This document shows, piece by piece, positions 1-64,000 of a stretch of DNA of 64,000 nt (position 1 is its first letter; every line of letters begins with the position of its first letter). The DNA is taken from contig CP086569.2 of assembly GCA_009914755.4 (NCBI GenBank), positions 12,064,001 to 12,128,000 on the forward strand. Direction: 5' to 3'. This DNA comes from the human T2T-CHM13v2.0 reference genome, Homo sapiens. Below the pieces are notes generated by a model that did no database searches, was not told the DNA's origin, and was given only the letters and a program-made list of their open reading frames with translations. Made by a program: the position numbers and the translations under genes.

Positions 1-199
1 ATGGATTGGAGTCGAACAGAATGGAATGGAATGGAATGAACTCGACTGGAGTAGAGAGGAATGAAAAGGAATAGAATGGAATGTAATCAAATGGATTGCA
101 AGTGAATGGAATCAAAAATAATAGAAAGGAATGGACTGTAAAGGGATGATATTGAATTAAATGGAATGGAATGGAATTTAATGGAATGGAGTCGAAGGA
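1..199 (+). repeat. 3' part of an HOR copy that is cut off by the window start
   Basis: Bases 1 to 199 match bases 1374 to 1572 of the next copy almost base for base (atggattggagtcgaacagaatgg...). Confidence 0.85.
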
Positions 200-1572
200 A
201 TGGACAGGAATGTAATGGACTCCAATGGAATGGAATGGATCAAAATGGATTTGAACAGATTGGAATCGAACGGAATGGAATGTAATGAAATGGAATGGAC
301 TCGATCAGAACGGACTGGAGAGGAATGTACACAAATGGAATGGAAACGAAAGGAATGGAATGAAATGGAATGGAATGCAATGGAATTGAAAGGAACGGAA
401 TCAAATGGAATGGAATGGAATGGAATGGATTGGAATAGAATGGATTCAAATAAAATAGAATCGATTGCAATGGTATTGAATGGAAGGGACTTGAATGGAA
501 TGGAAAGCAATGGAAGATATTGGAATCGAATGGCATCGAATGAAATGGAATGGAACGGAATGGAACGGACCCGAATGGAATGGAATGGACTCAAATGTAA
601 TGGACTCGAATGGAATCGACTGAAATATAATAGACTCGAAAGGAATGGCCTCGAGCGGAATTTATTTGAATAGAATGGAATAAAATGGAGTACAATCGTA
701 TGGAATGGAATCGATTGGAATGGAATCGAATGGAATGTAATCAAATGGAATGGAACGGAATTCAATATAATGGAGTAGAATGGAATGCATTGGAAAGGAG
801 CAGAGTGGAATCGAGTGGATTGGAATCGAGTGGAATGGAATCAAAGGGAACGAAATCGAATTGAATGGACTTGAATGGAATTGAGTCGAAAGGAATTGAC
901 TCGAAAGGAATGGACTGGAACAAAAAGGAATCAAATGGACAGGAATGGAATGGAATGGACTCGAATGGAATGGTGTCAAATGCAAACGCATCGAATGGAA
1001 TGGATTCAAATGGAATGCAATTGAATGGAACAGAAAGGAAGAGAATGGAATTGAGAGTAATGGAAAGATATCGTTTGGAATGAAATGGAATGGAAAGGAA
1101 TTGAATGGAAAGGAATGGACTCGAAAGAAATGGATTGGAATGGAATGGTCTCCAATGGAATGGACTGGAGTGGAATGCAATCGAATGGAAAGAAAAGAAT
1201 GGAACGGAATGGAACGGAAAGGAATAGAATGTTATGGAATCCGATTGGACAGAATGGAATGGAATGCAGTTTCATGAAATGGAGTCGAATAGAGTGGCAT
1301 CAAAAGGAATGGAATGGAGTGGACTCAAAAGGAATGGACTCGAAAGGAATGGAGTCGAACCAAATTGAATCAAATGGATTGGAGTCGAACAGAATGGAAT
1401 GGAATGGAATGAACTCGACTGGAGTAGAGAGGAATGAAAAGGAATAGAATGGAATGTAATCAAATGGATTGCAAGTGAATGGAATCAAAAATAATAGAAA
1501 GGAATGGAGTGTAAAGGGATGATATTGAATTAAATGGAATGGAATGGAATTTAATGGAATGGAGTCGAAGGA

Positions 1573-2945
1573 ATGGACAGGAATGTAATGGACTCCAATG
1601 GAATGGAATGGATCAAAATGGATTTGAACAGATTGGAATCGAACGGAATGGAATGCAATGAAATGGAATGGACTCGATCAGAACGGACTGGAGAGGAATG
1701 TACACAAATGGAATGGAAACGAAAGGAATGGAAAGAAATGGAATGGAATGCAATGGAATTGAAAGGAACGGAATCAAATGGAATGGAATGGAATGGAATG
1801 GATTGGAATAGAATGGATTCAAATAAAATAGAATCGATTGCAATGGTATTGAATGGAAGGGACTTGAATGGAATGGAAAGCAATGGAAGATATTGGAATC
1901 GAATGGCATCGAATGAAATGGAATGGAACGGAATGGAACGGACCCGAATGGAATGGAATGGACTCAAATGTAATGGACTCGAATGGAATCGACTGAAATA
2001 TAATAGACTCGAAAGGAATGGCCTCGAGCGGAATTTATTTGAATAGAATGGAATCAAATGGAATACAATGGTATAGAATGGAATCGAATGGAATGGAATC
2101 GAATGGAATGTAATCAAATGGAATGGAACGGAATTCAATATAATGGAGTAGAATGGAATGCATTGGAAAGGAGCAGAGTGGAATCGAGTGGATTGGAATC
2201 GAGTGGAATGGAATCAAAGGGAACAAAATCGAATTGAATGGACTTGAATGGAATTGAGTCGAAAGGAATTGACTGGAAAGGAATGGACTGGAACAAAAAG
2301 GAATCAAATGGACAGGAATGGAATGGAATGGACTCGAATGGAATGGAGTCAAATGCAAACGCATCGAATGGAATGGATTCAAATGGAATGCAATTGAATG
2401 GAATAGAAAGGAAGAGAATGGAATTGAGAGTAATGGAAAGATATCGATTGGAATGAAATGGAATGGAAAGGAATTGAATGGAAAGGAATGGACTCGAAAG
2501 AAATGGATTGGAATGGAATGGTCTCCAATGGAATGGACTGGAGTGGAATGCAATCGAATGGAAAGAAAAGAATGGAACGGAATGGAACGGAAAGGAATAG
2601 AATGTTATGGAATCCGATTGAACAGAATGGAATGGAATGCAGTTTCATGAAATGGAGTCGAATATAGTGGCATCAAAAGGAATGGAATGGAGTGGACTCA
2701 AAAGGAATGGACTCGAAAGGAATGGAGTCGAACCAAATTGAATCAAATGGATTGGAGTCGAACAGAATGGAATGGAATGGAATGAACTCGACTGGACTAG
2801 AGAGGAATGAAAAGGAATAGAATGGAATGTAATCAAATGGATTGCAAGTGAATGGAATCAAAAATAATAGAAAGGAATGGAGTGTAAAGGGATGATATTG
2901 AATTAAATGGAATGGAATGGAATTTAATGGAATGGAGTCGAAGGA
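1573..2945 (+). repeat. Representative canonical HOR copy, 1373 bp
   Basis: It runs from landmark to landmark. It carries one EcoRI-type site (ggaacggaattcaatataatgg), one XhoI-type site (ggcctcgagcggaatttatttgaatag), one gatatcgattgg site (EcoRV and ClaI) and a 4-unit pure ggaat microtract. I hand-counted about 39 CpG dinucleotides in this copy. Confidence 0.85.
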
Positions 2946-4318
2946 ATGGACAGGAATGTAATGGACTCCAATGGAATGGAATGGATCAAAATGGATTTGA
3001 ACAGATTGGAATGGAACGGAATGGAATGCAATGAAATGGAACGGACTCGATCAGAACGGACTGGAGAGGAATGTACACAAATGGAATGGAAACGAAAGGA
3101 ATGGAATGAAATGGAATGGAATGCAATTGAATTGAAAGGAACGGAATCAAATGGAATGGAATGGAATGGAATGGATTGGAATAGAATGGATTCAAATAAA
3201 ATAGAATCGATTGCAATGGTATTGAATGGAAGGGACTGGAATGGAATGGAAAGCAATGGAAGATATTGGAATCGAATGGCATCGAATGAAATGGAATGGA
3301 ACGGAATGGAACAGACCCGAATGGAATGGAATGGACTCAAATGTAATGGACTCGAATGGAATCGACTGAAATATAATAGACTCGAAAGGAATGGCCTCGA
3401 GCGGAATTTATTTGAATAGAATGGAATCAAATGGAATACAATCGTATGGAATGGAATCGAATGGAATGGAATCGAATGGAATGTAATCAAATGGAATGGA
3501 ACGGAATTCAATATAATGGAGTAGAATGGAATGCATTGGAAAGGAGCAGAGTGGAATCGAGTGGATTGGAATCGAGTGGAATGGAATCAAAGGGAACGAA
3601 ATCGAATTGAATGGACTTGAATGGAATTGAGTCGAAAGGAATTGACTCGAAAGGAATGGACTGGAACAAAAAGGAATCAAATGGACAGGAATGGAATGGA
3701 AGGGACTCGAATGGAATGGAGTCAAAAGCAAACGCATCGAATGGAATGCATTCAAATGGAATGCAATTGAATGGAATAGAAAGGAAGAGAATGGAATTGA
3801 GAGTAATGGAAAGATATCGATTGGAATGAAATGGAATGGAAAGGAATTGAATGGAAAGGAATGGACTCGAAAGAAATGGATTGGAATGGAATGGTCTCCA
3901 ATGGAATGGACTGGAGTGGAATGGAATCGAAAGGAAAGAAAAGAATGGAACGGAATGGAACGGAAAGGAATAGAATGTTATGGAATCCGATTGGACAGAA
4001 TGGAATGGAATGCAGTTTCATGAAATGGAGTCGAATAGAGTGGCATCAAAAGGAATGGAATGGAGTGGACTCAAAAGGAATGGACTCGAAAGGAATGGAG
4101 TCGAACCAAATTGAATCAAATGGATTGGAGTCGAACAGAATGGAATGGAATGGAATGAACTCGACTGGAGTAGAGAGGAATGAAAAGGAATAGAATGGAA
4201 TGTAATCAAATGGATTGCAAGTGAATGGAATCAAAAATAATAGAAAGGAATGGAGTGTAAAGGGATGATATTGAATTAAATGGAATGGAATGGAATTTAA
4301 TGGAATGGAGTCGAAGGA

Positions 4319-5721
4319 ATGGACAGGAATGTAATGGACTCCAATGGAATGGAATGGATCAAAATGGATTTGAACAGATTGGAATCGAACGGAATGGAAT
4401 GCAATGAAATGGAACGGACTCGATCAGAACGGACTGGAGAGGAATGTACACAAATGGAATGGAAACGAAAGGAATGGAATGAAATGGAATGGAATGCAAT
4501 GGAATTGAAAGGAACAGAATCAAATGGAATGGAATGGAATGGAATGGATTGGAATAGAATGGATTCAAATAAAATAGAATCGATTGCAATGGTATTGAAT
4601 GGAAGGGACTTGAATGGAATGGAAAGCAATGGAAGATATTGGAATCGAATGGCATCGAATGAAATGGAATGGAACGGAATGGAACGGACCCGAATGGAAT
4701 CGAATGGACTCAAATGTAATGGACTCGAATGGAATCGACTGAAATATAATAGACTCGAAAGGAATGGCCTCGAGCGAAATTTATTTGAATAGAATGGAAT
4801 CAAATGGAATACAATAGTATGGAATGGAATCGAATGGAATGGAATCGAATGGAATGTAATCAAATGGAATGGAACGGAATTCAATATAATGGAGTAGAAT
4901 GGAATGCATTGGAAAGGAGCAGAGTGGAATCGAGTGGATTGGAATCGAGTGGAATGGAATCAAAGGGAACGAAATCGAATTGAATGGACTTGAATGGAAT
5001 TGAGTCGAAAGGAATTGACTCGAAAGGAATGGACTGGAACAAAAAGGAATCAAATGGACAGGAATGGAATGGAAGGGACTCGAATGGAATGGAGTCAAAT
5101 GCAAACGCATCGAATGGAATGGAGTCAAATGCAAACGCATCGAATGGAATGGATTCAAATGGAATGCAATTGAATGGAATAGAAAGGAAGAGAATGGAAT
5201 TGAGAGTAATGGAAAGATATCGATTGGAATGAAATGGAATGGAAAGGAATTGAATGGAAAGGAATGGACTCGAAAGAAATGGATTGGAATGGAATGGTCT
5301 CCAATGGAATGGACTGGAGTGGAATGGAATCGAATGGAAAGAAAAGAATGGAACGGAATGGAACGGAAAGGAATAGAATGTTATGGAATCCGATTGGACA
5401 GAATGGAATGGAATGCAGTTTCATGAAATGGAGTCGAATAGAGTGGCATCAAAAGGAATGGAATGGAGTGGACTCAAAAGGAATGGACTCGAAAGGAATG
5501 GAGTCGAACCAAATTGAATCAAATGGATTGGAGTCGAACAGAATGGAATGGAATGGAATGAACTCGACTGGAGTAGAGAGGAATGAAAAGGAATAGAATG
5601 GATTGTAATCAAATGGATTGCAAGTGAATGGAATCAAAAATAATAGAAAGGAATGGAGTGTAAAGGGATGATATTGAATTAAATGGAATGGAATGGAATT
5701 TAATGGAATGGAGTAGAAGGA
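4319..5721 (+). repeat. HOR copy lengthened to 1403 bp by an internal 30-bp tandem duplication
   Basis: The landmark spacing is 1403 bp, not 1373. The extra 30 bp is a perfect duplication at 5086 to 5145. Confidence 0.85.
5086..5145 (+). repeat. Perfect 30-bp tandem duplication (2 x ggaatggagtcaaatgcaaacgcatcgaat) inside one HOR copy
   Basis: The two adjacent 30-mers (5086-5115 and 5116-5145) are identical. Every other HOR copy has this 30-mer once. The artefact ORF at 4984 to 5232 is 82 aa here and 72 aa elsewhere. Confidence 0.9.
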
Positions 5722-8700
5722 ATGGACAGGAATGTAATGGACTCCTATGGAATAGAATGGATCAAAATGGATTTGAACAGATTGGAATCGAAAGGAATGG
5801 AATGCAATGAAATGGAATGGACTCGATCAGAACGGATTGGAGAGTAATGTACACAAATGGAATGGAAACGAAAGGAATGCAATGAAAAGGAATGGAATGC
5901 AATGGAATTGAAAGGAACGGAATCAAATGGAATGGAATGGAATGGAATGGATTGGAATAGAATGGATTCAAATGAAATAGAATCGATTGCAATGGTATTG
6001 AATGGAAGGGACTTGAATGGAATGGAAAGGAATGGAAGATATTGGAATTGAATGGCATCGAATGAAATGGAATGGAACGGAATGGAACGGACCCGAAAGG
6101 TATGGAATGGAATCAAATGTAATGGACTCGAATGGAATCGACTGAAATATAATACACTCGAAAGGAATGGCCTCGAGCGGAATTTATTTGAATAGAATGG
6201 AATCAAATGGAATACAATAGTATAGAATGGAATCGAATGGAATGGAATCGAATGGAATGTAATCAAATGGAGTGGAACGGAATTCAATATAATGGAGTAG
6301 AATGGAATGCATTGGAAAGGAGCAGAGTGGAATCGAGTGGATTGGAATCGAGTGGAATGGAATCAAAGGGAACGAAATCGAATTGAATGTACTTGAATGG
6401 AATTGAGTCGAAAGGAATTGACTCGAAAGGAATGGACTGGAATAAAAAGGAATCAAATGGACAGGAATGGAATGGAATGGACTCGAATGGAATGGAGTCA
6501 AATGCAAACGCATCGAATGGAATGGATTCAAATGGAATGCAATTGAATGGAATAGAAAGGAAGAGAATGGAATTGAGAGTAATGGAAAGATATCGATTGG
6601 AATGAAATGGAATGGAAAGGAATTGAATGGAAAGGAATGGACTCGAAAGAAATGGATTGGAATGGAATGGTCTCCAATGGAATGGACTGGAGTGGAATGC
6701 AATCGAATGGAAAGAAAAGAATGGAACGGAATGGAACGGAAAGGAATAGAATGTTATGGAATCCGATTGAACAGAATGGAATGGAATGCAGTTTCATGAA
6801 ATGGAGTCGAATATAGTGGCATCAAAAGGAATGGAATGGAGTGGACTCAAAAGGAATGGACTCGAAAGGAATGGAGTCGAACCAAATTGAATCAAATGGA
6901 TTGGAGTCGAACAGAATGGAATGGAATGGAATGAACTCGACTGGAGTAGAGAGGAATGAAAAGGAATAGAATGGAATGTAATCAAATGGATTGCAAGTGA
7001 ATGGAATCAAAAATAATAGAAAGGAATGGAGTGTAAAGGGATGATATTGAATTAAATGGAATGGAATGGAATTTAATGGAATGGAGTCGAAGGAATGGAC
7101 AGGAATGTAATGGACTCAAATGGAATGGAATGGATCAAAATGGATTTGAACAGATTGGAATCGAACGGAATGGAATGCAATGAAATGGAATGGACTCGAT
7201 CAGAATGGACTGGAGAGGAATGTACACAAATGGAATGGAAACGAAAGGAATGGAATGAAATGGAATGGAATGCAATGGAATTGAAAGGAACGGAATCAAA
7301 TGGAATGGAATGGAATGGAATGGATTGGAATAGAATGGATTCAAATAAAATAGAATCGATTGCAATGGTATTGAATGGAAGGGACTTGAATGGAATGGAA
7401 AGCAATGGAAGATATTGGAATCGAATGGCATCGAATGAAATGGAATGCAACGGAATGGAACGGACCCGAATGGAATGGAATGGACTCAAATGTAATGGAC
7501 TCGAATGGAATCGACTGAAATATAATAGACTCGAAAGGAATGGCCTCGAGCGGAATTTATTTGAATAGAATGGAATCAAATGGAATACAATAGTATAGAA
7601 TGGAATCGAATGGAATGGAATCGAATGGAATGTAATCAAATGGAATGGAACGGAATTCAATATAATGGAGTAGAATGGAATGCATTGGAAAGGAGCAGAG
7701 TGGAATCGAGTGGATTGGAATCGAGTGGAATGGAATCAAAGGGAACGAAATCGAATTGAATGGACTTGAATGGAATTGAGTCGAAAGGAATTGACTGGAA
7801 AGGAATGGACTGGAACAAAAAGGAATCAAATGGACAGGAATGGAATGGAATGGACTCGAATGGAATGGAGTCAAATGCAAACGCATCGAATGGAATGGAT
7901 TCAAATGGAATGCAATTGAATGGAATAGAAAGTAAGAGAATGGAATTGAGATTAATGGAAAGATATCGATTGGAATGAAATGGAATGGAAAGGAATTGAA
8001 TGGAAAGGAATGGACTCGAAAGAAATGGATTGGAATGGAATGGTCTCCAATGGAATGGACTGGAGTGGAATGCAATCGAATGGAAAGAAAAGAATAGAAC
8101 GGAATGGAATGGAAAGGAATAGAATGTTATGGAATCCGATTGAACAGAATGGAATGGAATGCAGTTTCATGAAATGGAGTCGAATAGAGTGGCATGAAAA
8201 GGAATGGAATGGAGTGGACTCAAAAGGAATGGACTCGAAAGGAATGGAGTCGAACCAAATTGAATCAAATGGATTGGAGTCGAACAGAATGGAATGGAAT
8301 GGAATGAACTCGACTGGAGTAGAGAGGAATGAAAAGGAATAGAATGGAATGTAATCAAATGGATTGCAAGTGAATGGAATCAAAAATAATAGAAAGGAAT
8401 GGAGTGTAAAGGGATGATATTGAATTAAATGGAATGGAATGGAATTTAATGGAATGGAGTCGAAGGAATGGACAGGAATGTAATGGACTCCAATGGAATG
8501 GAATGGATCAAAATGGATTTGAACAGATTGGAATCGAACGGAATGGAATGCAATGAAATGGAATAGACTCGATCAGAACGGACTGGAGAGGAATGTACAC
8601 AAATGGAATGGAAACGAAAGGAATGGAATGAAATGGAATGGAATGCAATGGAATTGAAAGGAACGGAATCAAATGGAATGGAATGGAATGGAATGGATTG

Positions 8701-11700
8701 GAATAGAATGGATTCAAATAAAATAGAATCGATTGCAATGGTATTGAATGGAAGGGACTTGAATGGAATGGAAAGCAATGGAAGATATTGGAATCGAATG
8801 GCATCGAATGAAATGGAATGGAACGGAATGGAACGGACCCGAATGGAATGGAATGGACTCAAATGTAATGGACTCGAATGGAATCGACTGAAATATAATA
8901 GACTCGAAAGGAATGGCCTCGAGCGGAATTTATTTGAATAGAATGGAATCAAATGGAATACAATGGTATAGAATGGAATCGAATGGAATGGAATCGAATG
9001 GAATGTAATCAAATGGAATGGAACGGAATTCAATATAATGGAATAGAATGGAATGCATTGGAAAGGAGCAGAGTGGAATCGAGTGGATTGGAATCGAGTG
9101 GAATGGAATCAAAGGGAACGAAATCGAATTGAATGGACTTGAATGGAATTGAGTCGAAAGGAATTGACTGGAAAGGAATGGACTGGAACAAAAAGGAATC
9201 AAATGGACAGGAATGGAATGGAATGGACTCGAATGGAATGGAGTCAAATGCAAACGCATCGAATGGAATGGATTCAAATGGAATGCAATTGAATGGAATA
9301 GAAAGGAAGAGAATGGAATTGAGAGTAATGGAAAGATATCGATTGGAATGAAATGGAATGGAAAGGAATTGAATGGAAAGGAATGGACTCGAAAGAAATG
9401 GATTGGAATGGAATGGTCTCCAATGGAATGGACTGGAGTAGAATGCAATCGAATGGAAAGAAAAGAATGGAACGGAATGGAACGGAAAGGAATAGAATGT
9501 TATGGAATCCGATTGGAGAGAATGGAATGGAAGCAGTTTCATGAAATGGAGTCGAATAGAGTGACATCAAAAGGAATGGAATGGAGTGGACTCAAAAGGA
9601 ATGGACTCGAAAGGAATGGAGTCGAACCAAATTGAATCAAATGGATTGGAGTCGAACAGAATGGAATGGAATGGAATGAACTCGACTGGAGTAGAGAGGA
9701 ATGAAAAGGAATAGAATGGAATGTAATCAAATGGATTGCAAGTGAATGGAATCAAAAATAATAGAAAGGAATGGAGTGTAAAGGGATGATATTGAATTAA
9801 ATGGAATGGAATGGAATTTAATGGAATGGAGTCGAAGGAATGGACAGGAATGTAATGGATTCCAATGGAATGGAATGGATCAAAATGGATTTGATCAGAT
9901 TGGAATCGAACGGAATGGAATGCAATGAAATGGAATGGACTCGATCAGAATGGACTGGAGAGGAATGTACACAAATGGAATGGAAACGAATGGAATGGAA
10001 TGAAATGGAATGGAATGCGATGGAATTGAAAGGAACGGAATCAAATGGAACGGAATGGAATGGAATGGAATGGATTGGAATAGAATGGATTCAAATAAAA
10101 TAGAATCGATTACAATGGTATTGAATGGAAGGGACTTGAATGGAATGGAAAGCAATGGAAGATATTGGAATCGAATCGCATCGAATGAAATGGAATGGAA
10201 CGGAATGGAACGGACTGGAATGGAATGGAATGGACTCAAATGTAATGGACTCGAATGGAATCGACTGAAATATAATAGACTCGAAAGGAATGGCCTCGAG
10301 CGGAATTTATTTGAATAGAATGGAATCAAATGGAATACAATAGTATGGAATGGAATCGAATGGAATGGAATCGAATGGAATGTAATCAAATGGAATGGAA
10401 CGGAATTCAATATAATGGAGTAGAATGGAATGCATTGGAAAGGAGCAGAGTGGAATCGAGTGGATTGGAATCGAGTGGAATGGAATCAAAGGGAACGAAA
10501 TCGAATTGAATGGACTTGAATGGAATTGAGTCGAAAGGAATTGACTCAAAAGGAATGGACTGGAACAAAAAGGAATCAAATGGACAGGAATGGAATGGAA
10601 TGGACTCGAATGGAATGGAGTCAAATGCAAACGCATCGAATGGAATGGATTCAAATGGAATGCAATTGAATGGAATAGAAAGGAAGAGAATGGAATTGAG
10701 AGTAATGGAAAGATATCGATTGGAATGAAATGGAATGGAAAGGAATTGAATGGAAAGGAATGGACTCGAAAGAAATGGATTGGAATGGAATGGTCTCCAA
10801 TGGAATGGACTGTAGTGGAATGGAATCGAATGGAAAGAAAAGAATGGAACGGAATGGAACGGAAAGGAATAGAATGTTATGGAATCCGATTGGACAGAAT
10901 GGAATGGAATGCAGTTTCATGAAATGGAGTCGAATAGAGTGGCATCAAAAGGAATGGAATGGAGTGGACTCAAAAGGAATGGACTCGAAAGGAATGGAGT
11001 CGAACCAAATTGAATCAAATGGATTGGAGTCGAACAGAATGGAATGGAATGGAATGAACTCGACTGGAGTAGAGAGGAATGAAAAGGAATAGAATGGATT
11101 GTAATCAAATGGATTGCAAGTGAATGGAATCAAAAATAATAGAAAGGAATGCAGTGTAAAGGGATGATATTGAATTAAATGGAATGGAATGGAATTTAAT
11201 GGAATGGAGTCGAAGGAATGGACAGGAATGTAATGGACTCCAATGGAATGGAATGGATCAAAATGGATTTGAACAGATTGGAATCGAACGGAATGGAATG
11301 CAATGAAATGGAATGGACTCGATCAGAACGGACAGGAGAGGAATGTACACAAATGGAATGGAAACGAATGGAATGGAATGAAATGGAATGGAATGCGATG
11401 GAATTGAAAGGAACGGAATCAAATGGAACGGAATGGAATGGAATGGAATGGATTGGAATAGAATGGATTCAAATAAAATAGAATCGATTACAATGGTATT
11501 GAATGGAAGGGACTTGAATGGAATGGAAAGCAATGGAAGATATTGGAATCGAATGGCATCGAATGAAATGGAATGGAACGGAATGGAACGGACTGGAATG
11601 GAATGGAATGGACTCAAATGTAATGGACTCGAATGGAATCGACTGAAATATAATAGACTCGAAAGGAATGGCCTCGAGCGGAATTTATTTGAATAGAATG

Positions 11701-14700
11701 GAATCAAATGGAATACAATAGTATGGAATGGAATCGAATGGAATGGAATCGAATGGAATGTAATCAAATGGAATGGAACGGAATTCAATATAATGGAGTA
11801 GAATGGAATGCATTGGAAAGGAGCAGAGTGGAATCGAGTGGATTGGAATCGAGTGGAATGGAATCAAAGGGAACGAAATCGAATTGAATGGACTTGAATG
11901 GAATTGAGTCGAAAGGAATTGACTCGAAAGGAATGGACTGGAACAAAAAGGAATCAAATGGACAGGAATGGAATGGAATGGACTCGAATGGAATGGAGTC
12001 AAATGCAAACGCATCGAATGGAATGGATTTAAATGGAATGCAATTGAATGGAATAGAAAGGAAGAGAATGGAATTGAGAGTAATGGAAAGATATCGATTG
12101 GAATGAAATTGAATGGAAAGGAATTGAATGGAAAGGAATGGACTCGAAAGAAATGGATTGGAATGGAATGGTCTCCAATGGAATGGACTGGAGTGGAATG
12201 CAATCGAATGGAAAGAAAAGAATGGAACGGAATGGAACGGAAAGGAATAGAATGTTATGGAATCCGATTGGACAGAATGGAATGGAATGCAGTTTCATGA
12301 AATGGAGTCGAATAGAGTGGCATGAAAAGGAATGGAATGGAGTGGACTCAAAAGGAATGGACTCGAAAGGAATGGAGTCGTACCAAATTGAATCAAATAG
12401 ATTGGAGTCGAACAGAATGGAATGGAATGGAATGAACTCGACTGGAGTAGAGAGGAATGAAAAGGAATAGAATGGAATGTAATCAAATGGATTGCAAGTG
12501 AATGGAATCAAAAATAATAGAAAGGAATGGAGTGTAAAGGGATGATATTGAATTAAATGGAATGGAATGGAATTTAATGGAATGGAGTCGAAGGAATGGA
12601 CAGGAATGTAATGGACTCCAATGGAATGGAATGGATCAAAATGGATTTGAACAGATTGGAATCGAACGGAATGGAATGCAATGAAATGGAATGGACTCGA
12701 TCAGAACGGACTGGAGAGGAATGTACACAAATGGAATGGAAACGAAAGGAATGGAATGAAATGGAATGGAATGCAATGGAATTGAAAGGAACGGAATCAA
12801 ATGGAATGGAATGGAATGGAATGGATTGGAATAGAATGGATTCAAATAAAATAGAATCGATTGCAATGGTATTGAATGGAAGGGACTGGAATGGAATGGA
12901 AACCAATGGAAGATATTGGAATCGAATGGCATCGAATGAAATGGAATGGAACGGAATGGAACAGACCCGAATGGAATGTAATGGACTCAAATGTAATGGA
13001 CTCGAATGGAATCGACTGAAATATAATAGACTCGAAAGGAATGGCCTCGAGCGGAATTTATTTGAATAGAATGGAATCAAATGGAATACAATGGTAGAGA
13101 ATGGAATCGAATGGAATGGAATCTAATGGAATGTAATCAAATGGAATGGAACGGAATTCAATATAATGGAGTAGAATGGAATGCATTGGAAAGGAGCAGA
13201 GTGGAATCGAGTGGATTGGAATCGAGTGGAATGGAATCAAAGGGAACGAAATCGAATTGAATGGACTTGAATGGAATTGAGTAGAAAGGAATTGACTCGA
13301 AAGGAATGGACTGGAACAAAAAGGAATCAAATGGACAGGAATGGAATGGAATGGACTCGAATGGAATGGAGTCAAATGCAAACGCATCGAATGGAATGGA
13401 TTCAAATGGAATGCAATTGAATGGAATAGAAAGGAAGAGAATGGAATTGAGAGTAATGGAAAGATATCGATTGGAATGAAATGGAATGGAAAGGAATTGA
13501 ATGGAAAGGAATGGACTCGAAAGAAATGGATTGGAATGGAATGGTCTCCAATGGAATGGACTGGAGTGGAATGCAATCGAATGGAAAGAAAAGAATGGAA
13601 CGGAATGGAACGGAAAGGAATAGAATGTTATGGAATCCGATTGAACAGAATGGAATGGAATGCAGTTTCATGAAATGGAGTCGAATAGAGTGGCATCAAA
13701 AGGAATGGAATGGAGTGGACTCAAAAGGAATGGACTCGAAAGGAATGGAGTCGAACCAAATTGAATCAAATGGATTGGAGTCGAACAGAATGGAATGGAA
13801 TGGAATGAACTCGACTGGAGTAGAGAGGAATGAAAAGGAATAGAATGGAATGTAATCAAATGGATTGCAAGTGAATGGAATCAAAAATAATAGAAAGGAA
13901 TGGAGTGTAAAGGGATGATATTGAATTAAATGGAATGGAATGGAATTTAATGGAATGGAGTCGAAGGAATGGACAGGAATGTAATGGACTCCAATGGAAT
14001 GGAATGGATCAAAATGGATTTGAACAGATTGGAATCGAACGGAATGGAATGCAATGAAATGGAATGGACTCGATCAGAACGGACTGGAGAGGAATGTACA
14101 CAAATGGAATGGAAACGAAAGGAATGGAATGAAATGGAATGGAATGCAATGGAATTGAAAGGAACGGAATCAAATGGAATGGAATGGAATGGAATGGATT
14201 GGAATAGAATGGATTCAAATAAAATAGAATCGATTGCAATGGTATTGAATGGAAGGGACTGGAATGGAATGGAAAGCAATGGAAGATATTGGAATCGAAT
14301 GGCATCGAATGAAACGGAATGGAACGGAATGGAACGGACCCGAATGGAATGGAATGGACTCAAATGTAATGGACTCGAATGGAATCGACTGAAATATAAT
14401 AGACTCGAAAGGAATGGCCTCGAGCGGAATTTATTTGAATAGAATGGAATCAAATGGAATACAATGGTATAGAATGGAATCTAATGGAATGGAATCGAAT
14501 GGAATGTAATCAAATGGAATGGAACGGAATTCAATATAATGGAGTAGAATGGAATGCATTGGAAAGGAGCAGAGTGGAATCGAGTGGATTGGAATCGAGT
14601 GGAATGGAATCAAAGGGAACGAAATCGAATTGAATGGACTTGAATGGAATTGAGTCGAAAGGAATTGACTCGAAAGGAATGGACTGGAACAAAAAGGAAT

Positions 14701-17700
14701 CAAATGGACAGGAATGGAATGGAATGGACTCGAATGGAATGGAGTCAAATGCAAACGCATCGAATGGAATGGATTCAAATGGAATGCAATTGAATGGAAT
14801 AGAAAGGAAGAGAATGGAATTGAGAGTAATGGAAAGATATCGATTGGAATGAAATGGAATGGAAAGGAATTGAATGGAAAGGAATGGACTCGAAAGAAAT
14901 GGATTGGAATGGAATGGTCTCCAATGGAATGGACTGGAGTGGAATGCAATTGAATGGAAAGAAAAGAATGGAACGGAATGGAACGGAAAGGAATAGAATG
15001 TTATGGAATCCGATTGAACAGAATGGAATGGAATGCAGTTTCATGAAATGGAGTCGAATATAGTGGCATCAAAAGGAATGGAATGGAGTGGACTCAAAAG
15101 GAATGGACTCGAAAGGAATGGAGTCGAACCAAATTGAATCAAATGGATTGGAGTCGAACAGAATGGAATGGAATGGAATGAACTCGACTGGAGTAGAGAG
15201 GAATGAAAAGGAATAGAATGGAATGTAATCAAATGGATTGCAAGTGAATGGAATCAAAAATAATAGAAAGGAATGGAGTGTAAAGGGAATATATTGAATT
15301 AAATGGAATGGAATGGAATTTAATGGAATGGAGTCGAAGGAATGGACAGGAATGTAATGGACTCCAATGGAATGGAATGGAACAAAATGGATTTGAACAG
15401 ATTGGAATCGAACGGAATGGAATGCAATGAAATGGAATGGACTCGATCAGAACGGACTGGAGAGGAATGTACACAAATGGAATGGAAACGAAAGGAATGG
15501 AATGAAATGGAATGGAATGCAATGGAATTGAAAGGAACGGAATCAAATGGAATGGAATGGAATGGAATGGATTCGAATAGAATGGATTCAAATAAAATAG
15601 AATCGATTGCAATGGTATTGAACGGAAGGGACTTGAATGGAATGGAAAGCAATGGAAGATATTGGAATCGAATGGCATCGAATGAAATGGAATGGAACGG
15701 AATGGAACGGACCCGAATGGTATGGAATGGACTCAAATGTAATGGACTCGAAAGGAATCGACTGAAATATAATAGACTCGAAAGGAATGGCCTCGAGCGG
15801 AATTTATTTGAATAGAATTGAATCAAATGGAATACAATAGTATGGAATGGAATCGAATGGAATGGAATCGAATGGAATGTAATCAAATGGAATGGAACGG
15901 AATTCAATATAATGGAGTAGAATGGAATGCATTGGAAAGGAGCAGAGTGGAATCGAGTGGATTGGAATCGAGTGGAATGGAATCAAAGGGAACGAAATCG
16001 AATTGAATGGACTTGAATGGAATTGAGTCGAAAGGAAATGACTCGAAAGGAATGGACTGGAACAAAAAGGAATCAAATGGACAGGAATGGAATGGAATGG
16101 ACTCGAATGGAATGGAGTCAAATGCAAACGCATCGAATGGAATGGATTCAAATGGAATGCAATTGAATGGAATAGAAAGGAAGAGAATGGAATTGAGAGT
16201 AATGGAAAGATATCGATTGGAATGAAATGGAATGGAAAGGAATTGAATGGAAAGGAATGGACTCGAAAGAAATGGATTGGAATGCAATGGTCTCCAATGG
16301 AATGGACTGGAGTGGAATGGAATCGAATGGAATGAAAAGAATGGAACGGAATGGAACGGAAAGGAATAGAATGTTATGGAATCCGATTGGACAGAATGGA
16401 ATGGAATGCAGTTTCATGAAATGGAGTCGAATAGAGTGGCATCAAAAGGAATGGAATGGAGTGGACTCAAAAGGAATGGACTCGAAAGGAATGGAGTCGA
16501 ACCAAATTGAATCAAATGGATTGGAATCGAACAGAATGGAATGGAATGGAATGAACTCGACTGGAGTAGAGAGGAATGAAAAGGAATAGAATGGAATGTA
16601 ATCAAATGGATTGCAAATGAATGGAATCAAAAATAATAGAAAGGAATGGAGTGTAAAGGGATGATATTGAATTAAATGGAATGGAATGGAATTTAATTTA
16701 ATGGAGTAGAAGGAATGGACAGGAATGTAATGGACTCCTATGGAATAGAATGGATCAAAATGGATTTGAACAGATTGGAATCGAACGGAATGGAATGCAA
16801 TGAAATGGAATGGACTCGATCAGAACGGACTGGAGAGTAATGTACACAATTGGAATGGAAACGAAAGGAATGCAATGAAAAGGAATGGAATGCAATGGAA
16901 TTGAAAGGAACGGAATCAAATGGAATGGAATGGAATGGAATGGATTGGAATAGAATGGATTCAAATAAAATAGAATCGATTGCAATGGTATTGAATGGAA
17001 GGGACTTGAATGGAATGGAAAGCAATGGAAGATATTGGAATCGAATGGCATAGAATGAAATGGAATGGAACGGAATGGAACGGACCAGAATGGTATGGAA
17101 TGGACTCAAATGTAATGGACTCGAATGGAATCGACTGAAATATAATAGACTCGAAAGGAATGGCCTCGAGCGGAATTTATTTGAATAGAATGGAATCAAA
17201 TGGAATACAATAGTATCGAATGGAATCGAATGGAATGGAATCGAATGGAATGCAATCAAATGGAATGGAACGGAATTCAATATACTGGAGTAGAATGGAA
17301 TGCATTGGAAAGGAGCAGAGTGGAATCGAGTGGATTGGAATCGAGTGGAATGGAATCAAAGGGAACGAAATCGAATTGAATGGACTTGAATGCAATTGAG
17401 TCGAAAGGAATTGACTCGAAAGGAATGGACTGGAACAAAAAGGAATCAAATGGACAGGAATGGAATGGAATGGACTCGAATGGAATGGAGTCAAATGCAA
17501 ACGCATCGAATGGAATGGATTCAAATGGAATGCAATTGAATGGAATAGAAAGGAAGAGAATGGAATTGAGAGTACTGGAAAGATATCGATTGGAATGAAA
17601 TGGAATGGAAAGGAATTGAATGGAAAGGAATGGACTCGAAAGAAATGGATTGGAATGGAATGGTCTCCAATGGAATGGACTGGAGTGGAATGGAATCGAA

Positions 17701-20700
17701 TGGAAAGAAAAGAATGGAACGGAATGGAACGGAAAGGAATAGAATGTTATGGAATCCGACTGGACAGAATGTAATGGAATGCAGTTTCATGAAATGGAGT
17801 CGAATAGAGTGGCATGAAAAGGAATGGAATGGAGTGGACTCAAAAGGAATGGACTCGAAAGGAATGGAGTCGAACCAAATTGAATCAAATGGATTGGAGT
17901 CGAACAGAATGGAATGGAATGGAATGAACTCGACTGGAGTAGAGAGGAATGAAAAGGAATAGAATGGAATGTAATCAAATGGATTGCAAGTGAATGGAAT
18001 CAAAAATAATAGAAAGGAATGGAGTGTAAAGGGATGATATTGAATTAAATGGAATGGAATGGAATTTAATGGAATGGAGTCGAAGGAATGGACAGGAATG
18101 TAATGGACTCCTATGGAATGGAATGGATCAAAATGGATTTGAACAGATTGGAATCGAACGGAACGGAATGCAATGAAATGGAATGGACTCGATCAGAACG
18201 GACTGGAGAGGAATGTACACAAATGGAATGGAAACGAAAGGAATGGAATGAAATGGAGTGGAATGCAATGGAATTGAAAGGAACGGAAACAAATGGAATG
18301 GAATGGAATGGAATGGATTGGAATAGAATGGATTCAAATAAAATAGAATCGATTGCAATGGTATTGAATGGAAGGGACTTGAATGGAATGGAAAGCAATG
18401 GAAGATATTGGAATCGAATGGCACCGAATGAAATGGAATGGAACGGAATGGAACGGACCCGAATGGAATGGAATGGACTCAAATGTAATGGACTCGAATG
18501 CAATCGACTGAAATATAATAGACTCGAAAGGAATGGCCTCGAGCGGAATTTATTTGAATAGAATGGAATCAAATGGAATACAATATTATAGAATGGAATC
18601 GAATGGAATGGAATCGAATGGAATGTAATCAAATGGAATGGAACGGAATTCAATATAATGGAGTAGAATGGAATGCATTGGAAAGGAGCAGAGTGGAATC
18701 GAGTGGATTGGAATCGAGTGGAATGGAATCAAAGGGAACGAAATCGAATTGAATGGACTTGAATGGAATTGAGTCGAAAGGAATTGACTCGAAAGGAATG
18801 GACTGGAACAAAAAGGAATCAAATGGACAGGAATGGAATGGAATGGACTCGAATGGAATGGAGTCAAATGCAAACGCATCGAATGGAATGGATTCAAATG
18901 GAATGCAATTGAATGGAATAGAAAGGAAGAGAATGGAATTGAGAGTAATGGAAAGATATCGATTGGAATGAAATGGAATGGAAAGGAATTGAATGGAAAG
19001 GAATGGACTCGAAAGAAATGGATTGGAATGGAATGGTCTCCAATGGAATGGACTGGAGTGGAATGCAATCGAATGGAAAGAAAAGAATGAAACGGAATGG
19101 AACGGAAAGGAATAGAATGTTATGGAATCCGATTGGACAGAATGGAATGGAATGCAGTTTTATGAAATGGAGTCGAATATAGTGGCATCAAAAGGAATGG
19201 AATGGAGTGGACTCAAAAGGAATGGACTCGAAAGGAATGGAGTCGAACCAAATTGAATCAAATGGATTGGAGTCGAACAGAATGGAATGGAATGGAATGA
19301 ACTCGAGTGGAGTAGAGAGGAATGAAAAGGAATAGAATGGAATGTAATCAAATGGATTGCAAGTGAATGGAATCAAAAATAATAGAAAGGAATGGAGTGT
19401 AAAGGGATGATATTGAATTAAATGGAATGGAATGGAATTTAATGGAATGGAGTCGAAGGAATGGACAGGAATGTAATGGACTCCAATGGAATGGAATGGA
19501 TCAAAATGGATTTGAACAGATTGGAATCGAACGGAATGGAATGCAATGAAATGGAATGGACTCGATCAGAACGGACTGGAGAGGAATGTACACAAATGGA
19601 ATGGAAACGAAAGGAATGGAATGAAATGGAATGGAATGCAATGGAATTGAAAGGAACGGAATCAAATGGAATGGAATGGAATGGAATGGATTGGAATAGA
19701 ATGGATTCAAATAAAATAGAATCGATTGCAATGGTATTGAATGGAAGGGACTTGAATGGAATGGAAAGCAATGGAAGATATTGGAATCGAATGGCATCGA
19801 ATGAAATGGAATGGAACGGAATGGAACGGACCCGAATGGAATGGAATGGACTCAAATGTAATGGACTCGAATGGAATCGACTGAAATATAATAGACTCGA
19901 AAGGAATGGCCTCGAGAGGAATTTATTTGAATAGAATGGAATCAAATGGAATACAATAGTATGGAATGGAATCGAATGGAATGGAATCGAATGGAATGTA
20001 ATCAAATGGAATGGAACGGAATTCAATATAATGGAGTAGAATGGAATGCATTGGAAAGGAGCAGAGTGGAATCGAGTGGATTGGAATCGAGTGGAATGGA
20101 ATCAAAGGGAACGAAATCGAATTGAATGGACTTGAATGGAATTGAGTCGAAAGGAATTGACTCAAAAGGAATGGACTGGAACAAAAAGGAATCAAATGGA
20201 CAGGAATGGAATGGAATGGACTCGAATGGAATGGAGTCAAATGCAAAGGCATCGAATGGAATGGATTCAAATGGAATGCAATTGAATGGAATAGAAAGGA
20301 AGAGAATGGAATTGAGAGTAATGGAAAGATATCGATTGGAATGGAATGGAATGGAAAGGAATTGAATGGAAAGGAATGGACTCGAAAGAAATGGATTGGA
20401 ATGGAATGGTCTCCAATGGAATGGACTGGAGTGGAATGGAATCGAATGGAAAGAAAAGAATGGAACGGAATGGAACGGAAAGGAATAGAATGTTATGGAA
20501 TCCGATTGGACAGAATGGAATGGAATGCAGTTTCATGAAATGGAGTCGAACAGAGTGACATCAAAAGGAATGGAATGGAGTGGACTCAAAAGGAATGGAC
20601 TCGAAAGGAATGGAGTCGAACCAAATTGAATCAAATGGATTGGAGTCGAACAGAATGGAATGGAATGGAATGAACTCGACTGGAGTAGAGAGGAATGAAA

Positions 20701-21040
20701 AGGAATAGAATGGAATGTAATCAAATGGATTGCAAGAGAATGGAATCAAAAATAATAGAAAGGAATGGAGAGTAAAGGGATGATATTGAATTAAATGGAA
20801 TGGAATGGAATTTAATGGAATGGAGTCGAAGGAATGGACAGGAATGTAATGGATTCCAATGGAATGGAATGGATCAAAATGGATTTGAACAGATTGGAAT
20901 CGAACGGAATGGAATGCAATGAAATGGAATGGACTCGATCAGAACGGACTGGAGAGGAATGTACACAAATGGAATGGAAACGAATGGAATGCAATGAAAT
21001 GGAATGGAATGCAATGGAATTGAAAGTAACGGAATCAAAT

Positions 21041-21085
21041 GGAATAGAATGGAATGGAATGGAATGGAATGGAATGGAATGGAAT
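21041..21085 (+). repeat. Expanded GGAAT microtract (ggaat-agaat followed by 7 pure ggaat; canonical is 4) inside HOR copy 20834-22231 (1398 bp)
   Basis: The canonical sequence is caaat ggaat x4 ggatt. Here it is caaat ggaat agaat ggaat x7 ggatt, a 25-bp gain, which gives a 1398-bp landmark spacing. Confidence 0.85.
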
Positions 21086-24000
21086 GGATTGGAATAGAAT
21101 GGATTCAAATAAAATAGAATCGATTGCAATGGTATTGAATGGAAGGGACTTGAATGGAATGGAAAGCAATGGAAGATATTGGAATCGAATGGCACCGAAT
21201 GAAATGGAATGGAACGGAATGGAACGGACCCGAATGGAATGGAATGGACTCAAATGTAATGGACTCGAATGCAATCGACTGAAATATAATAGACTCGAAA
21301 GGAATGGCCTCGAGCGGAATTTATTTGAATAGAATGGAATGAAATGGAATACAATAGTATGGAATGGAATCGAATGGAATGGAATCGAATGGAATGTAAT
21401 CAAATGGAATGGAACGGAATTCAATATAATGGAGTAGAATGGAATGCATTGGAAAGGAGCAGAGTGGAATCCAGTGTATTGGAATCGAGTGGAATGGAAT
21501 CAAAGGGAACAAAATCGAATTGAATGGACTTGAATGGAATTGAGTCGAAAGGAATTGACTCGAAAGGAATGGACTGGAACAAAAAGGAATCAAATGGACA
21601 GGAATGGAATGGAATGGACTCGAATGGAATGGAGTCAAATGCAAACGCATCGAATGGAATGGATTCAAATGGAATGCAATTGAATGGAATAGAAAGGAAG
21701 AGAATGGAATTGAGAGTAATGGAAAGATATCGATTGGAATGAAATGGAATGGAAAGGAATTGAATGGAAAGGAACGGACTCGAAAGAAATGGGTTGGAAT
21801 GGAATGGTCTCCAATGGAATGGACTGGAGTGGAATGGAATCGAATGGAATGAAAAGAATGGAACGGAATGGAACGGAAAATAATAGAATGTTATGGAATC
21901 CGATTGGACAGAATGGAATGGAATGCAGTTTCATGAAATGGAGTCGAACAGAGTGACATCAAAAGGAATGGAATGGAGTGGACTCAAAAGGAATGGACTC
22001 GAAAGGAATGGAGTCGAACCAAATTGAATCAAATGGATTGGATTCGAACAGAATGGAATGGAATGGAATGAACTCGACTGGAGTAGAGAGGAATGAAAAG
22101 GAATAGAATGGAATGTAATCAAATGGATTGCAAGTGAATGGAATCAAAAATAATAGAAAGGAATGGAGTGTAAAAGGATGATGTTGAATTAAACGGAATG
22201 GAATGGAATTTAATGGAATGGAGTCGAAGGAATGGACAGGAATGTAATGGACTCCAATGGAATGGAATGGATCAAAATGGATTTGAACAGATTGGAATCG
22301 AACGGAATGGAATGCAATGAAATGGAATGGACTCGAACAGAACGGACTTGAAAGGAATATACACAAATGGAAAGGAAACGAATGGAATGGAATGAAATGG
22401 AATGGAATGCAATGGAATTGAAAGGAACGGAATCAAATGGAATGGAATGGAATGGAATGGAATGGATTGGAATAGAATGGATACAAATATAATAGAATCG
22501 ATTGCAATGGTATTGAATGGAAGGGACTTGAATGGAATGGAAAGCAATGGAAGATATTGGAATCGAATGGCATCGAATGAAATGGAATGGAACGGAATGG
22601 AACTGACCCGAATGGAATGGAATGGACTCAAATGTAATGGACTCGAATGGAATCGACTGAAATATAATAGACTCGAAAGGAATGGCCTCGAGAGGAATTT
22701 ATTTGAATAGAATGGAATCAAATGGAATACAATAGTATAGAATGGAATCGAATGGAATGGAATCGAATGGAATGTAATCAAATGGAATGGAACGGAATTC
22801 AATATAATGGAGTAGAATGGAATGCATTGGAAAGGAGCAGAGTGGAATCGAGTGGATTGGAATCGAGTGGAATGGAATCAAAGGGAACGAAATCGAATTG
22901 AATGGACTTGAATGGAATTGAGTCGAAATGAATTGACTCGAAAGGAATGGACTGGAACAAAAAGGAATCAAATGGACAGGAATGGAATGGAATGGACTCG
23001 AATGGAATGGAGTCAAATTCAAACGCATCGAATGGAATGGATTCAAATGGAATGCAATTGAATGGAATAGAAAGGAAGAGAATGGAATTGTGAGTAATGG
23101 AAAGATATCGATTGGAATGAAATGGAATGGAAAGGAATTGAATGGAAAGGAATGGACTCGAAAGAAATGGATTGGAATGGAATGGTCTCCAATGGAATGG
23201 ACTTGAGTGGAATGGAATCGAATGGAAAGAAAAGAATGGAACGGAATGGAACGGAAAGGAATAGAATGTTATGGAATCCGATTGGACATAATGGAATGGA
23301 ATGCAGTTTCATGAAATGGAGTCGAATAGAGTGGCATCAAAAGGAATGGAATGGAGTGGACTCAAAAGGAATGGACTCGAAAGGAATGGAGTCGAACCAA
23401 ATTGAATCAAATGGATTGGAGTCGAACAGAATGGAATGGAATGGAATGAACTCGACTGGAGTGGAGAGGAATGAAAAGGAATAGAATGGAATGTAATCAA
23501 ATGGATTGCAAGTGAATGGAATCAAAAATAATAGAAAGGAATGGAGTGTAAAGGGATGATATTGAATTAAATGGAATGGAATGGAATTTAATGGAATGGA
23601 GTCGAAGGAATGGACAGGAATGTAATGGACTCCAATGGAATGGAATGGATCAAAATGGATTTGAACAGATTGGAATCGAACGGAATGGAATGCAATGAAA
23701 TGGAATGGACTCGATCAGAACGGACTGGAGAGGAATGTACACAAATGGAATGGAATCGAAAGGAATGGAATGAAATGGAATAGAATGCAATGGAATTGAA
23801 AGGAACGGAATCAAATAGAATGGAATGGAATGGAATGGAATGGATTGGAATAGAATGGATTCAAATATAATAGAATCGATTGCAATGGTATTGAATGGAA
23901 GGGACTTGAATGGAATGGAAAGCAATGGAAGATATTGGAATCGAATGGCATCGAATGAAATGGAATGGAACGGAATGGAACGGACTGTAATGGAATGGAA

Positions 24001-27000
24001 TGGACTCAAATGTAATGGACTCGAATGGAATCGACTGAAATATAATAGACTCGAAAGGAATGGCCTCGAGCGGAATTTATTTGAATAGAATGGAATCAAA
24101 TGGAATACAATCGTATGGAATGGAATCGAATGGAATGGAATCGAATGGAATGTAATCAAATGGAATGGAACGGAATTCAATATAATGGAGTAGAATGGAA
24201 TGCATTGGAAAGGAGCAGAGTGGAATCGAGTGGATTGGAATCGAGTGGAATGGAATCAAAGGGAACGAAATCGAATTGAATGGACTTGAATGGAATTGAG
24301 TTGAAAGGAATTGACTCGAAAGGAATGGACTGGAACAAAAAGGAATCAAATGGACAGGAATGGAATGGAATGGACTCGAATGGAATGGAGTCAAATGCAA
24401 ACGCATCGAATGGAATGGATTCAAATGGAATGCAATTGAATGGAATAGAAAGGAAGAGAATGGAATTGAGAGTAATGGAAAGATATCGATTGGAATGAAA
24501 TGGAATGGAAAGGAATTGAATGGAAAGGAATGGACTCGAAAGAAATGGATTGGAATGGAATGGTCTCCAAAGGAATGGACTGGAGTGGAATGGAATCGAA
24601 TGGAAAGAAAAGAATGGAACGGAATGGAACGGAAAGGAATAGAATGTTATGGAATCCGATTGGACAGAATGGAATGGAATGCAGTTTCATGAAATGGAGT
24701 CGAATAGAGCGTCATCAAAAGGAATGGAATGGAGTGGACTCAAAAGGAATGGACTCGAAAGGAATGGATTCGAACCAAATTGAATCAAATTGATTGGACT
24801 CGAACAGAATGGAATGGAATGGAATGAACTCGACTGGAGTAGAGAGGAATGAAAAGGAATAGAATGGAATGTAATCAAATGGATTGCAAGTGAATGGAAT
24901 CAAAAATAATAGAAAGGAATGGAGTGTAAAGGGATGATATTGAATTAAATGGAATGGAATGGGATTTAATGGAATGGAGTAGAAGGAATGGACAGGAATG
25001 TAATGGACTCCAATGGAATGGAATGGATCAAAATGGATTTGAACAGATTGGAATCGAACGGAATGGAATGCAATGAAATAGAATGGACTCGATCAGACCG
25101 GACTGGAGAGGAATGTACACAAATGGAATGGAAACGAAAGGAATGGAATGAAATGGAATGGAATGCAATGGAATTGAAAGGAACGGAATCAAATGGAATG
25201 GAATGGAATGGAATAGATTGGAATAGAATTGATTCAAATAAAATAGAATCGATTGCAATGGTATTGAATGGAAGGGACTTGAATGGAATGGAAAGCAATG
25301 GAAGATATTGGAATCGAATGGCATCGAATGAAACGGAATGGAACGGAATGGAACGGACCCGAATGGAATGGAATGGACTCAAATGTAATGGATTCGAATG
25401 GAATCGACTGAAATATAATAGACTCGAAAGGAATGGCCTCGAGCGGAATTTATTTGAATAGAATAGAATCAAATGGAATACAATAGTATGGAATGGAATC
25501 GAATGGAATGGAATCGAATGGAATGTAATCAAATGGAATGGAACGGAATTCAATATAATGGAGTAGAATGGAATGCATTGGAAAGGAGCAGAGTGGAATC
25601 GAGTGGATTGGAATCGAGTGGAATGGAATCAAAGGGAACGAAATCGAATTGAATGGACTTGAATGGAATTGAGTCGAAAGGAATTGACTCGAAAGGAATG
25701 GACTGGAATAAAAAGGAATCAAATGGACAGGAATGGAATGGAATGGACTCGAATGGAATGGAGTCAAATGCAAACGCATCGAATGGAATGGATTCAAATG
25801 GAATGCAATTGAATGGAATAGAAAGGAAGAGAATGGAATTGAGAGTAATGGAAAGATATCGATTGGAATGAAATGGAATGGAAAGGAATTGAATGGAAAG
25901 GAATGGACTCGAAAGAAATGGATTGGAATGGAATGGTCTCCAATGGAATGGACTGGAGTGGAATGGAATCGAATGGAAAGAAAAGAATGGAACGGAATGG
26001 AACGGAAAGGAATAGAATGTTATGGAATCCGATTGGACAGAATGGAATGGAATGCAGTTTCATGAAATGGAGTCGAATAGAGTGGCATCAAAAGGAATGG
26101 AATGGAGTGGACTCAAAAGGAATGGACTCGAAAGGAATGGAGTCGAACCAAATTGAATCAAATGGATTGGAGTCGAACAGAATGGAATGGAATGGAATGA
26201 ACTCGACTGGAGTAGAGAGGAATGAAAAGGAATAGAATGGAATGTAATCAAATGGATTGCAAGTGAATGGAATCAAAAATAATAGAAAGGAATGGAGTGT
26301 AAAGGGATGATATTGAATTAAATGGAATGGAATGGAATTTAATGGAATGGAGTCGAAGGAATGGACAGGAATGTAATGGACTCCAATGGAATGGAATGGA
26401 TCAAAATGGATTTGAACAGATTGGAATGGAACGGAATGGAATGCAATGAAATGGAATGGACTCGATCAGAACGGACTGGAGAGGAATGTACACAAATGGA
26501 ATGGAAACGAATGGAATGGAATGAAATGGAATGGAATGCAATGGAATTGAAAGGAACGGAATTAAATGGAATGGAATGGAATGGAATGGATTGGAATAGA
26601 ATGGATTCAAATAAAATAAAATCGATTGCAATGGTATTGAATGGAAGGGACTTGAATGGAATGGAAAGCAATGGAAGATATTGGAATCGAATGGCATCGA
26701 ATGAAATGGAATGGAACGGAATGGAACGGACCCGAATGGAATGGAATGGAGTCAAATGTAATGGACTCGAATGGAATCGACTGAAATATAATAGACTCGA
26801 AAGGAATGGCCTCGAGCGGAATTTATTTGAATAGAATGGAATCAAATGGAATACAATAGTATGGAATGGAATCGAATGGAATGGAATCGAATGGAATGTA
26901 ATCAAATGGAATGGAACGGAATTCAATATAATGGAATAGAATGGAATGCATTGGAAAGGAGCAGAGTGGAATCGAGTGTATTGGAATCGAGTGGAATGGA

Positions 27001-27733
27001 ATCAAAGGGAACGAAATCGAATTGAATGGACTTGAATGGAATTGAGTCGAAAGGAATTGACTCGAAAGGAATGGACTGGAACAAAAAGGAATCAAATGGA
27101 CAGGAATGGAATGGAATGGACTCGAATGGAATGGAGTCAAATGCAAACGCATCGAATGGAATGGATTCAAATGGAATGCAATTGAATGGAATAGAAAGGA
27201 AGAGAATGGAATTGAGAGTAATGGAAAGATATCGATTGGAATGAAATGGAATGGAAAGGAATTGAATGGAAAGGAATGGACTCGAAAGAAATGGATTGGA
27301 ATGGAATGGTCTCCAATGGAATGGACTGGAGTGGAATGCAATCGAATGGAAAGAAAAGAATAGAACGGAATGGAACGGAAAGAAATAGAATGTTATGGAA
27401 TCCGATTGGACAGAATGGAATGGAATGCAGTTTCATGAAATGGAGTCGAATAGAGTGGCATCAAAAGGAATGGAATGGAGTGGACTCAAAAGGAATGGAC
27501 TCGAAAGGAATGGAGTCGAACCAAATTGAATCAAATGGATTGGAGTCGAACAGAATGGAATGGAATGGAATGAACTCGACTGGAGTAGAGAGGAATGAAA
27601 AGGAATAGAATGGAATGTAATCAAATCGATTGCAAGTGAATGGAATCAAAAATAATAGAAAGGAATGGAGTGTAAAGGGATGATATTGAATTAAATGGAA
27701 TGGAATGGAATTTAATGGAATGGAGTCGAAGGA

Positions 27734-30489
27734 ATGGACAGGAATGTAATGGACTCCAATGGAATGGAATGGATCAAAATGGATTTGAACAGATTGGAAT
27801 CGAACGGAATGGAATGCAATGAAATGGAATGGACTCGATCAGAACGGACTGGAGAGGAATGTACACAAATGGAATGGAAACGAATGGAATGGAATGAAAT
27901 GGAATGGAGTGCAATGGAATTGAAAGGAACGGAATCACATGGAACGGAATGGAATGGAATGGAATGGATTGGAATAGAATGGATTCAAATAAAATAGAAT
28001 CGATTGCAATGGTATTGAATGGAAGGGACTTGAATGGAATGGAAAGAAATGGAAGATATTGGAATCGAATGGCATCGAATGAAATGGAATGGAACGGAAT
28101 GGAACGGACCCTAATGGAATGGAATGGACTCAAATGTAATGGACTCGAGTGGAGTCGAATGAAATATAATAGACTCGAAAGGAATGGCCTCGAGCGGAAT
28201 TTATTTGAATAGAATGGAATCAAATGGAATACAATAGTATGGAATGGAATCGAATGGAATGGAATCGAATGGAATGTAATCAAATGGAATGGAACGGAAT
28301 TCAATATAATGGAGTAGAATGGAATGCATTGGAAAGGAGCAGAGTAGAATCGAGTGGATTGGAATCGAGTGGAATGGAATCAAAGGGAACGAAATCGAAT
28401 TGAATGGACTTGAATGGAATTGAGTTGAAAGGAATTGACTCGAAAGGAATGGACTGGAACAAAAAGGAATCAAATGGACAGGAATGGAATGGAATGGGCT
28501 CGAATGGAATGGAGTCAAATGCAAATGCATCGAATGGAATGGATTCAAAGGGAATGCAATTGAATGGAATAGAAAGTAAGAGAATGGAATTGAGAGTAAT
28601 GGAAAGATATCGATTGGAATGAAATGGAATGGAAAGGAATTGAATGGAAAGGAATGGACTCGAAAGAAATGGATTGGAATGGAATGGTCTCCAATGGAAT
28701 GGACTGGAGTGGAATGCAATCGAATGGAAAGAAAAGAATAGAACGGAATGGAACGGAAAGAAATAGAATGTTATGGAATCCGATTGGACAGAATGGAATG
28801 GAATGCAGTTTCATGAAATGGAGTCGAATAGAGTGGCATCAAAAGGAATGGAATGGAGAGGACTCAAAAGGAATGGACTCGAAAGGAATGGAGTCGAACC
28901 AAATTGAATCAAATGGATTGGAGTCGAACAGAATGGAATGGAATGAAATGAACTCGACTGGAGTAGAGAGGAATGAAAAGGAATAGAATGGAATGTAATC
29001 AAATGGATTGCAAGTGAATGGAATCAAAAATAATAGAAAGGAATGGAGTGTAAAGGGATGATATTGAATTAAATGGAATGGAATGGAATTTAATGGAATG
29101 GAGTCGAAGGAATGGACAGGAATGTAATGGACTCCAATGGAATGGAATGGATCAAAATGGATTTGAACAGATTGGAATCGAACGGAATGGAATGCAATGA
29201 AATGGAATGGACTCGATCAGAACGGACTGGAGAGGAATGTACACAAATGGAATGGAAACGAATGGAATGGAATGAAATGGAATGGAGTGCAATGGAATTG
29301 AAAGGAACGGAATCACATGGAACGGAATGGAATGGAATGGAATGGATTGGAATAGAATGGATTCAAATAAAATAGAATCGATTGCAATGGTATTGAATGG
29401 AAGGGACTTGAATGGAATGGAAAGCAATGGAAGATATTGGAATCGAATGGCATCGAATGAAATGGAATGGAACGGAATGGAACGGACCCGAATGGAATGG
29501 AATGGACTCAAATGTAATGGACTCGAATGGAGTCGAATGAAATATAATAGACTCGAAAGGAATGGCCTCGAGCGGAATTTATTTGAATACAATGGAATCA
29601 AATGGAATACAATAGTATGGAATGGAATCGAATGGAATGGAATCGAATGGAATGTAATCAAATGGAATGGAACGGAATTCAATATAATGGAGTAGAATGG
29701 AATGCATTGGAAAGGAGCAGAGTAGAATCGAGTGGATTGGAATCGAGTGGAATGGAATCAAAGGGAACGAAATCGAATTGAATGGACTTGAATGGAGTTG
29801 AGTTGAAAGGAATTGACTCGAAAGGAATGGACTGGAACAAAAAGGAATCAAATGGACAGGAATGGAATGGAATGGGCTCGAATGGAATGGAGTCAAATGC
29901 AAACGCATCGAATGGTATGGATTCAAAGGGAATGCAATTGAATGGAATAGAAAGGAAGAGAATGGAATTGAGAATAATGGAAAGATATCGTTTGGAATGA
30001 AATGGAATGGAAAGGAATTGAATGGAAAGGAATGGACTCGAAAGAAATGGATTGGAATGGAATGGTCTCCAATGGAATGGACTGGAGTGGAATGCAATCG
30101 AATGGAAAGAAAAGAATGGAACGGAATGGAACGGAAAGGAATAGAATGTTATGGAATCCGATTGGACAGAATGGAATGGAATGCAGTTTCATGAAATGGA
30201 GTCGAATAGAGTGGCATCAAAATGAATGGAATGGAGTGGACACAAAAGGAATGGACTCGAAAGGAATGGAGTCGAACCAAATTGAATCAAATGGATTGGA
30301 GTCGAACAGAATGGAATGGAATGGAATGAACTCGACTGGAGTAGAGAGGAATGAAAAGCAATAGAATGGAATGTAATCAAATGGATTGCAAGTGAATGGA
30401 ATCAAAAATAATAGAAAGGAATGGAGTGTAAAGGGATGATATTGAATTAAATGGAATGGAATGGAATTTAATGGAATGGAGTCGAAGGA
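27734..30489 (+). repeat. Two adjacent HOR copies (27734-29111 and 29112-30489) forming a young local duplication block
   Basis: Both copies share private variants seen nowhere else in the window: cacatggaacgg (artefact peptide ...GTESHGTEW), ctcgagtggagtcgaatgaaatat (EWSRMKYN), gggctcgaatgg (NGMGSNG) and ggattcaaagggaatgcaattg. They still differ from each other at several sites. Confidence 0.75.
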
Positions 30490-32073
30490 ATGGACAGGAA
30501 TGTAATGGACTCCAATGGAATGGAATGGATCAAAATGGATTTGAACAGATTGGAATCGAACGGAATGGAATGCAATGAAATGAAATGGACTCGATCAGAA
30601 CGGACTGGAGAGGAATGTACACAAATGGAATGGAAACGAATGGAATGCAATGAAATGGAATGGAATGCAATGGAATTGAAAGGAACGGAATCAAATGGAA
30701 TGGAATGGAATGGAATGGAATGGATTGGAATAGAATGAATTCAAATAAAATAGAATCGATTGCAATGGTATTGAATGGAAGGGACTTGAATGGAATGGAA
30801 AGCAATGGAAGATATTGGAATCGAATGGCATCGAATGAAATGGAATGGAACGGAATGGAACGTACCCGAATGGAATGGAATGGACTCAAATGTAATGGAC
30901 TCGAATGGAATCGACTGAAATATAATAGACTCGAAAGGATTGGCCTCGAGCGGAATTTATTGGAAGAGAATGGAATCAAATGGAATACAATAGTATGGAA
31001 TGAAATCGAATGGAATGGAATCGAATGGAATGTAATGAAATGGAATGGAACGGAATTCAATAAAATGGAGTAGAATGGAACGCATTGGAAAGGAGAAGAG
31101 TGGAATCGAGTGGATTGGAATCGAGTGGAATGGAATCAAAGGGAACGAAATCGAATTGAATGGACTTGAATGGAATTGAGTCGAAAGGAATTGACTCGAA
31201 AGGCATGGACTGGAACAAAAAGGAATCAAATGGACAGGAATGGAATGGAATGGACTCGAATGGAATGGAGTCAAATGCAAACGCATCGAATGGAATGGAT
31301 TCAAATGGAATGCAGTTGAATGGAATAGAAAGGAAGAGAATGGAATTGAGAGTAATGGAAAGATATCGATTGAAATGAAACGAAATGGAAAGGAATTGAA
31401 TGGAAAGGAATGGACTCGAAAGAAATGGATTGGAATGGAATGGTCTGTAATGGAATGGACTGGAGTGGAATGGAATCGAATGGAAAGAAAAGAATGGAAC
31501 GGAATGGAACGGAAAGGAATAGAATGTTATGGAATCCGATTTGACAGAATGGAATGGAATGCAGTTTCATGAAATGGAGTCGAATAGAGTGGCATCAAAA
31601 GGAATGGAATGGAGTGGACTCAAAAGGAATGGACTCGAAAGGAATGGAGTCGAACCAAATTGAATCAAATGGATTGGAGTCGAACAGAATGGAATGGAAT
31701 GGAATGAACTCGACTGGAGTAGAGAGGAATGAAAAGGAATAGAATGGAATGTAATCAAATCGATTGCAAGTGAATGGAATCAAAAATAATAGAAAGGAAT
31801 GGAGTGTAAAGGGATGATATTGAATTAAATGGAATGGAATGGAATTTAATGGAATGGAGTCGAAGGAATGGACAGGAATGTAATGGACTCCAATGGAATG
31901 GAATGGATCAAAATGGATTGGAACAGATTGGAATAGAACGGAATGGAATACAATGAAATGGAATGGACTCGATCAGAGCGGCCTGGAGAGGAATGTACAC
32001 AAATGGAATGGAAACGAAAGGAATGGAATGAAATGGAATGGAATGCAATGGAATTGAAAGGAACGGAATCAAA

Positions 32074-32118
32074 TGGAATGGAATGGAATGGAATGGAATG
32101 GAATGGAATGGAATGGAA
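32074..32118 (+). repeat. Expanded GGAAT microtract (9 pure ggaat) inside HOR copy 31868-33265 (1398 bp)
   Basis: There are nine uninterrupted ggaat units before ggattgg, where the canonical count is four. This is a 25-bp gain. A smaller expansion to 7 units is at 34841 to 34875. Confidence 0.85.
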
Positions 32119-35100
32119 TGGATTGGAATAGTATGGATTCAAATAAAATAGAATCGATTGCAATGGTATTGAATGGAAGGGACTTGAATGGAATGGAAAG
32201 CAATGGAAGATATTGGAATCGAATGGCATCGAATGAAATGGAATGGAACGGAATGGAACGGACCCGAATGGAATGGAATGGACTCAAATGTAATGGACTC
32301 GAATGGAATCGACTGAAATATAATAGACTCGAAAGGAATGGCCTCGAGCGGAATTTATTTGAATAGAATGGAATGAAATGGAATACAATAGTATGGAATG
32401 GAATCGAATGGAATGGAAACGAATGGAATGTAATCAAATGGAATGGAACGGAATTCAATATAATGGAGTAGAATGGAATGCATTGGAAAGGAACAGAGTG
32501 GAATCCAGTGGATTGGAATCGAGTGGAATGGAATCAAAGTGAACGAAATCGAATTGAATGGACTTGAATGGAATTGAGTCGAAAGGAATTGACTCGAAAA
32601 GAATGGACTGGAAAAAAAAGGAATCAAATGGACAGGAATGGAATGGAATGGACTCGAATGGAATGGAGTCAAAAGGAAACGCATCCAATGGAATGCATTC
32701 AAATGGAATGCAATTGAATGGAATAGAAAGGAAGAGAATGGAATTGAGAGTAATGGAAAGATATCGATTGGAATGAAATGGAATGGAAAGGAATTGAATG
32801 GAAAGGAATGGACTCGAAAGAAATGGATTGGAATGGAATGGTCTCCAATGGAATGGACTGGAGTGGAATGCAATCGAATGGAAAGAAAAGAATGGAACGG
32901 AATGGAACGGAAAGGAATAGAATGTTATGGAATCCGATTGGACAGAATGGAATGGAATGCAGTTTCATGAAATGGAGTCGAATAGAGTGGCATCAAACGG
33001 AATGGAATGGAGTGGACTCAAAAGGAATGGACTCGAAAGGAATGGAGTCGAACCAAATTGAATCAAATGGATTGGAGTCGAACAGAATGGAATGGAATGG
33101 AATGAACTCGACTGGAGTAGAGAGGAATGAAAAGCAATAGAATGGAATGTAATCAAATGGATTGCTAGTGAATGGAATCAAAAATAATAGAAAGGAATGG
33201 AGTGTAAAGGGATGATATTGAATTAAATGGAATGGAATGGAATTTAATGGAATGGAGTCGAAGGAATGGACAGGAATGTAATGGACTCCAATGGAATGGA
33301 ATGGATCAAAATGGATTTGAACAGATTGGAATCGAACGGAATGGAATGCAACGAAATGGAATGGACTCGATCAGAACGGACTGGAAAGGAATGTACACAA
33401 ATGGAATGGAAACGAATGGAATGGAATGAAATGGAATGGAATGCAATCGAATTGAAAGGAACGGAATCAAATGGAATGGAATGGAATGGATTGGAATAGA
33501 ATGGATTCAAATAAAATAGAATCGATTGCAATGGTATTGAATGGAAGGGACTTGAATGGAATGTAAAGCAATGGAAGATATTGGAATCGAATGGCATCGA
33601 ATGAAATGGAATGGAACGGAATGGAACGGACTGGAATGGAATAGAATGGACTCAAATATAATGGACTCGAATGGAATCGACTGAAATATAATAGACTCGA
33701 AAGGATTGGCCTCAAGCGGAATTTATTTGAATAGAATGGAATCAAATGGAATACAATAGTATGGAATGGAATCGAATGGAATGGAATCGAATGGAATGTA
33801 ATCAAATGGAATGGAACGGAATTCAATATAATGGAGTAGAATGGAATGCATTGGAAAGGAGCAGAGTTTAATCGAGTGGATTGGAATCGAGTGGAATGGA
33901 ATCAAAGGGAACGAAATCGAATTGAATGGACTTGAATGGAATTGAGTCGAAAGGAATTGACTCGAAAGGCATGGACTGGAACAAAAAGGAATCAAATGGA
34001 CAGGAATGGAATGGAATGGACTCGAATGGAATGGAGTCAAATGCAAACGCATCGAATGGAATGGATTCAAATGGAATGCAATTGAATGGAATAGAAAGGA
34101 AGAGAATGGAATTGAGAGTAATGGAAAGATATCGATTGGAATGAAATGAAATGGAAAGAAATTGAATGGAAAGGAATGGACTCGAAAGAAATGGATTGGA
34201 ATGGAATGGTCTCCAATGGAATGGAATGGAGTGGAATGGAATCGAATGGAAAGAAAAGAATGGAACGGAATGGAACGGAAAGGAATAGAATGATATGGAA
34301 TCCGATTGGACAGAATGGAATGGAATGCAGTTTCATGAAATGGAGTCGAATAGAGTGACATCAAAAGGAATGGAATGGAGTGGACTCAAAAGGAATGGAC
34401 TCGAAAGGAATGGAGTCGAACCAAATTGAATCAAATGGATTGGAGTCGAACAGAATGGAATGGAATGGAATGAACTCGACTGGAGTAGAGAGGAATGAAA
34501 AGGAATAGAATGGAATGTAATCAAACGGATTGCAAGTGAATGGAATCAAAAATAATAGAAAGGAATGGAGTGTAAAGGGATGATATTGAATTAAATGGAA
34601 TGGAATGGAATTTAATGGAATGGAGTTGAAGGAATGGACAGGAATGTAATGGACTCCAATGGAATGGAATGGATCAAAATGGATTTGAACAGATTGGAAT
34701 CGAACGGAATGGAATGCAATGAAATGGAATGGACTCGATTAGAGCGGACTGGAGAGGAATGTACACAAATGCAATGGAAACGAAAGGAATGGAATGAAAT
34801 GGAATGGAATGCAATGGAATTGAAAGGAACGGAATCAAATGGAATGGAATGGAATGGAATGGAATGGAATGGAATGGATTGGAATAGAATGGATTCAAAT
34901 AAAATAGAATCGATTGCAATGGTATTGAATGCAAGGGACTTGAATGGAATGGAAAGCAATGGAAGATATTGGAATCGAATGGCATCGAATGAAATGGAAT
35001 GGAACGGAATGGAACGGACCCGAATGGAATGGAATGGACTCAAATGTAATGGACTCGAATGGAATCGACTGAAATATAACAGACTCGAAAGAATGGCCTC

Positions 35101-38100
35101 GAGCGGAATTTATTTGAATAGAATGGAATCAAATGGAATACAATAGTATGGAATGGAATCGAATGGAATGGAATCGAATGGAATGTAATCAAATGGAATG
35201 GAACGGAATTCAATATAATGGAGTAGAATGGAATGCATTGGAAAGGAACAGAGTGGAATCGAGTGTATTGGAATCGAGTGGAATGGAATCAAAGGGAACG
35301 AAATCGAATTGAATGGACTTGAATGGAATTGAGTCGAAAGGAATTGACTCGAAAGGAATGGACTGGAACAAAAAGGAATCAAATGGACAGGAATGGAATG
35401 GAATGGACTCGAATGGAATGGAGTCAAATGCAAACGCATCGAATGGAATGGATTCAAATGGAATGCAATTGAATGGAATAGAAAGGAAGAGAATGGAATT
35501 GAGAGTAATGGAAAGATATCGATTGGAATGAAATGGAATGGAAAGGAATTGAATGGAAAGGAATGGACTCGAAAGAAATGGATTGGAATGGAATGGTCTC
35601 CAATGGAATGGACTGGAGTGGAATGCAATCGAATGGAAAGAAAAGAATGGAACGGAATGGAACGGAAAGGAATAGAATGTTATGGAATCCGATGGAACAG
35701 AATGGAATGGAATGCAGTTTCATGAAATGGAGTCGAATAGAGTGGCATCAAAAGGAATGGAATGGAGTGGACTCAAAAGGAATGGAGTCGAAAGGAATGG
35801 AGTCGAACCAAATTGAATCAAATGGATTGGAGTCGAAAAGAATGGAAAGGAATGGAATGAACTCGAATGGAGAAGAGAGAAATGAAATGGAATAGAATGG
35901 AATGTAATCAAATGGATTGCAAGTGAATGGAATCAAAAATAATAGAAAGGAATGGAGTGTAAAGGGATGATATTGAATTAAATGGAATGGAATGGAATTT
36001 AATGGAATGGAGTCGAAGGAATGGACAGGAATGTAATGGACTCCAATGGAATGGAATGGATCAAAATGGATTTGAACAGATTGGAATCGAACGGAATGGA
36101 ATGCAATGAAATGGAATGGACTCGATCAGAACGGACTGGAGAGGAATGTACACAAATGGAATGGAAACGAATGGAATGGAATGAAATGGAATGGAATGCA
36201 ATGGAATTGAAAGGAACGGAATCAAATGGAATGGAATGGAATGGAATGGATTGGAATAGAATGGATTCAAATAAAATAGAATCGATTGCAATGGTATTGA
36301 ATGGAAGGGACTTGAATGGAATGGAAAGCAATGGAAGATATTGGAATCGAATGGCATTGAATGAAATGGAATGGAACGGAATGGAACGGACCCGAATGGA
36401 ATGGAATGGACTCAAATGTAATGGACTCGAATGGAATCGACTGAAATATAATAGACTCGAAAGGAATGGCCTCGAGCGGAATTTATTTGAATAGAATGGA
36501 ATCAAATGGAATACAATAGTATGGAATGGAATCGAATAGAATGGAATTGAATGGAATGTAATCAAATGGAATGGAACGGAATTCAATATAATGGAGTAGA
36601 ATGGAATGCATTGGAAAGGAGCAGAGTGGAATCGAGTGGATTGGAATCTAGTGGAATGGAATCAAAGGGAACGAAATCGAATTGAATGGACTTGAATGGA
36701 ATTGAGTCAAAAGGAATTGACTCGAAAGGCATGGACTGGAACAAAAAGGAATCAAATGGACAGGAATGGAATGGAATGGACTCGAATGGAATGGAGTCAA
36801 ATGCAAACGCATCCAATGGAATGGATTCAAATGGAATGCAATTGAATGGAATAGAAAGGAAGAGAATGGAATTGAGAGTAATGGAAAGATATCGTTTGGA
36901 ATGAAATGGAATGGAAAGGAATTGAATGGAAAGGAATGGACTCGAAAGAAATGGATTGGAATGGAATGGTCTCCAATGGAATGGACTGGAGTGGAATGCA
37001 ATCGAATGGAAAGAAAAGAATGGAACGGAATGGAACGGAAAGGAATACAATGTTATGGAATCCGATTGAACAGAATGGAATGGAATGCAGTTTCATGAAA
37101 TGGAGTCGAATAGAGTGGCATCAAAACGCATGGAATGGAGTGGACTCAAAAGGAATGGAGTCGAAAGGAATGGAGTCGATCCAAATTGAATCAAATGGAT
37201 TGGAGTCGAACAGAATGGAATGGAATGGAATGAACTCGACTGGAGTAGAGAGGAATGAAAAGGAATAGAATGGAATGTAATCAAATCGATTGCAAGTGAA
37301 TGGAATCAAAAATAATAGAAAGGAATGGAGTGTAAAGGGATGATATTGAATTAAATGGAATGGAATGGAATTTAATGGAATGGAGTCGAAGGAATGGACA
37401 GGAATGTAATGGACTCCAATGGAATGGAATGGATCAAAATGGATTGGAACAGATTGGAATAGAACGGAATGGAATGCAATGAAATGGAATGGACTCGATC
37501 AAAACGGACTGGAGAGGAATGTACACAAATGGAATGGAAACGAATGGAATGGAATGAAATGGAATGGAATGCAATGGAATTGAAAGGAACGGAATCAAAT
37601 GGAATGGAATGGAATGGATTGGAATAGAATGGATTCAAATAAAATAGAATTGATTGCAATGGTATTGAATGGAAGGGACTTGAATGGAATGGAAAGCAAC
37701 GGAAGACATTGGAATCGAATGGCATCGAATGAAATGGAATGGAACGGAATGGAACGGACCGGAATAGAATGGAATGGACTCAAATGTAATGGACTCGAAT
37801 GGAATCGACTGAAATATAATAGACTCAAAGGATTGGCCTCGAGCGGAATTTATTTGAATAGAATGGAATCAAATGGAATACAATAGTATGGAATGGAATC
37901 GAATGGAATGGAATCGAATGGAATGTAATGAAATGGAATGGAACGGAATTCAATATAATGGAGTAGAATGGAATGCATTGGAAAGGAGCAGAGTGGAATC
38001 GAGTGGATTGGAATCGAGTGGAATGGAATCAAAGGGAACGAAATCGAATTGAATGGACTGGAATGGAATTGAGTCGAAAGGAATTGACTCGAAAGGCATG

Positions 38101-41100
38101 GACTGGAACAAAAAGGAATCAAATGGACAGGAATGGAATGGAATGGACTCGAATGGAATGGAGTCAAATGCAAACGCATCGAATGGAATGGATTCAAATG
38201 GAATGCAATTGAATGGAATAGAAAGGAAGAGAATGGAATTGAGAGTAATGGAAAGATATCGATTGGAATGAAATGAAATGGAAAGGAATTGAATGGAAAG
38301 GAATGGACTTGAAAGAAATGGATTGGAATGGAATGGTCTCCAATGGAATGGACTGGAGTGGAATGGAATCGAATGGAAAGAAAAGAATGGAACGGAATAG
38401 AACGGAAAGGAATAGAATGTTATGGAATCCGATTGGACAGAATGGAATGGAATGCAGTTTCATGAAATGGAGTCGAATAGAGTGGCATCAAAAGGAATGG
38501 AATGGAGTGGACTCAAAAGGAATGGACTCGAAAGGAATGGAGTCGAACCAAATTGAATCAAATGGATTGGAGTCGAACAGAATGGAATGGAATGGAATGA
38601 ACTCGACTGGAGTAGAGAGGAATGAAAAGGAATAGAATGGAATGTAATCAAATGGATTGCAAGTGAATGGAATCAAAAATAATAGAAAGGAATGGAGTGT
38701 AAAGGGATGATATTGAATTAAATGGAATGGAATGGAATTTAATGGAATGGAGTCAAAGGAATGGACAGGAATGTAATGGACTCCAATGGAATGGAATGGA
38801 TCAAAATGGATTTGAACAGATTTTAATGGAACGGAATGGAATGCAATGAAATGGAATGGACTCGATCAGAACGGACTGGAGAGGAATGTACACAAATGGA
38901 ATGGAAACGAATGGAATGGAATGAAATGGAATGGAATGCAATGGAATTGAAAGGAACGGAATCAAATGGAATGGAATGGAATGGAATGGATTGGAATAGA
39001 ATGGATTCAAATAAAATAGAATCGATTGCAATGGTATTGAATGGAAGGGACTTGAATGGAATGGAAAGCAATGGAAGATATTGGAATCGAATGGCATCGA
39101 ATGAAATGGAATGGAACGGAATGGAACGGACCCGAATGGAATGGAATGGAGTCAAATGTAATGGACTCGAATGGAATCGACTGAAATATAATAGACTCGA
39201 AAGGAATGGCCTCGAGCGGAATTTATTTGAATAGAATGGAATCAAATGGAATACAATAGTATGGAATGGAATCGAATGGAATGGAATCGAATGGAATGTA
39301 ATCAAATGGAATGGAACGGAATTCAATATAATGGAGTAGAATAGAATGCATTGGAAAGGAGCAGAGTGGAAGCGAGTGGATTGGAATCGAGTGGAATGGA
39401 ATCAAAGGGAACGAAATCGAATTGAACGGACTTGAATGGAATTGAGTCGAAAGGAATTGACTCGAAAGGAATGGACTGGAACAAAAAGGAATCAAATGGA
39501 CAGGAATGGAATGGAATGGACTCGAATGGAATGGAGTCAAATGCAAACGCATCGAATAGAATGGATTCAAATGGAATGCAATTGAATGGAATATAAAGGA
39601 AGAGAATGGAATTGAGAGTAATGGAAAGATATCGATTGGAATGAAATGGAATGGAAAGGAATTGAATGGAAAGGAATGGACTCGAAAGAAATGGATTGGA
39701 ATGGAATGGTCTCCAATGGAATGGACTGGAGTGGAATGGAATCGAATGGAAAGAAAAGAATGGAACGGAATGGAACGGAAAGGAATAGAATGTTATGGAA
39801 TCCGATTGGACAGAATGGAATGGAATGCAGTTTCATGAAATGGAGTCGAATAGAGTGGCATCAAAAGGAATGGAATGGAGTGGACTCAAAATGAATGGAC
39901 TCGAAAGGAATGGAGTCGAACCAAATTGAATCAAATGGATTGGAGTCGAACAGAATGGAATGGAATGGAATGAACTCGACTGGAGTAGAGAGGAATGAAA
40001 AGGAATAGAATGGAATGTAATCAAATGGATTGCAAGTGAATGGAATCAAAAATAATAGAAAGGAATGGAGTGTAAAGGGATGATATTGAATTAAATGGAA
40101 TGGAATGGAATTTAATGGAATGGAGTCGAAGGAATGGACAGGAATGTAATGGACTCCAATGGAATGGAATGGATCAAAATGGATTTGAACAGATTGGAAT
40201 GGAACGGAATGGAATGCAATTAAATGGAATGGACTCGATCAGAACGGACTGGAGAGGAATGTACACAAATGGAATGGAAACGAATGGAATGGAATGAAAT
40301 GGAATGGAATGCAATGGAATTGAAAGGAACGGAATCAAATGGAATGGAATGGAATGGAATGGATTGGAATAGAATGGATTCAAATAAAATAGAATCGATT
40401 GCAATGGTATTGAATGGAAGGGACTTGAATGGAATGGAAAGCAATGGAAGATATTGGAATCGAATGGCATCGAATGAAATGGAATGGAACGGAGTGGAAC
40501 GGACCCGAATGGAATGGAATGGACTCAAATGTAATGGACTCGAATGGAATCGACTGAAATATAATAGACTCGAAAGGAATGGCCTCGAGCGGAATTTATT
40601 TAAATTGAATGGAATCAAATGGAATACAATAGTATGGAATGGAATCGAATGGAATGGAATCGAATGGAATGTAATCAAATGGAATGGAACGGAATTCAAT
40701 ATAATGGAGTAGAATGGAATGCATTGGAAAGGAGCAGAGTGGAATCGAGTGGATTGGAATCTAGTGGAATGGAATCAAAGGGAACGAAATCGAATTGAAT
40801 GGACTTGAATGGAATTGAGTCGAAAGGAATTGACTCGAAAGGCATGGACTGGAACAAAAAGGAATCAAATGGACAGGAATGGAATGGAATGGACTCGAAT
40901 GGAATGGAGTCAAATGCAAACGCATCGAATGGAATGGATTCAAAGGGAATACAATTGAATGGAATAGAAAGTAAGAGAATGGAATTGAGAGTAATGGAAA
41001 GATATCGATTGGAATGAAATGGAATGGAAAGGAATTGAATGGAAAGGAATGGACTCCAAAGAAATGGGTTGGAAAGGAATGGTCTCCAATGGAATGGACT

Positions 41101-44100
41101 GGAGTGGAATGGAATCGAATGGAATGAAAAGAATGGAACGGAATGGAACGGAAAGGAATAGAATGTTATGGAATCCGATTGGACAGAATGGAATGGAATG
41201 CAGTTTCATGAAATGGGGTCAAATAGAGTGGCATCAAAAGGAATGGAATGGAGTGGACTCAAGAGGAATGGACTCGAAAAGAATGGAGTCGAACCAAATT
41301 GAATCAAATGGATTGGAGTCGAACAGAATGGAATGGAATGGAATGAGCTCGACTGGAGTAGAGAGGAATGAAAAGGAATAGAATGGAATGTAATCAAATG
41401 GATTGCAAGTGAATGGAATCAAAAATAATAGAAAGCAATGGAGTGTAAAGGGATGATATTGAATTAAATGGAAGGGAATGGAATTTAATGGAATGGAGTC
41501 GAAGGAATGGACAGGAATGTAATGGACTCCAATGGAATGGAATGGATGAAAACGGATTTGAACAGATTGGAATAGAACGGAATGGAATGCAATGAAATGG
41601 AATGGACTCGATCAGAACGGACTGGAGAGGAATGTACACAAATGGAATGGAAACGAATGGAATGCAATGAAATGGAATGGAATGCAATGGAATTGAAAGG
41701 AACGGAATCAAATGGAATGGAATGGAATGGAATGGAATGGATTGGAATAGAATGAATTCAAATAAAATAGAATCGATTGCAATGGTATTGAATGGAAGGG
41801 ACTTGAATGGAATGGAAAGCAATGGAAGATATTGGAATCGAATGGCATCGAATGAAATGGAATGGAACGGAATGGAACGGACCGGAATGGAATGGAATGG
41901 ACTCAAATGTAATGGACTCGAATGGAATCGACTGAAATATAATAGACTCGAAAGGAATGGCCTCGAGCGGAATTTATTTGAATTGAATGGAATCAAATGG
42001 AATACAATAGTATGGAATGGAATCGAATGGAATGGAATCGAATGGAATGTAATCAAATGGAATGGAACGGAATTCAATATAATGGAGTAGAATGGAATGC
42101 ATTGGAAAGGAGCAGAGAGGAATCGAGTGGATTGGAATCGAGTGGAATGGAATCAAAGGGAACGAAATCGAATTGAATGGACTTGAATGGAATTGAGTCG
42201 AAAGGAATTGACTCGAAAGGCATGGACTGGAACAAAAAGGAATCAAATGGACAGGAATGGAATGGAATGGACTCGAATGGAATGGAGTCAAATGCAAACG
42301 CATCGAATGGAATGGATTCAAATGGAATGCAATTGAATGGAATAGAAAGGAAGAGAATGGAATTGAGAGTAATGGAAAGATATCGATTGGAATGAAATGG
42401 AATGGAAAGGAATTGAATGGAAAGGAATGGACTCGAAAGAAATGGATTGGAATGGAATGGTCTCCAATGGAATGGACTGGAGTGGAATGGAATCGAATGG
42501 AAAGAAAAGAATGGAACGGAATGGAACGGAAAGGAATAGAATGTTATGGAATCCGATTGGACAGAATGGAATGGAATGCAGTTTCATGAAATGGAGTCGA
42601 ATAGAGTGGCATCAAAAGGAATGGAATGGAGTGGACTCAAAAGGAATGGACTCGAAAGGAATGGGGTCGAACCAAATTGAATCAAATGGATTGGAGTCGA
42701 ACAGAATGGAATGGAATGGAATGAACTCGACTGGAGTAGAGAGGAATGAAAAGAAATAGAATGGAATGTAATCAAATGGATTGCAAGTGAATGGAATCAA
42801 AAATAATAGAAAGGAATGGAGTGTAAAGGGATGATATTGAATTAAATGGAATGGAATGGAATTTAATGGAATGGAGTCGAAGGAATGGACAGGAATGTAA
42901 TGGACTCCAATGGAATGGAATGGATCAAAATGGATTTGAACAGATTGGAATGGAACGGAATGGAATGCAATGAAATGGAATGGACTCGATCAGAACGGAC
43001 TGGAGAGGAATGTACACAAATGGAATGGAAACGAATGGAATGGAATGAAATGGAATGGAATGCAATGGAATTGAAAGGAACGGAATCAAATGGAATGGAA
43101 TGGAATGGAATGGATTGGAATAGAATGGATTCAAATATAATAGAATCGATTGCAATGGTATTGAATGGAAGGGACTTGAATGGAATGGAAAGCAATGGAA
43201 GATATTGGAATCGAATGGCATCGAATGAAATGGAATGGAACGGAATGGAACGGACCGGAATGGAATGGAATGGACTCAAATGTAATGGACTCGAATGGAA
43301 TCGACTGAAATATAATAGACTCGAAAGGAATGGCCTCGAGCGGAATTTATTTGAATAGAATGGAATCAAATGGAATACAATAGTATGGAAGGGAATCGAA
43401 TGGAATGGAATCGAATGGAATGTAATCAAATGGAATGGAACGGAATTCAATATAATGGAGTAGAATGGAATGCATTGGAAAGGAGCAGAGTGGAATCGAG
43501 TGGATTGGAATCGAGTGGAATGGAATCAAAGTTAACGAAATCGGATTGAATGGACTTGAATGGAATTTAGTCGAAAGGAATTGACTCGAAAGGCATGGAC
43601 TGGAACAAAAAGGAATCAAATGGACAGGAATGGAATGGAATGGACTCGGATAGAATGGAATCAAATGCAAACGCATCCAATGGAATGGATTCCAATGGAA
43701 TGCAATTGAATGGAATAGAAAGGAAGAGAATGGAATTGAGAGTAATGGAAAGATACCGTTTGGAATGAAATGGAATGGAAAGGAATTGAATGGAAAGGAA
43801 TGGACTCGAAAGAAATGGATTGGAATGGAATGGTCTCCAATGGAATGGACTGGAGTGGAATGCAATCGAATGGAAAGAAAAGAATGGAATGGAATGGAAC
43901 GGAAAGGAATAGAATGTTATGGAATCCGATTGGACAGAATGGAATGGAGTGCAGTTTCATGAAATGGAGTCGAATAGAGTGGCATCAAAAGGAATGGAAT
44001 GGAGTGGACTCAAAAGGAATGGACTCGAAAGGAATGGAGTCGAACCAAATTGAATCAAATGGATTGGAGTCGAACAGAATGGAATGGAATGGAATGAACT

Positions 44101-46349
44101 CGACTGGAGTAGAGAGGAATGAAAAGGAATAGAATGGAATGTAATCAAATGGATTGCAAGTGAATGGAATCAAAATTAATAGAAACGAATGGAGTGTAAA
44201 GGGATGATATTGAATTAAATGGAATGGAATGGAATTTAATGGAATGGAGTCGAAGGAATGGACAGGAATGTAATGGACTCCAATGGAATGGAATGGATCA
44301 AAATGGATTGGAACAGATTGGAATGGAACGGAATGGAATGCAATGAAATGGAATGGACTCGATCAAAACAGACTGGAGAGGAATGTACACAAATGGAATG
44401 GAAACGAATGGAATGGAATGAAATGGAATGGAATGGAATGCAATGGAATTGAAAGGAACGGAATCAAATGGAATGGAATGGAAGGGATTGGAATACAATG
44501 GATTCAAATAAAATAGAATCGATTGCAATGGTATTGAATGGAAGGGACTTGAATGGAATGGAAAGCAACGGAAGATATTGGAATCGAATGGCATCGAATG
44601 AAATGTAATGGAACGGAATGGAACGGACCGGAATAGAATGGAATGGACTCAAATGTTATGGACTCGAATGGAATCGACTGAAATATAATAGACTCGATAG
44701 GATTGGCCTCGAGCGGAATTTATTTGAATAGAATGGAATCAAATGGAATACAATAGTATGGAATGGAATCGAATGGAATGGAATCGAATGGAATGTAATG
44801 AAATGGAATGGAACGGAATTCAATATAATGGAGTAGAATGGAATGCATTGGAAAGGAGCAGAGTGGAATCGAGTGGATTGGAATCGAGTGGAATGGAATC
44901 AAAGGGAACGAAATCGAATTGAATGGACTTGAATGGAATTGAGTCGAAAGGAATTGACTCGAAAGGAATGGACTGGAACAAAAAGGAATCAAATGGACAG
45001 GAATGGAATGGAATGGACTCGAATGGAATGGAGTCAAATGCAAACGCATCGAATGGAATGGATTCAAATGGAATGCAATTGAATGGAATAGAAAGGAAGA
45101 GAATGGAATTGAGAGTAATGGAAAGATATCGATTGGAATGAAATGAAATGGAAAGGAATTGAATGGAAAGGAATGGACTCGAAAGAAATGGATTGGAATG
45201 GAATGGTCTCCAATGGAATGGACTGGAGTGGAATGGAATCGAATGGAAAGAAAAGAATGGAACTGAATGGAACGGAAAGGAATAGAATGTTATGGAATCC
45301 GATTGGACAGAATGGAATGGAATGCAGTTTCATGAAATGGAGTCGAATAGAGTGGCATCAAAAGGAATGGAATGGAGTGGACTCAAAATGAATGGACTCG
45401 AAAGGAATGGAGTCGAACCAAATTGAATCAAATGGATTGGAGTCGAACAGAATGGAATGGAATGGAATGAACTCGACTGGAGTAGAGAGGAATGAAAAGG
45501 AATAGAATGGAATGTAATCAAATGGATTGCAAGTGAATGGAATCAAAAATAATAGAAAGGAATGGAGTGTAAAGGGATGATATTGAATTAAATGGAATGG
45601 AATGGAATTTAATGGAATGGAGTCGAAGGAATGGACAGGAATGTAATGGACTCCAATGGAATGGAATGGATCAAAATGGATTTGAACAGATTGGAATGGA
45701 ACGGAATGGAATGCAATGAAATGGAATGGACTCGATCAGAACGGACTGGAGAGGAATGTACACAAATGGAATGGAAACGAATGGAATGGAATGAAATGGA
45801 ATGGAATGCAATGGAATTGAAAGGAACGGAATCAAATGGAATGGAATGGAATGGAATGGAATGGAATAGAATGGATTCAAATAAAATAGAATCGATTGCA
45901 ATGGTATTGAATGGAAGGGACGTGAATGGAATGGAAAGCAATGGAAGATATTGGAATCGAATGGCATCGAATGAAATGGAATGGAACGGAATGGAACGGA
46001 CCCGAATGGAATGGAATGGACTCAAATGTAATGGACTCGAATGGAATCGACTGAAATATAATAGACTCGAAAGGAATGGCCTCCAGCGGAATTTATTTGA
46101 ATTGAATGGAATCAAATGGAATACAATAGTATGGAATGGAATCGAATGGAATGGAATCGAATGGAATGTAATCAAATGGAATGGAACGGAATTCAATATA
46201 ATGGAGTAGAATGGAATGCATTGGAAAGGAGCAGAGTGGAATCGAGTGGATTGGAATCTAGTGGAATGGAATCAAAGGGAACGAAATCGAATTGAATGGA
46301 CTTGAATGGAATTGAGTCGAAAGGAATTGACTCGAAAGGCATGGACTGG

Positions 46350-49300
46350 AACAAAAAGGAATCAAATGGACAGGAATGGAATGGAATGGACTCGAATGGA
46401 ATGGAGTCAAATGCAAACGCATCGAATGGAATGGATTCAAAGGGAATGCAATTGAATGGAATAGAATGTAAGAGAATGGAATTGAGAGTAATGGAAAGAT
46501 ATCGATTGGAATGAAATGGAATGGAAAGGAATTGAATGGAAAGGAATGGACTCGAAAGAAATAGGTTGGAATGGAATGGTCTCCAATGGAATGGACTGGA
46601 GTGGAATGGAATCGAATGGAATGAAAAGAATGGAACGGAATGGAACGGAAAGGATTAGAATGTTATGGATTCCGATTGGACAGAATGGAATGGAATGCAG
46701 TTTCATGAAATGGAGTCAAATAGAGTGGCATCAAAAGGAATGGAATGGAGTGGAATCAAGAGGAATGGACTCGAAAGGAATGGAGTCGAACCAAATTGAA
46801 TCAAATGGATTGGAGTCGAACAGAATGGAATGGAATGGAATGAACTCGACTGGAGTAGAGAGGAATGAAAAGGAATAGAATGGAATGTAATCAAATGGAT
46901 TGCAAGTGAATGGAATCAAAAATAATAGAAAGCAATGGAGTGTAAAGGGATGATATTGAATTAAATGGAATGGAATGTAATGGAATTTAATGGAATGGAG
47001 TCGAAGGAATGGACAGGAATGTAATGGACTCCAATGGAATGGAATGGATGAAAACGGATTTGAAAAGATTGGAATAGAACGGAATGGAATGCAATGAAAT
47101 GGAATGGACTCGATCAGAACGGACTGGAGAGGAATGTACACAAATGGAATGGAAACGAATGGAATGCAATGAAATGGAATGGAATGCAATGGAATTGAAA
47201 GGAACGGAATCAAGTGGAATGGAATGGAATGGAATGGAATGGATTGGAATAGAATGAATTCAAATAAAATAGAATCGATTGCAATGGTATTGAATGGAAG
47301 GGACTTGAATGGAATGGAAAGCAATGGAAGATATTGGAATCGAATGGCATCGAATGAAATGGAATGGAACGGAATGGAACGGACCCGAATGGAATGGAAT
47401 GGACTCAAATGTAATGGACTCGAATGGAATCGACTGAAATATAATAGACTCGAAAGGAATGGCCTCTAGCGGAATTTATTTGAATAGAATGGAATCAAAT
47501 GGAATACAATAGTATGGAATGGAATCGAATGGAATGGAATCGAATGGAATGTAATCAAATGGAATGGAATGGAATTCAATATAATGGAGTAGAATGGAAT
47601 GCATTGGAAAGGAGCAGAGTGGAATCGAGTGGATTGGAATCGAGTGGAATGGAATCAAAGGGAACGAAATCGGATTGAATGGACTTGAATGGAATTGAGT
47701 CGAAAGGAATTGACTTGAAAGGAATGGACTGGAACAAAAAGGAATCAAATGGACAGGAATGGAATGGAATGGACTCGGATGGAATGGAGTCAAATGCAAA
47801 CGCATCCAATGGAATGGATTCAAATGGAATGCAATTGAATGGAATAGAAAGGAAGAGAATGGAATTGAGAGTAATGGAAAGATATCGTTTGGAATGAAAT
47901 GGAATGGAAAGGAATTGAATGGAAAGGAATGAACTCGAAAGAAATGGATTGGAATGGAATGGTCTCCAATGGAATGGACTGGAGTGGAATGCAATCGAAT
48001 GGAAAGAAAAGAATGGAACGGAATGGAACGGAAAGGAATAGAATGTTATGGAATCCGATTGGACAGAATGGAATGGAATGCAGTTTCATGAAATGGAGTC
48101 GAATAGAGTGGCATGAAAAGGAATGGAATGGAGTGGACTCAAAAGGAATGGACTCGAAAGGAATGGAGTCGAAACAAATTGAATCAAATGGATTGGAGTC
48201 GAACAGAATGGAATGGAATGGAATGAACTCGACTGGAGTAGAGAGGAATGAAAAGGAATAGAATGGAATGTAATCAAATGGATTGCAAGTGAATGGAATC
48301 AAAAATAATAGAAACGAATGGAGTGTAAAGTGATGATATTGAATTAAATGGAATGGAATGGAATTTAATGGAATGGAGTCGAAGGAATGGACAGGAATGT
48401 AATGGACTCCAATGGAATGGAATGGATCAAGATGGATTGGAACAGATTAGAATGGAACGGAATGGAATGCAATGAAATGGAATGGACTCGATCAAAACAG
48501 ACTGGAGAGGAATGTACACAAATGGAATGGAAACGAATGGAATGGAATGAAATGGAATGGAATGGAATGCAATGGAATTGAAAGGAACGGAATCAAATGG
48601 AATGGAATGGAAGGGATTGGAATACAATGGATTCAAATAAAATAGAATCGATTGCAATGGTATTGAATGGAAGGGACTTGAATGGAATTGAAAGCAACGG
48701 AAGATATTGGAATCGAATGGCATCGAATGAAATGGAATTGAACGGAATGGACCGGACCGGAATAGAATGGAATGGACTCAAATGTAATGGACTCGAAAGG
48801 AATCGACTGAAATATAATAGACTCGAAAGGATTGGCCTCGAGCGGAATTTGTTTGAATAGAATGGAATCAAATGGAATACAATAGTATGGAATGGAATCG
48901 AATGGAATGGAATCGAATGGAATGTAATGAAATGGAATGGAACGGAATTCAATATAATGGAGTAGAATGGAATGCATTGGAAAGGAGCAGAGTGGAATCG
49001 AGTGGATTGGAATCGAGTGGAATGGAATCAAAGGGAACGAAATCGAATTGAATGGACTTGAATGGAATTGAGTCGAAAGGAATTGACTCGAAAGGAATGG
49101 ACTGGAACAAAAAGGAATCAAATGGACGGGAATGGAATGGAATGGACTCGAATGGAATGGAGTCAAATGCAAACGCATCGAATGGAATGGATTCAAATGG
49201 AATGCAATTGAATGGAATAGAAAGGAAGAGAATGGAATTGAGAGTAATGGAAAGATATCGATTGAAATGAAATGAAATGGAAAGGAATTGAATGGAAAGG

Positions 49301-51660
49301 AATGGACTCGAAAGAAATGGATTGGAATGGAATGGTCTCCAATGGAATGGAATGGAGTGGAATGGAATCGAATGGAAAGAAAAGAATGGAACGGAATGGA
49401 ACGGAAAGGAATAGAATGTTATGGAATCCGATTGGACAGAATGGAATGGAATGCAGTTTCATGAAATGGAGTCGAATAGAGTGGCATGAAAAGGAATGGA
49501 ATGGAGTGGACTCAAAAGGAATGGACTCGAAAGGAATGGAGTCGAACCAAATTGAATCAAATGGATTGGAGTCGAACAGAATGGAATGGAATGGAATGAA
49601 CTCGACTGGAGTAGAGAGGAATGAAAAGGAATAGAATGGAATGTAATCAAATGGATTGCAAGTGAATGGAATCAAAAATAATAGAAAGGAATGGAGTGTA
49701 AAGGGATGATATTGAATTAAATGGAATGGTATGGAATTTAATGGAATGGAGTCGAAGGAATGGACAGGAATGTAATGGACTCCAATGGAATGGAATGGAT
49801 CAAAATGGATTTGTACAGATTGGAATCGAACGGAATGGAATACAATGAAATGGAATGGATTCGATCAGAGCGGCCTGGAGAGGAATGTACATAAATGGAA
49901 TGGAAACGGAAGGAATGGAATGAAATGGAATGGAATGCAGTGGAATTGAAAGGAACGGAATCAAATGGAATGGAATGGAATGGAATGGAATGGAATGGAT
50001 TGGAATAGAATGGATTCAAATAAAATAGAATCGATTGCAATGGTATTGAATGGAAGGGACTTGAATGGAATGGAAAGCAATGGAAGATATTGGAATCGAA
50101 TGGAATCGAATGGAATGTAATCAAATGGAATGGAACGGAATTCAATATAATGGAGTAGAATGGAATGCATTGGAAAGGAACATAGTGGAATCGAGTGGAT
50201 TGGAATCGAGTGGAATGGAATCAAAGGGAACGAAATCGAATTGAATGGACTTGAATGGAAGTGAGTCGAAAGGAATTGACTCGAAAGGAATGGACTGCAA
50301 CAAAAAGGAATCAAATGGAGAGGAATGGAATGGAATGGACTCGAATGGAATGGAGTCAAATGCAAACGCATCCAATGGAATGGATTCAAATGGAATGCAA
50401 TTGAATGGAATAGAAAGGAAGAGAATGGAATTGAGAGTAATGGAAAGATATCGATTGGAATGAAATGGAATGGAAAGGAATTGAATGGAAAGGAATGGAC
50501 TCGAAAGAAATGGATTGGAATGGAATGGTCTCCAATGGAATGGACTGGAGTGGAATGCAATCGAATGGAAAGAAAAGAATGGAACGGAGAGGAATAGAAT
50601 GTTATGGAATCCGATGGAACAGAATGGAATGGAATGCAGTTTCATGAAATGGAGTCGAATAGAGTGACATCAAAAGGAATGGAATGGAGTGGACTCAAAA
50701 GGAATGGAGTCGAAAGGAATGGAGTCGAACCAAATTGAATCAAATGGATTGGAGTCGAAAAGAATGGAAAGGAATGGAATGAACTCGACTGGAGTAGAGA
50801 GGAATGAAAAGGAATAGAATGGAATGTTATCAAATGGATTGCAAGTGAATGGAATAAAAAATAATAGAAAGGAATGGAGTGTAAAGGGATGATATTGAAT
50901 TAAATGGAATGGAATGGAATTTAATGGAATGGAGTCGAAGGAATGGACAGGAATGTAATGGACTCCAATGGAATGGAATGGATCAAAATGGATTTGAACA
51001 GATTGGAATGGAACGGAATGGAATGCAATGAAATGGAATGGACTCGATCAGAACGGACTGGAGAGGAATGTACACAAATGGAATGGAAACGAATGGAATG
51101 GAATGAAATGGAATGGAATGCAATGGAATTGAAAGGAACGGAATCAAATGGAATGGAATGGAATGGAATGGATTGGAATAGAATGGATTCAAATAAAATA
51201 GAATCGATTGCAATGGTATTGAATGGAAGGGACTTGAATGGAATGGAAAGCAATGGAAGATATTGGAATCGAATGGCATCGAATGAAATGGAATGGAACG
51301 GAATGGAACGGACCCGAATGGAATGGAATGGACTCAAATGTAATGGACTCGAATGGAATAGAAGGAAATATAATAGACTCGAAAGGAATGGCCTCGAGCG
51401 GAATTTATTTGAATAGAATGGAATCAAATGGAATACAATAGTATGGAATGGAATCGAATGGAATGGAATCGAATGGAATGTAATCAAATGGAATGGAACG
51501 GAATTCAAAATAATGGAGTAGAATGGAATGCATTGGAAAGGAGCAGAGTGGAATCGAGTGTATTGGAATCGAGTGGAATGGAATCAAAGGGAACGAAATC
51601 CAATTGAATGGACTTGAATGCAATTTAGTCGAAAGGAATTGACTCAAAAGGAATGGACTG
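46350..51660 (+). repeat. Copy 1 of a ~5312-bp tandem duplication spanning about 3.9 HOR copies (boundaries accurate to about 50 bp)
   Basis: It is colinear with 51661 to 56990 at an offset of exactly 5312 bp. The artefact ORF pairs at that offset are identical or differ at a single residue: 48427..48723/53739..54035, 48633..49196/53945..54508, 49961..50560/55273..55872 and 50921..51508/56233..56820. Both copies share a deleted 1183-bp HOR copy, the private variant aatgtaagag and loss of the XhoI site to cctctagcgg. Similarity ends near 46350/51660 (ctcgaaaggcatgg against ctcaaaaggaatgg). Confidence 0.8.
49760..50942 (+). repeat. Truncated HOR copy (1183 bp) with a ~190-bp internal deletion
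   Basis: At about 50091 to 50110 the sequence goes from gatattggaatcgaatgg straight to aatcgaatggaatgtaatcaaatgg. It skips the canonical segment catcgaatgaaatgg ... ggcctcgagcgg ... tatggaatggaatcgaatggaatgg. The deletion is flanked by the direct repeat ggaatcgaatgg and removes the XhoI-type site. Confidence 0.85.
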
Positions 51661-54600
51661 GAACAAAAAGGAATCAAATGGACAGGAATGGAATGGAATG
51701 GACTCGAATGGAATGGAGTCAAATGCAAACGCATCGAATGGAATGGATTCAAAGGGAATGCAATTGAATGGAATAGAATGTAAGAGAATGGAATTGAGAG
51801 TAATGGAAAGATATCGATTGGAATGAAATGGAATGGAAAGGAATTGAATGGAAAGGAATGGACTCGAAAGAAATAGGTTGGAATGGAATGGTCTCCAATG
51901 GAATGGACTGGAGTGGAATGGAATCGAATGGAATGAAAAGAATGGAACGGAATGGAACGGAAAGGATTAGAATGTTATGGATTCCGATTGGACAGAATGG
52001 AATGGAATGCAGTTTCATGAAATGGAGTCAAATAGAGTGGCATCAAAAGGAATGGAATGGAGTGGAATCAAGAGGAATGGACTCGAAAGGAATGGAGTCG
52101 AACCAAATTGAATCAAATGGATTGGAGTCGAACAGAATGGAATGGAATGGAATGAACTCGACTGGAGTAGAGAGGAATGAAAAGGAATAGAATGGAATGT
52201 AATCAAATGGATTGCAAGTGAATGGAATCAAAAATAATAGAAAGCAATGGAGTGTAAAGGGATGATATTGAATTAAATGGAATGGAATGTAATGGAATTT
52301 AATGGAATGGAGTCGAAGGAATGGACAGGAATGTAATGGACTCCAATGGAATGGAATGGATGAAAACGGATTTGAAAAGATTGGAATAGAACGGAATGGA
52401 ATGCAATGAAATGGAATGGACTCGATCAGAACGGACTGGAGAGGAATGTACACAAATGGAATGGAAACGAATGGAATGCAATGAAATGGAATGGAATGCA
52501 ATGGAATTGAAAGGAACGGAATCAAGTGGAATGGAATGGAATGGAATGGAATGGATTGGAATAGAATGAATTCAAATAAAATAGAATCGATTGCAATGGT
52601 ATTGAATGGAAGGGACTTGAATGGAATGGAAAGCAATGGAAGATATTGGAATCGAATGGCATCGAATGAAATGGAATGGAACGGAATGGAACGGACCCGA
52701 ATGGAATGGAATGGACTCAAATGTAATGGACTCGAATGGAATCGACTGAAATATAATAGACTCGAAAGGAATGGCCTCTAGCGGAATTTATTTGAATAGA
52801 ATGGAATCAAATGGAATACAATAGTATGGAATGGAATCGAATGGAATGGAATCGAATGGAATGTAATCAAATGGAATGGAATGGAATTCAATATAATGGA
52901 GTAGAATGGAATGCATTGGAAAGGAGCAGAGTGGAATCGAGTGGATTGGAATCGAGTGGAATGGAATCAAAGGGAACGAAATCGGATTGAATGGACTTGA
53001 ATGGAATTGAGTCGAAAGGAATTGACTCGAAAGGAATGGACTGGAACAAAAAGGAATCAAATGGACAGGAATGGAATGGAATGGACTCGGATGGAATGGA
53101 GTCAAATGCAAACGCATCCAATGGAATGGATTCAAATGGAATGCAATTGAATGGAATAGAAAGGAAGAGAATGGAATTGAGAGTAATGGAAAGATATCGT
53201 TTGGAATGAAATGGAATGGAAAGGAATTGAATGGAAAGGAATGAACTCGAAAGAAATGGATTGGAATGGAATGGTCTCCAATGGAATGGACTGGAGTGGA
53301 ATGCAATCGAATGGAAAGAAAAGAATGGAACGGAATGGAACGGAAAGGAATAGAATGTTATGGAATCCGATTGGACAGAATGGAATGGAATGCAGTTTCA
53401 TGAAATGGAGTCGAATAGAGTGGCATCAAAAGGAATGGAATGGAGTGGACTCAAAAGGAATGGACTCGAAAGGAATGGAGTCGAAACAAATTGAATCAAA
53501 TGGATTGGAGTCGAACAGAATGGAATGGAATGGAATGAACTCGACTGGAGTAGAGAGGAATGAAAAGGAATAGAATGGAATGTAATCAAATGGATTGCAA
53601 GTGAATGGAATCAAAAATAATAGAAACGAATGGAGTGTAAAGTGATGATATTGAATTAAATGGAATGGAATGGAATTTAATGGAATGGAGTCGAAGGAAT
53701 GGACAGGAATGTAATGGACTCCAATGGAATGGAATGGATCAAGATGGATTGGAACAGATTAGAATGGAACGGAATGGAATGCAATGAAATGGAATGGACT
53801 CGATCAAAACAGACTGGAGAGGAATGTACACAAATGGAATGGAAACGAATGGAATGGAATGAAATGGAATGGAATGGAATGCAATGGAATTGAAAGGAAC
53901 GGAATCAAATGGAATGGAATGGAAGGGATTGGAATACAATGGATTCAAATAAAATAGAATCGATTGCAATGGTATTGAATGGAAGGGACTTGAATGGAAT
54001 TGAAAGCAACGGAAGATATTGGAATCGAATGGCATCGAATGAAATGGAATTGAACGGAATGGACCGGACCGGAATAGAATGGAATGGACTCAAATGTAAT
54101 GGACTCGAAAGGAATCGACTGAAATATAATAGACTCGAAAGGATTGGCCTCGAGCGGAATTTGTTTGAATAGAATGGAATCAAATGGAATACAATAGTAT
54201 GGAATGGAATCGAATGGAATGGAATCGAATGGAATGTAATGAAATGGAATGGAACGGAATTCAATATAATGGAGTAGAATGGAATGCATTGGAAAGGAGC
54301 AGAGTGGAATCGAGTGGATTGGAATCGAGTGGAATGGAATCAAAGGGAACGAAATCGAATTGAATGGACTTGAATGGAATTGAGTCGAAAGGAATTGACT
54401 CGAAAGGAATGGACTGGAACAAAAAGGAATCAAATGGACGGGAATGGAATGGAATGGACTCGAATGGAATGGAGTCAAATGCAAACGCATCGAATGGAAT
54501 GGATTCAAATGGAATGCAATTGAATGGAATAGAAAGGAAGAGAATGGAATTGAGAGTAATGGAAAGATATCGATTGAAATGAAATGAAATGGAAAGGAAT

Positions 54601-56990
54601 TGAATGGAAAGGAATGGACTCGAAAGAAATGGATTGGAATGGAATGGTCTCCAATGGAATGGACTGGAGTGGAATGGAATCGAATGGAAAGAAAAGAATG
54701 GAACGGAATGGAACGGAAAGGAATAGAATGTTATGGAATCCGATTGGACAGAATGGAATGGAATGCAGTTTCATGAAATGGAGTCGAATAGAGTGGCATG
54801 AAAAGGAATGGAATGGAGTGGACTCAAAAGGAATGGACTCGAAAGGAATGGAGTCGAACCAAATTGAATCAAATGGATTGGAGTCGAACAGAATGGAATG
54901 GAATGGAATGAACTCGACTGGAGTAGAGAGGAATGAAAAGGAATAGAATGGAATGTAATCAAATGGATTGCAAGTGAATGGAATCAAAAATAATAGAAAG
55001 GAATGGAGTGTAAAGGGATGATATTGAATTAAATGGAATGGTATGGAATTTAATGGAATGGAGTCGAAGGAATGGACAGGAATGTAATGGACTCCAATGG
55101 AATGGAATGGATCAAAATGGATTTGTACAGATTGGAATCGAACGGAATGGAATACAATGAAATGGAATGGATTCGATCAGAGCGGCCTGGAGAGGAATGT
55201 ACATAAATGGAATGGAAACGGAAGGAATGGAATGAAATGGAATGGAATGCAGTGGAATTGAAAGGAACGGAATCAAATGGAATGGAATGGAATGGAATGG
55301 AATGGAATGGATTGGAATAGAATGGATTCAAATAAAATAGAATCGATTGCAATGGTATTGAATGGAAGGGACTTGAATGGAATGGAAAGCAATGGAAGAT
55401 ATTGGAATCGAATGGAATCGAATGGAATGTAATCAAATGGAATGGAACGGAATTCAATATAATGGAGTAGAATGGAATGCATTGGAAAGGAACATAGTGG
55501 AATCGAGTGGATTGGAATCGAGTGGAATGGAATCAAAGGGAACGAAATCGAATTGAATGGACTTGAATGGAAGTGAGTCGAAAGGAATTGACTCGAAAGG
55601 AATGGACTGCAACAAAAAGGAATCAAATGGAGAGGAATGGAATGGAATGGACTCGAATGGAATGGAGTCAAATGCAAACGCATCCAATGGAATGGATTCA
55701 AATGGAATGCAATTGAATGGAATAGAAAGGAAGAGAATGGAATTGAGAGTAATGGAAAGATATCGATTGGAATGAAATGGAATGGAAAGGAATTGAATGG
55801 AAAGGAATGGACTCGAAAGAAATGGATTGGAATGGAATGGTCTCCAATGGAATGGACTGGAGTGGAATGCAATCGAATGGAAAGAAAAGAATGGAACGGA
55901 GAGGAATAGAATGTTATGGAATCCGATGGAACAGAATGGAATGGAATGCAGTTTCATGAAATGGAGTCGAATAGAGTGACATCAAAAGGAATGGAATGGA
56001 GTGGACTCAAAAGGAATGGAGTCGAAAGGAATGGAGTCGAACCAAATTGAATCAAATGGATTGGAGTCGAAAAGAATGGAAAGGAATGGAATGAACTCGA
56101 CTGGAGTAGAGAGGAATGAAAAGGAATAGAATGGAATGTTATCAAATGGATTGCAAGTGAATGGAATAAAAAATAATAGAAAGGAATGGAGTGTAAAGGG
56201 ATGATATTGAATTAAATGGAATGGAATGGAATTTAATGGAATGGAGTCGAAGGAATGGACAGGAATGTAATGGACTCCAATGGAATGGAATGGATCAAAA
56301 TGGATTTGAACAGATTGGAATGGAACGGAATGGAATGCAATGAAATGGAATGGACTCGATCAGAACGGACTGGAGAGGAATGTACACAAATGGAATGGAA
56401 ACGAATGGAATGGAATGAAATGGAATGGAATGCAATGGAATTGAAAGGAACGGAATCAAATGGAATGGAATGGAATGGAATGGATTGGAATAGAATGGAT
56501 TCAAATAAAATAGAATCGATTGCAATGGTATTGAATGGAAGGGACTTGAATGGAATGGAAAGCAATGGAAGATATTGGAATCGAATGGCATCGAATGAAA
56601 TGGAATGGAACGGAATGGAACGGACCCGAATGGAATGGAATGGACTCAAATGTAATGGACTCGAATGGAATAGAAGGAAATATAATAGACTCGAAAGGAA
56701 TGGCCTCGAGCGGAATTTATTTGAATAGAATGGAATCAAATGGAATACAATAGTATGGAATGGAATCGAATGGAATGGAATCGAATGGAATGTAATCAAA
56801 TGGAATGGAACGGAATTCAAAATAATGGAGTAGAATGGAATGCATTGGAAAGGAGCAGAGTGGAATCGAGTGTATTAGAATCGAGTGGAATGGAATCAAA
56901 GGGAACGAAATCCAATTGAATGGACTTGAATGCAATTTAGTCGAAAGGAATTGACTCAAAAGGAATGGACTGGAACAAAAAGGAATCAAA
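51661..56990 (+). repeat. Copy 2 of the ~5312-bp tandem duplication
   Basis: See copy 1. The right edge is near 57000 to 57060, where aaagggaatgcaattgaatggaatagaatgtaagag in copy 1 becomes tcaaatggaatgtaattgaatggaatagaaaggaagag. Confidence 0.8.
55072..56254 (+). repeat. Second truncated HOR copy (1183 bp) with the identical ~190-bp deletion
   Basis: It has the same junction at about 55403 to 55422. It lies exactly 5312 bp after the first truncated copy, so the deletion happened before the 5.3-kb duplication. Confidence 0.85.
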
Positions 56991-59900
56991 TGGACAGGAA
57001 TGGAATGGAATGGACTCGAATGGAATGGAGTCAAATGCAAACGCATCGAATGGAATGGATTCAAATGGAATGTAATTGAATGGAATAGAAAGGAAGAGAA
57101 TGGAATTGAGAGTAATGGAAAGATATCGATTGGAATGAAATGGAATGGAAAGGAATTGAATGGAAAGGAATGGACTCGAAAGAAATGGATTGGAATGGAA
57201 TGGTCTCCAATGGAATGGACTGGAGTGGAATGGAATCGAATGGAAAGAAAAGAATGGAACGGAATGGAACGGAAAGGAATAGAATGTTATGGAATCCGAT
57301 TGGACAGAATGGAATGGAATGCAGTTTCATGAAATGGAGTCGAATAGAGTGGCATCAAAAGGAATGGAATGGAGTGGACTCAAAATGAATGGAGTCGAAA
57401 GGAATGGAGTCGAACCAAATTGAATCAAATGGATTGGAGTCGAACAGAATGGAATGGAATGGAATGAACTCGACTGGAGTAGAGAGGAATGAAAAGGAAT
57501 AGAATGGAATGTAATCAAATGGATTGCAAGTGAATGGAATCAAAAATAATAGAAAGGAATGGAGTGTAAAGGGATGATATTGAATTAAATGGAATGGAAT
57601 GGAATTTAATGGAATGGAGTCGAAGGAATGGACAGGAATGTAATGGACTCCAATGGAATGGAATGGATCAAAATGGATTTGAACAGATTGGAATGGAACG
57701 GAATGGAATGCAATGAAATGGAATGGACTCGATCAGAACGGACTGGAGAGGAATGTACACTAATGGAATGGAAACGAATGGAATGGAATGAAATGGAATG
57801 GAATGCAATGGAATTGAAAGGAACGGAATCAAATGGAATGGAATGGAATGGATTGGAATAGAATGGATTCAAATAAAATAGAATCGATTGCAATGGTATT
57901 GAATGGAAGGGACTTGAATGGAATGGAAAGCAATGGAAGATATTGGAATCGAATGGCATCGAATGAAATGGAATGGAACGGAATGGAACGGACCCGAATG
58001 TAATGGAATGGACTCAAATGTAATGGACTCGAATGGAATCGACTGAAATATAATAGACTCGAAAGGATTGGCCTCGAGCGGAATTTATTTGAATAGAATG
58101 GAATGAAATGGAATACAATAGTATGGAATGGAATCGAATGGAATGGAATCGAATGGAATGTAATCAAATGGAATGGAACGGAATTCAATATAATGGAGTA
58201 GAATGGAATGCATTGGAAAGGAGCAGAGTGGAATCGAGTGGATTGGAATCGAGTGGAATGGAATCAAAGGGAACGAAATCGAATTGAATGGACTTGAATG
58301 GAATTGAGTCGAAAGGAATTGACTCGAAAGGCATGGACTGGAACAAAAAGGAATCAAATGGACAGGAATGGAATGGAATGGACTCGAATGGAATGGAGTC
58401 AAATGCAAACGCATCGAATGGAATGGATTCAAATGGAATACAATTGAATGGAATAGAAAGGAAGAGAATGGAATTGAGAGTAATGGAAAGATATCGATTG
58501 GAATGAAATGAAATGGAAAGGAATTGAATGGAAAGGAATGGACTCGAAAGAAATGGATTGGAATGGAACGGTCTCCAATGGAATGGACTGGAGTGGAATG
58601 GAATCGAATGGAAAGAAAAGAATGGAACGGAATGGAACGGAAAGGAATAGAATGTTATGGAATCCGATTGGACAGAATGGAATGGAATGCAGTTTCATGA
58701 AATGGAGTCGAATAGAGTGGCATCAAAAGGAATGGAATGGAGTGGACTCAAAAGGAATGGACTCGAAAGGAATGGAGTCGAACCAAATTGAATCAAATGG
58801 ATTGGAGTCGAACAGAATGGAATGGAATGGAATGAACTCGACTGGAGTAGAGAGGAATGAAAAGGAATAGAATGGAATGTAATCAAATGGATTGCAAGTG
58901 AATGGAATCAAAAATAATAGAAAGGAATGGAGTGTAAAGGGATGATATTGAATTAAATGGAATGGAATGGAATTTAATGGAATGGAGTCGAAGGAATGGA
59001 CAGGAATGTAATGGACTCCAATGGAATGGAATGGATCAAAATGGATTTGAACAGATTGGAATGGAACGGAATGGAATGCAATGAAATGGAATGGACTCCA
59101 TCAGAAAGGACTGGAGAGGAATGTACACAAATGGAATGGAAACGAATGGAATGGAATGAAATGGAATGGAATGCAATGGAATTGAAAGGAACGGAATCAA
59201 ATGGAATGGAATGGAATGGAATAGAATGGATTCAAATAAAATAGAATCGATTGCAATGGTATTGAATGGAAGGGACTTGAATGGAATGGAAAGCAATGGA
59301 AGATATTGGAATCGAATGGCATCGAATGAAATGGAATGGAACGGAATGGAACGGACCCGAATGGAATGGAATGGACTCAAATGTAATGGACTCGAATGGA
59401 ATCGAAGGAAATATAATAGACTCGAAAGGAATGGCCTCGAGCGGAATTTATTTGAATAGAATGGAATCAAATGGAATACAATAGTATGGAATGGAATCGA
59501 ATGGAATGGAATCGAATGGAATGTAATCAAATGGAATGGAACGGAATTCAAAATAATGGAGTAGAATGGAATGCATTGGAAAGGAGCAGAGTGGAATCGA
59601 GTGTATTGGAATCGAGTGGAATGGAATCAAAGGGAACGAAATCCAATTGAATGGACTTGAATGCAATTTAGTCGAAAGGAATTGACTCAAAAGGAATGGA
59701 CTGGAACAAAAAGGAATCAAATGGACAGGAATGGAATGGAATGGACTCGAATGGAATGGAGTCAAATGCAAACGCATCGAATGGAATGGATTCAAATGGA
59801 ATGTAATTGAATGGAATAGAAAGGAAGAGAATGGAATTGAGAGTAATGGAAAGATATCGATTGGAATGAAATGGAATGGAAAGGAATTGAATGGAAAGGA

Positions 59901-62900
59901 ATGGACTCGAAAGAAATGGATTGGAATGGAAGGGTCTCCAATGGAATGGACTGGAGTGGAATGGAATCGAATGGAAAGAAAAGAATGGAACGGAATGGAA
60001 CGGAAAGGAATAGAATGTTATGGAATCCGATTGAACAGAATGGAATGGAATGCAGTTTCATGAAATGGAGTCGAATAGAGTGGCATCAAAAGGAATGGAA
60101 TGGAGTGGACTCAAAATGAATGGAGTCGAAAGGAATGGAGTCGAACCAAATTGAATCAAATGGATTGGAGTCGAACAGAATGGAATGGAATGGAATGAAC
60201 TCGACTGGAGTAGAGAGGAATGAAAAGGAATAGAATGGAATGTAATCAAATGGATTGCAAGTGAATGGAATCAAAAATAATAGAAAGGAATGGAGTGTAA
60301 AGGGATGATATTGAATTAAATGGAATGGAATGGAATTTAATGGAATGGAGTCGAAGGAATGGACAGGAATGTAATGGACTCCAATGGAATGGAATGGATC
60401 AAAATGGATTTGAACAGATTGGAATGGAACGGAATGGAATGCAATGAAATGGAATGGACTCGATCAGAACGGACTGGAGAGAAATGTACACAAATGGAAT
60501 GGAAACGAATGGAATGGAATGAAATGGAATGGAATGCAATGGAATTGAAAGGAACGGAATCAAATGGAATGGAATGGAATGGATTGGAATAGAATGGATT
60601 CAAATAAAATAGAATCGATTGCAATGGTATTGAATGGAAGGGACTTGAATGGAATGGAAAGCAATGGAAGATATTGGAATCGAATGGCATCGAATGAAAT
60701 GGAATGGAACGGAATGGAACGGACCCGAATGTAATGGAATGGACTCAAATGTAATGGACTCGAATGGAATCGACTGAAATATAATAGACTCGAAAGGATT
60801 GGCCTCGAGCGGAATTTATTTGAATAGAATGGAATGAAATGGAATACAATAGTATGGAATGGAATCGAATGGAATGGAATCGAATGGAATGTAATCAAAT
60901 GGAATGGAACGGAATTCAATATAATGGAGTAGAATGGAATGCATTGGAAAGGAGCAGAGTGGAATCGAGTGGATTGGAATCGAGTGGAATGGAATCAAAG
61001 GGAACGAAATCGAATTGAATGGACTTGAATGGAATTGAGTCGAAAGGAATTGACTCGAAAGGCATGGACTGGAACAAAAAGGAATCAAATGGACAGGAAT
61101 GGAATGGAATGGACTCGAATGGAATGGAGTCAAATGCAAACGCATCGAATGGAATGGATTCAAATGGAATACAATTGAATGGAATAGAAAGGAAGAGAAT
61201 GGAATTGAGAGTAATGGAAAGATATCGATTGGAATGAAATGAAATGGAAAGGAATTGAATGGAAAGGAATGGACTCGAAAGAAATGGATTGGAATGGAAT
61301 GGTCTCCAATGGAATGGACTGGAGTGGAATGGAATCGAATGGAAAGAAAAGAATGGAACGGAATGGAACGGAAAGGAATAGAATGTTATGGAATCCGATT
61401 GGACAGAATGGAATGGAATTCAGTTTCATGAAATGGAGTCGAATAGAGTGGCATGAAAAGGAATGGAATGGAGTGGACTCAAAAGGAATGGACTCGAAAG
61501 GAATGGTGTCGAACCAAATTGAATCAAATGGATTGGAGTCGAACAGAATGGAATGGAGTGGAATGAACTCGACTGGAGTAGAGAGGAATGAAAAGGAATA
61601 GAATGGAATGTAATCAAATGGATTGCAAGTGAATGGAATCAAAAATAATAGAAAGGAATGGAGTGTAAAGGGATGATATTGAATTAAATGGAATGGAATG
61701 GAATTTAATGGAATGGAGTCGAAGGAATGGACAGGAATGTAATGGACTCCAATGGAATGGAATGGATCAAAATTGATTTGAACAGATTGGAATGGAACGG
61801 AATGGAATGCAATGAAATGGAATGGACTCGATCAGAACGGACTGGAGAGGAATGTACACAAATGGAATGGAAACGAATGGAATGGAATGAAATGGAATGG
61901 AATGCAATGGAATTGAAAGGAACGGAATCGAATGGAATGGAATGGATTGGAATAGAATGGATTCAAATAAAATAGAATCGATTGCAATGGTATTGAATGG
62001 AAGGGACTTGAATGGAATGGAAAGCAATGGAAGATATTGGAATCGAATGGCATCTAATGAAATGGAATGGAACGGAATGGAACGGACCCGAATGGAATGG
62101 AATGGACTCAAATGTAATGGACTCGAATGGAATCGACTGAAATATAATAGACTCGAAAGGATTGGCCTCGAGCGGAATTTATTTGAATAGAATGGAATGA
62201 AATGGAATACAATAGTATGGAATGGAATCGAATGGAATGGAATCGAATGGAATGTAATAAAATGGAATGGAACGGAATTCAATATAATGGAGTAGAATGG
62301 AATGCATTGGAAAGGAGCAGAGTGGAATCGAGTGTATTGGAATCGAGTGGAATGGAATCAAAGGGAAAGAAGTCGAATTGAATGGACTTGAATGGAATTG
62401 AGTCGAAAGGAATTGACTCGAAAGGCATGGACTGGAACAAAAATGAATCAAATGGACAGGAATGGAATGGAATGGACTCGAATGGAATGGAGTCAAATGC
62501 AAACGCATCGAAAGGAATGGATTCAGATGGAATGCAATTGAATGGAATAGAAAGGAAGAGAATGGAATTGAGAGTAATGGAAAGATATCGATTGGAATGA
62601 AATGAAATGGAAAGGAATTGAATGGAAAGGAATGGACTCGAAAGAAATGGATTGGAATGGAATGGTCTCCAATGGAATGGACTGGAGTGGAATGCAATCG
62701 AATGGAAAGAAAAGAATGGAACGGAATTGAACGGAAAGGAATAGAATGTTATGGAATCCGATTGAACAGAATGGAATGGAATGCAGTTTCATGAAATGGA
62801 GTCGAATAGAGTGGCATCAAAAGGAATGGAATGGAGTGGACTCAAAAGGAATGGAGTCGAAAGGAATGGAGTCGAACCAAATTGAATCAAATGGATTGGA

Positions 62901-63089
62901 GTCGAAAAGAATGGAAAGGGATGGAATGAACTCGACTGGAGTAGAGAGGAATGAAAAGGAATAGAATGGAATGTAATCAAATGGATTGCAAGTGAATGGA
63001 ATCAAAAATAATAGAAAGGAATGGAGTGTAAAGGGATGATATTGAATTAAATGGAATGGAATGGAATTTAATGGAATGGAGTCGAAGGA

Positions 63090-64000
63090 ATGGACAGGAA
63101 TGTAATGGACTCCAATGGAATGGAATGGATCAAAATGGATTTGAACAGATTGGAATCGAACGGAATGGAATGCAATGAAATGGAATGGACTCGATCAGAA
63201 CGGACTGGAGATTAATGTACACAAATGGAATGGAAACGAATGGAATGGAATGAAATGGAATGGAATGCAATGGAATTGAAAGGAACGGAATCAAATGGAA
63301 TGGAATGGAATGGAATGGATTGGAATAGAATGGATTCAAATAAAATAGAATCGATTGCAATGGTATTGAATGGAAGGGACTTGAATGGAATGGAAAGCAA
63401 TGGAAGATATTGGAATCGAATGGCATCGAATGAAATGGAATGGAACGGAATGGAACGGACTGGAATGGAATGGAATGGACTCAAATGTAATGGACTCGAA
63501 TGGAATCGACTGAAATATAATAGACTCGAAAGGAATGGCCTCGAGCGGAATTTATTTGAATAGAATGGAATCAAATGGAATACAATAGTATGGAATGGAA
63601 TCGAATGGAATGGAATCGAATGGAATGTAATCAAATGGAATGGAACGGAATTCAATATAATGGAGTAGAATGGAATGCATTGGAAAGGAGCAGAGTGGAA
63701 TCGAGTGGATTGGAATCGAGTGGAATGGAATCAAAGGGAACGAAATCGAATTGAATGGACTTGAATGGAATTGAGTCGAAAGGAATTGACTCAAAAGGAA
63801 TGGACTGGAACAAAAAGGAATCAAATGGACAGGAATGGAATGGAATGGACTCGAATGGAATGGAGTCAAATGCAAACGCATCGAATGGAATGGATTCAAA
63901 TGGAATGCAATTGAATGGAATAGAAAGGAAGAGAATGGAATTGAGAGTAATGGAAAGATATCGATTGGAATGAAATGGAATGGAAAGGAATTGAATGGAA
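63090..64000 (+). repeat. 5' part of an HOR copy that is cut off by the window end
   Basis: The landmark at 63090 starts a further copy that runs past the end of the window. Confidence 0.85.

What the first reader, a model, noticed from the sequence alone, without database searches (positions are those of the whole stretch)
21041..21085. Hypermutable pure-GGAAT microtract inside each HOR produces a 5-bp-quantised ladder of HOR lengths
Almost all HOR length variation maps to one site, the run of perfect ggaat units after ggaatcaaat. Its copy number is 4 in canonical 1373-bp copies. It is 3 in the copy at 33266 (tract near 33466-33485). It is 5 (ggaac plus 4 ggaat) in the 1378-bp copies, for example at 10046-10070. 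It is 7 at 34841-34875, and 9 at 21041-21085 and 32074-32118. Landmark spacings are therefore 1363, 1368, 1373, 1378, 1383, 1398 or 1403 bp. The rest of the HOR, made of diverged pentamers, hardly slips. This is a microsatellite-type slippage hotspot inside a satellite HOR. It could be used as a length marker for array haplotypes.
Basis: seen in the sequence. Interest (0 to 1): 0.5.

Follow-up and report, generated by a model that had tools for sequence, protein, structure and literature searches.

The report
Slippage-prone GGAAT run in Y satellite
Each 1373-bp unit of this human satellite 3 array (probably from the Y chromosome) holds one pure GGAAT run that gains and loses whole 5-bp units far more often than the rest of the unit, which is real but expected short-tandem-repeat behaviour and might serve as a lineage marker.

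Summary
The whole window is a GGAAT-type satellite with a 1373-bp unit: 46 full copies and 47 tracts. The tract, (GGAAT)n between GGAATCAAAT and GGATTGGAATAGAATGGATTC, has 4 units in 23 copies, 5 in 10, 3 in 7, 2 in 2, 6 in 2, 7 in 1 and 9 in 2. It is the longest perfect period-5 run in the unit, and every perfect run of 22 bp or more in the 64 kb lies there. On a tree of the units it changed length at least 13 times, against 8 indel events in the other 98% of the unit (P about 7e-18).

"Almost all length variation" is overstated:
- The 1403-bp unit comes from a 30-bp duplication elsewhere.
- Two of the four 1363-bp units come from a 10-bp deletion elsewhere.
- Three units are 1 bp off the ladder.
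- The tract at 21041 is interrupted by AGAAT.

A subfamily-specific 24-mer identifies the array as HSat3A3, reported as Y-specific.

The best explanation is length-dependent replication slippage, with alleles then spread by unit amplification. The rate is modest, about 40-60 times the per-site substitution rate. This is a known kind of behaviour at a site I did not find described. Interest is low to moderate.

The parts
403..431 (+). tract, 4 units (canonical; in the partial first unit)
1776..1804 (+). tract, 4 units
3149..3177 (+). tract, 4 units
4522..4550 (+). tract, 4 units (unit is 1403 bp because of the 30-bp duplication at 5080-5139)
5925..5953 (+). tract, 4 units
7298..7326 (+). tract, 4 units
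8671..8699 (+). tract, 4 units
10043..10076 (+). tract, 5 units (GGAAC + 4 GGAAT)
11421..11454 (+). tract, 5 units (GGAAC + 4 GGAAT)
12799..12827 (+). tract, 4 units
14172..14200 (+). tract, 4 units
15545..15573 (+). tract, 4 units
16918..16946 (+). tract, 4 units
18291..18319 (+). tract, 4 units
19664..19692 (+). tract, 4 units
21037..21090 (+). tract of the finding: 9 units, second unit AGAAT, longest pure run 7
22435..22468 (+). tract, 5 pure units
23813..23846 (+). tract, 5 units (AGAAT + 4)
25191..25219 (+). tract, 4 units, closing GGATT changed to AGATT
26564..26592 (+). tract, 4 units
27937..27970 (+). tract, 5 units (ACAT GGAAC + 4)
29315..29348 (+). tract, 5 units (ACAT GGAAC + 4)
30693..30726 (+). 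tract, 5 pure units
32071..32124 (+). tract, 9 pure units (longest perfect run in the window, 51 bp)
33469..33492 (+). tract, 3 units
34837..34880 (+). tract, 7 pure units
36224..36252 (+). tract, 4 units
37597..37620 (+). tract, 3 units
38964..38992 (+). tract, 4 units
40337..40365 (+). tract, 4 units
41710..41743 (+). tract, 5 pure units
43088..43116 (+). tract, 4 units
44466..44489 (+). tract, 3 units (2 GGAAT + GGAAG); unit stays 1373 bp because of +5 bp at consensus 705
45834..45862 (+). tract, canonical length, but GGATT>GGAAT fuses it with the next GGAAT: 6 pure units
47212..47245 (+). tract, 5 units (AAGT flank); first copy of the 5.3-kb block
48595..48618 (+). tract, 3 units (2 + GGAAG)
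49963..50001 (+). tract, 6 pure units (unit also has the 190-bp deletion)
51146..51174 (+). tract, 4 units (unit is 1363 bp through a 10-bp deletion at consensus 143)
52524..52557 (+). tract, 5 units (AAGT flank); second copy of the 5.3-kb block
53907..53930 (+). tract, 3 units (2 + GGAAG)
55275..55313 (+). tract, 6 pure units (unit also has the 190-bp deletion)
56458..56486 (+). tract, 4 units (unit is 1363 bp through a 10-bp deletion at consensus 143)
57831..57854 (+). tract, 3 units
59199..59217 (+). tract shortened by 10 bp at its 3' end (3 GGAAT, closing GGATT lost)
60562..60585 (+). tract, 3 units
61930..61948 (+). tract, 2 units, with CAAAT changed to CGAAT
63293..63321 (+). tract, 4 units
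1..64000 (+). HSat3A3-type satellite array, GGAAT-rich strand up, 1373-bp nested tandem repeat unit, 46 full units

Best explanation
The window is a human satellite 3 array of subfamily HSat3A3, built of 1373-bp nested tandem repeat units that differ from one another by about 2%. The subfamily is reported as Y-specific, so the array probably lies next to the Y centromere (DYZ17 or the neighbouring HSat3 block). Each unit contains one run of (GGAAT)n that is longer than any other perfect run in the unit: 26 bp of perfect period-5 repeat in the consensus. During replication or repair the nascent and template strands misalign by whole pentamers in this run. This adds or removes 5-bp units, and it does so more often the longer the pure run is. 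Alleles that arise this way are then copied along the array when units or blocks of units are amplified. The result is unit lengths on a 5-bp ladder and patches of shared alleles.

Shown here: the location, the 5-bp quantisation, recurrence on different unit lineages, the concentration in the longest pure run, and inheritance together with linked substitutions.

Inferred: that the molecular step is polymerase slippage, possibly helped by the non-canonical hairpin that pure GGAAT/ATGGA repeats form in vitro.
For: - Structure: the 1373-bp period and 46 units.
- Alleles: 47 tracts with 7 length classes, all differing by multiples of 5 bp. The flanks align without mismatch clusters.
- Run length: the tract is the longest perfect period-5 run in the consensus, and all runs of 22 bp or more in the window lie at it.
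- Recurrence: an NJ tree on tract-masked substitutions needs at least 13 changes of tract length (Fitch), or 20 unit steps. The rest of the unit has 8 indel events. Binomial P is about 7e-18, and about 1.6e-12 when opportunity is restricted to perfect runs.
- Length dependence: the 20-bp run at consensus 338-357 has 0 events, P = 4.5e-5 if rate were simply proportional to length. The 18-bp and 14-bp runs have one event each.
- Flanks preserved: the subtype marked by cons629 A>G and cons1119 G>A, on either side of the tract, carries alleles 9, 7 and 6.
- Heritability: related or duplicated units share alleles, for example the 5.3-kb block copies at 99.85% identity.
- Independent samples: metagenome contigs carrying human DNA show the canonical allele, the GGAAC+4 allele and a 2-unit allele.
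- Literature: slippage rates rise exponentially with STR size in humans (PMC2997547). Pure ATGGA repeats fold into a guanine-zipper hairpin, and hairpin slippage is reported above six repeats (PMC11014236).
- Identity: the HSat3A3-specific 24-mer occurs once per unit.
Against: - No direct observation of a mutation event, and sequence alone cannot separate slippage from short-range unequal exchange.
- The NJ tree of units is star-like and units can exchange sequence, so the count of independent events is approximate.
- Two +5-unit alleles of equal length sit on different backgrounds (c20316, c31350) and share one exclusive substitution, cons1132 G>C. That could reflect transfer by conversion rather than two expansions.
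- Two of the shortenings (59199, 61930) touch the tract boundary rather than lying cleanly inside the pure run.
- Watson-Crick-only folding predicts no structure, so the hairpin contribution rests on the literature.
- Orthologous array-edge tracts are all 4 units across many metagenome samples. So the per-tract rate is low on a population time scale.
Confidence: 0.8

Rival explanations
1. Recombination rather than slippage. Unequal sister-chromatid exchange or gene conversion between units, paired 5n bp out of register inside the tract, creates and moves the length alleles.
For: - The array clearly evolves by unequal exchange or duplication: a 5312-bp four-unit block is duplicated at 99.85% identity.
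- The 190-bp deletion lies between direct repeats.
- The 9-unit alleles of c20316 and c31350 sit on otherwise unrelated units, and those units share cons1132 G>C exclusively.
- Gene conversion is documented to move microsatellite alleles between Y palindrome arms (PMC4233959, listed).
Against: - Markers on both sides of the tract (cons601/629/633 and cons1119/1312) stay together in a subtype whose tract is 9, 7 or 6 units.
- c20316 lacks cons1119 G>A, which lies between the tract and cons1132, so there is no clean conversion tract.
- Out-of-register pairing by 5 bp is possible at about 20 other GGAAT runs in the unit, yet they show 0-1 events.
- Changes of one unit dominate: 17 of 24 variant tracts.
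Confidence: 0.12
2. There is no elevated rate. A few old tract alleles arose once each and were multiplied by amplification of units, so the site only looks like a hotspot.
For: - Several alleles are shared by adjacent or duplicated units: 10043/11421, 27937/29315, and the two copies of the 5.3-kb block.
- Array-edge tracts are invariant across many samples.
Against: - Seven length classes and 16 distinct tract sequences occur among 47 tracts.
- At least 13 changes are needed on the unit tree.
- Even the floor of 6 changes is far above the expectation for 2% of the unit (P about 1e-7).
- Any other site could have been amplified in the same way, yet each shows a single event.
Confidence: 0.05
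3. Assembly or sequencing artefact. Long-read consensus miscounts pentamers in the pure run.
For: Low-complexity runs are the places where consensus errors concentrate. The three 1-bp deletions elsewhere in the units could be errors of that sort.
Against: - Variant alleles are shared by units that also share linked substitutions, and they are identical in the 5.3-kb duplicate.
- Several carry their own point substitutions: GGAAC, AGAAT, GGAAG, AAGT.
- The GGAAC+4 allele and a 2-unit allele recur in independent short-read metagenome contigs. L014 matches best to the window unit that carries the same allele.
Confidence: 0.03

Closest known systems
Short tandem repeat (microsatellite) slippage with length-dependent rate (e.g. 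Leclercq et al. 2010, PMC2997547)
   Same: A perfect run of a 5-bp motif. Changes occur in whole motif units, mostly plus or minus one. The rate climbs steeply with the length of the perfect run. Interrupted alleles occur (GGAAC, AGAAT, GGAAG).
   Different: The repeat is not a single-copy locus. It is one of hundreds of paralogous copies in an identical flanking context inside a satellite unit that is itself made of degenerate copies of the same motif. Alleles are also multiplied by amplification of units.
Human satellite 3, subfamily HSat3A3 (Altemose et al. 2014, PMC4022460), with units of the kind called nested tandem repeats (Altemose et al. 2021, bioRxiv 10.1101/2021.07.12.452052)
   Same: A GGAAT/CATTC-derived satellite with a kilobase-scale unit. 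The subfamily-specific 24-mer is present once per unit. The array shows local block duplications, as described for HSat arrays.
   Different: The papers I could read give no unit length for HSat3A3 and do not describe an internal length-variable pure tract. Chromosomal placement could not be tested here.
Alpha-satellite higher-order repeats and their structural variants or HOR-haplotypes
   Same: Multi-copy units about 98% alike. Variant units cluster in domains and can serve as array haplotype markers.
   Different: There are no discrete monomers. 1373 is not a multiple of 5, and the pentamer phase drifts within the unit. Alpha-satellite HOR length variants differ by whole 171-bp monomers, not by slippage of an internal microsatellite.
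Gene conversion of microsatellites in Y-chromosomal palindromes (PMC4233959)
   Same: Paralogous copies of the same STR on a probably non-recombining chromosome, where conversion can move alleles and break the stepwise pattern.
   Different: Here there are tandem units rather than inverted arms, and the flanking markers do not show a clean conversion tract.

Membership tests
Human satellite 3 (HSat3) | Derived from the pentamer GGAAT/CATTC, strongly strand-asymmetric | tested here: met
   3855 GGAAT against 5 ATTCC in 64 kb. TRF finds period-5 multiples over the whole window. GC skew is about +0.58 throughout.
Human satellite 3 (HSat3) | Not HSat2 (no HSATII-type ATCATC/GATGAT signature, no HSat2 subfamily 24-mers) | tested here: met
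   ATCATC occurs 0 times. The HSat2A1, A2 and B 24-mers have 0 matches at up to 2 mismatches.
HSat3 subfamily A3 | [quoted passage not shown] | tested here: met
   37 exact matches and 47 at up to 1 mismatch, which is once per unit. No other subfamily 24-mer matches exactly.
HSat3 subfamily A3 | Located on the human Y chromosome | not testable with these tools
   No human genome collection is available. Human origin is supported by 97-99.4% matches in contigs from metagenome assemblies, at least one labelled as a human skin metagenome. Y localisation rests on PMC4022460 and bioRxiv 10.1101/2021.07.12.452052.
Microsatellite / STR evolving by slippage | Perfect tandem run of a 1-6 bp motif | tested here: met
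   26 bp of perfect period-5 repeat in the consensus and up to 51 bp in one unit.
Microsatellite / STR evolving by slippage | Length alleles differ by whole motif units, mostly single steps | tested here: met
   All 24 variant tracts differ by multiples of 5 bp, and 17 of them by one unit.
Microsatellite / STR evolving by slippage | Mutation rate rises with the number of perfect repeats | tested here: met
   At least 13 events at the 26-bp run against 0 at the 20-bp run and 0-1 at shorter runs. The expanded subtype shows three different lengths in three lineages.
Microsatellite / STR evolving by slippage | Changes arise by strand misalignment in replication or repair, without exchange of flanks | tested here: inconclusive
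   Flanking markers are kept together in the 9/7/6 subtype. No mutation event is observed directly, and one possible conversion signal exists (cons1132).
Monomer-based higher-order repeat (alpha-satellite sense) | Unit composed of a whole number of discrete monomers of similar length | tested here: not met
   1373/5 = 274.6, and the GGAAT phase within the unit splits 56/21/9. Published usage for such HSat units is 'nested tandem repeat'.

The most novel reading that the evidence does not exclude
If the array is indeed on the non-recombining Y, the tract is the same pentanucleotide repeat placed hundreds of times in an identical flanking context, on a chromosome with a known genealogy. That would be a natural mutation-accumulation experiment. 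Comparing orthologous units across the published Y assemblies could give per-generation slippage rates as a function of pure-run length (2 to 9 or more units) with flank effects held constant. It could also test whether the sharp rise between 4.0 and 5.2 perfect units reflects the onset of the guanine-zipper hairpin of GGAAT repeats rather than generic length dependence. The same alleles would date and order the amplification events that built the array.
Probability: 0.3. Interest if true: 0.4.

Novelty: new member of a known kind. Interest (0 to 1): 0.25.

Why it matters
The finding shows in one array how a satellite unit built of degenerate pentamers stays length-stable except where a pure run exceeds about five units. 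That explains the 5-bp ladder of unit lengths.

It has practical uses. The tract allele, together with linked substitutions, labels unit subtypes and amplification blocks. This could help validate assemblies of this array and compare it between Y lineages.

As biology it is expected behaviour for a short tandem repeat. The estimated rate is modest. It is about 40-60 times the per-site substitution rate per tract. That is my inference, and it corresponds to roughly 1e-6 per generation or less if ordinary human substitution rates apply.

Tried and rejected
- A scan of genome contigs for the tract with its flanks found nothing.
- The metagenome scan found 21 contigs. Most overlap one another at about 99% and represent the same array-edge locus, with 1-2 units followed by diverged HSat3. 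They therefore give little information on array-wide polymorphism.
- Literature searches for a 1.37/1.4-kb HSat3 unit, or for a described variable tract in HSat3A3 or DYZ17, found no such description. The '1.4 kb' and '1373' hits were an SST1 monomer and a page number.
- Watson-Crick folding of either strand of the 4-unit and 9-unit tracts predicts no structure, with z-scores of +1.0 to +1.2. Any hairpin contribution must therefore be the non-canonical fold reported in PMC11014236.
- I looked for a conversion tract linking the two 9-unit alleles. They share only cons1001 and cons1132, with an unshared marker (cons1119) between the tract and cons1132, so the result is not convincing.
- One paper reading failed on a term that was too short.
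- Rejected: HSat2 identity, and chance clustering of indels.

Full report
**What is there.** The whole 64-kb window is one satellite array on the GGAAT-rich strand. GC content is about 0.385 and GC skew about +0.58 in every 2-kb bin. TRF reports period-5 multiples from base 1 to base 64000. Two independent 26-28-bp anchors each occur 47 times, with a modal spacing of 1373 bp. This gives 46 complete units plus a partial unit at each end. With the anchor GAGTAATGGAAAGATATCGTTTGGAATG the unit lengths are as follows:

| Unit length (bp) | Number of units |
|---|---|
| 1373 | 22 |
| 1378 | 7 |
| 1363 | 4 |
| 1368 | 3 |
| 1398 | 2 |
| 1383 | 2 |
| 1193 | 2 |
| 1403, 1377, 1387, 1367 | 1 each |

Units differ pairwise by a mean of 28.7 substitutions, about 2%, in a largely star-like pattern.

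**Checking the observation.** A MAFFT alignment of the 46 units gives a 1373-bp majority consensus and a short list of indel sites. In consensus coordinates these are:
- a 10-bp deletion at 143 (2 units)
- a 1-bp deletion at 211
- a 5-bp insertion at 488 (2 units)
- a 5-bp insertion at 705 (3 units)
- the tract at 722-748 (24 units)
- a 190-bp deletion at 847 (2 units)
- 1-bp deletions at 957 and 961
- a 30-bp insertion at 1279 (1 unit)

The alignment around the tract is clean, so the gaps are not alignment artefacts. I measured the stretch between GGAATC and GGAATAGAATGGATTC in all 47 instances:

| Stretch (bp) | GGAAT units | Instances |
|---|---|---|
| 29 | 4 | 23 |
| 34 | 5 | 10 |
| 24 | 3 | 7 |
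| 54 | 9 | 2 |
| 39 | 6 | 2 |
| 19 | 2 | 2 |
| 44 | 7 | 1 |

**Corrections to the observation.**
- The tract at 21041-21085 has AGAAT as its second unit, so its pure run is 7 units.
- The 1403-bp unit has a canonical tract. It owes its length to a 30-bp tandem duplication at 5080-5139.
- Two of the four 1363-bp units come from the deletion at consensus 143.
- The 1383-bp units combine +5 bp at the tract with +5 bp at consensus 488.
- Three 1373-bp units hide a 3-unit tract compensated by +5 bp nearby.

Of the 24 units that are not 1373 bp, 14 are explained by the tract alone, 3 by other sites alone and 7 by both. Excluding the two 190-bp-deleted units, tract length explains 61% of the length variance. 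43 of 46 unit lengths fall on the 5-bp ladder. So the tract is the main site of length variation by number of units and events. It is not the source of almost all of it.

**Is it more than chance?** The tract is the longest perfect period-5 run of the consensus, at 26 bp. The next longest are 20, 18, 18 and 17 bp. Every perfect period-5 run of 22 bp or more in the whole window lies at this unit offset. On a neighbour-joining tree built from substitutions with the tract masked, tract length needs at least 13 changes (Fitch), or 20 single-unit steps. Each of the other eight indel sites needs one event. Thirteen of 21 events in 1.9% of the unit gives a binomial P of about 7e-18. The hard floor of six changes (seven length classes) still gives about 1e-7. 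Restricting opportunity to perfect runs of 12 bp or more gives about 1.6e-12. The 20-bp run at consensus 338-357 shows no event, P = 4.5e-5 if rate were merely proportional to run length. The dependence on run length is therefore steep.

**How the alleles are distributed.**
- The first 20 kb is almost uniformly 4 units.
- Expansions cluster at 21-35 kb.
- Contractions and a four-unit block pattern occupy 43-62 kb.
- The 5312-bp block 46486-51797 is repeated at 51798-57109 with only 8 mismatches, and it carries alleles 5, 3, 6, 4 both times. Alleles are therefore inherited when units are amplified.

Units with 9 (32071), 7 (34837) and 6 (49963, 55275) units form one subtype. It is defined by exclusive substitutions on both sides of the tract, cons629 A>G and cons1119 G>A. 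Within one lineage the tract therefore took three different lengths while its flanks stayed together. This is what stepwise, length-dependent slippage predicts. The other 9-unit allele (21037) sits on a different background. It shares only cons1132 G>C exclusively with the 32071 unit, and an unshared marker lies between that site and the tract. Transfer by conversion is possible but not demonstrated.

**Rate.** The tree holds about 465 substitutions over about 1332 sites, or 0.35 per site. The tract as a locus has therefore changed 37-57 times as often as a single nucleotide site. It follows, as my inference, that with ordinary human substitution rates this is on the order of 1e-6 per tract per generation or less. 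That is far below forensic STRs. 'Hypermutable' is thus true only relative to the rest of the unit.

**External sequences.** A scan of metagenome assemblies for the tract with its flanks returned 21 contigs, including one labelled as a human skin metagenome. They match window units at up to 99.4% identity, which indicates human DNA. Most overlap one another at 99.1-99.8% and run from one or two units into more diverged satellite. They are therefore the same array-edge locus seen in many samples. Of their 26 tracts, 24 have the canonical 29-bp length (one of them with a substitution inside the run), one is GGAAC+4 and one has 2 units. The GGAAC+4 contig matches best to the window unit that carries the same allele. 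This argues against assembly artefact, and it shows that a given 4-unit tract is stable between individuals. Both points fit the modest rate. A scan of prokaryotic genome contigs found nothing.

**Identity.**
- The window lacks the HSat2 ATCATC signature.
- Of the 14 subfamily-specific 24-mers in Table 1 of Altemose et al. 2014 (PMC4022460), only the HSat3A3 one matches exactly. It matches 37 times, and 47 times with one mismatch allowed, which is once per unit.
- That paper describes HSat3A3 as a previously uncharacterised Y-specific subfamily of about 836 kb. The T2T centromere paper states that HSat3A3 is almost entirely on chrY.
- The Y assemblies papers place an HSat3 array of 372-488 kb and a DYZ17 array of 0.86-1.74 Mb next to the DYZ3 centromere.
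- I infer that the window comes from one of these, more likely DYZ17 by size. I could not test this.
- Altemose et al. call such units nested tandem repeats rather than HORs. That fits here, because 1373 is not a multiple of 5 and the pentamer phase drifts within the unit.

**Mechanism.** The best-supported reading is replication or repair slippage in the only run long enough to misalign readily, followed by spread of alleles through unit amplification.
- The general rule, an exponential rise of slippage with STR size in humans, is established (PMC2997547).
- A specific aid may be the fold of the purine-rich strand. Four pure ATGGA repeats form a monomolecular hairpin held by a guanine zipper. 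The authors note that hairpins form for any n > 2 and that hairpin slippage is reported above six repeats (PMC11014236).
- Nearest-neighbour Watson-Crick folding predicts no structure for either strand, so this part rests on the literature alone.
- If the array is on the male-specific Y, meiotic crossing-over with a homologue is excluded. That leaves slippage, sister-chromatid exchange and intrachromosomal conversion.

**Rivals.**
- Recombination-based change cannot be excluded from sequence alone. It is disfavoured by preserved flanks, by the absence of events at the many shorter GGAAT runs, and by the predominance of single-unit steps.
- The idea of a few old alleles that were merely amplified is contradicted by the number of changes required on the tree and by 16 distinct tract sequences.
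- Assembly error is contradicted by linkage of alleles to substitutions, by identity within the duplicated block, and by recovery of variant alleles in independent short-read contigs.

**Verdict.** The behaviour is of a known kind: a short tandem repeat whose instability depends on its pure-run length. Here it sits at a site, inside the HSat3A3 unit, for which I found no description in the papers I could search. Its main value is practical, as a marker of unit subtypes and, if the Y placement holds, as a many-copy system for calibrating slippage against the Y genealogy.

Noticed in passing
window 46486-51797 and 51798-57109: A 5312-bp block of four units (1383, 1373, 1193 and 1363 bp) is duplicated in tandem with 8 mismatches (99.85% identity). 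The surrounding units are about 98% alike, so this looks like a recent local amplification.
   Followed up: partly
window 5080-5139: A 30-bp tandem duplication (TCGAATGGAATGGAGTCAAATGCAAACGCA twice) creates the single 1403-bp unit.
   Followed up: yes
window about 50085-50100 and 55397-55412 (units starting at 49242 and 54554): A 190-bp deletion of consensus 847-1036 whose junction lies in the direct repeat GGAATCGAATGG. This suggests a homology-mediated deletion.
   Followed up: partly
window 45834-45867: A GGATT>GGAAT substitution fuses the 4-unit tract with the following GGAAT. This makes a 33-bp perfect run (6 units) with no change of length, so a longer pure run arose by point mutation.
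   Followed up: no
units at 31350, 34116, 49242, 54554: The 9-, 7- and 6-unit alleles belong to one unit subtype with exclusive substitutions at consensus 629 and 1119. The subtype is dispersed over 23 kb, among units of other subtypes.
   Followed up: partly
window, once per unit (e.g. consensus about 440-463): The HSat3A3-specific 24-mer of Altemose 2014 occurs 37 times exactly and 47 times at up to 1 mismatch. This points to the Y-specific subfamily.
   Followed up: yes
L001-L021 (metagenome contigs): Many metagenome assemblies (at least one from human skin) contain the same edge of this array: 1-2 canonical units followed by satellite only 75-88% similar to the unit. These are human contaminant contigs that overlap one another at about 99%.
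   Followed up: partly
units at 9323, 34116, 36876 (consensus 211, 961, 957): Three single-base deletions put these units 1 bp off the 5-bp ladder. They could be real or consensus errors.
   Followed up: no
window 1-20000 versus 36000-64000: Unit subtypes are spatially structured. For example, consensus 670 T>A is carried by nearly all units in the first 20 kb and is rare later, and tract alleles follow the same domains.
   Followed up: no
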